Source of the DNA: a virus
Taxonomy: Duplodnaviria; Caudoviricetes
IMG/VR virus record: IMGVR_UViG_3300010311_001094
Coordinates: 29,466-93,465 of that record
Length of the DNA: 64,000 nt
Reading direction: 5' to 3' (one strand)
A program made the translations under genes and the position numbers. The notes under the pieces were generated by a model. It did no database searches. It was not told the DNA's origin and saw nothing but the letters and a program-made list of their open reading frames with translations. Shown one piece after another: positions 1-64,000 of the stretch (its first letter is position 1; every line of letters starts with the position of its first letter).

Positions 1-3000
1 CTTTCCAGCCGGACGATACATCGCTGCTGATCTGCGACATCGTTGCATCAATTGCGGCATTGACGTTTGCCCAGACCGTTTTCACGGTATCGAACACCTG
101 CGTCATGAAGCCCTGCACCGAGGTTACCACAGTGGACAGTGCATTCTGGATCACGCTGCTGATCTTCTCAGCAAGACCTCCGGCAAAGTTGTTGACGGCA
201 TCGCCCACAACATTGGTATTTGCGTTGATTCCGTCCGCAAGTCCCTGCATGAAGTCCGGCATCCAGGACTCGAAATCCGCAAGAGGTCCCTCGTCAGGTA
301 CAGAGAAGTGAAGGAAAGACTTGATCTTGTCAGCCACACCCTTGACCGCATCGGATACCTTGTTGATACAGCTCTTGATACCGTTCACAATGCCGTTGAT
401 GATGTCAGCGCCCCAAGAGAAAGCCTCATATGCAAGGTTCTTGATGAAGCTGACCGCCGCATTAAAGCCATTGACAATCGTTGTTTTGATCGCAGTGATC
501 TTCTGAGATACAGCGGATTTCACGTTCTCCCAGATATTCGAGACTGTTGTTTTGATGGCGTTCATGACGGTTGTGATGGTCGTCTTGATGCTGTTCCAGA
601 TATTTGCGACTGTCGCAAAAATTGTGTTCAGGACGCTGCTGATGAATCCGGAGATAGCGTTCCATACGCTGCTTACCACAGCATGAATCGCATTCAGCAC
701 AGCCGAAATGTGTGCGCTGATGCTGTTCCAGATGGAAGATACCACAGACCAGATCGCGTTCAGAATCGTGCTGATAAAGCCGGAAATTGCATTCCACACA
801 GTCTCTATCACGCTTTTGATCGTATCAAGCACAGTACTGATCGTAGTGCAGATCGCATCCCAAATGGTCTGGAAGAAGTCGCGGATACTCTCCAAAATGG
901 GAGTCAAGAAGGCTACAATGGCATTCCAGATAGCAGTGATTTTCTCGTGAATCCAGTCCATTGCCATGCCGATGAGAATCTGAATTGCCTGAAAAATGGT
1001 CTCGAACAGATAACGGAATGCTTCGAGCAGCGGAGAGATAATGTCATAGATCGTCTGCCATACAGTCGTAATGACTGACCAGATGGCGTTCATGACTGTT
1101 GTGATTGCTGTATGGATGGCGTTCCACACAGTCTCAATGACGGTCTTGATGAGATTGATTTTTGTGGTTACATCGTTATAAATTGCCGTCCAGATGCCGA
1201 CAAAAAAGTTCTTGATGCCTGTCCAGATGTTGGTGAAAAATGTTGCAATGCCATTTATGACACCTGTAAAGAAGTTTTTGATACCGTTCCAGATACCGAC
1301 AAAAAAGTTCTTGATTGCATTCCAGACATTCACCCAGAACTCTTTCACTTCGTCAAGGCTTGTGCCGAAAATGTTACACAGCACATTCATATAGTTTTGG
1401 AGCGTGTCTTTCAGGAAGTTCCATACCGCTACAAAAATACCCTTGATGCCGTTCCAGACTTTTTCCCAGTCACCCGTGAAGATACCGATAAAAATGTCCA
1501 ACACATTCAGTAGGATATCCGTTACCGCCTTGAAGATGTTAGCAATCTGCTGAAATACGCCCTCAAAAATCGGCGCAAGAAAATTGCACAGTCCTTCCCA
1601 TACAGCTTTAATGACCTCGCCGATGTTCTCAAAGTCGAAGCCTAAAGCGTTGAGACGGTCTACGATGCCCTGACAGAAGCCCTGAAAAATACCCTTGATC
1701 TGCTCCCAGATCGCCGTGATTTTCGCTCTGAATTCATCATTTGTTTTCCACAGGTGTACGAAAGCCGCTACCAAAGCAGCGATAACCGCAATGACAGCGA
1801 CCACGGGCGCAGAGATACCGCCGATAGCAGCACCGAACGAACTGAATGCCGCCTTTGCACCTGCAATAATGGTCGGCAGATTGGAAATGAACTGCATGAG
1901 CTTGCCGACTGTGACCATTGTTTTGCCGACAACGACTAAAAGCGGACCCAGTGCAGCGGCTACCAGAGCGATTTTGACGATCGTTTCTTTGGTCGCCGGA
2001 TCCATTTGATTCAGCTTATCTACCAGAGCTTGAATTTTGCTAACGATAGCACGGATCGCAGGCATAAGAATTTCACCGAAGGAAATGGCTAATTCTTCAA
2101 GCTGCGATTTCAGAATGGTGAGCTGACCGCCGAGGTTGTCCTGCATGACAGCGGCCATTTTTTCGGTAACGCCGTTGTAGCCGTCCACTTCATCGGAACA
2201 AGTGCTGATCGCACTGTTCAGCTTCTCAATATCTGAGGGTGCGGCGTTCATAACTGCAAGAAAACCGGACATTGCATTTTTGCCGACAAGTGCTTGTGCC
2301 GCAGATGCTTGTTCCGATTCCGACATCTGTGAGAATGCCACCCGGCAGTCTGCAAGGATATCGTTCAGATCACGCATCGAGCCGTCTGCATTGGTAGTAG
2401 CGATCTCGATCTCTCCGAAGGAATCACCGCAGAATTTTACCTCTCCGGCAAGCGCATTCATCATAGAACGGAGCGCCGTACCTGCCTGTGAACCCTTGAT
2501 ACCGGAATTCGCCATGAGACCGATTGCCTCGGCAGTGTCCTCACAGGAGAAACCCAGCGCACCTGCAACAGGTGCACAATACTTGAAGGTTTCACCCATC
2601 ATGGACACATTTGTATTCGCATTCGAGCTTGCTGCCGCAAGTACGTCCGCAAAATGTCCGCTGTCGGCAGCAGATAAGCCGAAAGCGGTCAGAGCGTCCG
2701 TGACGATATCCGATGTGGTTGCGAGATCTTCTCCACTCGCCGCCGCAAGGTTCATGATACCCTCAATACCGTCAAGAATATCTCCAGTTTTCCAGCCTGC
2801 CATCGCCATATAGTTCATGGCTTCTGCGGCTTCGGATGCGGAGAATTTTGTCTTGGAGCCCATCTCACGGGCTTTGTCTCTCAGGTCTTGCAGCTCGTCA
2901 CCGGTCGCACCGGATACAGCGGCGACCTTGCTCATGGCAGTGTCGAAATCCGATGCCGTTTTCACAGCGGCAGTACCAGCAGCAAGGATAGGCACGGTCA

Positions 3001-3679
3001 CATGGGTAGTCAGTGTTTCACCGACATCGGCGATTTTTCCGCCGACCTTTTCAAGGGTTTCACTCGTCTGACCGATTTTCACAAGAGCCTCTTGGGATTT
3101 GCTTGCCTCCGTTTGCAAATTCTGAAGCTCCTGCTCGGTCTCGATGATCTCACGCTGAAGGGCATCGTATTGCTCCGGGCTGATCGGGTTGCCAAACTCA
3201 TCGGATACATCCTTAGCGGACTGCTTCAAAGATGTCAGCTCGTCAGATGTTTCCTTGATCTCACGCTGCAAGGCATCATATTTCTCCTGCGAGATCTCAC
3301 CCTTTGAAAGCTGCTCATCGGCGGTTTTCGCCTGTTCCTTCAGTTCTTTCAGCTTGTTTTCGGTCTCACCGATCTTCTGTTTGATCGGATCGTATTTTGC
3401 CTTCCAAGCATCGTAGTTGTCTTTGGTTTTGGCGGCTTCCTCGCTGGCTTTTTTCAGGGTATCCAGCCGTTCTTTCGTGCTTTTGACGGCATCACCGAGG
3501 AACTTCTGCTTTTGAGCAAGCAGCTCTGTATTCTTCGGATCGAGTTTCAGCAGCTTTTCGACATCTTTGAGCTGAGTCTGCGTATTTTTGATGTTTCTGT
3601 CAACGGATTGTAGTGCTTTCGATAGCTTCGTGGTGTCGCCGTTGATCTCGACTGTAATGCCCTTAATTCTTCCTGCCAT
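1..3679 (-). CDS. Tail tape measure protein (partial, runs off window start)
   Basis: ATG at 3679 after AGGCAGGTG; N-terminus reads MAGRIKGITVEINGDTTKLSKALQSVD; TP901-type core and Trp-spaced repeats; follows the tail chaperones. Absent from ORF track, consistent with no stop in window. Confidence 0.9.
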   Translation of the reverse strand, partial: MAGRIKGITVEINGDTTKLSKALQSVDRNIKNTQTQLKDVEKLLKLDPKNTELLAQKQKFLGDAVKSTKERLDTLKKASEEAAKTKDNYDAWKAKYDPIKQKIGETENKLKELKEQAKTADEQLSKGEISQEKYDALQREIKETSDELTSLKQSAKDVSDEFGNPISPEQYDALQREIIETEQELQNLQTEASKSQEALVKIGQTSETLEKVGGKIADVGETLTTHVTVPILAAGTAAVKTASDFDTAMSKVAAVSGATGDELQDLRDKAREMGSKTKFSASEAAEAMNYMAMAGWKTGDILDGIEGIMNLAAASGEDLATTSDIVTDALTAFGLSAADSGHFADVLAAASSNANTNVSMMGETFKYCAPVAGALGFSCEDTAEAIGLMANSGIKGSQAGTALRSMMNALAGEVKFCGDSFGEIEIATTNADGSMRDLNDILADCRVAFSQMSESEQASAAQALVGKNAMSGFLAVMNAAPSDIEKLNSAISTCSDEVDGYNGVTEKMAAVMQDNLGGQLTILKSQLEELAISFGEILMPAIRAIVSKIQALVDKLNQMDPATKETIVKIALVAAALGPLLVVVGKTMVTVGKLMQFISNLPTIIAGAKAAFSSFGAAIGGISAPVVAVIAVIAALVAAFVHLWKTNDEFRAKITAIWEQIKGIFQGFCQGIVDRLNALGFDFENIGEVIKAVWEGLCNFLAPIFEGVFQQIANIFKAVTDILLNVLDIFIGIFTGDWEKVWNGIKGIFVAVWNFLKDTLQNYMNVLCNIFGTSLDEVKEFWVNVWNAIKNFFVGIWNGIKNFFTGVINGIATFFTNIWTGIKNFFVGIWTAIYNDVTTKINLIKTVIETVWNAIHTAITTVMNAIWSVITTVWQTIYDIISPLLEAFRYLFETIFQAIQILIGMAMDWIHEKITAIWNAIVAFLTPILESIRDFFQTIWDAICTTISTVLDTIKSVIETVWNAISGFISTILNAIWSVVSSIWNSISAHISAVLNAIHAVVSSVWNAISGFISSVLNTIFATVANIWNSIKTTITTVMNAIKTTVSNIWENVKSAVSQKITAIKTTIVNGFNAAVSFIKNLAYEAFSWGADIINGIVNGIKSCINKVSDAVKGVADKIKSFLHFSVPDEGPLADFESWMPDFMQGLADGINANTNVVGDAVNNFAGGLAEKISSVIQNALSTVVTSVQGFMTQVFDTVKTVWANVNAAIDATMSQISSDVSSGWK

Positions 3680-3728
3680 GCGATATCACCTGCCTTTCAG
3701 GAAAAATAAATATACCTACTGTGGTAGG

Positions 3729-3757
3729 TAGACAAGTAGGTTGGATAGGTGTATAAT
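3729..3757 (+). promoter_or_regulatory. Sigma-A promoter pointing antisense to the tail operon
   Basis: TAGACA-N17-TATAAT overlapped by several TAGGT/ACCTA boxes. Confidence 0.6.
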
Positions 3758-3761
3758 ACGG

Positions 3762-4448
3762 CTATCTCCTGTGCAGTGTTTCGGATATACTTTTGTGGTG
3801 CAATGCCCTCGGCTCGAAATGAATGAGCATATAAAACAGATGCATCACAGCACCCGCACCGAAGATAGAAATGAGTGTACCGATACCTACAGCGCCGCCG
3901 AGCAGCCAACCGATCAGTGTAACGAAGGCAAACAGCAGTATCTCAACCACACCTATGGGTATCTTAGGCAGCCGTTTCCCGATTGCTATGAGTAGCCCAT
4001 CCTTCGGACCGTAGCCCTGTTGCGCCTTCATATATACATACATTCCCAGAGCAATAAACAGGAAGCCGAACAGCATATATACGATTCCGAGCCAAAGGCT
4101 GTGATTTTCAGGTTACGGGGAAATATTGCAGAAAAGTTGCGTCAGATTTCCCGTGATAATTGCATCAAGGACAGTAGCAATGCCAATGCGCTCGTGCAGG
4201 AGTAGTTGTATCACAATTGCCGCAAGGGATACTGCCACCATAGCACTGCCATAATTCAGCGGTGCATGACGGGATATCCCCACAGCGAGACAGTCCCACG
4301 GTGCAAGCCCAATATTGACATAGATGGTCAGATATACACCGAAGGAGTAAATTGAAAGTCCGAGGAGTATCCGCAGCAGACTGCTGAACGGTTCAAAATT
4401 TATCCATGTCGATTTGAGTCGCTTTGTAGCTGTAAGTCGCTTCATCAT
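3762..4448 (-). pseudogene. YczE/YyaS/YitT-family membrane protein broken by one in-frame TAA (4113-4115)
   Basis: ORFs 4113-4499 and 3762-4076 share a frame; joined sequence reads ...NISP*PENHSLWLGIVYMLFG...; GLAPWD and GYGPKDGL motifs. Confidence 0.8.
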
Positions 4449-4587
4449 TGTCCCTTTCGATAAACATTTCGTTGACCATTCCGATGGTGAGCAGATCAAG
4501 GTCGGAGAGTGTCAGCCCGATCTGCGCACATCGGAGGAGGAACAGCGGCGTTGTCATCTCGCGGTCAACTGGGCGAGATTTTTTTTT
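4393..4587 (-). CDS. Tail assembly chaperone GT extension (reached by -1 frameshift)
   Basis: -1 frame after the A9 run reads KSRPVDREMTTPLFLLRCAQIGL...ATQIDMDKF. Confidence 0.75.
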   Translation of the reverse strand, partial: KKKSRPVDREMTTPLFLLRCAQIGLTLSDLDLLTIGMVNEMFIERDNDEATYSYKATQIDMDKF

Positions 4588-4934
4588 GACTCTGCCTGTG
4601 TCTCCAGATTCATGCCCCACAGCTCGAAAAGCTGCGGCAGCACCTCGTAGATCGAGAAGCAGTTGAACTGTTCGAGCCAGTCGTCCGGGCTGTCGGGAAC
4701 GTTCTCCGGATCGGCGTGCTTCGCCATCGTCCATGCGATATTCTCGAAGACCTCAAGGCTCTCGATGCCGAGACCGGAATCCTGCTCATCGCTTTCGTCC
4801 ACAGAGTCCTTCAGTGCGGCAAAATCCTTGAAAATGTCCTTACGGAACTTCGCACGGTAAAGGCGAGGCAGGGTTGCGCTCGCCTTGAAAGGAACATCGA
4901 TACCGTCAACAGTGATGATTTTCTTGATAGCCAT
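4554..4934 (-). CDS. Tail assembly chaperone (gpG-like)
   Basis: 126 aa between major tail and tape measure genes, slippery A9 run near its 3' end. Confidence 0.85.
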   Translation of the reverse strand: MAIKKIITVDGIDVPFKASATLPRLYRAKFRKDIFKDFAALKDSVDESDEQDSGLGIESLEVFENIAWTMAKHADPENVPDSPDDWLEQFNCFSIYEVLPQLFELWGMNLETQAESKKNLAQLTAR

Positions 4935-4949
4935 ATTCTCTCCTCCGAA

Positions 4950-5597
4950 TCAGTCAGTTGTAGTGGATGCGGCAGTGCTGCTCTTGGTGGAAGATGCAGA
5001 ACGTGTGCCGGTGCTGTTGTTTGTGGTCGCAGCGGTCGGGATATACACCGCATTATACCAGTTGTCATAGGTGGTCTGGTCGGTGCTTTCACAGGTCTTG
5101 GACTTCACCAGACCGTCAGGAAGTGCCGTTGCCTTCATCGAGAGAGTCTCCGTCTTGACCTCAGTGGACTCCTCCGTAGTGTAGCTCTCGGTCGAGGGAC
5201 GGGATGCCGAGCAGCAGTACAGCACATGACGGATGTGGTTCTTGTCGCCGTTGAACTCGAAGAGCAGTGCAAACTGCGAGGTCTCGGCATCGTTACGCTC
5301 CACAAGAACACCCTTGCTGTCGAGCTGCTCACCGAGGATCGTAGTGGCGAAATCGGTCGTGATGAGTGCCACCTCAAGGTCGCCCTCGTAGCCCGCATTG
5401 TTGTTGATGACATAGTACACGCCGTTATCAGCAAAAAAGTTCTCGTTCTCGCCGTTGGCATCGATAGAAAGCGACACCGCACCGGGCAGGCGCACCGGCG
5501 TTGCGAATGTCGGCACACCCTCTTCCGACCATGCCGTGATTTTTGCATAATGAACCTTGTTCAGACCGAACTTGACTTTGTTTTTCTGAAGTGCCGT
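4950..5597 (-). CDS. Major tail protein (phi13 family); start codon is ACG
   Basis: Frame stays open upstream of 5516 giving ALQKNKVKFGLNKVHYAKI; GGAGGT lies 7 nt before ACG at 5597. Confidence 0.85.
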   Translation of the reverse strand, partial: TALQKNKVKFGLNKVHYAKITAWSEEGVPTFATPVRLPGAVSLSIDANGENENFFADNGVYYVINNNAGYEGDLEVALITTDFATTILGEQLDSKGVLVERNDAETSQFALLFEFNGDKNHIRHVLYCCSASRPSTESYTTEESTEVKTETLSMKATALPDGLVKSKTCESTDQTTYDNWYNAVYIPTAATTNNSTGTRSASSTKSSTAASTTTD

Positions 5598-5600
5598 TTT

Positions 5601-5918
5601 TCATACCTCCATGATATAGAGGACTTCGTAGAGCCGTTCAGACTCTATCCATACCTCTGATTTTGTGTAATAGATGTTGTGCTGTGTCAGCACTTCCTCC
5701 ACACGCTGTTCCGTATCCGGCGATTTTTCATCCGTATAAAGCTCGATGTGCAGCTCTTTGAAGCTGTGGTACATGAAATTATCTGCGGAAAAGGTATCCT
5801 CGCCGGGAGACAGAAACAATGTGAAGGGCGGATCGGGGCTTTCACCCTCTGCGAAGTGATGATACGCAAAGGGCAGCCCGATCTCCTGCATCATCTCATT
5901 GATCTCTTCGTAGCTCAC
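5601..5918 (-). CDS. Putative tail terminator/completion protein
   Basis: Synteny; acidic 105 aa protein with PFAYHHF and EVWIESE. Confidence 0.7.
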   Translation of the reverse strand: MSYEEINEMMQEIGLPFAYHHFAEGESPDPPFTLFLSPGEDTFSADNFMYHSFKELHIELYTDEKSPDTEQRVEEVLTQHNIYYTKSEVWIESERLYEVLYIMEV

Positions 5919-6283
5919 GATAACTCCTTCTTGATGAGCGTTTCGAGCATATCTGCACCGTTTGCTTCGGCAGGAGCGATATGCGGGATAGCCGCAACTC
6001 TGCCGCCGCCCCTTTTCGCATGACCGTGTTCCAGCAGATGTGCGATCTGATAGCGGTTCTTGCTGTGAACGGTCATTTCAAGGCTGTGGCTGTTTTCCTT
6101 GACCTTTTTTGTAGCCCAGCTCTTTTTGTATCTGCCGGACTTTTTCGGAGCATTGGCGGAAATTTCGTTCTTGACTGCGGTCGCTGTCTTTTTCACAGCC
6201 TTTTTCATGGCTGTATCGGCAAGCTCTGCGTATTCCGTCAGCCCTTTCATGACCTCCGATGCCAGATCGTCAATAGATGTCAT
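5915..6283 (-). CDS. HK97 gp10-family protein
   Basis: AHLLEHGH and PHIAPA motifs; synteny. Confidence 0.85.
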   Translation of the reverse strand: MTSIDDLASEVMKGLTEYAELADTAMKKAVKKTATAVKNEISANAPKKSGRYKKSWATKKVKENSHSLEMTVHSKNRYQIAHLLEHGHAKRGGGRVAAIPHIAPAEANGADMLETLIKKELS

Positions 6284-6629
6284 CCTTCGCACCTGCCTTT
6301 CTGGATTCGCAGATCAGCTTCATATAGTCCTGCGTCTGGTAATTCGGCACAATGCCTTTGATGTCGTAGTCCAGACCGTCAAAGCGGATGCGATAAAGCG
6401 TTGAGGACATTCTTTTTGTCTGCGGAGTTTGCCGGATGATGACCTCAATCTTCTGAATCGCTCTGGTCACGCCGGTATCCGTCTCCTCAGAAGCACCGTT
6501 ATTGGATACAGTCACAGATGCCCAGAGTGAGAACACCTCCTCCCACTGAGCCTTGTGATTGCCGATCGCATCTTTTTTGACATGATTTTCAAGGACGGCG
6601 ATGCGCTGATTCAGTTTTCCGATCTCCAT
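6270..6629 (-). CDS. Head closure/head-tail adaptor (SPP1 gp16-like)
   Basis: IGKLNQRI...DAIGN...WASV...RIRFDGLDYDI. Confidence 0.85.
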   Translation of the reverse strand: MEIGKLNQRIAVLENHVKKDAIGNHKAQWEEVFSLWASVTVSNNGASEETDTGVTRAIQKIEVIIRQTPQTKRMSSTLYRIRFDGLDYDIKGIVPNYQTQDYMKLICESRKAGAKDDIY

Positions 6630-6907
6630 CAGACGATGCCCTCCCTCTGTGCGAATAACAGTGCCCTGAGTGTCAGCGTCAGCGCATGATAATCAGCAGT
6701 ATTGCGGTTTTCATAGAGGTACGAAACAGTATACAGCATAGCCTGCCGGGAGGTCTCCTCATTTTCCGCGAGCTGCTTTTCATTCATGCGCCCCACATCC
6801 ATCACGAGCCGCTGTGCCGTATCGATCAGAGTGAGGATGAGCTTGTCATCCTCGCAATGATCTACACGGAGATAGTTTTTTGTTTCAGGCAGTGAGATCA
6901 GAGTCAC
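6629..6907 (-). CDS. Head-tail connector (HK97 gp6-like)
   Basis: KNYLRVD..DDKLI...LYENR. Confidence 0.88.
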   Translation of the reverse strand: MTLISLPETKNYLRVDHCEDDKLILTLIDTAQRLVMDVGRMNEKQLAENEETSRQAMLYTVSYLYENRNTADYHALTLTLRALLFAQREGIV

Positions 6908-6925
6908 TTATCTGCCCTCCGTTCA

Positions 6926-8179
6926 TCAGCCGTTGCCGCCTGCACCGCCGCCGGTGTTACCGCCAGTCGTAGTAGCCTTTGTTCCAGCCATCTTGAGAAC
7001 CTTGACGGATTCCGGCAGGATCAGACGGCCGTCCACACGCTGCGTGGTGAGGAAGCCGACCTGATCGGTGCGGGCATACAGCTCGTTCAGACGGCGGAAG
7101 GTGCGGTTCTGACGGTCTGCCACCCAGTAATTCTTCATGTCACCGAAGAGGAGAACACGCTCACCCTTTGCGATACCGGGCATGAAGGAAGAGGTGCGGA
7201 TCGGTCTGCCGAGAATTGTATCCGGCTTTGCGATATCAAGGCTCGGCTTCCAGAGGTAGTTGTCGTTCTTGTCTTTCAGCTTCATGAGCTGAAGGAGAAT
7301 GGTCTCGTTGCAGACGAACTGTGCGTTGCGGCGGTAGGGAGACTTCAGGCTGTAGTAGAGGTTGAAGATCTCATCGAAGGTGATCGCAGTCTGAGATGCC
7401 GCAGTGACACCAAGCTCAGCGCCGCCGGTCTCATCGAGAATACCGAGGGGCTTCTTGTCACCGTCACCGGTGAAGAACGCTCTTTCCTCGGCGTTGCCCA
7501 TTGCCACACCGAAACGTGCAGCGATATAGCTTGCGAGGTCGAAGGCAGAATCGTGAAGCAGTTCGTTGGAGATCTTGATCATTGTGCCGAGCTTGTATGC
7601 GGAGAGCGTGGTCTGACCGAAACGAGTATCGGTCTCCGGAATTTCCTCGCCCTCATCGATCCACTGTGCCTCCATCGTGTCATTGGCAATCGGGATCTTG
7701 CGGGTACCAGAATTGGTCTTGATGACCGTTGCCATCTGGCGGAAGATGTTGTTTTCCTCAAGCGCCTGAATCAGACGGCGCTCGAACTCGTCGGGCACAG
7801 TGTAGCCGCCCTCGGTGTCCTCACCGACAGAGAGTGCGTTGCGGACTGCAAGCTGATCGCCCTTGTTGCGGATCATATCCCAGAACGCACACTTGTACTC
7901 GTCCGTTGCGGTCGGGTTAGTGGGCGGCGTGTTCTTTGCGCCGGGAGCGTTGGTGACGGGCTTGGAGGTCGGTGCGGAAAGTGCCGCATCCACGGCTGCC
8001 TGCTGTTCCAGACGCTCGATCTCTGCACCGAGAGCCTGCACCTCACCGGCCATTTTGTTGTACTGCTCAACTGCGGATGCCTCCACGAGACCGTTCTCAC
8101 CACGGTGCTTTTCAAGGAATGCCTTTGTCTGCTCCCACAGGGTATTACGTTTACTGCGAAGTTCCATGATCTTGCTCAT
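6926..8179 (-). CDS. Major capsid protein, HK97 fold
   Basis: Coiled-coil delta domain, GGYTVP, ISNELLHDS, ILGRPI, FGD, RVDG. Confidence 0.95.
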   Translation of the reverse strand: MSKIMELRSKRNTLWEQTKAFLEKHRGENGLVEASAVEQYNKMAGEVQALGAEIERLEQQAAVDAALSAPTSKPVTNAPGAKNTPPTNPTATDEYKCAFWDMIRNKGDQLAVRNALSVGEDTEGGYTVPDEFERRLIQALEENNIFRQMATVIKTNSGTRKIPIANDTMEAQWIDEGEEIPETDTRFGQTTLSAYKLGTMIKISNELLHDSAFDLASYIAARFGVAMGNAEERAFFTGDGDKKPLGILDETGGAELGVTAASQTAITFDEIFNLYYSLKSPYRRNAQFVCNETILLQLMKLKDKNDNYLWKPSLDIAKPDTILGRPIRTSSFMPGIAKGERVLLFGDMKNYWVADRQNRTFRRLNELYARTDQVGFLTTQRVDGRLILPESVKVLKMAGTKATTTGGNTGGGAGGNG

Positions 8180-8235
8180 ATCTTTTCTCCATTTCTCCGG
8201 ATAAAATCCGGTGTCGCATAAAAATACAGCCAGCC

Positions 8236-8973
8236 TTATCTCAAAAATGCAAGCTGCTGTTTCAGAATTTCATACGGCATTGCGCCGTCTGCGGTTTTAC
8301 CGTCCATGCCGATCACAGGCATATCGGGGACAGTGACCACAGGTGCGGTCAGCCCTTTTTCGGCAGATTCCGGTGTTTCGGTTTTGTCATCGGGAGTGTC
8401 GTCCGTGTCTGCGATTTCTGCGCCTGCGGTGATCTTTCCCAAGATGGTCTGCCCCATGATACGGGTACTGTAAGACCAGTCGGATTCCAGCTTGAACGGC
8501 TTCTTTTCGGTCTCTTTCTTTTCATCACCCTCATCGTCACCGCCTTCCTGATCAAGCTTCTCAGGCTCGTCCGGATCGTCAGGCTCATCCTTCTTGTCCG
8601 GTTTGGACTTTTCATCGAACAGAATCTCATCTGCAAAGCCCAGCTCAACTGCCTTTTTCGCATTGATCCATGTCTCGTCCGACATGAGCTTGCTGATGCG
8701 GTTTCTGCTGAGTCCGGTTTTTGCGGCATATGCGTTGATGATGCTCTCTTTGACCTCATTCAGTGTTGCGATGGTTTTTTCCATGTCCTTGGCGTTTCCC
8801 ATCGCAATTGTGGACGGATCATGCACGAACAGGAGTGCGGTCGGAGACATCTGCACAGTATTTCCTGCCATAGCAATCACGCTCGCCGCCGATGCTGCAA
8901 TGCTTGCGATTTTTACCGTTACCCTGTGCGGATAATCACGTATCATCGTGTAAATTTCTGCTGCTGCGAACAC
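8236..8973 (-). CDS. ClpP-type prohead protease, exon 2
   Basis: VFAAAEIY...ASIAASAAS...HDP...ETWINAKKAVELGFAD plus acidic extension; begins right after intron 3' end. Confidence 0.9.
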   Translation of the reverse strand: MFAAAEIYTMIRDYPHRVTVKIASIAASAASVIAMAGNTVQMSPTALLFVHDPSTIAMGNAKDMEKTIATLNEVKESIINAYAAKTGLSRNRISKLMSDETWINAKKAVELGFADEILFDEKSKPDKKDEPDDPDEPEKLDQEGGDDEGDEKKETEKKPFKLESDWSYSTRIMGQTILGKITAGAEIADTDDTPDDKTETPESAEKGLTAPVVTVPDMPVIGMDGKTADGAMPYEILKQQLAFLR

Positions 8974-11475
8974 GTAGGGTAGGCAAGTGTCGCCTTGCTG
9001 TATTGCTACAGTAGGTTTACACAAGCCCCCCTCCGAACCGGACTTACCCCTCTCAGAGTATCCGGCTCTCCATTTGCGTTCAATCAACTTTGTTTCCCGT
9101 GAATCTTCTTGTGGCATTCCCGACATACCACAAGCGTTTTTCGCTTTTTTGCTATCATAATTTGTTCCCAGAGTGTTTTCCCTTTGAGATTTTTCACTTT
9201 GTTTACGTGATGAATCTCGTAATGCTCGCTGTTCTCACTGCCGCAGAGTTCGCATTTTCTTGCTTTAAGCCTGTCCTCAAATTTTGTACGACTGTGTAGA
9301 TGTTGTATTGTCAATATCGGAATGGTATCCGTTCCGTTCTTGACATTTGCGCAGTCTGCTTGTGTGGGAAGTGCTGCGATTTTCTGTCCCTTTTTGGTTT
9401 CATAGGGTACACCCCAGCTCTTACCGTTGGCATATTTATTCCGAATCTTTTTCAGACTCGTTCTATGCTTTGCGGCAAGTGTTTTCAGGCAACTGTACTC
9501 CATAAGGTAACAGAAGTAATGCAAATCTGAGTAGTTGCTGGCAAGATTATAGTAATTACAAATGCCTCTGATTTCTGCACCGTATGCGGTCACTATTTCA
9601 AGGTCTGTCAAATGCAGCAATCTATCTCTGTGGCATGGTGTAAGTTTCCCGTTTTTAAGGTAGACAATACCGTGAGAAAAAAGGAATTTTTCAATTTTGT
9701 CTTTTATGGGAACTGTGCGTTCTACTTTGTTGCTCAGGGTTCTGACTTTACGTCCTGCCTTAGTCTTTTTTACCTTACTGTCTCTGCGCACTCGAATGTC
9801 ATAGCCTAAAAACCGCGCTTTATTGTTGCTGTGTGTAATGAGCGTTTTTTCTGCGCTCAGTTCCATTTTTAGCTCTTCTGCAACATATTCTGTCAATTCT
9901 TGTTTGATTCGTTCGCAGTCCTCTCGGCTGCCGACTACACCAATGATAAAATCATCTGCATAGCGGACGTATGATAGGCGTTTATCTGTCTGTGAAACAC
10001 AAGGCGCGTTTCTCTGGCGTTTACGGACTTCTTTCAGTTCCCTTATCAACCCTGCCTTTTCTTCTCCCTCTGCACGGCTGATTTTGGTTTTAATTGCGCG
10101 TAATTCATGCTGTAATTTAGAGTATTCCGGAGTGTATGCGCGTTCTCGCGGCTTATAACAGTTCTGGCGTATTACCATTACTTTCTGGTCCAATTCATGC
10201 AGGTAAATATTAGCAAGAATCGGGGAAATGATACCGCCTTGCGGCGTTCCGCTGAATGTTTTGTTGTATCTCCAGTCCTCTAAATATCCGGCTTTCAGGA
10301 TTTTCCAAAGGAGTTGGATAAATCGTGCGTCTTTGATTTTGCGGTTCACAATGGAGACAAGTGTTTCATGGTCAATGTTGTCAAAACAGCCTTTAATGTC
10401 ACCCTCAACAAACCATCTTACTCCTGTAAACTCGTGTTTGATTTGTTCCAGTGCTGTATGACAGCTCCTGTTAGGTCTGAACCCATGTGAAACATCTAAG
10501 AAAATCGGCTCATATACCGCTTCCAAAATCATTCTCATGACTTCCTGCACCAATTTATCCGTAAAAGTAGGAATACTAATCGGGCGCATTTTCCCATTGG
10601 ATTTTTCAATATAGGTTCTTCGTGTGGGTTTTGGCTGATACGTACCATTCCGCAAACTTTCGGTTATGGAATGAATATATTCCACGCTGAACCCGTCTGC
10701 TGTATCATCGTCTATTCCTTTGGTCGCTGCGCCGCTGTTTGCGTACAGATTCTTATATGCGATAAAATAAATATCCTCTCGCAACAAATATCTGTACAAG
10801 CGTGTAAATACTTCGTCGGGATGTTTTAGGGAATTTTCGTTGATTCTCGCCAAAATCTCTATTGTTGAATTCATATGAGGCTTTCCTCTCTAATCAAGTT
10901 TTGATTTTGGTACACACAAACTGTCTCCCTTCGCCATGTAGACGGCGTTACCGTCCTCGGACTACTATGGAGACTCCGTTACCCTGTCGGATATTCAGTG
11001 TCATCTTTCTTGCGTTTCACGGCTTGAAATTTATCACCTTTCGGTATTACACATAGACTTTTCAGTCATTCCGATTTAGGTAATCCTCAGTTAGCGTTGT
11101 TAATAGGTGTTGTGGATTGTCGGATATGCTTTCGTTTCGTTTGCACAAGTTCTCTTGCACGTGGCTTGAAGTATCTGACAACACAATAATCGGTAACTTA
11201 CATTATTGTTCTTCAAGCGAGAAGTTTCAGGCACTTTCTTCTCTCCACCCGGGAACGGACACTGGAAACTCACATTCACCAAACCCAGATTTATCCTCAT
11301 ATCCACTTGCCATTGCGGTTCAGTCGTGCCCGAATGCCTTTAGGCAACTTACCGCTTTCCTGCCGTGCTATGTTCCCGTATCAGCTTTCGCCTTTCGGTT
11401 AGGCAGGTTGGCTGCTGCGTTATCTTACAGCGTAGTACCTTAAGCTACTTTTAACAACGCCCTATCTGAGCGCAC
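8974..11475 (-). mobile_element. Group II intron (IIA, Ll.LtrB-like), 2502 nt
   Basis: 5' GTGCG at 11475; domain V GAGCCGGATACTCTGAGAGGGGTAAGTCCGGTTC; 3' end CTACCCTAC at 8974; removal restores NSPGGN|VFAAAE in frame. Confidence 0.95.
9084..10874 (-). CDS. ltrA: Intron-encoded reverse transcriptase/maturase with HNH endonuclease domain
   Basis: GDIKGCFD, GTPQGG, YVRYADD, domain X, C-terminal CELCG...HH...CRECH. Confidence 0.93.
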   Translation of the reverse strand: MNSTIEILARINENSLKHPDEVFTRLYRYLLREDIYFIAYKNLYANSGAATKGIDDDTADGFSVEYIHSITESLRNGTYQPKPTRRTYIEKSNGKMRPISIPTFTDKLVQEVMRMILEAVYEPIFLDVSHGFRPNRSCHTALEQIKHEFTGVRWFVEGDIKGCFDNIDHETLVSIVNRKIKDARFIQLLWKILKAGYLEDWRYNKTFSGTPQGGIISPILANIYLHELDQKVMVIRQNCYKPRERAYTPEYSKLQHELRAIKTKISRAEGEEKAGLIRELKEVRKRQRNAPCVSQTDKRLSYVRYADDFIIGVVGSREDCERIKQELTEYVAEELKMELSAEKTLITHSNNKARFLGYDIRVRRDSKVKKTKAGRKVRTLSNKVERTVPIKDKIEKFLFSHGIVYLKNGKLTPCHRDRLLHLTDLEIVTAYGAEIRGICNYYNLASNYSDLHYFCYLMEYSCLKTLAAKHRTSLKKIRNKYANGKSWGVPYETKKGQKIAALPTQADCANVKNGTDTIPILTIQHLHSRTKFEDRLKARKCELCGSENSEHYEIHHVNKVKNLKGKTLWEQIMIAKKRKTLVVCRECHKKIHGKQS

Positions 11476-11652
11476 ATTGCCGCCTGGACTATTCAGCCAA
11501 AGTGTAATGTCACCCTCCTCGGCATACAGTTCATCGCGGAAAGATTGCGGCGTAATTTCATCACCCCAGAAGCTCTCCGAGTCGATAGGACCTTCAAGCC
11601 GGAGGACTCTGCCGCCGCTGTCATCGTGAATCCAGTTCCAGAACTTTTCCAT
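11476..11652 (-). CDS. ClpP-type prohead protease, exon 1 (59 codons)
   Basis: MEKFWNW...LEGPID...ITPQSFRDEL...WLNSPGGN followed by intron GTGCG. Confidence 0.9.
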
Positions 11653-13041
11653 TTACATACCCCCATTTCTGTACTTCTTCCTGCGTTTTTGCCGCAGGAA
11701 ACGGTCATCGGTTTCTTCGTCCGGGCTCTCATCCGGCTCATCCTGTTCCTCGGTATCCGGTGGTTCATCCTCCTGCGGAGCATTCAGGTTATACGCCGCA
11801 CCTGCATCCTGCAATTTATTGTAGCTGCCATTGAGGTAATAATCCTCACCGCCCTGATCTTCAGGAATGAGATCCATATTTTCCAGACGGCGCACATCGT
11901 TGGGCGACATAAATCCGTTGCCCACGCCGATAGCGTAGGCGTTCATACGGCTCTGGTAGTCGCCGCGCATGAGACCATCCACATTGAATTTCGGGAAGTA
12001 GATGTCTTTTTCATCTTCCAGTAATAGGTCTTTGATGATGCCTTTCTCGATGCGAATGATCCAGGGCATGAGAGAATACTGTACAAATGCGATGCCCTGA
12101 TGCTCGATGTTATTGAAGGTGCTGCGTTTCAGATCCTGTACCAGATGCGGCGGCACCTGAAACATACGGCAGATTTCCTCCACATCGAATTCTCTTGTGG
12201 ACAGAAACTGCGAATCCTCCGGCGGCAGGGAGATTGGCTTATACTGCATACCTTCTTCGAGGACTGCGATGCGGTGTGCATTTCGGGAACCGCCGTACAC
12301 TCTCGTCCAGTTCTCACGGATCTTTTCGGGATTCTTCAGCACACCCGGATGCTCCAGAACACCGGCAGGCTGCGCTCCGTTTTTGAAGAATGCACTGCCG
12401 TAACGCTCCACAGCCATAGCTGCGCCGAGTGCGTTTTTCATCATGGCTATGGGAGAAAATCCCACCAGACCATTGAATCCCAGACCGGGAATGTGCAGTA
12501 TCTCATCCCTCTGAAAGATGATATCCTTGTCATGCTCACCGGGCTTTTCATCAGTGTATGCATGATAGGTGTAAATGAGGTCACCGCTTTTCGGGTCGCG
12601 GTCGATCTCGACGTTCTCAGGAAGAAGCGGATACAGACCAACGATGCCGTTTTTGCCGTCCCGGACAATCTGTGCATAGGCGTTGCCCCATAGTAAAAGG
12701 TGGCACATCAGTGCCTCCCAGAACGAAAATGAACTCATTTCGGGATTCGGCTGACGGTACAAAATCTTATACAGCGGATGATCGGTTGCGCGTTCTTTAT
12801 CCTCGCCGTCACCTGTATATCTGTACAGATGCAGCGGAAGTCCTGCGATCGTATTTGAAAGCAGTCTCACGCAGGCATAAACGGTAACAATCTGCATTGC
12901 AGTGCGTTCATCCACACGTTCACCGCTGTGCGTCATGCCGAATACGAACAGATTTCCAGAATCACGGACATTGTCCTGAATATCAGGCAGCATCGGCGCA
13001 TCTCTCGGCTTGCTGATGCCAAGCCAGCTCAAAAAGCCCAT
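11653..13041 (-). CDS. Portal protein, HK97 family
   Basis: VYACVRLLS, LLLWGNAY, GFSPI, ICRMFQVPP, NDVRRLENM. Confidence 0.95.
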   Translation of the reverse strand: MGFLSWLGISKPRDAPMLPDIQDNVRDSGNLFVFGMTHSGERVDERTAMQIVTVYACVRLLSNTIAGLPLHLYRYTGDGEDKERATDHPLYKILYRQPNPEMSSFSFWEALMCHLLLWGNAYAQIVRDGKNGIVGLYPLLPENVEIDRDPKSGDLIYTYHAYTDEKPGEHDKDIIFQRDEILHIPGLGFNGLVGFSPIAMMKNALGAAMAVERYGSAFFKNGAQPAGVLEHPGVLKNPEKIRENWTRVYGGSRNAHRIAVLEEGMQYKPISLPPEDSQFLSTREFDVEEICRMFQVPPHLVQDLKRSTFNNIEHQGIAFVQYSLMPWIIRIEKGIIKDLLLEDEKDIYFPKFNVDGLMRGDYQSRMNAYAIGVGNGFMSPNDVRRLENMDLIPEDQGGEDYYLNGSYNKLQDAGAAYNLNAPQEDEPPDTEEQDEPDESPDEETDDRFLRQKRRKKYRNGGM

Positions 13042-13056
13042 AAACATTACCTCCTG

Positions 13057-15168
13057 TCAGATGACCACAAGATCGTGGTCGGGTTCATCGTATACACTAC
13101 CTTGCATCTCGTGGCGAATACAGCGGTCAAGTGCCATGATCCATGCCACGATGCCATCGATTTTCTCTGTACTTTTCTTTTTACTCGGTTTGATGTTTTC
13201 CGCAGCATCGATCTCAGCCACCACATTTCCAGCCATCCAGCGGAGTACAGGGTTGCCGCCGTGGATAAACTGCCCTTCGAGTATAAGCTTGTATAGCTCT
13301 TTCATCGGCGGTGACATATCCTTGAAGCCCATGCCCATCGGGACAACCGTGAAACCGTCACCCTCAAGATCGGTGATAAGTTGTGTCGCATTCCAGCGGT
13401 CGGCAGCAATTTCCTTGATGTTGTACATCGTGTGCAGATCGTTGATCGTTTTCCGCACGAAATTATAATCGACCACATTGCCCTCGGTGATATGAAATAA
13501 TCCCATGCGCTCCCATACATCGTAGGGAACATGGTCTCGCCGTACTCGCAAATCGAGCGTTTCTCTCGGCAGCCAGAAGTGCGGGACAACGATGTATTTC
13601 TCGCCGTCATGCAGCGGAGGGAACACCAGCACAAATGCCGTGATATCCGATGTGCTGGATAGGTCAAGACCTGCGTAGCACTCCCGTCCCCGGAGCTTTT
13701 CGAGGTTGATCGGAAGATTGCCCCTGTCGTAGATATGCTCCGGAATCCATGCCACCGCACTGCCTACCCACTGATCCAGACGAAGCTGACGGAATACGTT
13801 TTCTTCCGCTGGGTTTGTCAGTGCCTCGCGGTGAGCGTCACGCACTCGGTCGATGGTAATGGTGTATCCAAGCGAAGGATTCGCCTTGTACCAAGACTCC
13901 TCGGCATTCCAGTCGTCGCCATCATCAAGTCCGTAGATCACCGGATAAAAGGACGGATCAATGCGTCTGCCCTCCAGAATATCTTTTGCTTTGGTGTGAT
14001 ATTCGTAGCAGATGCTGTTGCGGTCGGTACCGGCGGTTGTGATCAGGAAGTACAGCGGCTGCGTTCTTGCATCGCCGGAGCCCTTCGTAAGAACATCCAC
14101 AAGGCTTCGATTCGGCTGGGCATGAAGCTCATCAAGCACCAAACCGGAAACATTCAGACCATGTTTTGTACCGACCTCCGCTGAAAGCACCTGATAAAAG
14201 CCGACATTGCTGTAATCGACCAGACGCTTTGTAGCCGCCATGATCTTGGAGCGTTTCAGAAGTGCCGGTGTCATCTCAACCATTCTTTTGGCGACATCGA
14301 ATACAATGGATGCCTGCCCACGATCAGCAGCAGCGCCGTAGACCTCAGCAGACGGCTCGTTGTCGGCGTAGAGCAGATACAGTGCAATTGCCGCTGCAAG
14401 CTCACTGTTGTGCGTAGGCACAAACGATGTTCCAGCAAGATATTGATGACTCGGACTATCCACCTGAATACACTGCATTTTCACAGGATGATCCATAGGC
14501 TGGATGTCCAGCAGGTAATGATAACGAGGGTTATTGCCGTGAGAAGCCTCCCAATGTTGCAGAATATCTTTGTTTGATGTCTCGGGGCATTTACTTGAAA
14601 CGATTTTGATATCGGTGTTCATCTCGTAAATCTCACGAGTTGAAACGAGTTTGCCGCTACTATCGATTTCGATGTTCCACAGATGTCGTTCCCCGGCAAT
14701 GATCGAGGTGCCGTCCTTGAAGGTCAGCTTGTAGGCTTGCTCTGTATCATCCACAGGACTTTTCGCAACCACATGGCACGGAATGCCGTTTTCATCAAAT
14801 ACAGTATCTCCGACTTCCAAATCTCCCATATTGGTGAATCCATCAGGAGTCGGAATCGGTGTATCCAGAGCGAGCTGTTTGCCATTTTTCTTGGGTATCT
14901 CGACATAGGCGGTACGAAATTGCCGCATATCGTCCTCTTTGACGATGCCAAAAATATCCCGGATGATCTGTTCCTGCCACGGAAGCAGCCAGAACGGTTT
15001 GCCTGCCCAGCGTCCTTTGGTATGACACAGGTTTTCTATAAAACGCACGGCTCTGTCTGCCTTTGCCGCATCGTAATGGGAATCCGGCAGCATAAACCGT
15101 GTGGGCTTATAGTCTTTCAGTTTCGGATAATTCGCAGGTCTTTCCCTTGCTTTTGCTGTTCTTGCCAT
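13057..15168 (-). CDS. terL: Terminase large subunit containing an intein
   Basis: Walker A IPKKNGK|SEL split by an insert; Walker B VLDELH; ITTAG; GLDLS; KIDG. Confidence 0.95.
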   Translation of the reverse strand: MARTAKARERPANYPKLKDYKPTRFMLPDSHYDAAKADRAVRFIENLCHTKGRWAGKPFWLLPWQEQIIRDIFGIVKEDDMRQFRTAYVEIPKKNGKQLALDTPIPTPDGFTNMGDLEVGDTVFDENGIPCHVVAKSPVDDTEQAYKLTFKDGTSIIAGERHLWNIEIDSSGKLVSTREIYEMNTDIKIVSSKCPETSNKDILQHWEASHGNNPRYHYLLDIQPMDHPVKMQCIQVDSPSHQYLAGTSFVPTHNSELAAAIALYLLYADNEPSAEVYGAAADRGQASIVFDVAKRMVEMTPALLKRSKIMAATKRLVDYSNVGFYQVLSAEVGTKHGLNVSGLVLDELHAQPNRSLVDVLTKGSGDARTQPLYFLITTAGTDRNSICYEYHTKAKDILEGRRIDPSFYPVIYGLDDGDDWNAEESWYKANPSLGYTITIDRVRDAHREALTNPAEENVFRQLRLDQWVGSAVAWIPEHIYDRGNLPINLEKLRGRECYAGLDLSSTSDITAFVLVFPPLHDGEKYIVVPHFWLPRETLDLRVRRDHVPYDVWERMGLFHITEGNVVDYNFVRKTINDLHTMYNIKEIAADRWNATQLITDLEGDGFTVVPMGMGFKDMSPPMKELYKLILEGQFIHGGNPVLRWMAGNVVAEIDAAENIKPSKKKSTEKIDGIVAWIMALDRCIRHEMQGSVYDEPDHDLVVI
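14407..14877 (-). mobile_element. Class 3 mini-intein (157 aa, starts with Gln, no homing endonuclease)
   Basis: QLALDTPIPTPDG...AGERHLW...MQCIQVD...VPTHN|S; W-C-T signature present. Confidence 0.92.
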
Positions 15169-15641
15169 CAGTTTCCTCCCAGAAGTGCATCCATATCGTC
15201 AACGGCAGCGTCCTTCATATCCGCACCTGCGGTGATCCTGCTTCTTGCGGCAGGAGTCAGACCGAACTGCTCTGCGATCTTGTTCATGATCTTCAGATAA
15301 GTTTGCGCAATGGATACCTGCGGAACCTGCTGCCAGTAACCTGATTTTGTTTTTACGATCGTGCCGTGCTGGGTCATGAATTCCTCGGCTTCTTTCCATC
15401 GTGCGTATGCCTGACAGTAGGATGCGAATGCCGCCTGGTCGACCTCGGTCAGCACACCGATCTGTTCCAATTGTTTTGATAACCTGCGCCATTCTTTTTT
15501 GGCTTCCGGCTCCAGCCATTTCGGGCAGGGCGGAGCTTTTTTCGCAGGCTTAGGTTCTGCTTCATTCAGCGGTCGTTTTCCGGGATTGCCTTCCAGTTCC
15601 TTGATTGCTGTGGGCTTGGGTTTTCTGCCCCTCTGAGCCAT
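15168..15641 (-). CDS. terS: Terminase small subunit, P27 family
   Basis: RGRKPKPT..KELEGNPGKR; FGLTPAARSRI. Confidence 0.92.
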   Translation of the reverse strand: MAQRGRKPKPTAIKELEGNPGKRPLNEAEPKPAKKAPPCPKWLEPEAKKEWRRLSKQLEQIGVLTEVDQAAFASYCQAYARWKEAEEFMTQHGTIVKTKSGYWQQVPQVSIAQTYLKIMNKIAEQFGLTPAARSRITAGADMKDAAVDDMDALLGGN

Positions 15642-15789
15642 CCGCATCACTCCTTTTCTCAAAAAATCTGCATAAAGAAAAGGCCTGCGTGCTGCAAGCC
15701 TCTCCTATGTATATCCACCTTGAATTTATATGTGTGTCCGTCTTGGTTTGGATGGGCGGCTTAATGCTACCGCCCACCGACCGTTCTAT

Positions 15790-16018
15790 TTACTTGTACT
15801 CGTACATCAGGATCGCAAGGGCAATCTCCGCAGCCTCGTTTTGCTCGGGTACATCCTCGCCTCTGTCGTAGTTGTAGATGACCTTGCCATTCTCCTTGAG
15901 TGTCAGTTTACTGATTCTGCCCTCGTTGATGCCGTACTGGCTGCCCCCGTCGTAGACCTTTGCCCAGTAGTGAACCACCGTCTTGCCTTCCTTGGTCGGT
16001 GCCAGAATCGTGCCACAT
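15790..16018 (-). pseudogene. Small conserved phage protein (YGINEGRISKL...NYDRG family), frameshifted near the start
   Basis: RBS and ATG at 16018 are out of frame with the gene body; ATG TGG CAC G|ATT CTG fits loss of 8 nt between GGCACGA repeats. Confidence 0.7.
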
Positions 16019-16074
16019 AGTGTTTACCTCGTTCTTTCGTAGTTTTCGGCTCGGTTTCCCGTTCCGTTGTACAC

Positions 16075-16103
16075 ACTATAACTCTTTTCGGCAGATATAT
16101 CAA
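16075..16103 (-). promoter_or_regulatory. Repeated promoter module, copy A
   Basis: TTGATA-N17-TATAGT, upstream TGTACAA-N26-TTCTG, leader ACAACGGAA. Confidence 0.75.
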
Positions 16104-16274
16104 GCGGCTAAACTACCAGAATGTGCAAGGCGATTTTTTGTCGGTTGTTGTACATATTATGCCTTGCCGCAGGAGGCACACAAATGCGCCGTGTGGGCGG
16201 CTTTTCGCAGGGGCAAGCTGTACGCATCTCCCCGGCACCGCCCCACACGAGGCAACGTGGTGCGTGTGTCGTCG

Positions 16275-16454
16275 CTATCCGCCGTACTCTTCCAAGTATG
16301 CGTTCACGCAGTCGCCGTAGCCGAGCTGTTCAAGCTCCTTCGGTTCAAAGACATCCAGCGGCGTTTTCATCACTTCTCGCTCCGTCCATGTTCCCGTGGC
16401 CGACAGGTTTGCGATGACTGCGGTCAGCATTTCAAGCTGTGCGTATGTATCCAT
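16275..16454 (-). CDS. Hypothetical acidic protein, 59 aa
   Basis: GAAGGAGG RBS, begins MDTYAQLEML. Confidence 0.7.
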   Translation of the reverse strand: MDTYAQLEMLTAVIANLSATGTWTEREVMKTPLDVFEPKELEQLGYGDCVNAYLEEYGG

Positions 16455-16516
16455 GTTCTTTCCTCCTTCGGGATTGGCAGCCCCTCCCTGCGGAAGGGCT
16501 GCGCTGTTCCGTTTGG

Positions 16517-16882
16517 TTACTTGCTCTTGCATCCTGCCTCGTAGGTATCCTTGAGGGCGGCTTCCAGCCCCCAGACCGAAACCTCGATGAAGTCCTCGCT
16601 GTCGCAGTGGCGGGCTTCAAGGTCTCCGCGCTCCTGCACCGTGATCAGGTGCTTTGCTGCGATCTCGAAGAGCTGTTTGTCGATGCCTGTCAGCGGATGC
16701 TCGGCTCTGAAAATCTCCTGCTCGGTTTTGGCAAGGGCGGCGTTTGTGTTTGCAAGTGCCTGCGCTCTGCTGATCCCGAAAAGCTCAAGGCAGTCCGCTT
16801 CGGTCATTCCCTCAAGGGCGGCTTTGCCGTTCTGCAGCATCTTCAGCTTGGCAACTGCGGCTTTCATTTCCTTCTTTGTCAT
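16517..16882 (-). CDS. DUF6900-like protein
   Basis: C-terminal LEARHCDSEDFIEVSVWGLEAAL..YEAG. Confidence 0.7.
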   Translation of the reverse strand: MTKKEMKAAVAKLKMLQNGKAALEGMTEADCLELFGISRAQALANTNAALAKTEQEIFRAEHPLTGIDKQLFEIAAKHLITVQERGDLEARHCDSEDFIEVSVWGLEAALKDTYEAGCKSK

Positions 16883-16938
16883 GGTGGTTTACCTCCGTGT
16901 TTTGTATTCGGTGGGCGTTTGCCCTTCCGTTGTGTAGC

Positions 16939-16967
16939 ATATTACCATGATCTTTCCGGAATAGCAA
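16939..16967 (-). promoter_or_regulatory. Repeated promoter module, copy B
   Basis: TTGCTA-N17-TAATAT, TATACAA-N26-TTCTG, leader ACAACGGAAGGGCAAACGCCCACCG. Confidence 0.78.
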
Positions 16968-17147
16968 GCGGCTAAATGTTCAGAACAAAATCGGCGTATC
17001 TGCGCCATTTGTTGTATACATAGCACCAAGCCCACAGGAGGCACACAAACGCGCCGTGTGAGGCGGCTTTCCGCAGGGGCAAGCTTATCGCAGGAAAACC
17101 GCACAAAGGACAACGTGGGGCAAGTCAGCCCCGCAGGGCTGAACCTA

Positions 17148-17531
17148 TCAGTCCTCGGTCGGCGGAAGCCATGCTCCTTTTTCCTCATCGAAAAGGTAGT
17201 AATACGGAATGCCCCAGTCATCGCTCATCAGGGAAACAACGCTCTTGTGGGTGACCGCAGGCTGCATCGGCTCTTTGCGGTCGCGGTGGTAAGCAACCGT
17301 CACACCATCGGCAGGCTTTTCGAAGCTGTGCGGCTCATCCGCATCGGGAGCAAGGCGCTCGCCGAGGATGCTGATGTCTCCAAGGGCAAGCAGTGCCTTG
17401 ACCTTCTCGGCGGTGTTATAATGCTCGGTGAGGATGGGCATCTGGTGTTCGGGGTAGCCGTCCCAATGGCAGTAGATTGTCTCCGTGACGCCGTCCTGAT
17501 GCAGAATTCCGACTCTTGAATTCGTACTCAT
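17148..17531 (-). CDS. Conserved phage hypothetical protein (IYCHWDGYP family)
   Basis: GGAGG RBS; MSTNSRVGI...IYCHWDGYP...LGDIS. Confidence 0.75.
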   Translation of the reverse strand: MSTNSRVGILHQDGVTETIYCHWDGYPEHQMPILTEHYNTAEKVKALLALGDISILGERLAPDADEPHSFEKPADGVTVAYHRDRKEPMQPAVTHKSVVSLMSDDWGIPYYYLFDEEKGAWLPPTED

Positions 17532-17599
17532 GTTCGTAAACCTCCATGTTTTTTTTTCTGCGGTAAGCCCTCCCCGCAGGAAGGGCTCCGCTGTTTTGC

Positions 17600-17920
17600 T
17601 TATGCTCTCTTCACATCGACCAGCCACTCTGCTTCCTTGTGGGCGATGCCCGTAGCCTTCTCGGTAATGCTGCTGTCCTCATCGATGTAATGCAGTCCCT
17701 TGCCGACCTTAACGAATCTCACATTCTCGTAGCCCTCGATGATGGTGCGGTAAACGTAACCGCTGCGGCTCTCGCCATCATAGCTCTTGCCGTCCCAACC
17801 GTTGAAGGTAAAGGTGACACGCTCTGCAGTCTTGCAGAAGAGGCTCTCGAAGTCCTCGCGGGTGATCGCCGTGTTGGCATCAATCAGGTTCAGGCTCTTT
17901 CTCAGTGTGTAGGGGTTCAT
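17600..17920 (-). CDS. Hypothetical protein, 106 aa
   Basis: GGAGG RBS directly behind promoter copy C. Confidence 0.75.
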   Translation of the reverse strand: MNPYTLRKSLNLIDANTAITREDFESLFCKTAERVTFTFNGWDGKSYDGESRSGYVYRTIIEGYENVRFVKVGKGLHYIDEDSSITEKATGIAHKEAEWLVDVKRA

Positions 17921-17975
17921 GGTGTTATCCTCCGTTTCGTTTTTCGGTAGGCGTTCTGCCCTTCCGTTGTGTCAC

Positions 17976-18004
17976 ATATTACCATGATCCTGCTGATAAG
18001 TCCA
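17976..18004 (-). promoter_or_regulatory. Repeated promoter module, copy C
   Basis: TGGACT-N17-TAATAT with extended TG, same leader hairpin. Confidence 0.72.
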
Positions 18005-18122
18005 CGCCTATGTGCAAAATAAAACGTAGAAGAATCGCCGATCTCAGCCTTTCGTATTGTAGGATTTACACATGAGGAAAAGGGGGAGGGGGAGCAGAGC
18101 CGAAGCCCTGCTCCTGTCGATA

Positions 18123-18593
18123 TCAGTTCACCTTGAAAAGGATGCCCTGTGCCGTTTCGTATTCTTCCTCGCCCCAGCGCAGGCTCTTCTTGGTGATGGT
18201 GTGCGTTCCGACCATCGTGCAGCCTTCTGCAATAAATCCGTAGATGTTCTCCATCAGCGCCGTGCTCTGATTGGTGATCGTGAACTCGGTGATGCCTAGC
18301 TTGCGGAGCGTTTCGATGAAATCGTGGAATTCCTTGTCCCAGCAGTAATCGCTCATCTCGAACTCGTCACCGTCGTTCTCGCGGCGCATCTTGTACACCC
18401 AGTAGGCTTTCATCTCACCGCCGCTGTAGGGGTAAGGACCCGCCGCCTTCTCCTCAGCGTACCAAGCGTCCATCTCCGGGCTGTCGTAGCCGTGGGCTTC
18501 GGCAATCTGAGCCTTGCGCTCGGCGCGCTCCTTTTTGGCGCGTTCATAGGCGGCGCACTGGAAGGTCATCTCCTCAAAGTAGCTGTCGTTCAT
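18123..18593 (-). CDS. Conserved hypothetical protein (DUF7698-like)
   Basis: GGAGG RBS; LRKLGITEFTITNQSTALM...GCTMVG. Confidence 0.72.
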   Translation of the reverse strand: MNDSYFEEMTFQCAAYERAKKERAERKAQIAEAHGYDSPEMDAWYAEEKAAGPYPYSGGEMKAYWVYKMRRENDGDEFEMSDYCWDKEFHDFIETLRKLGITEFTITNQSTALMENIYGFIAEGCTMVGTHTITKKSLRWGEEEYETAQGILFKVN

Positions 18594-18651
18594 GTTCGTA
18601 TCCTCCATGTTATGAATTCCGGTGGGCTGTCTGCCCCTGCCGTTGTGTAGC

Positions 18652-18680
18652 ATATTACCATGATCCCGGCGATATGTCCA
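18652..18680 (-). promoter_or_regulatory. Repeated promoter module, copy D
   Basis: TGGACA-N17-TAATAT; upstream about 40 nt nearly identical to copy C. Confidence 0.75.
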
Positions 18681-18851
18681 CGCCTATGTGCAAAATAAAT
18701 CGTAGAAGAATCGCCGTTTTCAGCAAGCTGAACAGGTACATATACACAAGCCCACAGTTTGCGCCAGAACGCGCCGTGTCACGCCCGGAAAGTGGGGGAT
18801 AAGTTATCCCTGAGAATGCGGAAAGGGGCTGTAATGCCCCTTTATGTCGCC

Positions 18852-19055
18852 TTATTCGTCGTTGTACTTCTCGTGGATGATGCCGAGGATCTTGTCCTGT
18901 TCCTCGATGCTGATGCCCATGCTTTCGAGTGCCTCCCTCGTGCCGCAGTCCGGGCAGATGATCGTGTCGTTGTCGTAGCGGGATAGGGCAGGGCGCTCGG
19001 TGTAGGTGCGTCCGCATTTCGGACATGTACGCTTTTCAAAAACTTGTTCTTTCAT
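18852..19055 (-). CDS. Zinc-ribbon protein
   Basis: CPKCG...PALSR..N...ICPDCG. Confidence 0.75.
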   Translation of the reverse strand: MKEQVFEKRTCPKCGRTYTERPALSRYDNDTIICPDCGTREALESMGISIEEQDKILGIIHEKYNDE

Positions 19056-19057
19056 TT

Positions 19058-19519
19058 TCAGTCCTCCTTTGTGCTTCTCATGTATGCCCTGTCAAGGTAC
19101 TTCAAATCAAATCCGAAGTTGCGGTAGCCTTCCTCGCAGGTGCGGATGTAGGTCATTGACGGGATCGCAATCTCACGCTCCTCGTGCATGATGTAGACAA
19201 ATGCCGTGACCTTTTTGGTCTTGCCGTTTGCCAGCCTGATTGGCAGGCGGACTTCCTTCTTGTAGTAGAAGTTCGGGTAGCCCTCGTAGATGTCGAGGTG
19301 CTTCTCATCGTCGGCTGTCACTTCCCACACGGCGACCGGAACAAGCCCGCCGTCCTTCGGCTCGATGGTGAGGTACGCTCCCGTCTTGCTGCCCTTGAAG
19401 AGCAGTTCGTAGTCAGGAATCGCGGAAATGCCGATGGGCTTTGCGCCTGGGCAGCGGAATCGCATCTGGCGGATGTTGAGGTTGCTGCCGTAGGCTATGT
19501 AGTATTTTTTCTTGTTCAT
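19058..19519 (-). CDS. Gamma-glutamylcyclotransferase (AIG2-like) family protein
   Basis: YIAYGSNL; LDIYEGYP. Confidence 0.9.
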   Translation of the reverse strand: MNKKKYYIAYGSNLNIRQMRFRCPGAKPIGISAIPDYELLFKGSKTGAYLTIEPKDGGLVPVAVWEVTADDEKHLDIYEGYPNFYYKKEVRLPIRLANGKTKKVTAFVYIMHEEREIAIPSMTYIRTCEEGYRNFGFDLKYLDRAYMRSTKED

Positions 19520-19558
19520 GCTATGTTCTCCTTTGCGTTTTTTCCTTGCGGTAGTGCT

Positions 19559-19587
19559 ATGTTAACTCATTTCGGCGGCATTATCAA
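19559..19587 (-). promoter_or_regulatory. Repeated promoter module, copy E
   Basis: TTGATA-N17-TAACAT; TGCACAA-N26-ATCTG. Confidence 0.7.
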
Positions 19588-19852
19588 GCGAGTAAATGAA
19601 CAGATCATCGAGGGCGATTCTGTGCCGTATGTTGTGCATTTTATGCCTTGCCTACATTTGCGTTGTGTGGCGCGGTTGACTGAGATGGGATACCGATTCG
19701 GAGGATACCCTTTCCGCCCCACACGGGGGTGCGGGTTGCCAGTGGCAACCTCTGCGAAGCAGAAGCACCGACCGAGGCGAGAGCCGAGACCGTGGCGGCT
19801 GTGTGCGCCGCCGTGCCGTTCCGCTTGTTCTTCCGCCCCGAAGGGCAGGCCT

Positions 19853-20797
19853 TTAAGATCTGCCGAAGCGGAAGCTGTTGTCGCCCGTAAGATTCTCAGT
19901 GAGGACCTCTCTCGCCGTTGCGAATTCATCCCCGATGAATCCCATTCTCATCAGCCAAGTCCGCATGGCGAACTTTTTGTTTTCCTTCTGCTGTTCCTTG
20001 GGGCTGGCGCTCCGCAGGTCCTTTGCCATCTGGCTCATTGCGAGGCAGAGCTGAATGTAGCTCTTGAGCTTGCCTGCGTGGAGCCCGTTCTGCTTGCCGT
20101 TGGAAGGCGGTGCGAACTGGAAAAGTCTGAACTCGACCGTGCCTTTGGTGAAGGTAGCGTGGAGGTTGAGCATGTGATAGCGGCTGTCGTTGTAGTGGTG
20201 GGTTCTGCCGTATTCGCAGCCCTGTGCGCCGTACCAGATGTCCGCAAGCTGTGCCATCGTGGTGGGCTTTTTGCGGTTGAGCTGTTCAAGGAATCTCGGG
20301 TCAACTGTTCTGCAGTAGCGGCGCATTCTGCTCTGGTCTACTCTGATTGCCTCGGCGATCAGGGTTTCGTGGCTTGCCATCAGGTTTGCGAGGTTTCTCA
20401 AGGTCTGCGGTGTGTGTCCCTGGGCTCCAATGTGGCAGTGGACTCCACATCCCCGCGTGTAATCACTGCGCGCTCCTGCCTTCCTGAGCTTTCTCACAAG
20501 CTCCTGCAGGGTTTCGATGTCTGCGTAGTGCAGGATCGGTGTGACCAGTTCGCACTTTTCGCTGTCGGGGCCTGCGATGCTGACGTCCTTCTGGAATTTC
20601 CACTCGCGTCCCTGTGCATCCCATGCGCTGTAGGTTTCGTAGCCGTTGCGGTGTGCGGTGTACTCGGTGCGGCCGGTGCCGAAGAAGTCGGCGGCGAGCT
20701 TTGCGGCAGCCTTGCGGGTGATGTTGTTCATCTCGATCTCCACCCCTATCGACTGCTCCTTCGTTCTGCTCTGCTGCTGTGCGGTCTTCTCAGTCAT
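19853..20797 (-). CDS. Putative amidoligase (COOH-NH2 ligase type 2)
   Basis: IGVEIEM, DVSI, ELVTPIL, CGVHCHI, RYHMLN, TVEFRLF. Confidence 0.88.
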   Translation of the reverse strand: MTEKTAQQQSRTKEQSIGVEIEMNNITRKAAAKLAADFFGTGRTEYTAHRNGYETYSAWDAQGREWKFQKDVSIAGPDSEKCELVTPILHYADIETLQELVRKLRKAGARSDYTRGCGVHCHIGAQGHTPQTLRNLANLMASHETLIAEAIRVDQSRMRRYCRTVDPRFLEQLNRKKPTTMAQLADIWYGAQGCEYGRTHHYNDSRYHMLNLHATFTKGTVEFRLFQFAPPSNGKQNGLHAGKLKSYIQLCLAMSQMAKDLRSASPKEQQKENKKFAMRTWLMRMGFIGDEFATAREVLTENLTGDNSFRFGRS

Positions 20798-20852
20798 TTT
20801 TGTATCCTCCGATTCGGTTTTTCGGTGGGCGTTTGCCCTTCCGTTGTGTCAC

Positions 20853-20881
20853 ATGTTACCGTCTTTCGGAGGATATAGCAA
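20853..20881 (-). promoter_or_regulatory. Repeated promoter module, copy F
   Basis: TTGCTA-N17-TAACAT, leader ACAACGGAAGGGCAAACGCCCACCG identical to copy B. Confidence 0.78.
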
Positions 20882-20942
20882 GCCGCTAAAACCACAGAAT
20901 ATCGAGGAAAATACATTGCGCATATCTGGTGTATGTGTACAC

Positions 20943-20971
20943 TTGATATCCTTGAAATTCTATGGTATACT
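20943..20971 (+). promoter_or_regulatory. Divergent promoter, back-to-back with copy F
   Basis: TTGATA-N17-TATACT with extended TG. Confidence 0.55.
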
Positions 20972-20994
20972 CGGATACAATGGAATAGGCTCTT

Positions 20995-21243
20995 CTATTT
21001 TCCGGGGCCCCCATTGCGGTCAGAAATGACCTGGAAATCATCCACGCCTTCTATAAGGGAGAGCGTTCTGCCGTTCTGCCAGACCATGTGTATGTTGCCG
21101 CCGTCATCGACCATCTGAACCTCGCCGATTGTTCCGGGCGGCACTGGTGCGTAGGGATCGTCCATGTGCTTCAGTCGGATAAGGGTGCCTTCGGGATAAC
21201 GCTCCCGCAAGGCTCTGAGCTGTCGTTCATTCGGAAACTGCAT
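20995..21243 (-). CDS. DUF4314 family protein
   Basis: YPEGT.IRL..MDDP...PPGT.GEV..VDD.G.IH..W. Confidence 0.85.
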   Translation of the reverse strand: MQFPNERQLRALRERYPEGTLIRLKHMDDPYAPVPPGTIGEVQMVDDGGNIHMVWQNGRTLSLIEGVDDFQVISDRNGGPGK

Positions 21244-22135
21244 TGTTCTCTTCCTCCTCGTTCTGTTCTTCTTTGGCAACATCACGCTTTGCCTTCTGCT
21301 TTGCCTCCCAGCGTTCACGCTCCTCATCGTTGCGGAATGCGGTGTGTCCGGAAAGCGGAGCCATGAGGCGCTTGCGGTCAACCTTGAAGTCAGCACCGTT
21401 CAGCCCAAGGCGGATCAGCCAGATGCGGAGTGCGTACTTTTCGTTGCTGTCATCGACATCCTTTGCTTGCACACGTTTCTGCGTGATCGCCATCTTGTTC
21501 ATAGCTGCGGCGAGCTTGGTGAAGGTCTTCACCGTCTCGGCATCCTGTGCTGCACCGAAGCCGTCAAAGATCAGTTTGTCATCGGCGAAACGGATGCCCT
21601 TCAGTTCGGGATTCGTTTCCTCCCATACTCTGATGTAGGCGATAAGCTCGTGGATGCTGCGGAAGGTCTTGTCATCGAGGATCGCATCGGCGAGGCTCTT
21701 GTCTGCGAAGAACTGTCCGCCGGTCGCCTTGCTGAGAAGTGCGCCGCGGGAGTGGATCATGCAGATAAGGTTTGTAAGGCTCTGCACCGTGTGCTCTGCA
21801 ATCGGGAAGCTGATGCTTGCGAGCAGCGGAAATCCGCTGCTCGGTTCGTCAGGGATATCCGGCTCTGATTCAGCCGAAGCATCCGTTTCTTCCGGCGGTG
21901 CTACTGTTTTGCTTTCATATCCTGCCTCTGCAAGCCCATTCAGTACCTTCTCTACGATATCTGTGTCGATGCGGTCGCTGAAACTGAGGACTGCGTTTTT
22001 GTCCAGGGTGAAGAAGTCGATCTGGTATCTGCAGCCCGGTACACCGAGGTACTTGACCTCTGCTCCTGTCAGCTCGCCGATTTTCTGTGCCAGTGCCTTG
22101 CGCTGGCTCTTTTCAATATTGAACTTGATTTCCAT
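21227..22135 (-). CDS. Conserved prophage protein (family often labelled virulence-related)
   Basis: RKALAQKI...YLGVP; C-terminal NEKYALRIWLIRLGL...LSGHTAFR. Confidence 0.75.
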   Translation of the reverse strand: MEIKFNIEKSQRKALAQKIGELTGAEVKYLGVPGCRYQIDFFTLDKNAVLSFSDRIDTDIVEKVLNGLAEAGYESKTVAPPEETDASAESEPDIPDEPSSGFPLLASISFPIAEHTVQSLTNLICMIHSRGALLSKATGGQFFADKSLADAILDDKTFRSIHELIAYIRVWEETNPELKGIRFADDKLIFDGFGAAQDAETVKTFTKLAAAMNKMAITQKRVQAKDVDDSNEKYALRIWLIRLGLNGADFKVDRKRLMAPLSGHTAFRNDEERERWEAKQKAKRDVAKEEQNEEEENNAVSE

Positions 22136-22203
22136 ATGATTACCTCCGTTTTTACTGCCGCCCCTCAGCCTTGTGCGTTGGGCTGCGGCGTTTTCGTAGT
22201 CAC

Positions 22204-22232
22204 ATATTACCGTCTTTTGCCCCGGAATGCAA
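22204..22232 (-). promoter_or_regulatory. Repeated promoter module, copy G
   Basis: TTGCAT-N17-TAATAT; TGCACAA-N26-TTCTC. Confidence 0.72.
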
Positions 22233-22367
22233 GACTGTAAAACGGAGAATGTACGGGGCGTGTCTGCCCTTTAGATTGTGCATAGTACAGAATAGAAAGA
22301 AGCCCTGCGGCAGAACATCTGATTTAGTATCAGAATGTTCACAATTTGCTGCATGGCTTCTTTATTA

Positions 22368-22706
22368 CTATTTCTTTTTCGGTGCGAAAACCCTGACCGG
22401 AACGTGCTGTTCCCGGCAATGGTCTATCACATATTTCGTGCCGCGTGACTGTCCGTCCCAGAATGCCAGCACCACATCTGCATAGGCGATAATCTCCAGA
22501 TTCCGTTTCAGCGGGGCGCTTCGTCCGAAGCGTTCATAATCCGGCAGAAATTCCTTCAGCGGAATGCCGTGTGCCTTTGCGTATGCCCGTGCATCAGAAT
22601 CAATACCCCTCGCTCCTCCGCTGACGATCTCTGTGATACCCTCCGGCAGATACCGTTCAAGGTCATTCACATGAAGTCCTCGTGAGCCAATAATTGCTAT
22701 TTTCAT
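22368..22706 (-). CDS. SLOG-family (YspA/DUF2493-like) protein
   Basis: IAIIGSRG, IVSGGARGID, RN, AFWDGQSRGT. Confidence 0.85.
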   Translation of the reverse strand: MKIAIIGSRGLHVNDLERYLPEGITEIVSGGARGIDSDARAYAKAHGIPLKEFLPDYERFGRSAPLKRNLEIIAYADVVLAFWDGQSRGTKYVIDHCREQHVPVRVFAPKKK

Positions 22707-22819
22707 ATCGTGCAACTCCTTGTAGATATATTTTAGATACAATTTATATCCATTTCAAACATTATACCACAGAATAGGTCTAAAATAAAGTCATAATATA
22801 TCTGAAAGGAATTCGTTTT

Positions 22820-23023
22820 ATGGCTATCAAAAGTGTATCCATCCGCATTGAACAGGAGATGCTTGATAAACTTCACGTTGTTGCTGACTACGAAGGTCGT
22901 TCTGCCAACAGTCAGGTTTTGATCCTGATCCGTGATTGCATTGAAAAATATGAGGAAAAGCACGGAAAGATCGAGCTTGGCGGAGACAAGAAATCCGAAA
23001 TAAGTGTATCTCATCGGCACTGA
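22820..23023 (+). CDS. Arc/ribbon-helix-helix DNA-binding protein
   Basis: SVSIRI ribbon, ADYEGRSANSQV. Confidence 0.85.
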   Translation: MAIKSVSIRIEQEMLDKLHVVADYEGRSANSQVLILIRDCIEKYEEKHGKIELGGDKKSEISVSHRH

Positions 23024-23076
23024 ACCGACGCAGGTTCGTCTTTTTCCGATGCTTTCAAAACGGGCGCGTTATGCGT

Positions 23077-25248
23077 TCACTTTTGTGTATCTCTCTGCGC
23101 CACCCAAGCGATACCCGAAAGCACGAAGTATGGAATCGGCAGTGAGATCCCGTTGCCCCACAGCTTGTACTCTGCGGAATCCGTGTAGGGATCAGCAAGC
23201 CATTTCCTGATTTGCTTTTCAGTTTTCGGTTTTCCCTTGGGGTTTGTGACCCGCCGCCATGTCTCCCAGACCTCCGTCCAGAAGGTGATCTTCTCATCGG
23301 TCGGATCGGGAATCGCAAGGTCGGCACACCACCAGTCGGGGAATCCCTGCAATCTGGCGCACTCCACCGGAGTCAGACGACGAACGATATATACCGGCTC
23401 GTCATTCGGAAGGTCGTTCACAAGCGGAGGATCCTTCCAGTCGGATGCGACCAGCGTGTTTGCCTGTTCATGTGCGGCGACTGTGTGGTGAGAATTCTTG
23501 CTTGTGCTGTAGTGATCGGCATCCGGTGCTGCGACAGCATGCCTGTCTGTTGTGTTCAGCGTAAAGCACACATCTTCATTGATACCATCACCCTGCGGTC
23601 CGTTCTGATCGGCGCGACCGATCATCGAGCCTTGCAGTGCATAGGTCTCCTTCTCGGCTACCACAACAGCCTGCTGATTGTCTCCGGCATTTGCACGGAG
23701 CGTGCCGCTTTTGCCGTCACTGTATACATGACCGCCGATACGGGATGCCGCCCCCGGTTCGAGAGCCACCACCGCAACTCCTCCGTGATTGCTGTCCGGG
23801 TTCGCCTCGCTCGTATCAAGGCATCGGGAAATGTCTGTCGGGTAACAATGCCCACGAGCATTTTTCGTGCCGTCCGATGTGAAACGCACATCGAAGGTCT
23901 CCGGTGCAGGTGCTACCACGCAGATGCCGCCCTGATTCGATGTCACAGAATTTCCACCACTTCGGTCGAGCGTTCTGCTTGTGGTCGCCTCATAGAATCC
24001 GCTGTGCGGATTGTCGGACATCATCGCATTGGAATGCTTGCTGCATACACCGAAGGCTTTGATCTCTGGCTGAAAGAGTGTCTGGTCGTTGTTGGTAGCA
24101 AGCGTAGCAGATTTATCAGTTTGCCAGAGAGCGCCCTTGCCGCCGCCTTCGCAGCCTGACCTGATTTTCAGCGTGATCGGTTCAGCGACAAGCGGTACAT
24201 TGTTGCCGCCCGTCCCGGCTCTGCTGCAAAGTGTCTGGCAGGTGTCGTCCTCACGGATCTTCACCCGACCGTCCGTCGGATGGTTTTCGACCGAGAGTGC
24301 GGCGGGAACAACTCCTGCCCTCAGTGTCGGGGAGACTTCCTCCTCGTATCCGATGCTGCGTGCTTTGGCACTGTGTTCTGTGGAGAATCCCGCCGCATGA
24401 AGTACCGCCGGATGGTTGCCGTGATCCTGTGCGACCAGTGCGAGAGCCTTGTTCTCGGTGATGCCGACGCCGCTGTTGCCCTGTGTATTCAGGCAGAGGG
24501 TTCCACCTCCAGCGTCAGACCGCCCGCCTGTCTCTCCAGTGCCTTCTTCAGCACCTCCGGCAGCTCCTTGCCACGCACGGAAGCCCTGCGGAGTATACCC
24601 AGACACGCCTTCGGACTTAAATAGTATTTCTCCGGCACTTCCGCCAGCAAAATCTGCGACAAGGTAGATTCTTGCTCTGCGTTGGGGGACACCCCAGTAT
24701 TGAGCATCGAAAACTCGGTAAGCCACGCTCCATCCGTCTCCCAGATACACGTCTGATTTTGCCCATCTGTGATTTTCAGGCGCAGGCACCTCGATCCCTT
24801 TTTCTTTAACTCCGATAACTGCTTCGAGGACAGCCTTGAAGTCGTTTCCTCCGTTGGATGAGAAAGCGCCGGGGACATTTTCCCAGACGCAGTATCGCGG
24901 ATATCGTCCATTTGTTGCATCCCTCATTTCTTTGATGATGCGGATCGCCTGAAAGAACAGGTTCGACCGATCACCGTCATGGATTCCGGCACGCTTGCCC
25001 GCAATAGACAGGTCCTGACAAGGACTGCCTAAGGTGATGATATCCACCGGCGGAAGCTCTGCGCCGTTTAGCGTAGATACATCACCGTAGTGCTGCACCT
25101 GCGGCAGCCGCTTGTGCGTGACAAGCACCGGAAAAGGTTCAATTTCGCTGCTCCACCTTGGCTCGATCCCTGCGAGGATGCCACCAAGCGGAAAGCCCCC
25201 GGAGCCGTCAAACAGGCTGCCGAGGGTCAAGTGTTTCTTATCCATCAT
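23077..25248 (-). CDS. dcm: DNA (cytosine-5) methyltransferase with expanded variable region
   Basis: SLFDGSGG, GSPCQD, ENV, QRRAR, RRLTPVECARLQGFP, GNG; AAAGGAGG RBS before 25248. Confidence 0.93.
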   Translation of the reverse strand: MMDKKHLTLGSLFDGSGGFPLGGILAGIEPRWSSEIEPFPVLVTHKRLPQVQHYGDVSTLNGAELPPVDIITLGSPCQDLSIAGKRAGIHDGDRSNLFFQAIRIIKEMRDATNGRYPRYCVWENVPGAFSSNGGNDFKAVLEAVIGVKEKGIEVPAPENHRWAKSDVYLGDGWSVAYRVFDAQYWGVPQRRARIYLVADFAGGSAGEILFKSEGVSGYTPQGFRAWQGAAGGAEEGTGETGGRSDAGGGTLCLNTQGNSGVGITENKALALVAQDHGNHPAVLHAAGFSTEHSAKARSIGYEEEVSPTLRAGVVPAALSVENHPTDGRVKIREDDTCQTLCSRAGTGGNNVPLVAEPITLKIRSGCEGGGKGALWQTDKSATLATNNDQTLFQPEIKAFGVCSKHSNAMMSDNPHSGFYEATTSRTLDRSGGNSVTSNQGGICVVAPAPETFDVRFTSDGTKNARGHCYPTDISRCLDTSEANPDSNHGGVAVVALEPGAASRIGGHVYSDGKSGTLRANAGDNQQAVVVAEKETYALQGSMIGRADQNGPQGDGINEDVCFTLNTTDRHAVAAPDADHYSTSKNSHHTVAAHEQANTLVASDWKDPPLVNDLPNDEPVYIVRRLTPVECARLQGFPDWWCADLAIPDPTDEKITFWTEVWETWRRVTNPKGKPKTEKQIRKWLADPYTDSAEYKLWGNGISLPIPYFVLSGIAWVAQRDTQK
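24489..24911 (-). CDS. Nested alternative-frame C5-MTase beta-like polypeptide
   Basis: GAGGG 9 nt before ATG 24911; STLSQILLAEVPEKYYLSPKACLGILRRA resembles the segment normally in-frame in C5-MTases and M.EcoHK31I beta. Confidence 0.7.
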   Translation of the reverse strand: MDDIRDTASGKMSPALSHPTEETTSRLSSKQLSELKKKGSRCLRLKITDGQNQTCIWETDGAWLTEFSMLNTGVSPNAEQESTLSQILLAEVPEKYYLSPKACLGILRRASVRGKELPEVLKKALERQAGGLTLEVEPSA

Positions 25249-25453
25249 CCGCCTCCTTTGCGTTCCTGCACAGATTGAGGAAGTCCTCCCTGATCTGCTC
25301 TCTGTAAGCCATCGCCACCGCAGGAATCTCGTGTGTATACACCGGTCTGCCGATAAAGCCGGAAAGATAGTCATACAGATATTTCAGATCATCGCCCTTG
25401 AGCATAGAAATCTCTGTGTAAGCGGTCACGACCGCGCATTCATGCTTCGTCAT
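25238..25453 (-). CDS. Hypothetical protein, 71 aa
   Basis: Overlaps both neighbouring MTase genes; GRPVYTHE motif. Confidence 0.7.
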   Translation of the reverse strand: MTKHECAVVTAYTEISMLKGDDLKYLYDYLSGFIGRPVYTHEIPAVAMAYREQIREDFLNLCRNAKEADDG

Positions 25454-26225
25454 CGGTATCCTCCCCAAGCATCAGTTCACAGGCTTTATTATAAAAATCC
25501 CGGCTGACTTCAAAGCCGTAGCTGTGTCTGCCAAGCTCCCTCGCCGCACGCAGCGTTGAGCCGGAACCGGCGCAGGGATCGATGACCACATCACCCTCGT
25601 CGGTAAATATCCCGATCAGACGTTTCAGTACGGAAATCGGCTTCTGCGAAGGATGTATCTTCGGGATATCCTTGCCGTCCCGCATCCAGTCAAAATGGTC
25701 GAAGATCATGTGCCTCTTGCCGTATGCATCGGTATTGCGGAACTTCGGCAGCTTTCCCCGATACAGCACCAGAGCATACTCCGTTGCGCCCACGATCCTC
25801 ATGTTCGCCTTCAGCACCTGCGGACTGTAATTCTTCATAAAGCACAAAAACTGATACTTCTTGAAGCCGTATTTCTCCGCCTGCCGGATGACCTCGGGTA
25901 TCTGCTGAAAGGCACAGAATACGATCATGCAGGGAGCATCCTTCTCACCTTTGGACGGCTCCTTTTTGAGCAGCCGGTTACAGAAGGCGAAGTATTCAGC
26001 GATGTTGAAGGTGTAATCCGTGTGGAATGCAGCCTTGTGCGCTTTGCTGCTTTCACCGTTCTGATTGTCACCGTTCACATACCAGTCGGGACGGGATGCG
26101 TAAAAGTCCCCGCCGATATTGTAGGGAATGTCTGCGATGACGAGTTGTGCTTTCGGAATGCAGTAGGATTTGAAGTTCTGGAAATTATCGTGATACAGCT
26201 CACATTTCACATCAGCCATCGACAT
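25440..26225 (-). CDS. DNA N6-adenine/N4-cytosine methyltransferase (beta class)
   Basis: IADIPY, HPSQKP, DPCAGSGST. Confidence 0.88.
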   Translation of the reverse strand: MSMADVKCELYHDNFQNFKSYCIPKAQLVIADIPYNIGGDFYASRPDWYVNGDNQNGESSKAHKAAFHTDYTFNIAEYFAFCNRLLKKEPSKGEKDAPCMIVFCAFQQIPEVIRQAEKYGFKKYQFLCFMKNYSPQVLKANMRIVGATEYALVLYRGKLPKFRNTDAYGKRHMIFDHFDWMRDGKDIPKIHPSQKPISVLKRLIGIFTDEGDVVIDPCAGSGSTLRAARELGRHSYGFEVSRDFYNKACELMLGEDTDDEA

Positions 26226-27015
26226 CCTCCAGTCTCTTTTTCAGCGCCTTGCGGAATTCCTTGGTGCCGAGCTGATTTCCGTCCGTCTGCCATTCCAGTT
26301 CAAAATCAAAACGAGCCTCCAGTTTCCGGACTGACCATCCGGGCTTGAAGGTGCGCCATGTTGCATCATCCCATGCTCTGAGCTGTTTCCAGAGATCAGG
26401 GAAATCGAAATACAGAATCCGCAGCTCGTTCAGCGGCTGCAGCGGACAGCACCAACAGGATACTCGTCCGAACTTCTCATACAGACCGCCCCAGTCGTAG
26501 CCGCGTTCCTTGCAGTATTGCAGGCAGTCGGCTTCGGTCATGCCCCACTCCACAAGCGGCAGCCGGACCTTCGGTCGGCTGTTGCACTTGTGCGTGATGC
26601 GCTCCGTCTCATCGGCGGCGATGCCGATGTACTCGATCACCGTGTACTTCTTTCGCAGTTCGCTGAGGAATTTCTCACGGGGTACTGTTTTCAGAAGATT
26701 GGTACACCACCGCATCAGCGGTCCCGCCCAACTGTATCCGGTCTTGCCGCGCAGTTCCGGCTTTTTCCGTTTGATTGGCTTATGGAGCATGAGATATTCA
26801 AAGGTATATTCGCTCTTGACAGTCGTAACCTTCATGCCGGTATCCTGTTCGACTTTGTGTACATGGTCATACAGTGCCGGGAATTCTAATCCGGTATCGC
26901 AAAACAGCACCAGATCAACCTGCATTCCCATTTCTAACATCTTCAGGAGCATCGCAGTGCTGTCTTTCCCGCCGCTGAAGGAGACCACATGAAGCAGAGG
27001 TTTCAGTTCACCCAT
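26212..27015 (-). CDS. PAPS reductase-family (PP-loop) protein
   Basis: SFSGGKDS, DTG.EFP, RWCT..LK, RVSCWCCP. Confidence 0.88.
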   Translation of the reverse strand: MGELKPLLHVVSFSGGKDSTAMLLKMLEMGMQVDLVLFCDTGLEFPALYDHVHKVEQDTGMKVTTVKSEYTFEYLMLHKPIKRKKPELRGKTGYSWAGPLMRWCTNLLKTVPREKFLSELRKKYTVIEYIGIAADETERITHKCNSRPKVRLPLVEWGMTEADCLQYCKERGYDWGGLYEKFGRVSCWCCPLQPLNELRILYFDFPDLWKQLRAWDDATWRTFKPGWSVRKLEARFDFELEWQTDGNQLGTKEFRKALKKRLEDVDG

Positions 27016-28291
27016 TCGTATCACCACCCTCTGCTGTCGGCATCGCTGCCACCGCTTCATCGAAGGAAAGCTTCTGTCCGTCACGGATGACATACACATC
27101 ATCGTACTTGCCCTCGCGGAATTTGATATACCGCTTCACTTGAACGTCCACAAACTTTTCATCCAATTCTACAGCTCTGCATTTTCGGTCGAGCTGTTCA
27201 CAGGCGATCATGGTAGAACCGGAACCGTGGAAGCCGTCCAGCACAATGCCGTTTGTCATGGTGGACTGCTTGATGAGATATGCCATCAGCGGTACAGGCT
27301 TTGCAGTCGGATGTCCCTCACCCTCGGCTTTGGAGCTTTTCGGACGGTCGAAGTCAAAGCAGGTGGTCTGCTTACGGTCACCGTACCATGTGTGCTTGCC
27401 GTCCTTTTTCCAGCCGTAGATCACAGGCTCGAAGTTCTGCTGATAGTCCGTCCTCGACAGCACAAGCCTGTCCTTGCGCCAGACCAATCCGCAAGAAACA
27501 CGGAATCCGGCATCCTCGAAAGCGTCATAGAACACCCTCGATTTTGATGTCGCGTAGAAAACATACACCGCAGAATCATCTGCAAGGTTCTCTTTGAAAC
27601 AGGCAAATGCGCTTTTCAGGAATTCATAGCCTTCCTTATCCGAAAGGTCATCGTTCTTGATGCTGCCGGAGGTATTGCTGTATGCTACGAGGTACGGCGG
27701 ATCGGTCAGCAGGAGATTTGCTTTTTCACCGTTCATAAGCAGCTCGTAGGTTTCCGACTTGGTGCTGTCACCGCAGACGATACGGTGCTTGCCCAGAATC
27801 CACAGGTCACCGAGTTTTGAGAAGGTCGGCTGTTTCAGCTCTTCTTCAATATCAAAGTCATCTTCCTTGATGTCTTTATTGTGTACCTGATTGAAAAGCT
27901 GCTCGATCTCCGGCGGATCAAAGCCGGTCTTTCCGAGGTCGAAGTCGCTGTCCTGAATGTCCTGCAACAGTTCAGCCAGAAGGCTCTCGTCCCATGCGCC
28001 GGTGATCTTGTTGAGCGCAATGTTCAGCGCCTTTTCTCTGACCTTGTCGATGTCCACCACCGCACAGGGTACCTCGGTGTATCCGAGCGCCATCGCTACG
28101 GTCAGTCGCTGATGCCCGCCGATGATGGTCATGTCGGCGTTGACTACCAGCGGATCGGCAAAGCCGAATTCCTCGATGCTGTTTTTGATCTTTTCGTATT
28201 CCTTGTCGCCGGGCTTCAGCTTTTTGCGCGGGTTATATGCCGCAGGCTTCAGCTCCGTGACAGGGATCACACGAAGTTCTGCTGTCTTCAT
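27008..28291 (-). CDS. ParB-like N-terminal domain fused to DNA N6/N4 methyltransferase
   Basis: YNPR...GF..P...IIGGHQR; TDPPY; HPTAKP; DGFHGSGST. Confidence 0.9.
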   Translation of the reverse strand: MKTAELRVIPVTELKPAAYNPRKKLKPGDKEYEKIKNSIEEFGFADPLVVNADMTIIGGHQRLTVAMALGYTEVPCAVVDIDKVREKALNIALNKITGAWDESLLAELLQDIQDSDFDLGKTGFDPPEIEQLFNQVHNKDIKEDDFDIEEELKQPTFSKLGDLWILGKHRIVCGDSTKSETYELLMNGEKANLLLTDPPYLVAYSNTSGSIKNDDLSDKEGYEFLKSAFACFKENLADDSAVYVFYATSKSRVFYDAFEDAGFRVSCGLVWRKDRLVLSRTDYQQNFEPVIYGWKKDGKHTWYGDRKQTTCFDFDRPKSSKAEGEGHPTAKPVPLMAYLIKQSTMTNGIVLDGFHGSGSTMIACEQLDRKCRAVELDEKFVDVQVKRYIKFREGKYDDVYVIRDGQKLSFDEAVAAMPTAEGGDTNG

Positions 28292-28292
28292 C

Positions 28293-28627
28293 TCATCCCT
28301 CCACATAGTACAACTGCCGTAGCTTTGCGGCTCGTTTTAAGTTCTGCTCTTTCAGCGCAGCCATCTCGCGGAGCGACTGTTCACTCAGCGGCTTGATCTT
28401 GTGCTTTTCCGCAAGCGTTCTGTATCTGCGGATATCCTTGCAGAGGTCTGCATCCGTAACGGATACGAGATACGCCTTGCCGCAATAGTCGCAGCGGAAG
28501 AAGCTGTATTCGATCTCACCCTCACGCTGCGTCAGTGTTTCCGGCACAAATGCACATCCGCACTTATCGCACCGCACTGCATTCTTCAGCACAATGCGAG
28601 GTTTGCTTTTCTTGTTTTTTCGCTCAT
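28293..28627 (-). pseudogene. Zinc-finger protein with probable 1-nt deletion in an A6 run
   Basis: GGAAAGGAG RBS and ATG at 28627 are out of frame by one base with the CDKC...CDYC body; A7 would give MSEKNKKSKPRIVLKNAVRC. Confidence 0.55.
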
Positions 28628-28702
28628 ACGGCTCCTTTCCTGGTCATGATCTGCACAAAGAATGTGCATTATCTGCGCTCGATGTTCTGTACATTTAGCC
28701 GC

Positions 28703-28731
28703 TTGCTATAATACCGAAGCTATGGTAATAT
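28703..28731 (+). promoter_or_regulatory. Repeated promoter module, copy H (inverted)
   Basis: TGCACAA-N26-TTCTGTACATTTAGCCGC-TTGCTA-N17-TAATAT, then ACAACGGA, a hairpin and CGGAGG. Confidence 0.78.
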
Positions 28732-28786
28732 GGGTACAACGGAGGCGGGAAAGCCCCGCCAAATGCAGAACACGGAGGATACAGAT

Positions 28787-28975
28787 ATGAAGTACGAGGT
28801 TATCATCAACAACTACCAGAAGGGCACACAGCTCAAGACCGCCATGCAGGATCATGTGATTCTGCTCGAAAAGATCGACCGGAATCACCACCGGGTGGTC
28901 TACGAGCTGGAGAACGACCGCCAGCGGCAGTTCATCGAGAAGGTGTACGCCCGGAAGCTCCGCCCCCTCGACTGA
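28787..28975 (+). CDS. Hypothetical protein, 62 aa
   Basis: CGGAGG RBS behind promoter copy H; begins MKYEVIINNY. Confidence 0.7.
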   Translation: MKYEVIINNYQKGTQLKTAMQDHVILLEKIDRNHHRVVYELENDRQRQFIEKVYARKLRPLD

Positions 28976-28983
28976 GGGCGGGG

Positions 28984-29454
28984 TTACCAGACTACCTCAC
29001 CGCCGCGCAGGCGGAGGATGCGCTGATTCTGGCTGCCCCGGAAAGCAAGCGAGATATCCTTCTGTTCCAGCAGAAACGGACCGTCAACAAGTACATCAAC
29101 GTACCTGAGAATTTCCTCGCCCTGCAGCATCTCGTAGGTGTATCCGGAGAACAGCCAAGTGTCCGAATTCGGAGACTCAAGTTTTATCCGTTTCAGAAAC
29201 GGGATCAGGACTTCCTCATTTTCCTCCTCGCAGGGTTCACCGCCGAGAACAGAAAGCCCCTGTATCCACGAGGGACGCAGGGCTTCAATGATCTCATCTT
29301 CAGTTTCTTTAGTGAACGGCTTGCCGTAGCCGAAATCCCAGGCTCCGGGGTTATGACAGCCCTTGCAGTGATTCCGGCATCCGCTGACAAACAGCGAGAC
29401 TCTGACACCTTCGCCATTAGCGATGTCGTTTTTGTTCAGACCGCAGTAATTCAA
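28984..29454 (-). CDS. nrdG: Anaerobic ribonucleotide reductase activating protein (radical SAM)
   Basis: TTG start overlapping nrdD stop; CRNHCKGC, LGGEP, DG.F, GSQNQR. Confidence 0.92.
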   Translation of the reverse strand: MNYCGLNKNDIANGEGVRVSLFVSGCRNHCKGCHNPGAWDFGYGKPFTKETEDEIIEALRPSWIQGLSVLGGEPCEEENEEVLIPFLKRIKLESPNSDTWLFSGYTYEMLQGEEILRYVDVLVDGPFLLEQKDISLAFRGSQNQRILRLRGGEVVW

Positions 29455-31598
29455 AGATGCATCACCCTGTCCTTTATTTCGGCAGTGCGTCCCTGATTCC
29501 AGAACTGGGTTCCGAGGTAGCCGCAGGTACGGCGGCAGACATTCAGCGTCCGCTGATCCCGGTTGCCGCAGTTCGGGCATTCCCAGATCAGCTTGCCGTC
29601 TTCTTCCACGATCCCGATCTCGCCGTCATAGCCGCAAGCCTGACAGTAATCGGACTTGGTATTCAGTTCGGCGTACAGAATCGTTTCGTAGATGTGTCTC
29701 ATGAGCACCAGCACTGCAGGGATATTGTTTTGCAGATTCGGTACTTCCACATAACTGATCGCACCGCCCGGAGAAAGCTCCTGAAACTCTGCCTCAAAAA
29801 TTAGCTTGCTGAAGGCATCGATCGGCTCAGTCACATGGACATGATAGCTGTTGGTGATATAGCTCTTGTCGGTCACATGAGGAATGATGCCGTGTCTGCG
29901 CTGCAAACATTGTGCAAATTTGTAGGTGACGCTCTCCATCGGCGTGCCGTACAGCGAAAAGCTGATGTTTGTTTCGGCTCTCCACTTGCTGCACTTGTCG
30001 TTCAGGAATTGCATCACTGAAATGGCGAAGGATTTTCCCTCCGACTCTGTATGCGAACAGCCTGTCATGCGGTAGGTCATTTCCGCAATGCCGGCATAGC
30101 CGAGGGAAATGGTGCTGTAATTGTTGTATAGCAGATCATCAATGACCTCGCCTTTGCCGAGCCTTGCGAGTGCGCCGTACTGCCAGAGGATCGGCGCAAC
30201 ATCGGACGGTGTTCCTGTCAGCCTGTCATGCATGCACATCAGAGCCTTGCGGCACAGTTCGCAGCGTTCATTCAGAAGCTGCCAGAACTTTTCTGTATCA
30301 CCGTCTGCTGAACACGCCACATCCACCAGATTCAGCGTGATAACGCCCTGATTGAATCTGCCATAATACTTGTGATCGGTAGACGGTGTGAGAAAACTGC
30401 GGCACCCCATGCAGGCATACACATCACCCTTCAGCTTTTTCATGATCTTGGCAGAGATATAGTCGGGCACCATGCGCTTTGCCGTACACTTGGCAGCAAG
30501 CTCGGTCAGATACCAGTAGCGGCTGTCCTCGGTGATATTGTCTTCATCGAGAACATAGATCAGCTTCGGGAATGCCGGGGTGATCCAGACCCCCTTTTCG
30601 TTTTTGACACCCTCGATACGCTGAAGCAGCGTTTCCTCGATAATGAGTGCAAGGTCATCTCTGGTCTGTCCCTCCGGTGCCTCGTCCAGATACATAAACA
30701 CCGTTACAAACGGTGTTTGCCCGTTGGTGGTGAGCAGTGTGTTTATCTGGTACTGTATCGTCTGCACGCCTCGCTTGACTTCCCGGCGAACTCGTTTCTC
30801 AACGATGTGGTTCAGTTCCTCGTCACTTAGCTTTGCGCCGCAGTCGCAGTTCACATCCTCGAACACCTCGGCACGAATTTTCTGTCGGCTGATATCCACG
30901 AAAGGCGCAAGATGTGCCAGAGATACCGTCTGTCCGCCGTACTGATTTGATGCCACCTGTGCAATGATCTGCGTTGCGATATTGCAGGCAGTCGAAAAGC
31001 TGTGCGGCTTCTCAATCATAGTACCGGATACCACTGTGCCGTTCTGAAGCATATCCTCCAGATTCACCAGACAGCAGTTGTGCATCGGCTCTGCGATGTA
31101 GTCCAAATCGTGTACATGAATGATCCCGTCATCGTGGGCGGCGATCACATCCTCCGGAAACAGGAATCTGCGGCAGATGTCTCTGCTGACCTCCCCCGCC
31201 ATATAGTCACGGAGCGTGCTGTTGATGATCGGGTTCTTGTTGGCGTTCTCCTGTTTTGCCTCCTCGTTGTTCCTCTCAAGGAGACTGAGAATCTTGCCGT
31301 CCGTTGTGTTCATCCGGCGCTGCTGTTCATGCAGGAGTCTGTATTCGCTGTAGTGCCGTGCAAGTTTGTAAGCTTCGGCCCTGTCCAGTTCATCAAGAAC
31401 CATGTCCTGGACTTCTTCGACATGGACAGGCCTTGCAAGTGCCTCACATCGCTTTTCTACATTACCAGCAATAAAGCCGATTACTGTATCTGTGATCCTG
31501 TCGCCGGAATCCATCTCATCGTTTGCCGCAGTAATTGCGGCTCTGATCTTTTCACAGTCATACGGCACCTCTGCGCCGTTTCGCTTGATAATTCTCAT
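29451..31598 (-). CDS. nrdD: Class III anaerobic ribonucleoside-triphosphate reductase
   Basis: ATP cone, NCCL, MGCRS, CQACG/CPNCG, RTCGYL glycyl-radical motif. Confidence 0.96.
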   Translation of the reverse strand: MRIIKRNGAEVPYDCEKIRAAITAANDEMDSGDRITDTVIGFIAGNVEKRCEALARPVHVEEVQDMVLDELDRAEAYKLARHYSEYRLLHEQQRRMNTTDGKILSLLERNNEEAKQENANKNPIINSTLRDYMAGEVSRDICRRFLFPEDVIAAHDDGIIHVHDLDYIAEPMHNCCLVNLEDMLQNGTVVSGTMIEKPHSFSTACNIATQIIAQVASNQYGGQTVSLAHLAPFVDISRQKIRAEVFEDVNCDCGAKLSDEELNHIVEKRVRREVKRGVQTIQYQINTLLTTNGQTPFVTVFMYLDEAPEGQTRDDLALIIEETLLQRIEGVKNEKGVWITPAFPKLIYVLDEDNITEDSRYWYLTELAAKCTAKRMVPDYISAKIMKKLKGDVYACMGCRSFLTPSTDHKYYGRFNQGVITLNLVDVACSADGDTEKFWQLLNERCELCRKALMCMHDRLTGTPSDVAPILWQYGALARLGKGEVIDDLLYNNYSTISLGYAGIAEMTYRMTGCSHTESEGKSFAISVMQFLNDKCSKWRAETNISFSLYGTPMESVTYKFAQCLQRRHGIIPHVTDKSYITNSYHVHVTEPIDAFSKLIFEAEFQELSPGGAISYVEVPNLQNNIPAVLVLMRHIYETILYAELNTKSDYCQACGYDGEIGIVEEDGKLIWECPNCGNRDQRTLNVCRRTCGYLGTQFWNQGRTAEIKDRVMHL

Positions 31599-32080
31599 GC
31601 TGTATCCATCAGCTCCTTTTCAGACTCTGCCAGAAGTTCGGCGCAGTCCTTGCCGTGATACCTCCGGCACTGTCGGTTCAGTATCTCATACACACACTCA
31701 CGCTCTGTTTCGGTCAGGTCGATTGTGTACATATCCTCGTTGTCATCTGAATCGGAATTGACGACCACAAAGCTGATGCTGCTGTCAAGCTGACACTGCT
31801 GATGGTCGCCGGGTAATTTTGAAACTCCTACATAGAAATCATACCAACCGTCATTGTCTACATCGTCCGTTCTTCCGTCCCTCGGATGCATCGGGAGATA
31901 GCCTTTCTCCATTCGGATGCGGTCTGTGACCTCCGCAAGTGCATCCGTTGCCATGAGCTGGAACTCGACAGTCGGAAAGCGGCAGGGGTAGGTGTCATAG
32001 ATCTGATCGCTGCCGTACATGACCTCTGCACCGCTGTCAAGCTGTATCGCATCACGAATGAAGTTCTCTGTCAGTGTCAT
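31595..32080 (-). CDS. Hypothetical acidic protein
   Basis: GGAGGAGG RBS; stop overlaps nrdD start. Confidence 0.7.
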   Translation of the reverse strand: MTLTENFIRDAIQLDSGAEVMYGSDQIYDTYPCRFPTVEFQLMATDALAEVTDRIRMEKGYLPMHPRDGRTDDVDNDGWYDFYVGVSKLPGDHQQCQLDSSISFVVVNSDSDDNEDMYTIDLTETERECVYEILNRQCRRYHGKDCAELLAESEKELMDTA

Positions 32081-32240
32081 GTTTTTCCTCCTCCTGCATC
32101 GGACACCAGGCGTCATACGGACAGTGACCGCAGTCGTTGTAGTGGCATTTCCCGTCATGCTTGATGATCGAAGATATCCAGATCGCATGGATCAGGATGA
32201 TGATCATCATGTAAGTAAGGCACAAAACGGTTACAAGCAT
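32052..32240 (-). CDS. Small membrane-anchored Cys-rich protein
   Basis: Hydrophobic N-terminus, C-x4-CGHCP-x4-C; overlaps neighbours. Confidence 0.5.
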   Translation of the reverse strand: MLVTVLCLTYMMIIILIHAIWISSIIKHDGKCHYNDCGHCPYDAWCPMQEEEKHDTDRELHS

Positions 32241-32545
32241 TTTGATTCCTCCAGTTTTTCACGATAATATCTTGTTCTGCACCGTCCGGAACAGAAGCGT
32301 TTTCGCCGTCCTGTCCTCGGCTGGGTGACCTTTGCACCGCAGACCGGACAGCGGTTGTTTTGCTGACACCAGATTTGATAGTTGACATCGACCAGATGAT
32401 TGTCTCCTGCAAGACCGTGAGCCTTGCAAAAGAGCTGCACCTGATTGGTTTTCAAGCCCAGCGACCTTGCTATTGCCTTATATCCAATGCCCTGCATCCG
32501 CATAATTCGTACTTGATATTTTTGAGAATCTGTCATCTGATTCAC
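32231..32545 (-). CDS. HTH plus zinc-finger protein
   Basis: GIGYKAIARSLGL; CPVCG...RRKRFCSGRC. Confidence 0.75.
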   Translation of the reverse strand: MNQMTDSQKYQVRIMRMQGIGYKAIARSLGLKTNQVQLFCKAHGLAGDNHLVDVNYQIWCQQNNRCPVCGAKVTQPRTGRRKRFCSGRCRTRYYREKLEESKCL

Positions 32546-32809
32546 CTCGAAACTTCTGATTTTATGCGGTTTTCGGTATCCACACGGGCTCCGCCAAGAA
32601 TAAAACTGTAAAATGCGGTTTGGCGCTAAAAATGTGCTAATTCTATCGCTTTTTGACGTAAATTCGCCGTTTTACAGTGCATTTTGTAACGAAACTCTGT
32701 ATGTATCCTGCCGCCGCAGTTTCCTACGGCAGCATATGGAAAAGCACGAAAAATCTGCGTTTTCTGTTTTCTGCACAGTATTTCATTTACAGCTAATATA
32801 TCTCTGTCA

Positions 32810-32940
32810 GGGTCCCAAATGACCGGGGCCCTTGCAAATTCGCGTTTTTTCACACGAGAGGGGCCGACGGTCTTGTGCTGCCCTCATTTTAGAGATTTCG
32901 ACCGCCCCCGGAGGGGCGCCCCAGCCCCCAGCCCGCCCCA
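32810..32940. other. Probable cos/packaging region (candidate core 32860-32869)
   Basis: Non-coding GC-run-rich stretch directly downstream of HNH, the usual cos position in HNH-P27 terminase phages; exact site is inferred. Confidence 0.5.
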
Positions 32941-32993
32941 TAGATACACCCCTGAGTCGAGTCTGAATCGCAGAGTAGGTCGGTGAGCCGCAT

Positions 32994-33353
32994 TCAGTAC
33001 TTGTACTCAGGGGTGTGATCCTCGTTTCGGGTCTTGATGCTGTGGTGACGGTGACAAAGGCTCTGCCAGTTGCTCTGATCCCAGAAGAGAACACTGTCTC
33101 CTCGATGCGGCTTGATGTGGTCGACATCAGTCGCCTTGACGTACCGCCCTTGCTTCAAGCACTCCACACACAGCGGATGGGTCTCAAGGTAACGCTTGCG
33201 GGCTTTGTTCCACGCTGTGCCGTAGCCTCGGCTGCCTGCCGAGCGTGTCTCCTCCGGGTGGAGGGAACGGTGCTTGTCACAGTACTTCGTACCGTAGGGA
33301 ACGAGAGCCGCGCAGCCGGGATGCCGGCATGGTGTGTTCGGTCTCTTGGGCAT
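32994..33353 (-). CDS. HNH endonuclease (terminase-associated, HK97 gp74-like)
   Basis: HPLCVEC...VDHIKPHRGD..LFWD..NWQSLC..HHS.KT. Confidence 0.92.
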   Translation of the reverse strand: MPKRPNTPCRHPGCAALVPYGTKYCDKHRSLHPEETRSAGSRGYGTAWNKARKRYLETHPLCVECLKQGRYVKATDVDHIKPHRGDSVLFWDQSNWQSLCHRHHSIKTRNEDHTPEYKY

Positions 33354-33384
33354 TGGCTTCACCTCCTGTTTTCGAGCCTCGTAA

Positions 33385-33431
33385 ATGAGCCTCTACTATA
33401 TAGCGTTTCAGGGGGGTATTTTGTGGGTATC
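33385..33431 (-). promoter_or_regulatory. 47-bp repeat copy 1, putative phage-sigma promoter
   Basis: 44/47 identical to 45931-45977; upstream of the HNH/late operon. Confidence 0.7.
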
Positions 33432-33455
33432 GTTGCAAAAGTTTTTAGAAAAATT

Positions 33456-34550
33456 TTATTTCTCCCACGGAAGCCCCCGCTTTCCAAAGTGTCCGTAGGC
33501 GGAAACCTTGTTATAATCTACATCCAGCAGACCGAGGCTTTCGATAATGCCTCTCGGTGTGAGGTCATAGTTCTCACGGACATAATGCTCGATGAACGCC
33601 CTATCCTGATGCTCTGTGCCGAAGGTCTCCACATAAACAGACACCGGTTCTGCCACGCCAATGGCGTAAGCGATCTGCACCTCTGCTTTGTCCGCATAGC
33701 CGGCGCTGACGATATCTCTCGCAATCTTACGGGCGGCATAGGCACCGCTGCGGTCAACCTTGGACGGGTCCTTGCCGGACATTGCACCGCCGCCGATGTG
33801 CCCGATGCCGCCATAGGTATCGCAGGCGAGCTTACGTCCGGTCACACCGCAGTCAGCAAAGGAGCTGCCGAGGACGAATCTGCCGGTCGGGTTCACGAGC
33901 TTTGTGAAGTCGGTGTTCAGCCCGTACTCTGTCGCCGTTCTTACCATCAGCCTTTCGATAATCGGTCTGAAATCCTCAACATCCACATCGCGGATATGCT
34001 GAACGGAGCAGAGGAATGTAGTGATACAGCCGCTGTCGTAGTCGAAGCTGACCTGCGCCTTGGCATCTGCTTTCAGCATACGGCAAGGGTACGCTTTGAG
34101 CAGTTCCAGAAACCTGGTCGCAAGCACAAACGGGATCGGGAGCAGTTCCGGTGTTTCGTTGGTCGCATAGCCGTACATCATGCCCTGATCGCCTGCACCG
34201 CCACTGTTCACACCGAGCGCGATATCATTGCTCTGATGATCGACCAGTATCGCAATGTCCAGATCGTCGGCTGTGAAGTCCAGTTTGTAGTCAAGACCGG
34301 CATCGCTATTCTCAGCTCCGCCGTTGTTGATGCGGTCGAACACCTGCTGCACCAGTGCCTTGTAGTCCGGCTCATGGGTACTGGTCAGCTCACCGGCAAT
34401 GACAAGGCAGCGGTTCTTGAAAAGGCACTCGATGGCAACACGGCTGCTGCGGTCATGCTGAATGCAGTCGGTCACGATAGCGTCTGCGATCTGGTCACAG
34501 ATCTTGTCGGGGTGTCCTGCGGATACCTGTTCACTTGTAATGATTCTCAT
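33456..34550 (-). CDS. metK: S-adenosylmethionine synthetase
   Basis: SEQVSAGHPDKICDQIAD, GAGDQG, GGGAMSGKD. Confidence 0.95.
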   Translation of the reverse strand: MRIITSEQVSAGHPDKICDQIADAIVTDCIQHDRSSRVAIECLFKNRCLVIAGELTSTHEPDYKALVQQVFDRINNGGAENSDAGLDYKLDFTADDLDIAILVDHQSNDIALGVNSGGAGDQGMMYGYATNETPELLPIPFVLATRFLELLKAYPCRMLKADAKAQVSFDYDSGCITTFLCSVQHIRDVDVEDFRPIIERLMVRTATEYGLNTDFTKLVNPTGRFVLGSSFADCGVTGRKLACDTYGGIGHIGGGAMSGKDPSKVDRSGAYAARKIARDIVSAGYADKAEVQIAYAIGVAEPVSVYVETFGTEHQDRAFIEHYVRENYDLTPRGIIESLGLLDVDYNKVSAYGHFGKRGLPWEK

Positions 34551-34689
34551 AGTTTTTTCCTCCTGAAAATGTTTTTGAAACCTCTCACCTTGCCAAGCCT
34601 GTCCGATACACACCGTGGCGCTGTCAGCGCCTGTCTCTGCCCACAGTTTGTATCTTACGATCTCTGGCAAGTTGGTAGGCAAATATCCA

Positions 34690-34825
34690 TAAAATCCCTA
34701 TTCTACTTACTTTTTTATTATTTATTTATATTTGTCGCAAGTTGTCGCAAGTAAATATAGTAATATATATAAAGAGAAGTATATATAATAAACACCGAAA
34801 AAACCTGCGACAACCTGCGACACGC
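34690..34825. repeat. Putative replication origin: inverted pairs of 10-bp iterons around an AT-rich core
   Basis: TTGTCGCAAG x2 (34732-34751) facing ACCTGCGACA x2 (34803-34822), downstream of primase-helicase. Confidence 0.7.
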
Positions 34826-34935
34826 CTTGAAAAGTGCGTAGAATTGAGAAAAATGCACAAATCTTGCGATTCTCGTTCTGCTACACGCCGCGACAATATG
34901 GCTGGCTATTCAAGGTTGACAGGGCAAAAGATGGC

Positions 34936-37368
34936 TTACGAAAATGCTGCATCGTCATCCTCGGTCGCCGCATGATCCAGTTCGCCGTTCTCATGCTTCA
35001 GAAAACGGCAACCTACAAGCATAGTCGTCTGACTACCACTGCCGTCATTTGGACGCTTACGCACAATGGGGAAGAAACGCTGGATCGCATTATTGAAGTT
35101 GGTGCTGTTCTCCTTGCGGTAGCCATACTTATCGCACCACTGCCCATAAAGACGATAAACAGCAGAGGTACGCTCCTCGTATGCTTCGCCTTCTTCGAGC
35201 CATGCATCCACAAACTGCCCGATGCGGTCAGACTCGTCCTGATACTCCTTAGTCGCTTCCGTAACAGCAGCCGGATCATCGAGTCCCTGCTTCCGGAACA
35301 ACTTATACCCTGCATAGCACCAGTTGAAGATAGCAGACTGACTCTCAGGAGTTGCAAAGAATGCTTTGAGGCCTTTGTCCTGCTCATGCTCCTCGAAATG
35401 ACGTTTGAATGGGATGAGCTTTAGACGATTGGAATAAAACAGCGTCATATCGGACACGGACGGCTTGTAGTTGGTATTGATGAAAATCTTGAAGTTCGGG
35501 CGGAAATCGAAAGAATTCTCATGCAGGAAACGCGCATTCAGCGTATCGTTACCCGTCATTCTTTTTACCAGTGCTGCATTGAATGTGATCTTCTTCTCCG
35601 GCTCGGAGATATTGACGAAACGCACACCTGCAAGGCGAGCGATCTCCTCAGACGGACCGGATGCATTGGTGTTGCCGAATTTCGTAGATAGCATCTCAGG
35701 ATTGGAGGTTTTTCCGTAGTCGCCCATGATCTTCAAAAATGTCTCCATAGTGGTTCCCTTACCATTACGAGAGGTTGCACCATAGAGGATGAACAGACAC
35801 TCCAAAGATGTGTCGCCCGTGAGAGCATAGCCGAGTGCCTTCTGCAGATAAAGTGCGAGGTCCTTGTCATTGCACATGACCTCAGAAATGAACTGCTCCC
35901 ATCTCGGACAGGTCGCATCGGGATCGTAGGTGATGCCGGACATCATCGTGAGAAAGTCTGCTGGATCATGCGGACGGAACTCTCCTGTGGTGAGGTTCAG
36001 CGTGCCATTCTGACAATTGAACAGATCAGTGTTGCGGTCAAAAACAGTGTGAGATACCGGATAGACGGACTTTGCATCCTCGATCATGGTACGGCGGTTC
36101 TTTCGCATTTGGAGCTTCTGCACTCGCTTGATATAGCGGTTGCGGGTGTCCTCGTCAGTGATCTGGAGTGCAAAGGAATACAGCCTGTCTGCGAGGATCT
36201 TCGCAAGCTCTGCCACGGCGAGCGCATTCTCGTCCGGCTGCCAGACCTTACCGTCATAGACATACCAGATGCCACGTTCCCGGTCAAAACGCGCGATGGG
36301 CTTGAAGTAATCGGCAAACGCATAGCCGATTCCGATCTCATCACGTTGATAGCGGGGCTTGGTGTGCGGCCGCATCTCCTCGATGGTGAGCGTGATATGG
36401 CTGAGATCCGGCTCGAAGGTCAGCACCTCAGCTTCTTCCTCGTCAAGTGCTTCAAAGTCATCCTCGGCGGAGCCTGTCATGATCGGTGTGTAGATCTCGC
36501 CGTTAGTGGACACTGCATTACGGATGGTGATCTGTCCATAGGTGCTGTCGCCAGTCATACGATCCCATTTGTCACGCATCAGTCCGGAGGTGCGGAAGAT
36601 ACGGTCGATCTGTTCCTCGACATTGCCGCACCAGAAAGCAAGAATAGATACGAGCGCCATGTCCGCATCGGACTGGGAGTCGTAGCCCTCCTCCCAGTTT
36701 CCGGCATAGAGCGCCTTGAACTTGTCACCGGACTCCGATGCTGATGCATGAGCAATAACGCCCTCGTCATCGAGATAGGATGCAGGCTCGACAGTCTTGG
36801 AAGATACACGGGTGCTGCGCTTCATGAAGGTGTCCAGCAATGTGCGCAGAGCATCGTCATTTCGGGTGACCGCACCGCCCCGGAACATATCGCCGGTGAC
36901 AGTAACAAATCTGTTCGTCACGCCAGGGAGATAGACCTCCAGACCGTGCTTGCGGTTGTTGATGTAATACACGGTCTTATCATAGGCGAAATCGGGAGAC
37001 AGCTTGAAAAAGCCACGCAGTCCGCTACCGGAAGGGCTGCGTTCAAAGTAGGCATCGGGAAAGATGCCGAGGATAGAAGCAGCGACATCATTGAGGCTGC
37101 CGTCTTCACGGATACAGTGGTCGATGTCGATCGCGCCAATGCCCTCACTGACACGATAGCCGATGCCGTCCCAGCCGCCGATGGCATAGGACTTCATTGC
37201 CGTATTGAAGTCTGTGAAGGTAGACGGATCGTTGGTTCTCGCCATTGCGCCAGTGCGCGGATTATACGGCACTTTCGTAGGTCTGCCGCTGCGCTTCTCC
37301 ATCTTCCATACACAGAACGATGCAGACTGTTTCAGCACATCGGGGATATTCACGAAATTTACAGGCAT
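34936..37368 (-). CDS. Primase-polymerase fused to D5/P4-type SF3 helicase
   Basis: N-terminal KVPY, IDID, ERSPSG (NrS-1-like); QSDAD; GATSRNGKGT; TGND. Confidence 0.92.
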   Translation of the reverse strand: MPVNFVNIPDVLKQSASFCVWKMEKRSGRPTKVPYNPRTGAMARTNDPSTFTDFNTAMKSYAIGGWDGIGYRVSEGIGAIDIDHCIREDGSLNDVAASILGIFPDAYFERSPSGSGLRGFFKLSPDFAYDKTVYYINNRKHGLEVYLPGVTNRFVTVTGDMFRGGAVTRNDDALRTLLDTFMKRSTRVSSKTVEPASYLDDEGVIAHASASESGDKFKALYAGNWEEGYDSQSDADMALVSILAFWCGNVEEQIDRIFRTSGLMRDKWDRMTGDSTYGQITIRNAVSTNGEIYTPIMTGSAEDDFEALDEEEAEVLTFEPDLSHITLTIEEMRPHTKPRYQRDEIGIGYAFADYFKPIARFDRERGIWYVYDGKVWQPDENALAVAELAKILADRLYSFALQITDEDTRNRYIKRVQKLQMRKNRRTMIEDAKSVYPVSHTVFDRNTDLFNCQNGTLNLTTGEFRPHDPADFLTMMSGITYDPDATCPRWEQFISEVMCNDKDLALYLQKALGYALTGDTSLECLFILYGATSRNGKGTTMETFLKIMGDYGKTSNPEMLSTKFGNTNASGPSEEIARLAGVRFVNISEPEKKITFNAALVKRMTGNDTLNARFLHENSFDFRPNFKIFINTNYKPSVSDMTLFYSNRLKLIPFKRHFEEHEQDKGLKAFFATPESQSAIFNWCYAGYKLFRKQGLDDPAAVTEATKEYQDESDRIGQFVDAWLEEGEAYEERTSAVYRLYGQWCDKYGYRKENSTNFNNAIQRFFPIVRKRPNDGSGSQTTMLVGCRFLKHENGELDHAATEDDDAAFS

Positions 37369-37853
37369 TCAGGCACACTCCTTTCCAAAGCAAACTGTGA
37401 CAGCACGGCGGTTTCGATGCGGTTCATCGCTTCATCATCGGAAATATGCCCTGCATAGGTTCTCAGCGCATACTTGCTGATGGTGGTGAGCTGTTCCGCC
37501 AGAACCATAGACGGTGCGAGAAGCTGACCGCCGCCAGTAACGCTGTATGGATCAAGCTGTGTATGACAAGGCAGCTCCGGCTTTTTCAGGTGTCTTGTCA
37601 TCGGAAGCACATTGACGGTATCGGCATGAGCATTGCCGATGTCGTTTGAAATAATAACAACGGGGCGGGTGCCGCCCTGCACGCTGGAATCCGGATGACT
37701 GCCGAGATCCGCAAACCAGATATCGCCGCGCTGCGGTTTGTGAGCGGTGGTGTGGTGCTGCACCGGTTTTACCGGCGTAGTAATATATTTTCTCGGATCG
37801 AAGCCGAGCCCTCTGTGGTATTCTGTTTTCAAGCGTTTATTCTTACGTGCCAT
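37359..37853 (-). CDS. PemK/MazF-family protein
   Basis: RGDIWFADL...QGGTRPVVIISND.GN; EQLTTISK. Confidence 0.88.
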   Translation of the reverse strand: MARKNKRLKTEYHRGLGFDPRKYITTPVKPVQHHTTAHKPQRGDIWFADLGSHPDSSVQGGTRPVVIISNDIGNAHADTVNVLPMTRHLKKPELPCHTQLDPYSVTGGGQLLAPSMVLAEQLTTISKYALRTYAGHISDDEAMNRIETAVLSQFALERSVPECL

Positions 37854-37950
37854 AGAAATTCACCTCCGTGGTGTGCGGCGTAACCGATTTGTCGTCGCTT
37901 TGCCGTCTTTATGTCGTCAATAAGGGGCAGATCATACAGACTGTATATTG

Positions 37951-39321
37951 TTACAATCTTGCTTTGACCGCTGCAATCAACTTCTCCTGGGTCACGTCCT
38001 TTGAAGCGAGAGCTTTGAGTACATCCTCGTCCACGGTGTCTTTTGTTACGATGTGGTGGATCGTGACAGTGTGCTGCTGTCCCTGTCGCCAGAGTCGGGC
38101 GTTGGTCTGCTGATAGAGTTCAAGGCTCCATGTCAGTCCGAACCAGATCAAGATATGACCGCCGGACTGTATATTGAGTCCGTGTCCTGCCGATGCAGGG
38201 TGTATGAGAGCGACCGGAATGTTTCCTGCATTCCAGTCTGTGATATCGTCGGAATCCTTAATATCCCTCGGAGCATAGCCGCAGGCAGTCAGATGCTCGA
38301 TGATGCGGGTTCGGTCATGCTTGAACCAGTAACCGATCAGAATAGGCTGTCCGTTTGCAGCCTCGATCAGGTCTTCCAGCATTTCAAGTTTCCGGCTGTG
38401 AATGGTACGGGCTTCCTTGTTCTCGTCATAGACAGCACCGTTCGCCATCTGAAGCAGCTTATTGGAGAGCGATGCCGCATTTGCCGCATCAATATCACCG
38501 TCCTCAAGCGGAATGATGAGGTCATGCTTTAACTGATCGTAGAGCTTTCGCTCCGCCGCGTTCATCTCGACCTCATGGTTGACATACACACATTCCGGCA
38601 TATCCAGATAGTCCAGTGCTTTCATCGAAATGGTGATGTCGGAGATCTTCTGATATATCTGTTCCTCCGCACCGGGACGTGGGGTGTAGCTGAAGACGAC
38701 ACCTGTGCTTGGATTCATGCTGCTCGGCTTGAAGTAGCTTTCACGAAAGCGCCCGATGAATCGTCCGAGCCTTTCGCCGCCGTCAAGGATACCGATCTCC
38801 GCCCACAAGTCCATGAGACCGTTGGATGTCGGCGTACCTGTCAGCCCTACCCATCGTTTGACGAACGGTCGCACCTTCCGCAGCCACTTGAAACGCTGTG
38901 ACTGATAGTTCTTGAAGGAACTCAGCTCGTCAATGACGATCATGTCAAGATCCCAGCGGAGGCCGTTTTTCTCGTAATACTCCACGAGCCATTTCACGTT
39001 CTCGCGATTGACGATGTATATGAATGCATTGTGATTCACCGCTGCCGTGCGCTCCTTAACGCTGCCGACAATGACAGAGATCTCAATATTCTGTAAATGA
39101 TCCCACTTCTTTACCTCGGCAGGCCATGTGTCACGGGCGACTCTGAGGGGCGCGATCACCAGCACCTTGTTCACTTTCAGCTCATCGAACATCAGGGCGT
39201 TGAGGGCGGTCAGCGTGATGATCGTTTTGCCGAGTCCCATGTCCAAAAACAGAGCGGAAACAGGATGCTCCCGGATATATTCGATACAATATTTCTGGTA
39301 ATCGTGCGGTGTGTATTTCAT
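37951..39321 (-). CDS. SNF2-family helicase
   Basis: DMGLGKT, DELS, LTGTP, GHGLN, QTNARLWRQGQ. Confidence 0.93.
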   Translation of the reverse strand: MKYTPHDYQKYCIEYIREHPVSALFLDMGLGKTIITLTALNALMFDELKVNKVLVIAPLRVARDTWPAEVKKWDHLQNIEISVIVGSVKERTAAVNHNAFIYIVNRENVKWLVEYYEKNGLRWDLDMIVIDELSSFKNYQSQRFKWLRKVRPFVKRWVGLTGTPTSNGLMDLWAEIGILDGGERLGRFIGRFRESYFKPSSMNPSTGVVFSYTPRPGAEEQIYQKISDITISMKALDYLDMPECVYVNHEVEMNAAERKLYDQLKHDLIIPLEDGDIDAANAASLSNKLLQMANGAVYDENKEARTIHSRKLEMLEDLIEAANGQPILIGYWFKHDRTRIIEHLTACGYAPRDIKDSDDITDWNAGNIPVALIHPASAGHGLNIQSGGHILIWFGLTWSLELYQQTNARLWRQGQQHTVTIHHIVTKDTVDEDVLKALASKDVTQEKLIAAVKARL

Positions 39322-39758
39322 CCGGTATCATCCTCCTCCAATTCGTAGAATCCTGCCAGATCATCGGGGTCTATCGGTTCCAGTGTTTCACCGAAGTCAT
39401 CCATCTCAGACGGCAGCGTTGTGATCTCCAGATCAGGTATCTTTGCTCCAATACCCTCCGGAAACGGTTCACCGGGTGTCCATGCAAGGATCGCATCAAT
39501 GCACGGCTTGATCTGATACAGCTTGTCGATGCAGAGAACGGGAAAGCCCAGTTTCATCAGCTGATACCGTCTTTTTCTCTGCAGCGGGCGCATCATCTTG
39601 CCTGGTGCTTTCAGCTCCACAAATACCGTCTTTGTGGGAAAGAACAGAACGAGTCTGTCCGGCAGCCCGTTTGCTGTCTGCGATGTCAGCTTATACGCTA
39701 CACCGCCTGCAGCCTTGACTGCCTTGACAAACTCATTCTCAACAACATATTCTCTCAA
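39318..39758 (-). CDS. VRR-NUC domain nuclease
   Basis: GLPDRL...FVELK..G....PLQ; TTG start overlapping upstream stop. Confidence 0.88.
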   Translation of the reverse strand: MREYVVENEFVKAVKAAGGVAYKLTSQTANGLPDRLVLFFPTKTVFVELKAPGKMMRPLQRKRRYQLMKLGFPVLCIDKLYQIKPCIDAILAWTPGEPFPEGIGAKIPDLEITTLPSEMDDFGETLEPIDPDDLAGFYELEEDDTG

Positions 39759-39979
39759 TGTCTGCCGTCCTTCCAGTATTCGCACCAACCGGACGGGAAC
39801 GGCGTATGATAGCAGTTCCCATAAAAGCGGCAGTTCTCACAGCACTGGTCATCTACATACAGTTCCTCGTCACTGTGGTCGTAATCGTCATAGCCGCCGC
39901 GGTTATAAAACTGATAGGTCGAATGCTTCACTTTCTTGCGGGACTTGTAGCCCCTGCGGTCTTTCCATGTTCTGCTCAT
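39755..39979 (-). CDS. Small Cys-rich hypothetical protein
   Basis: CCENCRFY...WCEYW; coupled to neighbours. Confidence 0.6.
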   Translation of the reverse strand: MSRTWKDRRGYKSRKKVKHSTYQFYNRGGYDDYDHSDEELYVDDQCCENCRFYGNCYHTPFPSGWCEYWKDGRH

Positions 39980-41025
39980 GCGTTGATCTCCTTCCACTGT
40001 GTTTTCGGCATGGTCGCCACCTGCCATCCGATGCCTTCCAGCGCAGTGGCTCTGTCGTAGGACTCTACATCCTGCGAAGCCCGCGTGATGGCATTGCTCA
40101 GGCCGTAGAGGGAGAGGTCGCCGCCCTGGATCAGGTAGTTCAGAATGCTGTCCTGTTCCGGCTGATTGAGGTCATATGCCTTGCCGGTCAGTTCAATGAC
40201 ATCCTGTACACGTCCCGTGATCTTTGCACCGTGGCTCTGCTCCAGAACACCGACGATCTGTGCAAAACGTGCCGACTCAATAGCGGCAAGCGTTGTGTCA
40301 CGAAGCTTCAGCATAAATGCGTGATCTTCCGCTTCGAGCGTTTCATCTGTATAGATATTGAAGCTGTCTTCCAGCGCCTTTGCCGCTCTGCCCACATGGG
40401 TACGGCGTTCGCCCATACTGTTGACCACCATACCATTGGTGCAGGCAAGCGTATAAACAAGCGGCTGCACGGAAACTGCGCCGAGACCGACCTCGGAATT
40501 GGAAATGATAACACCCGCCTGCACTCTGTCACCGACACACGCCATTTCAAGGCGATGGTTGACAATCTTCAGATACAGCTTGTTTTCTGTGACCTCGCAG
40601 CTCATGACCTCCATGCCGTCCTGTCCTGCAAACAGCGGCAGCACCGCCGATGCAATTTCAAGGTTATCGATACGGCGATAACGGTCGGAAAGGAGCGCAC
40701 GGGCGACCTGTCCGCTGCCGTAGTCCAGTGTTCTGACCATGTAGCTGTTACCCTTATCAGAAAACCATGCGTTCACGTTATCTGCCAGAAGCTCCGGCTT
40801 CTGTTTCTGCATCATGTCATAATATCTCGCGGGGATACCGAGTGCAGATGCTACCTGACGGTGAAAAAGCTGCGTTGTGCCGAAGCTGTGATCATCCCCG
40901 ATGCAGAAGGTGCTGCCGTCCTCGTCCAGACGGAATGCCTCCGCCATACCGATATAGTCCTGCTTTGCAGCATTCTGACGCTGAAGCTCTGTCAGCACCT
41001 CCGGTAATGCTCGTCCCTGTTTCAT
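39976..41025 (-). CDS. DUF932-like protein
   Basis: RALLSDRY, ISNSEVG, LACTNGM. Confidence 0.75.
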   Translation of the reverse strand: MKQGRALPEVLTELQRQNAAKQDYIGMAEAFRLDEDGSTFCIGDDHSFGTTQLFHRQVASALGIPARYYDMMQKQKPELLADNVNAWFSDKGNSYMVRTLDYGSGQVARALLSDRYRRIDNLEIASAVLPLFAGQDGMEVMSCEVTENKLYLKIVNHRLEMACVGDRVQAGVIISNSEVGLGAVSVQPLVYTLACTNGMVVNSMGERRTHVGRAAKALEDSFNIYTDETLEAEDHAFMLKLRDTTLAAIESARFAQIVGVLEQSHGAKITGRVQDVIELTGKAYDLNQPEQDSILNYLIQGGDLSLYGLSNAITRASQDVESYDRATALEGIGWQVATMPKTQWKEINA

Positions 41026-41037
41026 AGAAATATCCTC

Positions 41038-42993
41038 CTAGTCTTTAAAATAATAATTGCCTGTATATCCGGCAGAGGACAGCGGCAGACCGTTCGCCCA
41101 TGCCGGATTCCGGTTCATGATATTGCACACATCATCGACAGTGTATTGTCCTTTCGGCACTTCAAGAATGACCTCATCATGCACATGGCCGACAATGCCG
41201 AGCCCTGCAAGCTCCATCCGGCGCATTGCTTCTGCAAGCAGGTCACGGGCTGTCGCCTGCGTGATGTTCTCGGTCAGCTTCCCGCTGTAGGTCTCGCCGC
41301 GCGTCCATTTGTTGTTTGCGCCGAGCCCTTCAAAGGTCAGTGCCATGCGCCCGAAGCGGTTCGGCTGCAACTTTGGTTTGATGTAGGCAAGCCTGCGACC
41401 TGACGGCAGAATGATCCACAGTGTATTTGCAGAGAACTGAAAACCGATCCTGCCAACCGTTCTGTCCGTATGGTTCTTTACTGTTTCGATTGCCGCTTTT
41501 TCCACGGCATACCAGAATTTCACGATCTCCGGATTTGCATCGCGCCAGCTTGAAATGATGTCGGGTAGATCGTCCTCTTTCAGTCCCATATCCAGTGCGC
41601 CCATTGAGATCAGCGCACCTGCACCGCCGCCGTAACCGCAGGCCAGCTCTGCGACTTTTCCTTTCTGCCGCAGTTCGCCGTTGATGCCGTGCTTCATGAC
41701 CGGAACACCGAACATTTGCGATGCGGATGCACAGTAAATATCCTCGCCGCGTACAAAGGCATCCAGTCTCCATTGCTCTCCGGCAAGCCACGCAAGGACT
41801 CTCGCTTCAATAGCAGAAAAGTCAGCTACGATAAACTCACAGCCATCTTTCGGAATGAGCATAGTTCTTATAAGCTGTGACAGGATATCCGGCGTATTGC
41901 CATACAGGGCTTCGATCATATCAAAGCAACCGAGTTTTACAAGCTCACGGGCTTCATCGAGGGTGGAGATATGGTTCTGCGGAAGATTCTGCAATTGAAT
42001 CCCACGCCCAGCCCAGCGCTGTGTGCGGTTCGCACCGGAAAACTGAAACAGTCCGTGCGCTCTACCGTCCTGGCAGATGTATCTCTCCGCCGCCTGATAC
42101 TTTTTCACAGAGGATTTTGCCATCTGCAACCGCAGCTTCATCATATCCAGAGCCTCACCGTCTGCGCTGTGCCTGTCGAGGTCTGTGATAAGAGAAGCGA
42201 CATTCTTTTTGCCGAGGGAATCCACCTCAATGCCACGCTCCTCCAGCCAGCCTTTCAGCTGAGATACGGAGTTGGGGTTCTCCAAACCGGTCAGCGCATA
42301 CGCTCTTTTTGTCATTTCCTCAGAGAGAGACATATTACAGATGATCGCCTGCTGTACCAGTTCCTTGTCGATCAGGATCCCACGGTCATTGATCCGCTGA
42401 TCCATATGATAGAAATCCCATTCCTGCGGGAGCAGGGGGAACTTTTCAAGTCTCCGGCGAATATCCCGCTCAGTCTCTACGTCCTGTATGCAGTAGCTTT
42501 TGAACAGCTTCCAGTCTTCGGGGGCGTGCTCCGGCAGATTCCTTGTTCTGCCGCCGTTTGCTTTGGTGGGCTTACAGGGCAGAGAGAAATAACGGATCAG
42601 TCGCTCACCGACAGCGTCTTTCTGCTGTACAGTCTTCAGAGCCTGTGCCGCAGTTGCCAACTTCAGCGGCAGGGACAGCGATGCCGCCCATACCATCGTA
42701 CATTGCCATGCATCCGGGGAAAGCTGTGTGCCGAGATATTTTGACAGGCAAGTACGCTCAAACTGCGCGTTCCATGCCGATTTGATGATACTGTCATCCT
42801 GCAGCGCATCTACGACCTCTGCCGGGAGCTGCTCCCCGCAGGCCATATCCACGCATTTTGTTTCTTCATCGTCAAATGAATATGCGAACAGCAGGATATG
42901 GAAATCTCCCTCAACATAGCGGTACACACCGCAGTTCGGGAGGTCTACATCCGAATAGGTTTCTAAGTCGATGGAAAGTACATGTCTGCTCAA
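41038..42993 (-). CDS. Phage family-A DNA polymerase
   Basis: Exonuclease IDLET, NAQFE; motif A DFSAIEAR; motif B RQKGKVAELACGYG; motif C VHDE. Confidence 0.95.
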   Translation of the reverse strand: MSRHVLSIDLETYSDVDLPNCGVYRYVEGDFHILLFAYSFDDEETKCVDMACGEQLPAEVVDALQDDSIIKSAWNAQFERTCLSKYLGTQLSPDAWQCTMVWAASLSLPLKLATAAQALKTVQQKDAVGERLIRYFSLPCKPTKANGGRTRNLPEHAPEDWKLFKSYCIQDVETERDIRRRLEKFPLLPQEWDFYHMDQRINDRGILIDKELVQQAIICNMSLSEEMTKRAYALTGLENPNSVSQLKGWLEERGIEVDSLGKKNVASLITDLDRHSADGEALDMMKLRLQMAKSSVKKYQAAERYICQDGRAHGLFQFSGANRTQRWAGRGIQLQNLPQNHISTLDEARELVKLGCFDMIEALYGNTPDILSQLIRTMLIPKDGCEFIVADFSAIEARVLAWLAGEQWRLDAFVRGEDIYCASASQMFGVPVMKHGINGELRQKGKVAELACGYGGGAGALISMGALDMGLKEDDLPDIISSWRDANPEIVKFWYAVEKAAIETVKNHTDRTVGRIGFQFSANTLWIILPSGRRLAYIKPKLQPNRFGRMALTFEGLGANNKWTRGETYSGKLTENITQATARDLLAEAMRRMELAGLGIVGHVHDEVILEVPKGQYTVDDVCNIMNRNPAWANGLPLSSAGYTGNYYFKD

Positions 42994-43045
42994 TAATGAT
43001 CACCGCCTTGTGTGTATGTACAGGGAGGCAAGCCTCCCTAATGCT

Positions 43046-43627
43046 TCAGTTCAGAAAATCCATATCGTCATCGTCAAGTTCGTCGGCATCGTCGCCCTCG
43101 ACCTCCACAAAATCGGATGCCGCAGTCGGTCTGCCGGCAAGACGCTCACCGTGACGGACAAGCTGGATGTTCTGGAGTCCTGCTGCAATGCCCTTGTTGC
43201 CGGACGCTGCGAATCCGTAGAAATTGACGGACACGTTGCAGTAGTCGCCGCTGCCGCACTCCATAGGGTCCAGAATCGGCTGCACATGGCGGTCAACGAT
43301 CTGCGGGGCATCCTTGGAAGTGGCGTTGAAAAAGAAGTGACCGGCGTAGTTCTCATCGTCCGGGCGGTCGATGTCGCCGTCGTGCATCGGCAGCTTCAGA
43401 TTCGGTGGGATCTTGCCGCCCCACTTCTTCTCCTTTGCGGCCTCCTTCGCCGCCTCGATCGCCTTCTTGATCTTGGCGAGCGTTGCCTTGTCATCCTTCG
43501 GGATCAGCAGCGACACGGAATACTTCTCGTCGCCGCCGTTGATGGATCGCGCCTCCCAGATGTTGGCGAAGCTGATGCGGCACGGCACGATGACCTTCGT
43601 TGCGGGTGCGTTGTTATTAGTTGCCAT
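43046..43627 (-). CDS. ssDNA-binding protein (DUF2815/gp2.5-like)
   Basis: RISFA, KYSVSLLIPK, DGD, GLQNIQ, acidic tail. Confidence 0.88.
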   Translation of the reverse strand: MATNNNAPATKVIVPCRISFANIWEARSINGGDEKYSVSLLIPKDDKATLAKIKKAIEAAKEAAKEKKWGGKIPPNLKLPMHDGDIDRPDDENYAGHFFFNATSKDAPQIVDRHVQPILDPMECGSGDYCNVSVNFYGFAASGNKGIAAGLQNIQLVRHGERLAGRPTAASDFVEVEGDDADELDDDDMDFLN

Positions 43628-43654
43628 GATATACCTCCAAAATGTAGCCCAGTG

Positions 43655-44962
43655 TTATTCCTCATCAGGCAGGGCTGAAAACTCCTGATCAGGTGTTGCT
43701 GTGAGATCGACAGGCTCTCTCGGATCGCTTTCCGGTACGAGAGCCAATTTTCCGGGCGGCTTGGCGACATATTCACCGAGCAGCTCATTGAACTTTTTCT
43801 TGCCCATCATCTTTTCAAATTCCGTCAGCGTGATGAGCGTCTGCTTGTAAAGGTCGGTGTAGCCGTTCTGCACGGCGGTATCGACCACTGCCTTGGTGTC
43901 TGTAAAAACACGCTTGCTGCGTCCCTCGACCACCTTATATCCGGGAATGGGTACGCCGTGGTTGATCGCCTCGGAGGAGACGAATGCAAATACTGCTTCT
44001 ATCCAAGAGCTGATGCGGTTCAGTGTCGGCAGTATCTCCGCCAGTTCTGCAATGGGGATCAGTCCCGGCTGTTTGAAAACGGCAGTCTGTGTATCTGCTT
44101 CATAGGGGGCAGTCATATCGGTTTCCTCCGCTGTATCGAATGCCCCGGCATCAAGGTCAAGGAAATCCTCGCGGCAGAGCGCCAGTGCTTCATCCTTACA
44201 CGCCTGACATACAGGTTTAGCTTTACAAAACCTGCACCAGTCGCCGGGATGCTGTTCCCCTTTACCCTCATACGCCATGATAGCAATGGGCTTGATGCTC
44301 TCCGCCCATTCATTCAGTTCTGACACCGGCATCTCGCAGGTGCTGATATTATCGAGCCTCGGCTGCACGATCGACATTCTGACGATCTCCACATCGTAGA
44401 TAAAGTCATACGCCCTGAGTGCGCCTATCGCATACAGCATCATCTGCGGATTATGGTCGGCATCCACAAAAACGCCTTTTCCATTTTTGTAATCCACTAT
44501 GTGGAGAAGTCCGCGACCTTCAGCATCTTTTCCTATGACGATCATGTCGCCCGTTCCGAATCCGCTCGGTGCAACGTGGCTGTAGTCCAGCTTCTCCTCC
44601 ACAAGTGCCATCGGCTCTGTGCCGTTTGCCTTCATCTCCTCGATGATACCAATGACGAACTCGGCGTAGATATCTGTAGCCTGCTCGATCTCCTCGGTGT
44701 AGTATTCCGACTGCGGGCGCTCCATGCGGTCATGCAGATACTTCCGCACCTTGTACTCGCACAGCTCGTGCGCCGCTGTCCCTTCCTCGGCAAACTCGCT
44801 GGATGTATTCGGGAACTGCTCATTCAGCCGTGCAGATGGCGGACAGTTCAGCCAGCGTTTTGCCGCCGATGCGGACAGGACAGCGTGGGCGCGGCTTGCA
44901 TGGTCGATGCCCGGCGCATCGGGCGGAACACCGGAGACCGACTCCTTCTTTTTTCTTGGCAT
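43655..44962 (-). CDS. Cas4-like PD-(D/E)xK nuclease (DUF2800)
   Basis: LSASAAKRWLNCP, GTAAH, GTGD, IVDYK.G.G, WCRFC. Confidence 0.88.
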   Translation of the reverse strand: MPRKKKESVSGVPPDAPGIDHASRAHAVLSASAAKRWLNCPPSARLNEQFPNTSSEFAEEGTAAHELCEYKVRKYLHDRMERPQSEYYTEEIEQATDIYAEFVIGIIEEMKANGTEPMALVEEKLDYSHVAPSGFGTGDMIVIGKDAEGRGLLHIVDYKNGKGVFVDADHNPQMMLYAIGALRAYDFIYDVEIVRMSIVQPRLDNISTCEMPVSELNEWAESIKPIAIMAYEGKGEQHPGDWCRFCKAKPVCQACKDEALALCREDFLDLDAGAFDTAEETDMTAPYEADTQTAVFKQPGLIPIAELAEILPTLNRISSWIEAVFAFVSSEAINHGVPIPGYKVVEGRSKRVFTDTKAVVDTAVQNGYTDLYKQTLITLTEFEKMMGKKKFNELLGEYVAKPPGKLALVPESDPREPVDLTATPDQEFSALPDEE

Positions 44963-44978
44963 GATGCTTCACCTCCCA

Positions 44979-45467
44979 TCAGAGCTGCGACAGGTCAGTG
45001 AGGAACGCCTCGTACTTATCCTGCGGGATGTCGCTGACCTTTGCCGCGCCGTAGGACTTCAGCAGCGTGAGGACCTTGTCCTTGTTGGCGCGGTTCTGCT
45101 TGATCTTCTGTGTGACAACACGGATGAGGTCATCGGCGGTCAGCTCCGATGCAGGCTCCTGTTTCTTAGCAGGGGCTTTCTTTTTCGGCTGCTCCTTCGG
45201 CTTTTCCTCCGGCTCGGTGTCCCACGGAAGATCGTCCGCCGAGATGATCTCCTCGAAATCGTCGATGTTCAGGTTCTCCGGAGCAGTGTCAGCCGCAGGC
45301 TTCGGCACACCGTTGATCGCCATGTCTGCAAGCTGCTGCGCCATGCCCGGCTCCATTGAATTCAGAAGCTGGATAACACCGCCGAAGATCGTACCGAGCC
45401 CGTCGATCAGCTTCTTTGCGTCTACCGGAATAGGCTCCGGCAGCTTGTTCTTTTTAGTCTCCGTCAT
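44979..45467 (-). CDS. Hypothetical phage replication-module protein
   Basis: C-terminal LLKSYGAAKVSDIPQDKY motif, typical of genes upstream of DUF2800. Confidence 0.7.
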   Translation of the reverse strand: MTETKKNKLPEPIPVDAKKLIDGLGTIFGGVIQLLNSMEPGMAQQLADMAINGVPKPAADTAPENLNIDDFEEIISADDLPWDTEPEEKPKEQPKKKAPAKKQEPASELTADDLIRVVTQKIKQNRANKDKVLTLLKSYGAAKVSDIPQDKYEAFLTDLSQL

Positions 45468-45840
45468 AGAGCAGTCCCTCCTCATCGTCATCGTAGTCGT
45501 TGTCCGGCTCCTCGGAGTCATCCTCGTAGGTATCGCCCTGCTTTTCCTTACGGAACGGATGGCTGATCTCAAAGAGGATGCCGTCATCATCAACCTTCAG
45601 GTGGAAGATACCGGTATCCAGCTCCATGTTCGGGAGAACTGCAGCCGTGAGCGACATGAACTTGAACATATCCGTGACAGTCTGTGCGACACCTGCCGCC
45701 TGCTTGTCCAGCACCGCTCCGATCTCTTTCAGCGTGTCCTGTCCTTTGATGTCTGCCATGTCAGCGCTCTGCTGCGCCTTGCGGTCATCGGTGCTGATGC
45801 CGCTGCCGTTGTAGCGGTTCTTCGGGATTCTGGTTTCCAT
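45454..45840 (-). CDS. Hypothetical acidic protein
   Basis: AAAGGA RBS; first gene after repeat copy 2. Confidence 0.65.
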   Translation of the reverse strand: METRIPKNRYNGSGISTDDRKAQQSADMADIKGQDTLKEIGAVLDKQAAGVAQTVTDMFKFMSLTAAVLPNMELDTGIFHLKVDDDGILFEISHPFRKEKQGDTYEDDSEEPDNDYDDDEEGLLYDGD

Positions 45841-45930
45841 AGGCTTTTTCCTTTCTGTTGGGTCTTCCGACCAATGTAATGTTGTGCGGCTGCGGTGTGT
45901 CCACAGCCGCTGCTTTGTGGAGACCTTTTC

Positions 45931-45977
45931 ATGAGCCTCTACTATATAGCGTTTCGAGGGGGTGTTTTGTGGGTATC
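45931..45977 (-). promoter_or_regulatory. 47-bp repeat copy 2, putative phage-sigma promoter
   Basis: Between the sigma-like gene stop and the replication operon. Confidence 0.7.
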
Positions 45978-45992
45978 CAAAGAAAAAATTTT

Positions 45993-46742
45993 TTATCGCG
46001 CCTTTTGAATCACCATCTTTGCTTTTTTATTAGCGCCTTCCAGTCGGTCATTAACAGAATCACGGCTGATTCCGATGACTTCAGCGATCTGCTGCTGTGT
46101 CCAGTTATATTTATGATAATAAACAAATACTTCTCTCTGCTTGTCCGTCATTGCAGCAAGTATTTCTTCACGAGTTTCTCTGCGGATGACGGCATCCAAC
46201 GGATCTACCCCAAGCGTCTCATCATCCCAAACGAACCACCTTCCCTCATAATCCGCATCTTCCGCCTCATGCTCCTTATCATCATCTGCCGCATCTGTTT
46301 CTGGCTTAATTTCCGCATTACCAAGCCCACGGTTCAGAGCCTGCGTGATACGCTCCTCGCCAAACAGGGAGACAGTAGTCGTCCACGGCAAAGATACAAG
46401 CGTTTCATTCGGCACATCATCCGTCTCCTTCAGATATTCCTTCTCAGCATCTCGCAGCTTATTGAAGTAATATGTGTAGTTCACACAGTACGGGAGCCAT
46501 ACAACGGAGTGCCTTCCATAGCCATTCTCATAGAGGACATAGCCCGTTTCGTACAGCGTGCAGCCGTTCATTTTTGCAAGGGGCAAACCATCAGCATTCA
46601 TGAGCTTAGCCCTTGTGGGTGTCTTTCCCTGTCTCTTCTGCTTCTGCTCAAGCCCAAGAATAGTGAGCATATCACGCAGAGTGGTCTTGTCCGTGATAAC
46701 AGGGAGTGCAGTAACGTTCTGAGCAATGTTCATGTTTTCCAT
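45993..46742 (-). CDS. Sigma-70 region 4-containing regulator
   Basis: MTDKQREVF...WTQQQIAEVIGISRDSVNDRL. Confidence 0.8.
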   Translation of the reverse strand: MENMNIAQNVTALPVITDKTTLRDMLTILGLEQKQKRQGKTPTRAKLMNADGLPLAKMNGCTLYETGYVLYENGYGRHSVVWLPYCVNYTYYFNKLRDAEKEYLKETDDVPNETLVSLPWTTTVSLFGEERITQALNRGLGNAEIKPETDAADDDKEHEAEDADYEGRWFVWDDETLGVDPLDAVIRRETREEILAAMTDKQREVFVYYHKYNWTQQQIAEVIGISRDSVNDRLEGANKKAKMVIQKAR

Positions 46743-46806
46743 AATTGTTCCTTTCCGCAAGGAACGCATCGGCGGCAGATGCTCACAGCAAAGGCTGCTG
46801 TCCCAT

Positions 46807-46936
46807 AAAAAGGGCACGCAGGCAGCAGATGTTCGTGAGGATACAGTTATCCCTATCATCCCGACTGTATATTCATACCAGTTCGGGAGTAGTTTCTGTA
46901 TTCCTCTGTGAGCATCTGTCCACCAGTGCGCGCCCT
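46807..46936 (-). promoter_or_regulatory. Long leader hairpin ending in a U-tract (attenuator-like)
   Basis: Nested arms AGGGCGCGCA/TGCGTGCCCT, CAGATG/CATCTG, GAGGAATACAG/CTGTATCCTC, then TTTTT. Confidence 0.6.
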
Positions 46937-46966
46937 GACTAACAAATGTAATAGTTTACTTGAAGG

Positions 46967-47380
46967 TTATTCAATCACGCCGTCTGCATTATCAGCGTAG
47001 CAATTATCGGTCGTGTCGCCGTTGCCTGTGTACTTACGGAACCCAGCGGCAGTGAACACAAGCACCGGAATGCCGCACTTCTGTGCTTCCTTGATCTCCG
47101 CAGACATTCCGCTGCTGATGCGGGGAGAAATGACCCAGAGCTGAGAGCAGCATCTGAGCAGCTCCAGTCCCATGTCCATCCCCATCTTTCTCTCGGAAGC
47201 CATTTCATCGCTGAGAAACTGCGGGAAGTAGATATGAGGTGCGACCGGGATGAAGCCGCGGTATGCCGCAAGCGTGCAGGCATCGCAGGCAAGCCGGATG
47301 TTGTTGTTCAGCTCATCGGATCGGTCTGCTTCCACAGAAGAGATCGGGCGGAGGGGTGAGCAGATATATACGAGTTTCAT
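46967..47380 (-). CDS. DUF4406/nucleoside deoxyribosyltransferase-like protein
   Basis: VYICSP, PVAPH, ER..G, ISSGMSAEI. Confidence 0.75.
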   Translation of the reverse strand: MKLVYICSPLRPISSVEADRSDELNNNIRLACDACTLAAYRGFIPVAPHIYFPQFLSDEMASERKMGMDMGLELLRCCSQLWVISPRISSGMSAEIKEAQKCGIPVLVFTAAGFRKYTGNGDTTDNCYADNADGVIE

Positions 47381-47426
47381 GTTGATTCCTGCCTTTCTTA
47401 TTGGTGTGCATCGGCGCCGCAGCATG

Positions 47427-47559
47427 AAAAAAGCCGGATGCATACGAAGGGAGAACATACAGCTACTAACCATATATCCTGTGTCTATAGGTATAGTTCG
47501 AGCCTATGACTACAAGATGCAGTAGCTTGTATGAACATCCACTGCCGTATGCATCCGGC
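47427..47559 (-). promoter_or_regulatory. Long leader hairpin ending in a U-tract (attenuator-like)
   Basis: Perfect 14-bp arms GCCGGATGCATACG/CGTATGCATCCGGC, inner CATACAAGCTACT/AGTAGCTGTATG, then T6. Confidence 0.62.
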
Positions 47560-47640
47560 GTGAAGTGTTGATTTCAGTCTTTGGAAGGTGGCGCCTGTCC
47601 TTGACTGTGTTTATATCATACCAGAAAAAGAAGCATAGAA

Positions 47641-47889
47641 ACAGCCCCATAAGGGGGTGGAGGTTTTTCAGCGTTTATTATCATTTATTTATGAAAGTGG
47701 CTGTAAAACCAGCTTTCACTCTGTCTTGGATAGTGCAATATGAATAAATTGAGGTAGATTTCAGCCTTACAACTCCACCCCCTTATGGGGTGGAACGCTC
47801 CAAAAATTTTTTGAAAAGGGAAAAATCCACCCTCTTAAGGGGTGGAATAGCAGCAAAAGCGGTCGTCTTTCACCCCAATACGGGGTGTA
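47641..47889. promoter_or_regulatory. Four 21-bp palindromic operators, TCCACCCC-N5-GGGGTGGA
   Basis: Copies at 47641, 47774, 47826 and 47869, upstream of the early operon. Confidence 0.75.
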
Positions 47890-47923
47890 AAAAAAAGACG
47901 GCTGGATCTCTCCAACCGTCTTG
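47889..47923 (-). terminator. Rho-independent terminator of the 765-aa regulator gene
   Basis: AAGACGGTTGGA/TCCAGCCGTCTT stem followed by a long T-run on the minus strand. Confidence 0.75.
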
Positions 47924-47936
47924 TGCGTATTCAGTT

Positions 47937-50234
47937 TTACATTCGTTGAGACTGGATGCGGCTGTCACGCTTCCTTGTGATTTTCCCGTTTCGCAGTTTC
48001 CGACCTTGTGCGATCTCCTCATCGCTTCTGCCGAGAAGCGGCGGCAGATGAAAATGCGCCGCCATTGCGTTGCAGTCCTCTAAAGAGCGCATATACATGA
48101 AAGTAACGATGAAGTCGAGATGTTTCATCTGGTCACGTGAAAACTCCAGGGAGCAGTTTGCTTTGTTCATCATATCCTTGGTGTAGTATCCGGGAAGTTT
48201 CAGGATCCTTCCCACACTCGCAAAGAAGATCCTGCTCGGCTCAAACAGCAGACTGTGTTCATAATCTCTCAGGGTATCCGGCTTGATGCCCAATGCCCAT
48301 GCCAGATCGTCCTGTGACATTCCTTTCTTTTCACGGTGGAAGACAAGCGTTTCCCCATATGATGCAGGCAGATCGGCACATTTCTCCTCTATGTCAGCCT
48401 GTGATTCTATCAGCATCTCAATGGGAATATTTGAAAGTGCCGCTGCAATGGGATCACCAATATCACTGTCACTGTGCAGCCCGGTCTTATCAAAGTAGCT
48501 TGTCTTGCTCTTATACTCGATGCGGAAACTCAGACAGCACTTGTCGATCTGGCTTAACGCTGTACTTGTCAAATGCTTTTCGCCGTCCCGAATCTCGATG
48601 AACTCAGGACTGTCGATGCAGAAAAAGTTATCCACAAAGACAAATTTGCCGCTGTTCAGAACTCGGTTGAACCGCTCGTCCTCGGCGTACAGTCTTGCAG
48701 CATCAATTGTGCTGATCACATAGGATATATTACGCGGATGCACGCCGGTACTTGTCTGATGTGCGGGTGCATACTTGCCGTCCACAAACACCATTGTACC
48801 TCTTGCGTCCTCATAGCCGACCTCAATCATGCGGATCTTTGCCATTTCCTTGCTGACATGAAATGTCAGAGCGAGATCGTTGATGACAAGAGCAGTAATA
48901 TCTTGTTCTGACATCATACGGTTTTCTCTGCGGCAGCGCTTGTACAGTTCCTGCACTTTCTTCCGGACAAGACTTCTGGGCATACGCCTGCGGACAGTAC
49001 CCATACGAGCCTGCCATTCGACCCAGTCGATCTCGTCCCGTATCGATGATCTGCTGCTCTGGTCGCCGGAAGCCGCTAATTCAGCGTAATACTCCCGTTC
49101 TTCTTCATAGGAATCATAATCTTCACCTGTCATATTCAGTGCGGTGAATCTTGTGCGCTGATGATTCTGTAGCAGCAGGAAGCGTGCATGGATCTCAATA
49201 TGAAAGCACTCGTGAGAGATACCGTTCTGCTCCTTTGACTCGGTATCACATACCATCGGATCAATAAGGATAGTTGGTTTATCAAACTTCAGCGATACCT
49301 TGCGATGCTTTTTCAGTTCCTGAAGGCTGACAGTATCAGAGCCGGAATCAGAGTACAGATCGAGTCCCTCCAGCATGAGCTGACCGTTCTGAATACAGGG
49401 ATACGGTCTGTTTTCACCATAATATTCGTAAACACGGGTGACCTTTCCGGGAAGACACAGCTTGCTTGCTATCCTGCCTCTGAGACTCAGCTTTGCATAT
49501 CGGATTTCTGCGCCAAGTTTCTCCGCATACTCCCACATATCCACAAAGCCCTTTTCGATGATAGAATCCATCATACCATGCTGAATCAGCCGCTGCTCTG
49601 CATCCTGCTCGATCTGCTCAAGGGATATTACACCGACCAGGCAGTCTGTCAGCTTGATGCCCTTGAGATTGCCTTTCCTGTTATAAACAGAAATTTCCGG
49701 GTCGGGATACCAACCGATGCAATCATCCTGAAAACGTAGTGCATCCTCACGAGTGCGGATTCTGAACCATTGTTTTCGCTTTTCAGTGCTTCTGCATCTG
49801 TCAGTATAGTAGTCATATGACGACTGCATTGCCTCTGTCAGCGTTTGCCCGCTCCTGCACCCGATCAACTGCATGATCATAGCATGATTCGGGGTCGAAA
49901 TTTCAAGATCAGCGATCACGATCACATCAAGATAGAATGCGGTATCGCTCCCATCTGCACAAGCACAGTCAATTCGCTTCAGTGTGATACCGGTCAGCTC
50001 TACTTTTGCATCATCGGGCAGCGGCTCTCCTCTCAGTTTCAGTGCGACTGCACCGTTTTGGATCGTTCCGGCAAGACACTGGCGGTAGTTGGTCCAGCGT
50101 GCTGTTACCACATCAGATACAGACTCATATGTTCCGGGACTGACATTCTCCAGCTCCCAGTCCTCGATGATCTCGGCTTCACCATCCTCCGGGATGAAGC
50201 CCATACCATTAGAATTCTTATACCAAAATGCCAT
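47937..50234 (-). CDS. ImmA/IrrE-type metallopeptidase domain plus C-terminal Xre HTH, 765 aa
   Basis: SHECFH (HExxH), EWQA, LALTFHVSKEMAKIRM; REKKGMSQDDLAWALGI. Confidence 0.75.
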   Translation of the reverse strand: MAFWYKNSNGMGFIPEDGEAEIIEDWELENVSPGTYESVSDVVTARWTNYRQCLAGTIQNGAVALKLRGEPLPDDAKVELTGITLKRIDCACADGSDTAFYLDVIVIADLEISTPNHAMIMQLIGCRSGQTLTEAMQSSYDYYTDRCRSTEKRKQWFRIRTREDALRFQDDCIGWYPDPEISVYNRKGNLKGIKLTDCLVGVISLEQIEQDAEQRLIQHGMMDSIIEKGFVDMWEYAEKLGAEIRYAKLSLRGRIASKLCLPGKVTRVYEYYGENRPYPCIQNGQLMLEGLDLYSDSGSDTVSLQELKKHRKVSLKFDKPTILIDPMVCDTESKEQNGISHECFHIEIHARFLLLQNHQRTRFTALNMTGEDYDSYEEEREYYAELAASGDQSSRSSIRDEIDWVEWQARMGTVRRRMPRSLVRKKVQELYKRCRRENRMMSEQDITALVINDLALTFHVSKEMAKIRMIEVGYEDARGTMVFVDGKYAPAHQTSTGVHPRNISYVISTIDAARLYAEDERFNRVLNSGKFVFVDNFFCIDSPEFIEIRDGEKHLTSTALSQIDKCCLSFRIEYKSKTSYFDKTGLHSDSDIGDPIAAALSNIPIEMLIESQADIEEKCADLPASYGETLVFHREKKGMSQDDLAWALGIKPDTLRDYEHSLLFEPSRIFFASVGRILKLPGYYTKDMMNKANCSLEFSRDQMKHLDFIVTFMYMRSLEDCNAMAAHFHLPPLLGRSDEEIAQGRKLRNGKITRKRDSRIQSQRM

Positions 50235-50441
50235 TGATTTCCTCCAGTATTAAGTCAATAGAGTGTAAATACTTCTTTCTTTTTCGATTTTCTGCGGTTT
50301 TTGATAGGTTCCGCAGACTCACATAACAAATACGTTCGGTGGCGTTTCAGATCATCCATAGAAGCTGTTATTCAGTATCACCCACCACACACCATAAGGC
50401 AGGCTATTGTTGTATCTCTCCTATGAAAAACCTCATCTGCT

Positions 50442-50470
50442 ATTATAGCACATTCTTTGTGGTTTGTAAA
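50442..50470 (-). promoter_or_regulatory. Sigma-A promoter for the 765-aa regulator
   Basis: TTTACA-N17-TATAAT with extended TG. Confidence 0.7.
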
Positions 50471-50494
50471 GACTTGAAAATGAAATTTTGCATC

Positions 50495-50523
50495 TTGACA
50501 AAGCACTAACTATGTGATATAAT
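50495..50523 (+). promoter_or_regulatory. Consensus sigma-A promoter for the Xre/S24-polymerase operon
   Basis: TTGACA-N17-TATAAT. Confidence 0.85.
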
Positions 50524-50655
50524 ACAAGTAAAGAGGGGCTAAAGCATGGATCCTTATAATTTTTAAGCCCCAAAATCAGCGTGCTGCACAAAACCAAGAC
50601 ACAGTCACTGTGCAATATGCTGCTGAATTATCCATTATGAGAAAGGAGTAATCTC

Positions 50656-51579
50656 ATGGCAGAGCAGAATGAACCGAAAAAGGCAAGACCTGTCCGACCA
50701 TATGCAGGCAGACGCAGTATGCAGGATGCTACAAACAGTGATATAGGAAAGAAGATACCTGTTCTTTGCAAACGAATACGGCTTTATCGTGAGAAAAAAG
50801 GGATCGAACAGAAAGAGCTTGCCGCAAAGGTAGGTATCAAGTCCAATGCAGTCAGTAACTGGGAGAACGGCAGAACCAGACCGGATATTGCACTGCTGCC
50901 CCTGATCTGTCAGGTGCTGGAGGTCAGCCTTGACGAGCTTTTTGATATAAAGAAAGCTGATGGTGAACCAATTGACGAGGGGAAGCCAGCTATTATAATG
51001 ACCCAAAATCCAGTTACTGAGGATGATATCCTGCTGGAGGGGTTCCGGCAGCTTTCGGAGGGGCATAGGTCTGTTGTGTCCTCTATGGTGCGACAGTTAT
51101 GTGATATGGAGGATCAGGAGATCTATGACAGCATATCCGAAGAGATATGCTTTACCAAGGGACTCTGTGCAGGCTTTGATGCAGGTGTGGAATACGAGGA
51201 TCAGGGCGAGCCGATACATTTGTATAAAAGCAAGGTGCATCCGCTCATGGACTGCGTGTTCCCGGTCAGCGGAGACAGTATGGAGCCGGATTTCCACAAC
51301 GGTGATCTCGTCATGGTGCAGAGACTTTCTGATCGTTCCGACCTTTATTACGGTGAGATCGGAGCGTTCAGTGTGCGCAATGAAACATATATCAAACAGT
51401 ACAGCAAGAGAGGCTTAGTCTCCCTGAATAAGAAATACAAGCTCATGTGTTTTACTGAAGATGAAAGTGTTTATCTCATAGGCAGGGTCCTCGGCGTGCT
51501 TGATCCCGATGCGATTGTATCCTATGAGGATATGCAGAGATATGAACGGGTAAAGAAAAGACTGGAATCAGAAGATTAA
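50656..51579 (+). CDS. Xre HTH plus S24 peptidase (CI/LexA-like repressor)
   Basis: QKELAAKVGI...SNWENG; AG cleavage site; VSGDSMEP; YIK. Confidence 0.9.
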   Translation: MAEQNEPKKARPVRPYAGRRSMQDATNSDIGKKIPVLCKRIRLYREKKGIEQKELAAKVGIKSNAVSNWENGRTRPDIALLPLICQVLEVSLDELFDIKKADGEPIDEGKPAIIMTQNPVTEDDILLEGFRQLSEGHRSVVSSMVRQLCDMEDQEIYDSISEEICFTKGLCAGFDAGVEYEDQGEPIHLYKSKVHPLMDCVFPVSGDSMEPDFHNGDLVMVQRLSDRSDLYYGEIGAFSVRNETYIKQYSKRGLVSLNKKYKLMCFTEDESVYLIGRVLGVLDPDAIVSYEDMQRYERVKKRLESED

Positions 51580-51611
51580 ACACACTTGCGTTTACATAAG
51601 GGGGCATAGAT

Positions 51612-51902
51612 ATGAAACGGCCTGTTATCCGCATGGAGCGTGTGTATGTGAAGGTCACATCTGACTTTGATGCTACAGGCTTCATGCAGCCAAGAGTTAT
51701 AACATGGGAGGACGGACGAGTGTTCACGATAGAAGCAGTAAAGGATTTCCGTCCTGCCGGTACTCACCATGACAGCTCGACTTGTGATTGCTACACAGTT
51801 GTGATCCACGGAGAGAAAAAGCATTTGTTTTTTGAGCGTACAAGCCGATACCAGAAGAGTTCAATTGGCAGATGGTATGTAGAATGTCCGGTAACTTCGT
51901 AA
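51612..51902 (+). CDS. Small conserved protein of the mutagenesis cassette
   Basis: YVKV..DFD..G...P....WEDG...LFFE...WYVE, directly upstream of the Y-family polymerase. Confidence 0.7.
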   Translation: MKRPVIRMERVYVKVTSDFDATGFMQPRVITWEDGRVFTIEAVKDFRPAGTHHDSSTCDCYTVVIHGEKKHLFFERTSRYQKSSIGRWYVECPVTS

Positions 51903-51929
51903 TATACAGCCTGTCCGGAGGTGAGAGCT

Positions 51930-53519
51930 ATGGAGAAAACATATATTGCAATTGACTTGAAGAGCTTTTATGCATCAGTTGAATGTGTAGACCGGGAATT
52001 TGATCCGCTGACCACACATCTTGTGGTCGCTGACGAGAGCCGCACCTCCAAAACGATCTGTCTTGCGGTCACGCCCTCACTGAAAGCCTACGGTATCTCC
52101 GGACGGGCAAGATTATGGGAAGTAGAAGATGCCGTCAAGAAGATCAATGAGAAACGTTTTACAGCGGCATTTCGCAAGGGTGTATTGCCGAAAAGCGATG
52201 ACGGTAAGTATCATTTTACATCAGAGTCCTTCGATGCGGAGGCACTTGCGAATGATCCTTCTTTGAAGCTCTCTTTCATCATAGCTCCGCCGAGAATGCG
52301 TTTATATGAGGAGATCAGTACAAAAATTTTCTCCATCTATATGCGGTACGTCAGCGCCGAGGATATACATGTTTATTCTATAGACGAGTGTTTTATCGAT
52401 GCGACCGGGTATCTGAACACCTACCACATGACCGCCCACGAGCTTGCAATGACGATGATACGTGAGGTTTTATATGAGACCGGTATCACGGCGACAGCCG
52501 GCATCGGTACGAACCTATACTTAGCCAAGGTCGCAATGGATATCGTTGCAAAGCACGTTCCTGCTGACAAGGACGGTGTCCGTATCGCAGAGCTTGACGA
52601 AAAACGGTACAGAAAGCTGCTCTGGTGTCACACGCCGCTGACGGACTTCTGGGGCTTCGGAGCAGGTACAGCGAAACGTGTCGCAGCCCTTGGCTGTTTC
52701 ACGATGGGCGATATTGCGAGGCTCAGTACACAGAACGAAGATCTGCTATACAAGGCGCTCGGAGTAAAAGCAGAGATCGTGATCGACCATGCATGGGGCT
52801 GGGAGCCGACTGAAATAAAGACTATCAAATCTTACCGTCCCGGCAGCAACTCTCTATCCTCTGGGCAGGTGCTGAAAGAGCCTTATGATTCAGATCATGC
52901 CCGACTCATTGTTAGAGAAATGACCGAACTTTTAGTATTAGATCTGGTGCGGAAGTATGTTGTAACGAAAAAACTCACTCTGACGATTGGATATGACAGA
53001 ACGTCTTTAGAACTGTTATACCGTGGGAAAACCGAGAAGGAAAGTACCTATAAGGTGACGACGACCGGACAGATATACAAGGGCAGAGTTACCAAGGATC
53101 ATTACGGGCGCATCACGCCATATCATGCACACGGCACAGGCAATATCGACCACTGGACATCATCTACAAAAGACATCGTGGATACTATAATGCGGCTCTA
53201 TGACCGGATCATTGACCATGATCTGCTGGTGCGCAGGGTAACGATCGCCGCTTGTGACCTCATCTATGAAAAAGATATCCCGGAAGACACTGCGCCAGTA
53301 CAGCTTGAATTGTTCGTTGACTATGAAGAAGTAGAGAGGCAGCAGGCTGAGAAGAAGCGGAAGGCTGATAAGGAGAAGGCTCTGCAGCGTGCCACATTAT
53401 TATTGCAGGATAAATACGGTAAGAATGCTGTTCTGAAGGGCATGAATTTCATGCAGGGGGCAATGACGATAGAGCGCAACGGTCAGATCGGCGGTCACAA
53501 GGCAGGTGATGGTGAATGA
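51930..53519 (+). CDS. Y-family DNA polymerase (UmuC/UvrX-like)
   Basis: IDLKSFYASVEC, YSIDE, GIG.NLYLAK, QLELF clamp-binding motif, NGQIGGH. Confidence 0.92.
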   Translation: MEKTYIAIDLKSFYASVECVDREFDPLTTHLVVADESRTSKTICLAVTPSLKAYGISGRARLWEVEDAVKKINEKRFTAAFRKGVLPKSDDGKYHFTSESFDAEALANDPSLKLSFIIAPPRMRLYEEISTKIFSIYMRYVSAEDIHVYSIDECFIDATGYLNTYHMTAHELAMTMIREVLYETGITATAGIGTNLYLAKVAMDIVAKHVPADKDGVRIAELDEKRYRKLLWCHTPLTDFWGFGAGTAKRVAALGCFTMGDIARLSTQNEDLLYKALGVKAEIVIDHAWGWEPTEIKTIKSYRPGSNSLSSGQVLKEPYDSDHARLIVREMTELLVLDLVRKYVVTKKLTLTIGYDRTSLELLYRGKTEKESTYKVTTTGQIYKGRVTKDHYGRITPYHAHGTGNIDHWTSSTKDIVDTIMRLYDRIIDHDLLVRRVTIAACDLIYEKDIPEDTAPVQLELFVDYEEVERQQAEKKRKADKEKALQRATLLLQDKYGKNAVLKGMNFMQGAMTIERNGQIGGHKAGDGE

Positions 53520-53998
53520 CAGAGGGAATCAAAAGGGATGAGCCGAATGCACGAGAGGTCTATGCTGATATTATCGACCTTCCGCATTGGCAGTCAGACA
53601 AGCATGAGCATATGTCGCCTTTGGAGCGTGCCGCACAGTTCTCTCCTTTTGCTGCACTGACAGGCTACGAGGATATGATCGATGAGGAAGCAAGAGAGGT
53701 CGGAGCATTTGAGGCGCTGAGTGAAGCAGAGATGGAGATAATGAATGCAAAGATAAACCTGATCATTGATGCTATAGAAGCCGGTCATCATCCAGTGCTG
53801 AAGTTCACCTACTTTATAGCTGATGCAGCGAAAGCCGGCGGCTCGTATGTCAGTATTACGGAAAGAGTGCGGCGGGTGGACACAGTTGACAGAAAGATAC
53901 AGCTTTTCAAGAAAACTGGACTGTCAGGGAGTTACATGGAGCTTGAGATGGCTAAAATAAAGGACATTAGCGGTGAGCTGGTAGATTTTAAAGAATGA
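53516..53998 (+). CDS. YolD-like protein
   Basis: YADIIDLPH...MS..ERAAQFSPFAALTGY, coupled to the polymerase. Confidence 0.82.
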   Translation: MTEGIKRDEPNAREVYADIIDLPHWQSDKHEHMSPLERAAQFSPFAALTGYEDMIDEEAREVGAFEALSEAEMEIMNAKINLIIDAIEAGHHPVLKFTYFIADAAKAGGSYVSITERVRRVDTVDRKIQLFKKTGLSGSYMELEMAKIKDISGELVDFKE

Positions 53999-54011
53999 GG
54001 AGAGATGCATT

Positions 54012-54401
54012 ATGAAAAAACAGGAATATGCAGCCACAGGACACGATTTAACAAATCCGGCGCCATTTAAAAAGTTACGCATTCCGCTTCCTCAAAAACT
54101 GGAAACGGATGCGGAGTTCACTCAACTTTTTCACTGGGCGATATCTGAGTTTCATCATGCTATCAATGCATATGGGATGCGATATGGTTATGCGGATAGG
54201 CAGCGGCTTCTGGTGTATATCATGCAGGCACTGAAGGAGGTCATGCCAAAAGTCAATCCTGAGTACATCGAAAACTTTCCGGAATCTTTAGACGGTATCA
54301 GGTCTCTCGTAGCACAGGTGGTCATCATGTCGATGGATTATACAGGGAAACATCCAGAGGAGGATGGCATCGAAAAAATGTATATGAAGGATGATCAGTA
54401 A
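54012..54401 (+). CDS. Hypothetical protein
   Basis: GAGGAG RBS, 129 aa. Confidence 0.65.
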   Translation: MKKQEYAATGHDLTNPAPFKKLRIPLPQKLETDAEFTQLFHWAISEFHHAINAYGMRYGYADRQRLLVYIMQALKEVMPKVNPEYIENFPESLDGIRSLVAQVVIMSMDYTGKHPEEDGIEKMYMKDDQ

Positions 54402-54417
54402 GACCGGTGGAATCATA

Positions 54418-54460
54418 AAGGCTCTGTGGTTAGATAGGCAGCTCCCGACCACGGAGCCTT
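54418..54460. terminator. Stem-loop ending the mutagenesis operon
   Basis: AAGGCTCTGTGGT/ACCACGGAGCCTT inverted repeat. Confidence 0.55.
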
Positions 54461-54480
54461 GAATATTTACTGTTTACTGC

Positions 54481-54509
54481 TTGAAAATCGAAACAGTTTG
54501 TGTTATAAT
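54481..54509 (+). promoter_or_regulatory. Sigma-A promoter for the hsd operon
   Basis: TTGAAA-N17-TATAAT with extended TG. Confidence 0.75.
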
Positions 54510-54570
54510 GGAAGATGAGATATTGTACATGGATGACGTACCATAGAAATCATGAAGGGAGGCTTATATC

Positions 54571-60221
<5,651 letters not shown>

Positions 60222-60223
60222 TG

Positions 60224-60286
60224 CGCTTCGCCGAGCAAAAGCGCATAGCTGATAAGCTGGACGAGGTGTTGAGTGTACTATTATAG
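60224..60286 (+). pseudogene. Remnant of a second hsdS C-terminus
   Basis: Reads RFAEQKRIADKLDEVLSVLL* immediately after the hsdS stop. Confidence 0.7.
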
Positions 60287-60296
60287 GGGAGGTTCC

Positions 60297-61508
60297 ATGT
60301 CAGTTAATGAAAAATTCACAACTATAACGGATAAAAAAGAAATTGAGCAAAATTGCTTAAATATTGCTATAGAACAATGTCTGGCACAAAAAGGAGAATC
60401 CAAGAAAATAGGAATTCTCTTATCTGGCTCAGATGTTCCGCGAGAAACAAAAGAACGCCCTGACTTTGTAAGATTGAGTGAGTCTCATAAGAAAGGAATA
60501 AGAGGCACAGTAATTGGTATCGAGCATTTTCGAGTAGATCTTTTTTCAAAGCCCAAAAAGGGAAACAAGGTTCAATCCCTTGGCATCATGCATCAAAAAG
60601 ATATAGCATCTTTCTATGAAAAGTGGCATCAAACCATTCAGACTACAGATCATGTATCTGAAGAAGTCATTCAGGATTTGTGCGATATATTGATGAAACA
60701 TTATCGTCAAACTGAAAAGACAAACTTTCAGTCCTTGATGCTCAGCTTTCGTCATGCATTAGCCGAACATACAAAGAGTATACCGGTTTATGATGAAAAT
60801 ATAAGGAAAATCGCAAGCAATTACAATTGCGAACATAAGCTTGCTTTTTTAATAGAGATCCACTCCGATTTTCCTAACCTGTTTTTCCATGATCACAATA
60901 AGGTCAGATTATATGACAACCCGATAGTGCTAATGTTTGAACAAATCGTTAGTTTACTTGAGGCAGTTGATAAGCGTGTAGACTACCTCATACTATGTTT
61001 CGGAAATCTTCATTATACCAACGTGGAAGTTATACCGCTGCGTGCTCATAATATTCGGAGAGAATTAAAGAAACGCCATATTCCCATCTATCATTACTGT
61101 GGACATGATGTATTTTTGCATCAATCAGAATCCTTCGTGGAAAACTTTGATCTCAAAATTGACCACGAAGAGGAAGATGGCGAAATAAAACTGCATATAA
61201 AGCCATCATACGAAACTGTTAGCCCAGAAGAAGAGATTAAATATATATGGACAGCTTTAAGAGATGCAATCCTACACTCTGATAAAGGTGAACCATTTGT
61301 TTTGAACACAATGGTTCAGGAACAGCTTGAAGTATATGCCCCGTATATTATTGGCTGGACAAAATCAAAAGATGATAATTGGAGCTATGAACCTATATTC
61401 GATAACTCAATTTATAGTCTTGACAAAGCCCAGCAGCAAGATAATTTTTTCAGAAAATGGAAATTGGATCAACACATAAATAACGAGTATGTGTTGAGGA
61501 CCGAGTAA
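60297..61508 (+). CDS. Low-GC hypothetical protein, PD-(D/E)xK-like nuclease candidate
   Basis: GGGGAGG RBS; ERPDF...IGIEHF. Confidence 0.6.
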   Translation: MSVNEKFTTITDKKEIEQNCLNIAIEQCLAQKGESKKIGILLSGSDVPRETKERPDFVRLSESHKKGIRGTVIGIEHFRVDLFSKPKKGNKVQSLGIMHQKDIASFYEKWHQTIQTTDHVSEEVIQDLCDILMKHYRQTEKTNFQSLMLSFRHALAEHTKSIPVYDENIRKIASNYNCEHKLAFLIEIHSDFPNLFFHDHNKVRLYDNPIVLMFEQIVSLLEAVDKRVDYLILCFGNLHYTNVEVIPLRAHNIRRELKKRHIPIYHYCGHDVFLHQSESFVENFDLKIDHEEEDGEIKLHIKPSYETVSPEEEIKYIWTALRDAILHSDKGEPFVLNTMVQEQLEVYAPYIIGWTKSKDDNWSYEPIFDNSIYSLDKAQQQDNFFRKWKLDQHINNEYVLRTE

Positions 61509-61573
61509 TCCCCCCCGAATTCGTATGTTCACAACTCTTGAAGTTGCAAACAATACGGAAGTAGGCATACAAT

Positions 61574-61900
61574 ATGAACTTACTATTCTTATGCAGCCAG
61601 AATAAACGCCGTTCCCTGACTGCCGAAAAGCTGTTTGACGGATACGAAGGTCACAGCGCACGCTCCGCCGGAACGGAGAATAATGCAAGAGTCAAAGTCA
61701 CGCCAGGACTGCTGGGATGGGCAGATATTATCTTTTGCATGGAGAAAAAGCACATCAGAAGGATTAAAGAGAAATACTCAGATATCATAGTAGATAAAAC
61801 TATCATCTGTCTGAACATCCCTGACGAATACTCTTACATGGACGATGACTTGTGTGAGCTGTTGGAGTCTGTTGTGCCGGAGTATCTTAGTAGTATTTGA
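61574..61900 (+). CDS. Low-molecular-weight protein-tyrosine phosphatase-like protein
   Basis: LFLCSQNKRRS (CX5R), SAGT, WADIIFCME, IPD. Confidence 0.85.
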   Translation: MNLLFLCSQNKRRSLTAEKLFDGYEGHSARSAGTENNARVKVTPGLLGWADIIFCMEKKHIRRIKEKYSDIIVDKTIICLNIPDEYSYMDDDLCELLESVVPEYLSSI

Positions 61901-61920
61901 CCACAGAAAGGAATTAGTTT

Positions 61921-62142
61921 ATGCCTGACAAAATCATCGACCGCGATACCTACCGCACCATAAAGAAGATGTCCCGTGAGGAGCTGCAAGCCTTTCTCAT
62001 ACGATATGCTGACGGTTTAAGAGAGGATGCACCTACGCTTGACCTGAGAGCGCTGGAGAAGGATATCAAGGGTGTGAAAGGTATCGGAGAGAAAAGAGCC
62101 GAGGCGATCATGCAGATCATAGAGCATCATCTTGGCGTATAA
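61921..62142 (+). CDS. Small helix-hairpin-helix protein
   Basis: IKGVKGIGEKRAEAI. Confidence 0.7.
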   Translation: MPDKIIDRDTYRTIKKMSREELQAFLIRYADGLREDAPTLDLRALEKDIKGVKGIGEKRAEAIMQIIEHHLGV

Positions 62143-62150
62143 CCACGGAG

Positions 62151-63503
62151 GTGATGAGTTTGGGCAACAAGTATTCTACCGTTGACACCAAAGACCTTGT
62201 AGCGACTATTGCCTATCTCATAGGAGTGAAAAAACACATTGTAGAGAAATGCTTCGATGCGGAATGTCATGAGCTTTTACAGACACTATACAGCTCCCAA
62301 CCGGCAACGACCATACGCTATCTCTGTAAGCTGCGGACAGCTCTGTTCCTGAAATACAAGAAAACTGACTATGAGATGCGGAACAATCTGAAGAACCTGA
62401 ACACGCTTGAATGGTACGATGCAGAGAACATCGCTCAGCTCGAAAAATGGGGCATCCCGATCATCAAGGCAAACTATCGCTCCGAAAAATATATGCTCGA
62501 CCTCAACAAGCTGATCGCCAACCACATAGACGATGTGGCAGCGTTGATTCCCGACTGGTGTGAATGGCAGTATATACGGGAATTGTTCGTCATACCGCAT
62601 TATAACAACCCTATTGCGCTGAAGCGTGAGTTTGAGAAGTATATGACGAGCAAGATGTACTACCCATTCCAGGTGTACATATACTGGACACCGTTTGACT
62701 GCGGTTCCATGCTGCTGTCCGACCGGAAGTTCCTGCAAATCATCTACGGACTGCATCATGACTCCTTTGAGGATCCCAGCAAATACCGAGATGCGACCGA
62801 GGAAACCAAGAACAATATCTACACATTCATTCGCAACAGCATGAGGACGGTCATAGCAGTAGACTGCGAGAATTCAGATGTTTATAAGCTGTATGCTACG
62901 CTGAGAAACCTCGACCAGAGTGAGCTGGATAAGATAGAGAGGATCTATCTGTACGATGACCACCACACGACTGTTGGATGGCAATGGCTCGATAAGTTTA
63001 CAGAGATACCTGTCGAACACATCCTGATAGACCGTGTCACGGAGCGAAAGAGCCTTGTTGATATTGTCATGACTGCCGGTGTCTGTCAGAGCCACTTTGC
63101 AGAGGGCATCGATAGCTTCATCCTCGTGTCCAGTGACTCGGACTTCTGGGGACTGATCACCTCGCTGCCGAACGCAAGGTTCCTCGTCATGTACGAATAC
63201 GAAAACTGTGGCAGAGCGATCAAAAATGCCCTTGAGGAGCATGATATCTACTATTGCGCTATCGACGACTTCTGTTCCGGTAATGCTGACGGCTTCAAGC
63301 GAGCGGTTCTGCTCGGTCTGTTGCAAAAGTATCTGCCGGATATACTGTACCTGAACGGTAAGGAGCTGGTTGAGCATCTTTACGAGGAAGCGTGGATTGA
63401 GGGCACGGAAAGTGAGAAGAAGCATTTCTATGATAGATATGTCAAAACACTGAGCCTGAAAGTTGACGGTGACGGAAACTTTACGGTTGAGGTGAAGAAA
63501 TAG
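62151..63503 (+). CDS. NYN/LabA-type PIN-fold ribonuclease domain protein
   Basis: VDCEN, KSLVD, VSSDSDF acidic motifs. Confidence 0.8.
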   Translation: MMSLGNKYSTVDTKDLVATIAYLIGVKKHIVEKCFDAECHELLQTLYSSQPATTIRYLCKLRTALFLKYKKTDYEMRNNLKNLNTLEWYDAENIAQLEKWGIPIIKANYRSEKYMLDLNKLIANHIDDVAALIPDWCEWQYIRELFVIPHYNNPIALKREFEKYMTSKMYYPFQVYIYWTPFDCGSMLLSDRKFLQIIYGLHHDSFEDPSKYRDATEETKNNIYTFIRNSMRTVIAVDCENSDVYKLYATLRNLDQSELDKIERIYLYDDHHTTVGWQWLDKFTEIPVEHILIDRVTERKSLVDIVMTAGVCQSHFAEGIDSFILVSSDSDFWGLITSLPNARFLVMYEYENCGRAIKNALEEHDIYYCAIDDFCSGNADGFKRAVLLGLLQKYLPDILYLNGKELVEHLYEEAWIEGTESEKKHFYDRYVKTLSLKVDGDGNFTVEVKK

Positions 63504-63517
63504 GAGTGTGATCTGCA

Positions 63518-64000
63518 ATGAAAAGAGTTCTCGTCAAATCTGTCCACGGAGCATTCGGCTATGTCATGGAGCATTATTATCCTTTTGGCATGGCCGATGA
63601 AGCCGCAGAGCAGGGAGCGCTGACCGATACATACGCAGTAATCTCGATTCAGGACAGTCACACAGGTGGCTTTGGTGTAAGATTTACAGAGAACCAGTTC
63701 TGCAAAGGCGTTCTTACGCTACTATTCGATGATATCGTAACAGAGATAGACGGAGCTGTTCTGTTCGATGATGATATGGCGGACCAGATCATCGACTTCA
63801 TCGAAAAGCACAGGAAGGCTGCTGACACGCTTTTAGTCCATTGCTATGCCGGTCAGTCACGATCCAGAGCCGTCGGAGCGTTTGCTGTAGAGATGCTCGG
63901 CGGCGACAATAGCAGATATTTTGAAGAAGGTACGCCCAATCAGTATATCTATGATGTGCTTGAGAGTGCATGGGTGAGAAAGCAACTGTGCAGGATGTGA
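63518..64000 (+). CDS. Dual-specificity/tyrosine phosphatase-family protein
   Basis: VISI, FDD, VHCYAGQSRS, PN. Confidence 0.85.
   Translation: MKRVLVKSVHGAFGYVMEHYYPFGMADEAAEQGALTDTYAVISIQDSHTGGFGVRFTENQFCKGVLTLLFDDIVTEIDGAVLFDDDMADQIIDFIEKHRKAADTLLVHCYAGQSRSRAVGAFAVEMLGGDNSRYFEEGTPNQYIYDVLESAWVRKQLCRM

Follow-up and report, generated by a model that had tools for sequence, protein, structure and literature searches.

The window, a stretch of 64,000 nt, corresponds to a provirus of the 'Ca. Heliusvirales' type, an annotation carried by its relatives, and represents a temperate, siphovirus-like prophage type of gut and rumen Clostridia. The gene order is CI/S24 repressor, sigma-like factor, DUF2800, PolA, SNF2, D5 primase, MetK, NrdDG, methylases, an array of small genes, terS, terL, portal and capsid. 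The array extends from the DNA-methylase block to terS, all copies of the promoter module described below lie inside this interval, and modules occupy roughly 20% of the sequence. A Pfam search of all array-flanking ORFs identified methylases, a YAcAr-like protein, an Arc-like protein, terS and terL, and no integrase. None of the array genes searched had a match in PADLOC or NCBIfam.

An earlier note on this DNA had listed eight modules with -35 and -10 hexamers separated by exactly 17 nt, each preceding one or two genes. A coordinate-by-coordinate check agreed fully with these positions, and one or two genes do follow each module (Table 1). A profile from 83 related modules recovered all eight window copies (E 6e-8 to 4e-41) and nothing else, and the 21-nt core motif gave 2 matches at <=3 mismatches compared to 0.00 expected. 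The ACAACGG leader was found in six modules, the number claimed (A, B, C, D, F and H), and TRYACAA-N26-(T/A)TCT(G/C) in A, B, E, G and H, with C, D and F lacking it; C and D have a common upstream block of 90 nt with 89% identity. Modules E and G are homologous to the others in their promoter part (profile positions 9-106 for E); the leader of E is short, without ACAACGG or hairpin, while the 5' hairpin of G is different and longer. Hairpins follow the stop codon in cassettes B, C, D, E and G. The product of the gene behind module H is predicted to form a small beta-alpha-beta-beta-alpha unit, for which no informative structural match was found. The predicted divergent promoter in the upstream block of module F faces the DUF4314 gene in antisense direction and is kept in relatives.

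Table 1. Modules, cassettes and other elements of the window.
Feature	Coordinates	Strand	Remarks
terS	15168-15662		beyond cassette A and GC hairpin
Cassette A	15790..16018	-	DUF7678; GC hairpin next, about 15715-15745
Module A (subtype ii)	16016..16154	-	start codon 16016-16018; distal TGTACAA 16148-16154
Promoter of A	-35 TTGATA 16098-16103; -10 TATAGT 16075-16080	-	then ACAACGG, two-tier hairpin leader, RBS
HP element 5' of A	16185..16267	-	83-nt imperfect hairpin
Cassette B	16275..16882	-	DUF6900 (16517-16882); 60-aa ORF (16275-16457)
Module B (subtype i)	16880..17018	-	start codon 16880-16882; leader hairpin present
Promoter of B	-35 TTGCTA 16962-16967; extended -10 TAATAT 16939-16944	-	
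Small hairpin of B	16992-17007	-	GGCG-N6-CGCC with T-rich tail
HP element 5' of B	17048..17130	-	
Cassette C	17148..17920	-	106-aa ORFan (17600-17920); 127-aa PHROG 1987 protein (17148-17531)
Module C (subtype iii)	17918..18072	-	start codon 17918-17920; leader hairpin; upstream block TTTATTTTGCACATAGGCGTGGAC
Promoter of C	-35 TGGACT 17999-18004; -10 TAATAT 17976-17981	-	
Cassette D	18123..18593	-	DUF7698
Module D (subtype iii)	18591..18753	-	start codon 18591-18593
Promoter of D	-35 TGGACA 18675-18680; -10 TAATAT 18652-18657	-	
Terminator-like hairpin near D	about 18825-18850		after upstream stop codon
Cassette E	18852..19519	-	GGACT/AIG2-like gamma-glutamyl cyclotransferase (19058-19519); 67-aa zinc ribbon (18852-19055)
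Module E	19517..19656	-	start codon 19517-19519; -35 TTGATA at 19587; -10 TAACAT
Cassette F	19853..20797	-	Amidoligase_2 (PF12224, E 1.6e-55)
Module F	20795..20932	-	start codon 20795-20797; ACAACGG leader
Promoter of F	-35 TTGCTA 20876-20881; -10 TAACAT 20853-20858	-	
Divergent promoter within upstream block of F	20943..20983	+	predicted; antisense, sigma-A-type; TTGATA-17-TATACT, TG, then ACAATGG
Cassette G, gene 2	20995..21285	-	DUF4314
Cassette G, gene 1	21227..22135	-	302 aa; matches PHROG 2443, middle of 'amidoligase enzyme' family profile
Module G	22133..22303	-	start codon 22133-22135
Promoter of G	-35 TTGCAT 22227-22232; -10 TAATAT 22204-22209	-	
Arc-like RHH gene	22820-23023	+	array head; Pfam Arc E 1.9e-5
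Module H	28635..28789	+	inverted relative to array; leader hairpin; start codon 28787-28789
Promoter of H	-35 TTGCTA 28703-28708; -10 TAATAT 28726-28731	+	
Gene behind H	28787..28975	+	62 aa
CI-type palindromes	50448-50462; 28653-28667		GCACA-N5-TGTGC; in early promoter spacer; beside H
Two-copy repeat	33385-33446; 45931-45992		separate from modules
Sigma-like protein	45993-46859		region 4: Pfam Sigma70_r4 5e-8; NCBIfam PRK06930 'positive control sigma-like factor' 1.6e-8

A composite module with a predicted sigma-A-type promoter

Each cassette is headed by a composite unit of ~150-250 nt, larger than the earlier note had recognized. It opens with an imperfect hairpin of 83-85 nt (HP), which a conserved linker separates from a small GC hairpin whose tail is T-rich. 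Next come an AT-rich block with TTTAGCCGC at its end and the promoter TTGMTA-17-(TG)nTAATAT, followed by AC(A/T)AC with a two-tier 5' hairpin and, last, by GGAGG. AT richness sets the upstream block, GATTTTGTTCTGTACATTTAG, apart from the genome with its GC content of 50%. Among 83 unique modules the -10 hexamer is TAATAT in 75, a -35 of TTGATA or TTGCTA with a spacer of exactly 17 nt is present in 61, and 53 carry TG at -15/-14. These frequencies bear out the proposal that the modules have the sigma-A/sigma-70 shape of promoters for the host RNA polymerase. Since ACAACGG begins 4-5 nt after the -10, the predicted start site adjoins the leader hairpin. Subtypes i and ii remain conserved, with no change in spacing, for about 75 nt beyond the -35 on its upstream side. 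In subtype iii the -35 region is unrelated, yet -10 and leader are identical in type to those of the other modules.

The phage itself encodes a sigma-like protein with a region 4 (Table 1), and module A is the closest promoter upstream of terS, with no other promoter-like sites from 15663 to 15790. The modules might be middle or late promoters for this Xpf-like factor, in which case the conserved TTTAGCCGC beside the -35 could serve to extend that element and the array would be turned on together with the packaging genes or shortly ahead of them. We regard this as improbable, because hexamers, 17-nt spacing and TG motif are of the housekeeping sigma-A type and the -10 and leader of subtype iii are unchanged despite its unrelated -35 region. 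Furthermore, the separate two-copy repeat makes a stronger candidate for a promoter class specific to the phage.

Upstream conservation and candidate regulators

Conservation exceeds what a promoter needs in TTTAGCCGC, ACAACGG and the distal ATGTACAA, which could be due to a regulator or to gene conversion. The earlier note had postulated one regulator binding a dyad with a fixed N26 spacing. This was not supported: TRYACAA and WTCTS are not reverse complements, and the constant spacing is no more than ungapped homology between subtypes i and ii; in subtype iii, to which C and D belong, the spacing is different. In a diverged relative, moreover, the distal motif reads TACACAA or TGAACAA.

A phage repressor or activator that switches the whole array together through the upstream block, with its two TGYACA-type sites and TTTAGCCGC, in the manner of the phiC31 repressor at its CIRs or the L5 repressor at its stoperators, would fit the long, constantly spaced conservation of subtypes i and ii. 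Every subtype has ATGTAC(A/C) as its distal and TGYACAT as its proximal site, and the hexamers resemble the CI half-site TGCACA. TTCTG..TTTAG persists even in the diverged NatCom_23091 modules. Moreover, the Arc-like RHH gene at the array head is conserved in 4 related loci. However, the two blocks form no dyad, and the TGYACA sites are separated by 27, 36 or 48 bp depending on the subtype, without helical phasing. The full CI-type palindrome, the one clear operator-like palindrome, has only the two occurrences given in Table 1, outside the array modules, and TAGATA-N5-TAGATA, the likely Arc-like operator in the promoter region of the Arc-like gene itself, is missing from the modules. The near-consensus -35 and extended -10 require no activator, and repeated recombination alone can hold flanks alike. 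No shared regulator of the modules was found, and we consider a dedicated regulator unlikely. The module repeat was also considered as the operator of the immunity repressor and rejected, as the operator-like palindrome of the early promoter recurs only beside module H.

Conserved hairpins in leader and upstream region

The leader is predicted to adopt the same two-tier fold in 59 of 61 unique variants, with a mean MFE of -10.1 kcal/mol compared to -3.4 +/- 2.4 for shuffles. In the leader alignment 90.6% of cells pair, versus 14-49% in slid controls, and G-U pairs occur. NatCom_23091, a diverged Ruminococcus phage, has a flipped outer stem, with CCG:CGG or CGC:GCG in place of CGG:CCG. The HP hairpin has a fixed length and lies 90-170 nt upstream of the -35; 85.8% of its cells pair, versus 30-66% in slid controls. 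Upstream stretches of about 130 nt containing HP folded no better than shuffles (z -0.5 to -1.8), and strict covariation was confined to 2 pairs in each of the leader and HP alignments, with little inside the close lineage. RNAalifold did not yield a consensus structure. As most hairpins are without a clear U-tract, a terminator function is uncertain.

The insignificant z-scores and the scarce covariation would be expected if the modules had no dedicated function and were selfish or neutral 'mobile promoter' remnants, duplicated and homogenized by gene conversion, with hairpins as by-products of GC-rich inverted repeats; that related phages run the same genes without modules points in the same direction. 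Nevertheless, the modules are always oriented such that -10, leader and RBS lie at a fixed distance from the start codon, the leader hairpin survives full stem flips in the diverged lineage, and conservation is higher in the modules than in the genes behind them. We therefore give this explanation little chance.

Cassette turnover among related phages

Modules occur at 2-12 copies per locus in 36 IMG/VR loci, the exact core pattern giving 2-7 and the profile search up to 12. The earlier expectation that different genes follow the same module was confirmed by 18 unrelated gene families directly downstream, mostly DUFs or ORFans, and a single gene family was found behind different module subtypes. 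Invariant gene content and order between modules had been named as evidence against the earlier reading. Content does vary among the arrays, and GGACT, DUF7698 and family 20 change position, but shared cassettes mostly retain their order, which suggests turnover by indels more than free shuffling.

The proposed gain and loss of cassettes through the repeats is supported by the junctions. In four indels that separate close relatives the junction contains 34-99 nt of module repeat, and a 1.3-kb two-cassette indel between the window and locus L038 has its crossover in the HP block 5' of module A. Cassette homology stops inside modules; in the mobile family-20 cassette it extends from just upstream of its own module into the next one. 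A 611-bp deletion distinguishing L014 and L087 is illegitimate, with TGC microhomology only, implying that turnover is not wholly mediated by modules. In the Agathobacter phage NatCom_13861 the orthologous genes are tightly packed, with gaps of -34 to 93 nt versus 197-333 nt in the window, and no module lies between them; judged against this phage, module presence is lineage-specific.

A model for the array

Altogether, we consider it probable that the array is a hyperplastic accessory region of phages of Ruminococcus/Clostridiales hosts, PeSL- or moron-like in kind, in which autonomous expression cassettes for the host RNA polymerase double as recombination substrates. Sequence comparison documents the module family, the variability of the genes, the recombination junctions and the conservation of hairpin pairing; promoter activity, transcription start site and the terminator and stabilizer roles are predicted. 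The HP hairpin, often together with the small GC hairpin and its T-rich tail, would end or insulate upstream transcription, and the AT-rich block with the adjoining promoter would recruit sigma-A RNA polymerase of the host without phage factors. With transcription starting within AC(A/T)AC, the mRNA would open with 0-3 free nt followed by the two-tier hairpin, which may act as a 5' stabilizer against 5'-end-dependent RNases, and the unpaired GGAGG would allow translation of one or two genes. Because 150-250 nt of near-identical sequence recur every 0.5-1.3 kb, homologous recombination between modules could delete, insert and relocate cassettes, resulting in a homology-driven array without integrase. 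Expression may tentatively be taken to depend on neither CI nor the sigma-like late factor, and would then be on at DNA entry and/or constitutive from the prophage.

It is conceivable, though rather doubtful, that this is a standardized self-propagating unit (insulator hairpin, host promoter, 5' stabilizer and RBS) building an integrase-free, homology-driven array of counter-defence or host-takeover genes at the genome end beside cos/terS, with a common factor binding the 84-nt hairpin and the upstream block. As this end would be packaged last and probably injected first, each gene could be transcribed once its own few hundred bases have entered.

Comparison with known systems

The closest analogy is to PeSLs (promoter-early stem-loops), repeated composite units of T4-type phages (Arbiol et al. 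2010, PMC2839356; Comeau et al. 2014, PMC4122927). A PeSL comprises a strong sigma-70-type promoter, an AT-rich upstream region and a stem-loop and extends to the Shine-Dalgarno sequence and start codon of the next gene; the stem-loop lies within or overlaps the promoter and has a terminator or attenuator role (PMC2839356, PMC4122927). PeSLs are found in hyperplastic regions before ORFans, with junctions of indels and replacements in the repeats and excised mini-circles from neighbouring repeats (PMC2839356, PMC4122927). The modules likewise join an AT-rich upstream region to a promoter of sigma-70 consensus, run up to the RBS and start codon of the gene behind them, are concentrated in a hyperplastic region directly 5' of mostly DUF or ORFan genes, and contain the four indel junctions and the L038 crossover. 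Regarding the stem-loop, HP is well paired and accompanied by the small GGCG hairpin, its fold z-scores are not significant and termination is a prediction. In contrast to PeSLs, which the papers found describe for lytic T4-like myoviruses of Gram-negative hosts, the modules reside in a temperate Clostridia provirus bearing a CI repressor, are several times longer and share no sequence relationship with them; the main hairpin is located far upstream of the -35, and a conserved 5'-terminal leader hairpin is added. The resemblance is one of analogy, not of membership.

The array also recalls morons, a concept reportedly introduced for lambdoid phages by Juhala and Hendrix, in that self-contained units of promoter, gene(s) and hairpin lie between conserved phage modules and are missing from relatives. 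Lambdoid morons are individually unrelated units, whereas here 7-12 units per genome use one common promoter-leader module. In the Bacillus phages SPO1 and SP82, the early host-takeover region is a cluster of small genes divided among numerous short operons, each with a strong host-sigma promoter, and has conserved intercistronic structured RNA elements and a 5' stabilizer stem-loop. The clustered small genes with their own promoters and hairpins are similar; SPO1 and SP82 are lytic, carry the region in the terminal redundancy and have structured elements shown to be RNase III sites, while the phage studied here is temperate and its hairpins are predicted.

Like an integron, the array is a linear series of small, variable, mostly unknown genes between imperfect inverted repeats of about 60-140 nt. 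Unlike integrons, it has no IntI tyrosine recombinase among the flanking ORFs (Pfam) and no attC core sites, each cassette possesses its own -35/-10 instead of sharing a Pc promoter, and the junctions show homologous overlap or microhomology and are not site-specific. Stoperators of L5 and CIRs of phiC31 are short motifs repeated at many promoters or intergenic sites that match the operator of the immunity repressor. A motif repeated at many promoters of a temperate phage is common to both, but the array modules lack the CI-type palindrome.

A limited literature search found no report of composite promoter-terminator shuffling repeats in temperate Firmicutes phages. If the same logic arose independently in a widespread order of gut and rumen phages, this would suggest a general route of accessory-gene turnover. 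The 18 mostly unknown families marked by the module may serve in host takeover, counter-defence or lysogenic conversion, and the module itself, as a compact natural unit of predicted promoter, 5' stabilizer and RBS, could serve Clostridia genetics.

Genome organization and relatives of the prophage

The window derives from a 93,465-nt IMG/VR provirus record, and Pfam annotation gave a temperate-phage layout reading mostly from the minus strand (see table). The replication block, consisting of genes for a DUF2800 nuclease, a family-A polymerase, an SNF2 helicase and a D5-type primase (all Pfam), is followed by MetK, HNH and NrdD/NrdG (Pfam), in this order, between it and the DNA-modification genes. 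The Xpf-like sigma-like protein is likely the activator of the late genes. The closest deposited genomes, human-gut phages labelled 'Ca. Heliusvirales', share ~70% identity across parts of the array of small genes, and genome collections returned multi-copy matches from Ruminococcus and Clostridiales MAGs, some of them from the rumen. Single-copy pattern matches in viral and genome collections were mostly due to chance and were left out. The window further encodes a PemK/MazF-like toxin domain protein and a group II intron. A second repeat, present in two copies with 84% identity over 62 nt and unrelated to the array modules, contains ACGCTATATAGTAGAGG and may constitute a separate promoter/RBS class.

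Positions of features in the window
Feature	Position	Strand	Remarks
Group II intron	8974-10874		among head genes; RT/maturase/HNH ORF 9084-10874; Rfam Intron_gpII match 8974-9070
terS	15168-15662		then terL, portal, group II intron, capsid
Cassette array	22372 down to 15790		between DNA-modification genes and terS
Antisense promoter	20943-20983	plus	TTGATA-17-TATACT with TG, then ACAATGG
AT-rich insert	22368-23030		at array head
YAcAr/SLOG-like gene	22368-22706	minus	in AT-rich insert
Arc-like RHH gene	22820-23023	plus	in AT-rich insert
Four DNA-modification genes	23077-28306		Pfam
Perfect palindrome copy	28653-28667		GCACAAAGAATGTGC
62-aa gene behind module H	28787-28975	plus	convergent with nrdG
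Two-copy repeat, first copy	33385-33446		directly 3' of metK, upstream of HNH gene
PemK/MazF-like toxin domain protein	37359-37853		E 1e-21; within replication module, between primase and SNF2 helicase
Two-copy repeat, second copy	45931-45992		directly 3' of sigma-like gene
Xpf-like sigma-like factor	45993-46859		288 aa; only region 4 recognisable; named NCBIfam match 'positive control sigma-like factor'
Operator-like palindrome	50448-50462		GCACATTCTTTGTGG; GCACA-N5-TGTGC
CI-like HTH/S24 repressor	50656-51579	plus	Pfam

A repeated promoter-leader module heads the cassettes

An earlier note on this DNA had described eight repeated units, modules A to H, each heading one or two small genes. All eight -35/-10 pairs were reproduced, with 17-nt spacers in 8/8, as were the ACAACGG leader in six modules (A, B, C, D, F and H), the TRYACAA-N26-WTCTS pattern in five (A, B, E, G and H) and the alternative upstream block shared by C and D. 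The description was corrected for module H, which lies on the plus strand and would drive a 62-aa gene. This gene was considered as a candidate regulator and rejected, having few homologues and a confident model (pLDDT 88) with no structural match at E < 0.1. A profile HMM of 83 related copies, run on window positions 14001-30000 (16 kb), recovered exactly the eight module sites, E and G matching in their promoter halves only.

As judged from the alignment of copies from the window and its relatives, from which the module order was derived, the repeat extends beyond the promoter. At its 5'-end there is often a short GC hairpin directly after the upstream stop codon, followed by an imperfect hairpin element (HP) with a fixed length of 83-85 nt, whose ends GCGCC...GGCGC and YGTGTGGGG...CCCCACACG can pair around a 9-nt bulge of conserved sequence (ACGTTCGCC) and an apex that varies. 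Next come a linker with (C)ATAATATGTACAA at its end, a small hairpin (GGCG-N6-CGCC, 4-5 bp) that has a T-rich tail, and a block that reads (T)TCTGTACATTTAGCCGC in subtype i (e.g. B), TGCACATTCTGGTAGTTTAGCCGC in subtype ii (e.g. A) and TTTATTTTGCACATAGGCG in subtype iii (C and D). The promoter, composed of the -35, the 17-nt spacer, often with TG, and the -10, is followed by AC(A/T)AC, a two-tier hairpin, an A-rich spacer of ~15-20 nt, GGAGG and the ATG. TAATAT forms the -10 in 75/83 unique copies; the -35 is TTGATA or TTGCTA in 61/83 and TGGACT or TGGACA in 13/83, and TG is found at -15/-14 in 53/83. The ACAACGG motif sets in 4-5 nt past the -10 in 83/83. Given the usual spacing of ~7 nt between the -10 and the transcription start, transcripts would carry 0-3 nt ahead of the paired part of the leader hairpin. 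The feature is real and well delimited, and from its sequence we infer a role in expression.

A blastn search with one module found nothing among deposited phage genomes; diverged copies in Ruminococcus phage NatCom_23091 were detected by profile search only. In this human-gut phage genome (PV036433.1) they lie at 8048-8196, 9255-9396, 10210-10365 and 11242-11388, and the short 'hypothetical protein' CDS overlapping modules there (e.g. 10071-10286 and 10283-10372) are probably not genes.

Back to back with module F lies a conserved sigma-A-type promoter in antisense orientation, which points into the DUF4314 gene and is present in relatives, with a diverged form in NatCom_23091 (~8000-8110, minus strand). 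As no plus-strand ORF follows it, this promoter may produce an antisense RNA.

Pairing is conserved in the leader and in the upstream element

Applied to MAFFT alignments, RNAalifold found no consensus structure for either the leader or the upstream block, and per-sequence folds and named structures were used in its place. An Rfam search over the array returned nothing at gathering score or E <= 1. Folded one by one, 59/61 unique leader variants formed an outer CGG:CCG stem and an inner GC stem, with a mean MFE of -10.1 kcal/mol compared to -3.4 +/- 2.4 for shuffles. In the MAFFT alignment, 90.6% of leader cells were paired compared to 14-49% with slid partners; strict compensatory changes were few (2 pairs), and G-U pairs were present. 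Covariation was best seen in NatCom_23091, where the two-tier shape is kept and the outer stem reads CCG:CGG, a flip, or CGC:GCG. Based on the fold, the pairing and this stem flip, the leader hairpin was treated as a real RNA-level feature. In Firmicutes, 5' stabilisers are known from the SP82, ermC and aprE leaders, and action as a 5'-terminal mRNA-stabilising stem-loop would be the most economical role for the module leader.

For HP, pairing amounted to 85.8% of cells compared to 30-66% in slid controls, with nine double changes at one pair. Folding of the ~130-nt upstream stretches that include HP gave energies no better than those of shuffles (z -0.5 to -1.8). HP is a conserved inverted repeat, which may serve as a terminator, a processing site or a protein-binding site.

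Different genes follow the same module in related phages

The exact core pattern occurred in 2-7 copies per locus in 36 IMG/VR loci, and the profile search detected as many as 12 modules per locus. Different genes stand behind the same module in relatives: ORF calling and clustering identified 18 unrelated families directly downstream. Arrays comprise ~6 to 14 cassettes, the order of shared cassettes is mostly kept across phages, and the slot of the GGACT gene, DUF7698, family 20 and family 16 differs between phages. One gene family can follow different module subtypes, and four families are found behind a module in some cases and without one in others. Agathobacter phage NatCom_13861 has its orthologous genes closely spaced and without any module, the gaps measuring -34 to 93 nt compared to 197-333 nt in the window. 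Since neither gene content nor gene order between modules is invariant among relatives, the cassette idea survives.

The array families include Amidoligase_2, a second amidoligase-related protein, a GGACT/AIG2 cyclotransferase, a zinc ribbon, DUF4314, DUF7698, DUF6900 and DUF7678. Three array ORFs have no Pfam family; one matches PHROG 1987, where a function is not assigned, and two match no library. For the array genes that were searched, PADLOC and NCBIfam gave no match, and an anti-defence role, though possible, is without support.

Most indel junctions within the array fall in modules

Among close relatives, most indel junctions within the array fall in modules, in line with the proposal that these repeats mediate cassette gain and loss. 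Collinearity between the window and the related locus L038, at 96.5% identity, extends to HP of module A and resumes 1.3 kb later in L038. Both L038 copies are matched by one 78-nt stretch of the window, and the crossover lies within GCCCCTGCGAAAAGCCGCC / CACACGGCGC. Scanning all close pairs yielded 11 distinct indels, 4 outside the array, in packaging and structural genes, and 7 within it. Four of these seven had a 34-99 nt module repeat at the junction and two more had a junction inside a module. The seventh, carried by the related contigs L014 and L087, is an illegitimate 611-bp deletion with TGC microhomology only (L014:3640-3700; compared to window 16429-17040), which removes the module B promoter, the DUF6900 gene and the 5'-end of the next gene, leaving a promoterless gene fragment. 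Modules together with 150 nt upstream make up ~20% of the loci sequence, and in this small sample the enrichment of junctions in modules is suggestive. The mobile family-20 cassette, compared between different contexts, showed homology that sets in ~45 nt upstream of its module and runs ~30 nt into the next one; for other families, the homologous stretch stopped either at the stop codon or inside a module. A role of the modules in recombination is supported by these comparative data.

Predicted regulation and timing of the array promoters

The fixed N26 dyad that had been proposed upstream of the -35 did not hold, because the TRYACAA and WTCTS blocks are not complementary; their constant spacing reflects the ungapped homology of subtypes i and ii. 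Every subtype carries two TGYACA-type hexamers, 27, 36 or 48 bp apart depending on the subtype, and counts of TGTACA, GATC and GTAC were uninformative.

The operator-like palindrome adjoining the repressor gene is situated in the spacer of a minus-strand TTTACA-17-TATAAT promoter. Its perfect copy, conserved in five related loci, occupies the region that separates module H from the DNA-modification operon. The presence of both palindromes suggests that the repressor may also control the methylase operon. As the CI-type palindrome is absent from the array modules, the array promoters look independent of CI, and their housekeeping-type hexamers suggest independence of the sigma-like factor too. 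Two possibilities are left for the timing: the array genes would be expressed immediately when the DNA enters the cell or, like morons, constitutively from the prophage. We lean slightly towards expression on entry. The array adjoins terS, and by analogy with cos siphoviruses this end would be packaged last and injected first if cos or pac is located there, a step that is speculative.

At the array head, the Arc-like RHH gene, conserved in four relatives, is divergent from the YAcAr/SLOG-like gene. A TAGATA-N5-TAGATA repeat in their shared promoter region is likely the Arc-like operator; this repeat is absent from the modules.

Relation to described systems

Within the limits of the literature search, no account of repeats like these turned up for Heliusvirales or for any other temperate phages of Firmicutes. 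Among described systems, the nearest is the promoter-early stem-loop (PeSL) of T4-type phages, which combines a sigma-70-type promoter, an AT-rich upstream region and a stem-loop, ends at the SD and start codon of the next gene, clusters in hyperplastic regions before ORFans and mediates indels by recombination (PMC2839356, PMC4122927). The modules would function as PeSLs do but fall outside that class, because they belong to phages of different lineage and lifestyle, have no sequence relationship to PeSLs, form a much longer unit, carry their main hairpin well upstream of the promoter and add a 5' leader hairpin. Three integron features, namely an IntI integrase next to the array, one common Pc promoter and attC core-site junctions, were all lacking. 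Unit by unit, the layout of promoter, gene and hairpin fits the moron definition, and the modules also show a resemblance to the early regions of SPO1/SP82 with their multiple promoters.

Follow-up and report, generated by a model that had tools for sequence, protein, structure and literature searches.

The locus analysed here raises the question of whether a long open reading frame lying wholly inside a phage cytosine methyltransferase gene is itself a gene, and what its product would do. It lies in a window of 64,000 nucleotides (the whole stretch of viral DNA that was analysed), where the initial annotation had described it as a beta-like subunit encoded within a C5 methyltransferase with several target recognition domains (TRDs). 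We consider it rather probable that the nested +1 frame is a genuine overlapping gene for a small trans-acting subunit, which would supply the segment that follows motif VIII of the enzyme.

The main frame has the properties of a complete C5 cytosine DNA methyltransferase, with a significant match to PF00145 (E 1e-36, profile search) and all motifs on one polypeptide: motif I (FxGxGG) at residues 12-18, motif IV (PCQ) at 74-78, motif VI (ENV) at 122-127, motif VIII (QxRxR) at 189-200, motif IX at 623-638 and motif X (GN) at 698-704. Upstream of the start used here the frame stays open to an ATG at position 25374 (23077..25374, minus strand, in the ORF list). Since motifs I to X share a single frame, the catalytic motifs are not divided between two polypeptides in the window, and motif IX was located in the main frame, where it had been placed before. 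The features discussed below are collected in Table 1.

Table 1. Positions in the window of the methyltransferase gene, its motifs and the elements of the candidate nested gene.
Feature	Position	Strand	Description
Multi-TRD C5 cytosine methyltransferase gene (prophage)	23077..25248	-	723 aa from ATG 25248 (MMDKK...)
Motif VI, WENVPG	24868-24885	-	main frame; +1 reading is GKMSP of the nested product
Motif VIII, QRRAR... QRRARIYLVADF	24649-24684	-	main frame; nested product reads ..AEQESTLSQIL.. here
Motif IX RRLTPVECARLQGFPD	23335-23382	-	main frame
Motif X	23137-23157	-	main frame
Candidate nested gene, 140 codons + stop	24489..24911	-	+1 frame within the methyltransferase gene
Shine-Dalgarno-like GAGGG	24921..24925	-	9 nt 5' of ATG 24911; main-frame codons ATG-AGG (Met-Arg)
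SMLNTGVS of the nested product	24687..24710	-	+1 reading of main-frame FDAQYWGVP leading into motif VIII
Nested residues 38-47, KGSRCLRLKI	24771..24800	-	predicted beta-strand
Nested core, residues 80-130, ..STLSQIL..VPEKYYLSPKACLGILRRA..RGKELP..ALERQ	24522..24674	-	purifying selection on the nested, not the main, frame

The nested ORF as listed (24489..24920) is offset by 454 nt from the ORF of the main gene, which places it in the +1 frame of the same strand, and the positions of the motifs on the main frame indicate that it overlaps motifs VI to VIII; ORF list and motif map thus agree with the arrangement originally proposed. Its most upstream ATG, at 24920, would give a product of 143 aa and is not conserved. 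The start at 24911, by contrast, occupies a column that holds ATG in 45, GTG in 14 and TTG in one of the 60 full-length fused-type homologues, preceded by GAAATGAGG, and the GAGGG that had been noted ahead of it was found in place. The Arg codon at this site is AGG in 59 of the 60 homologues, AGG being the rarest Arg codon of these genes (11.5%), and the homologous ATG in P1, TC7 and Javan108 is likewise preceded by GGAG or GAGG. The nested frame therefore has start signals of its own, and translation from this start on the methyltransferase mRNA is the most likely route to the product, which in the window would begin MDDIRDTASGK. The frame relation between SMLNTGVS and FDAQYWGVP is repeated in P1 and other distant phages.

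The openness of the nested frame in this single sequence is no more than expected by chance. When the codons of the main gene were shuffled synonymously 5000 times, an open +1 stretch of 144 codons or longer appeared somewhere in 32% of the shuffles and the same region was kept open in 8.7%; +1 stops are scarce in this 56% G+C gene, with 15 in the 568 codons outside the nested ORF. It is the comparative evidence, not openness, that exceeds chance and is decisive. In about 75 IMG/VR homologues (57-99% identity) the open stretch of the nested frame measures 134-150 codons and that of the third frame just 51-186 nt; stops are absent from the nested frame of all 60 full-length fused-type homologues and of seven very distant phages. 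Codon-position entropy was calculated from 61 unique genes. The entropy of the main-frame third position (H3) is 1.1-1.5 bits outside the nested ORF and drops within it, to 0.7-0.9 over the 5' part and to 0.29/0.13/0.22 over the 3' part; there H1 (the third position of the nested frame) becomes the largest entropy. Directly past the nested stop, H3 is back to 1.30. At conserved four-fold degenerate main-frame codons of the 61 homologues, H3 averages 1.41-1.42 bits in the flanks and falls to 0.84 over the nested 5' half (p 1.7e-6) and to 0.10 over the 3' half (p 1.8e-8), so that synonymous variation is suppressed across the overlap.

Pooled Nei-Gojobori estimates of dN/dS point in the same direction. 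In the 3' half the +1 frame has a dN/dS of 0.23 and the main frame 1.08, as compared with 0.13-0.14 for the flanking main frame; in the 5' half the +1 value is 0.97 against a baseline of 1.45-1.69, which indicates moderate constraint only. Over the nested core the main frame encodes the end of motif VIII, ILFKSEG and a Gly/Ala-rich linker. Within the 5' half, frozen main-frame codons lie over nested residues 42-45, 58-60 and 76, and the frozen four-fold codons (main codons 143-146 in the trimmed numbering) lie over nested residues 38-47. Judged from these alignments, the nested frame is kept open in diverged homologues and is under purifying selection, as expected of an overlapping gene, with a conserved start and GAGG and with an occurrence across phyla.

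The nested product also has recognisable relatives. By sequence it is homologous to the N-terminal domain of the beta chains of split methyltransferases, with 50-60% identity over 87-94% of the ORF (E 1e-21 to 1e-35), and it shares with their first 130-140 residues the elements ..LNTG.SP.., LSQIL, KYYLS.KAC.GILRRA and RGK.LP. In these split relatives the alpha chain has motifs I-VIII, and the N-terminal domain is covalently joined to the TRD-IX-X part in the beta chain (e.g. P0121, P0174 and P0211). Alpha and beta genes are sequential in loci L003 and L004. In L005, L006 and L008 they overlap, with the N-domain of beta set in the same +1 frame over the last part of alpha; the catalytic motifs are spread over two chains in L003, L004 and L008. 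A profile search with the nested family recovered 4484 cluster representatives at E<=1e-3, and among the best 150 of these the domain is N-terminal in almost all. P1 dmt, Vibrio 1.171.O, Omega gp127, Javan108, TC7, DMCA and Bcep22 all have this +1 frame open, with per-gene probabilities of 1e-5 to 2e-2 given each gene's own +1 stop density; a joint probability of about 1e-22 holds only if these seven distant phages are treated as independent. The nested frame thus spreads over P1 dmt and phages of Vibrio, Mycobacterium, Streptococcus, Pseudomonas, Caulobacter and Burkholderia, and the clade bearing P1 dmt includes more than 500 P1-like plasmids. In Mycobacterium phage Omega the enzyme comes in three pieces, namely gp127 (alpha), gp128 (with motifs IX-X) and the nested ORF.

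The nested gene is absent from the annotation of all nine records inspected, and we found no paper describing it in a full-text literature search, for which most subscription journals were out of reach. The nested product has no PF00145 match in the profile search and nothing significant in Pfam, NCBIfam or PHROGs (CIDE-N, E 0.06; phrog_16143, E 0.016); a search of its profile against the sequences of solved structures gave no real match, the top hits being antibody light chains (E ~0.4). In the ESM Atlas it matches only clusters of viruses and Bacillota that are unnamed and labelled "hypothetical protein".

Structure prediction suggests how the product might act. Folded alone, the nested protein has a mean pLDDT of 59.5 and is confident only in its C-terminal helices (residues 100-113 and 119-129, pLDDT 75-89), with its N-terminal 25 residues predicted to be disordered; a fold search with this model against 48,161 solved chains returned only generic helical hairpins (best Z 3.3), which speaks neither for nor against a particular fold. 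The model of the beta chain P0121 folded alone is uninformative, with a mean pLDDT of 48. When the nested protein was modelled together with the main chain, ipSAE was 0.78/0.78/0.76 and that of the best control 0.00; 58 of 80 solved complexes attained that mark, as did 2 of 110 mismatched pairs. The partner has a pLDDT of at least 61, and the runs share at least 62% of contacts. The nested product is thus modelled as docking on the methyltransferase, with the lowest-error contacts between nested residues 38-47 and main-chain residues 163-171, and on a surface that includes motif IX (main residues 618-633).

This complex score is the model's own confidence, obtained with alignments supplied by us, and the alignments of the two chains co-vary trivially because the same bases encode both; of the 46 main-chain residues at the interface, 33 share their bases with the nested product. 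The best modelled contacts are offset by about 125 residues, as compared with 112 if they were co-encoded, which does not remove this worry. Conserved nested residues show no significant excess at the modelled interface (odds ratio 1.67, p 0.11). Taken together, homology over about 90% of the ORF to beta N-domains and the complex model favour the description of the nested product as a beta-like subunit.

The initial annotation had further proposed that the LSxIL..EKYYLS segment, which usually follows motif VIII, is missing from the main frame. The absence stands, as the main chain contains no in-frame copy. A reading of the segment in cis through two frameshifts of the main frame was rejected, because motif VIII and LSQIL lie on the same bases. 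The likeness of the nested product to the canonical segment after motif VIII is weakly supported, by profile envelopes and one alignment: on P0121, the LSQIL..KYYLS stretch is where the alignments to PF00145 and TIGR00675 start (profile positions 171 and 180, just beyond motif VIII), and there is a single, non-significant alignment with the Dcm-like chain 3lx6.

We infer from these observations that the nested frame is probably translated and that its product may be needed for methylation. The nested protein, partly disordered alone, would fold onto the enzyme. In the model, two of its strands would rest against the ILFKSEG strand and the part of the main chain that separates motif VI from motif VIII, and its conserved C-terminal segment (LSQIL..EKYYLS and two helices) would pack against motif IX. 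From this modelled placement it would follow that the nested protein provides in trans what ordinary C5 methyltransferases have in cis just after motif VIII. In the window, where alpha and TRD-IX-X are joined in a single frame, the N-domain would persist as a nested gene of its own.

A real nested gene could also encode an adaptor or regulator, tethering the enzyme to replication or tuning its activity or specificity, rather than a structural part, and we regard this as unlikely. A predicted disordered N-terminus of 25 residues would suit such a role, as would the N-terminal pattern Q[LMIV]x[LIM][FY] (QLSLF, QLTLF, QLDLF) found in 59 of 83 beta chains, 44 of 146 representatives and also some nested ORFs. 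We take these starts to resemble the bacterial sliding-clamp binding motif QL[SD]LF, and in TC7 a putative Pol III beta gene lies two genes upstream of the methyltransferase. The product in the window, however, has no QLxLF-type motif at its N-terminus, the strongest selection falls on the C-terminal core rather than the N-terminus, the domain is covalently joined to TRD-IX-X in split relatives, and the model docks the nested product on the enzyme. Adaptor and structural roles could be compatible, and we give little credence to the narrower idea that in the QLxLF-bearing relatives the nested protein ties the enzyme to the sliding clamp and hence to the replication fork.

The far stronger selection on the nested 3' half is what would be expected if only a tail were read in the +1 frame, entered by +1 ribosomal frameshifting or transcriptional slippage, which would yield a truncated isoform in which the KYYLS..helices tail comes after motifs I to VIII. 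We consider this quite improbable, as the start codon and GAGG stand at one column in 60 of 60 homologues, synonymous variation is suppressed and codons are frozen in the 5' half as well, and that half is stop-free even in the seven very distant phages. In addition, standalone and beta-type proteins start at the homologous N-terminus, and a homopolymer run of at least six occurs in the overlap of only 1 of 61 sequences. Chance-level openness and the few +1 stops of a G+C-rich gene would also allow for no second protein at all, the frozen third positions reflecting codon or RNA-structure constraint or a decaying alpha/beta relic, but this is highly improbable: such constraint does not predict a +1 dN/dS of 0.23 beside 1.08 in the main frame, the nested amino acid sequence stays recognisable in P1 and in phages of Bacillota, Vibrio, Mycobacterium and Caulobacter, over bases where the main frame encodes an unconserved linker, and a relic should have built up stops, of which none is seen in homologues.

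Returning to the trans-acting subunit, a broader proposal can be made, which we hold tentatively and regard as somewhat doubtful: that it is an obligatory subunit throughout a very large phage and phage-plasmid clade including P1 Dmt, that it arose by overprinting on motifs VI-VIII, and that it binds the very segment with which it is co-encoded. In such an origin, ..LNTG.SP.. and LSQIL would come from reading DAQYWGVP and the motif VIII strand in +1. In some lineages the nested domain would later have been fused to TRD-IX-X, giving the beta chains, or duplicated out of the overlap (L003, L004).

Should the enzyme require the nested protein, the phage "orphan" cytosine methyltransferases of a whole clade, including the long-studied P1 dmt, would be two-chain enzymes whose second gene has been missed by annotation pipelines. 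Recoded methyltransferase genes would then fail in expression or engineering, since the nested frame is lost on codon optimisation. The gene would also be among the deepest and most widespread same-strand overlapping genes of bacteriophages, with about 130 codons conserved in both frames, and its relatives would provide a natural series for the birth and resolution of an overlap (fused with nested, overlapping alpha/beta and sequential alpha/beta). With P1 dmt, the question can be put to a direct test in E. coli.

Among known systems, the multispecific C5 methyltransferases of Bacillus phages, such as M.SPRI and M.Phi3TI, resemble the enzyme of the window in being phage-encoded and in having a long series of TRD-like modules inserted between motif VIII and motif IX, which presumably protects against several restriction systems. 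The Bacillus phage enzymes have been described as single chains, and we know of no nested gene for enzymes of this type. M.AquI is the classic split C5 methyltransferase. The split alpha/beta relatives identified here have beta chains whose N-terminal 130-140 residues are homologous to the nested product, but in the window the alpha frame itself continues into the TRDs and motifs IX and X. Since the N-domain ends after 140 codons in the window, its product would be a free small protein and not the head of a beta chain.

The closest parallel is M.EcoHK31I of E. coli HK31 (YGGCCR), a heterodimeric C5 methyltransferase whose chains must associate for activity and whose second polypeptide lies wholly inside another frame of the methyltransferase gene (PMC2836561). 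The nested frame described here is likewise contained in full within the gene of the first chain, in another frame, and the proposed logic of a large chain and a small nested chain is the same. In M.EcoHK31I, however, beta carries motif IX and alpha motifs I-VIII, X and the TRD (PMC2836561), whereas the nested chain of the window, which overlaps motifs VI-VIII, has no numbered motif and would correspond to the segment after motif VIII. As motif IX is retained on the main chain, the partition differs from that of M.EcoHK31I, as had been anticipated, and while M.EcoHK31I is one enzyme, the nested gene occurs across thousands of phage genes.

The window's C5 cytosine methyltransferase gene likely starts at ATG 25248 (MMDKK..), giving a protein of 723 aa that matches PF00145 with an E-value of 1e-36. 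The frame is open for a further 42 codons 5' of this ATG (25249-25374, minus strand), overlapping the end of the DUF7736 gene, and the resulting 765-aa reading is probably too long, because homologues start at the MMDKK position. Motifs I, IV, VI, VIII, IX and X all lie in this one frame, with approximately 400 residues of TRD-like modules between motifs VIII and IX. The initial annotation described a second ORF on the same strand in another frame, overlapping motifs VI-VIII and preceded by GAGGG, with motif IX remaining in the main frame; the ORF listing, the window sequence and the motif map of the main gene confirm these observations. Where the two overlap, the main frame encodes motifs VI to VIII together with a conserved strand, ILFKSEG, and a linker rich in Gly and Ala. 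The methyltransferase is part of a modification module (neighbors at 25238-28306, minus strand; downstream genes at 22368-23023) in a provirus record of 93,465 bases, whose nearest annotated relatives are the "NatCom" phages (Ca. Heliusvirales) of gut Bacillota.

Positions in the window of the methyltransferase gene, the nested ORF and neighboring genes
Feature	Position	Strand	Source or relation
Main C5 cytosine methyltransferase ORF	23077..25374	minus	ORF listing of window
Nested ORF, +1 frame	ATG 24920 (143 codons) or ATG 24911 (140 codons), end 24489	minus	ORF listing and translation
GAGGG	9 nt 5' of ATG 24911	minus	sequence inspection
DUF7736	25238-25468	minus	methyltransferase neighbor
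N6_N4 methylase	25440-26225	minus	methyltransferase neighbor
PAPS-reductase-like protein	26212-27102	minus	methyltransferase neighbor
ParB_N + N6_N4 methylase	27008-28306	minus	methyltransferase neighbor
Arc-like repressor	22820-23023	plus	downstream of methyltransferase
SLOG/YspA-like protein	22368-22742		downstream of methyltransferase

Openness of the nested frame alone is within chance: among 5000 synonymous shuffles, with the main-gene protein and codon usage held fixed, the nested region stayed open in the +1 frame in 8.7%, and an equally long +1 open run occurred anywhere in the gene in 32%. For comparison, we fetched 80 IMG/VR loci coding for relatives of the nested ORF at 57-99% identity. 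In approximately 75 of the 80, a main frame of 600-1160 aa contains a +1 reading frame that runs for 134-150 codons without a stop, boundaries unchanged; the third frame is open for only 51-186 nt. We then aligned 61 unique genes by codon. In the main frame, the entropy of third positions amounts to 1.1-1.5 bits outside the nested ORF, 0.7-0.9 bits in its 5' part and 0.29, 0.13 and 0.22 bits in its 3' part, where main position 1 (nested position 3) has the highest entropy instead; in the first bin past the nested stop, third-position entropy is back at 1.30. The suppressed synonymous variation that the initial annotation proposed to look for is also evident at conserved four-fold degenerate main-frame codons, where mean H3 falls from 1.41-1.42 in the flanks to 0.84 (Mann-Whitney p 1.7e-6) and 0.10 (p 1.8e-8) in the 5' and 3' halves of the nested ORF, respectively. 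Pooled Nei-Gojobori estimates of dN/dS are reversed in the 3' half (main frame 1.08 versus +1 frame 0.23), compared with 0.13-0.14 for the flanking main frame and a +1 baseline of 1.45-1.69 elsewhere; the +1 frame of the 5' half gives 0.97. The entropy and dN/dS patterns therefore indicate strong selection on the C-terminal 50-60 residues of the nested product, at the main frame's cost, and moderate selection on its first 80 residues, jointly with main-frame motifs VI-VIII.

A start codon occupies the ATG 24911 column in each of the 60 full-length homologues (ATG 45, GTG 14, TTG 1), preceded by GAAATGAGG, and the upstream ATG 24920 shows no conservation. GAGG is encoded by main-frame Met-Arg, and the Arg codon is AGG in 59 of 60, this being the rarest Arg codon of these genes (11.5%). 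Nearly all database proteins of the family (~135 aa or 250-620 aa) start at the position homologous to the N-terminus of the nested product.

The nested product is widespread: its last 73 residues matched 137 phage records and 530 plasmids, mainly P1-like, in tblastn searches, and among 1.84 billion representatives searched with a profile, 4484 matched at E<=1e-3. The match lies in the +1 frame of the annotated methyltransferase in P1 (dmt), Vibrio phage 1.171.O, Omega, Javan108, Pseudomonas TC7, Caulobacter DMCA and Burkholderia Bcep22. In these seven phages the +1 ORF has 135-221 codons and ends in ..LSQ(V/I)LE..(K/R)Y(Y/F)LS.KAC.GI(L/I)RRAE.RGK.LP, whereas the main-frame linker encoded by the same bases is not conserved. 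Calculated from the density of +1 stops in the gene concerned, P for the open region is 1e-5 to 2e-2 per gene. None of nine annotated records inspected annotates the nested gene, and full-text literature searches found no description of it. We conclude that the nested ORF is very probably a real, selected overlapping gene.

Pfam, NCBIfam and solved structures gave no match for the nested product. A search for longer proteins recovered hundreds, 250-650 aa in length. Their first 130-140 residues align to 87-94% of the nested ORF at 50-60% identity, after which come TRD modules and motifs IX and X; motifs I-VIII are absent. We identify them as the beta chains of split enzymes, with the alpha gene (motifs I-VIII) directly upstream. 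Alpha and beta are sequential in two loci (L003:2664-4789 and L004:1-2106), where alpha's +1 frame is interrupted by stops, whereas in three others (L005, L006 and L008) the N-domain of beta and the end of alpha overlap, beta lying in the +1 frame, as does the nested ORF in the window. The window differs from these overlapping relatives by a single frame change at the domain's end: TRD-IX-X stays in the alpha frame, and the domain terminates as a separate product of 140 aa. Phage Omega has a three-piece form (gp127, gp128 and the nested ORF).

Several variants were observed among these relatives. In Mycobacterium phages Schatzie (L002) and Omega (L093), both with the nested +1 ORF, the methyltransferase of cluster J is divided (gp127 alpha, gp128 with IX-X); in Schatzie an HNH endonuclease gene interrupts the methyltransferase, and the annotation reads 'unable to determine intron boundaries'. 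The overlapping alpha/beta loci L005 (973-2853) and L006 carry a 626-aa group II intron reverse transcriptase-like ORF within alpha, upstream of motif VI. Protein P0125 (727 aa), probably a deletion variant, starts in the nested frame and changes to the main frame between ..ESTLS and AGGSAGEILF.., and P0126, a PolA-like protein (PF00476) with a C-terminal nested-type domain, is probably a read-through gene call. Q[LMIV]x[LIM][FY] occurs within the first ~15 residues of many beta chains and of some nested ORFs (59 of 83 beta chains, 44 of 146 representatives; variants QLTLF, QLSLF, QLCLF, QMSLF and, in Omega, DQLDLF), including P0143, P0147, P0165, P0174, Omega, TC7 (L095) and Bcep22 (L097). 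These N-termini resemble the bacterial sliding-clamp binding motif, QL[SD]LF; the window's nested product lacks it. In TC7, a putative Pol III beta gene lies two genes upstream of the methyltransferase.

Several nested motifs are +1 readings of main-frame motifs: GKMSP of ENVPG (motif VI), MLNTGVSP of DAQYWGVP, and STLSQIL of the motif VIII strand IYLVADF. Because these underlying motifs are, to our knowledge, universal in C5 methyltransferases, the nested domain was most simply born by overprinting on them. The beta chains of L003 and L004, free of alpha overlap, retain ..LNTG.AP.. and LS.IL, and in the -1 frame of their N-domain a remnant of the alpha tail can still be read, ending in a stop at the matching place (L004 nt 759-1040): ..KILSIKNSLSGHPAPRL, then stop, versus ..KILFVPESLPGHPAPGL, then stop. 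This suggests that this lineage may later have left the overlap through duplication.

The LSQIL..KYYLS segment is absent from the main chain's own frame, as the initial annotation had noted. On the beta chain P0121, PF00145 and TIGR00675 alignments start at this segment, at profile positions 171 and 180, directly past motif VIII; in a non-significant alignment, TLAQLLDPMVEAKYILT of a Dcm-like solved enzyme pairs with it. Folded alone, the nested product is mostly of low confidence, except for helices 100-113 and 119-129. Modeled with the main chain using author-supplied alignments, it scores 0.78, 0.78 and 0.76, versus 0.00 for the best of three controls, although trivial co-variation between chains sharing DNA may inflate the score; of 80 solved complexes, 58 attained the benchmark mark, as did 2 of 110 mismatched pairs. 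The partner's pLDDT is at least 61, and at least 62% of contacts are shared between runs. Modeled contacts involve main-chain residues 145-188, 210-224 and 618-633 (motif IX) and nested residues 38-47, 55-63, 67-98 and 103-128. In the 5' half, the main-frame codons that are frozen sit over nested residues 42-45, the strand with the best modeled contacts, 58-60 and 76; enrichment of conserved nested residues at the modeled interface is not significant. The nested product is thus predicted to dock onto the main chain, as a small subunit that would complete the hinge joining the catalytic and recognition domains. Homology to beta-chain N-domains and the complex model favor, with some confidence, the beta-like subunit of the initial annotation, a partner chain of the enzyme; the chances that the enzyme would need it for activity are about even.

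In M.EcoHK31I, the beta chain lies wholly in another frame of alpha, both chains are needed, and motif IX is on the beta chain (PMC2836561). The nested gene shares with it the principle of a second chain inside another frame, but not the partition, because motif IX sits in the main chain here, in combination with a multi-TRD region, as initially proposed.
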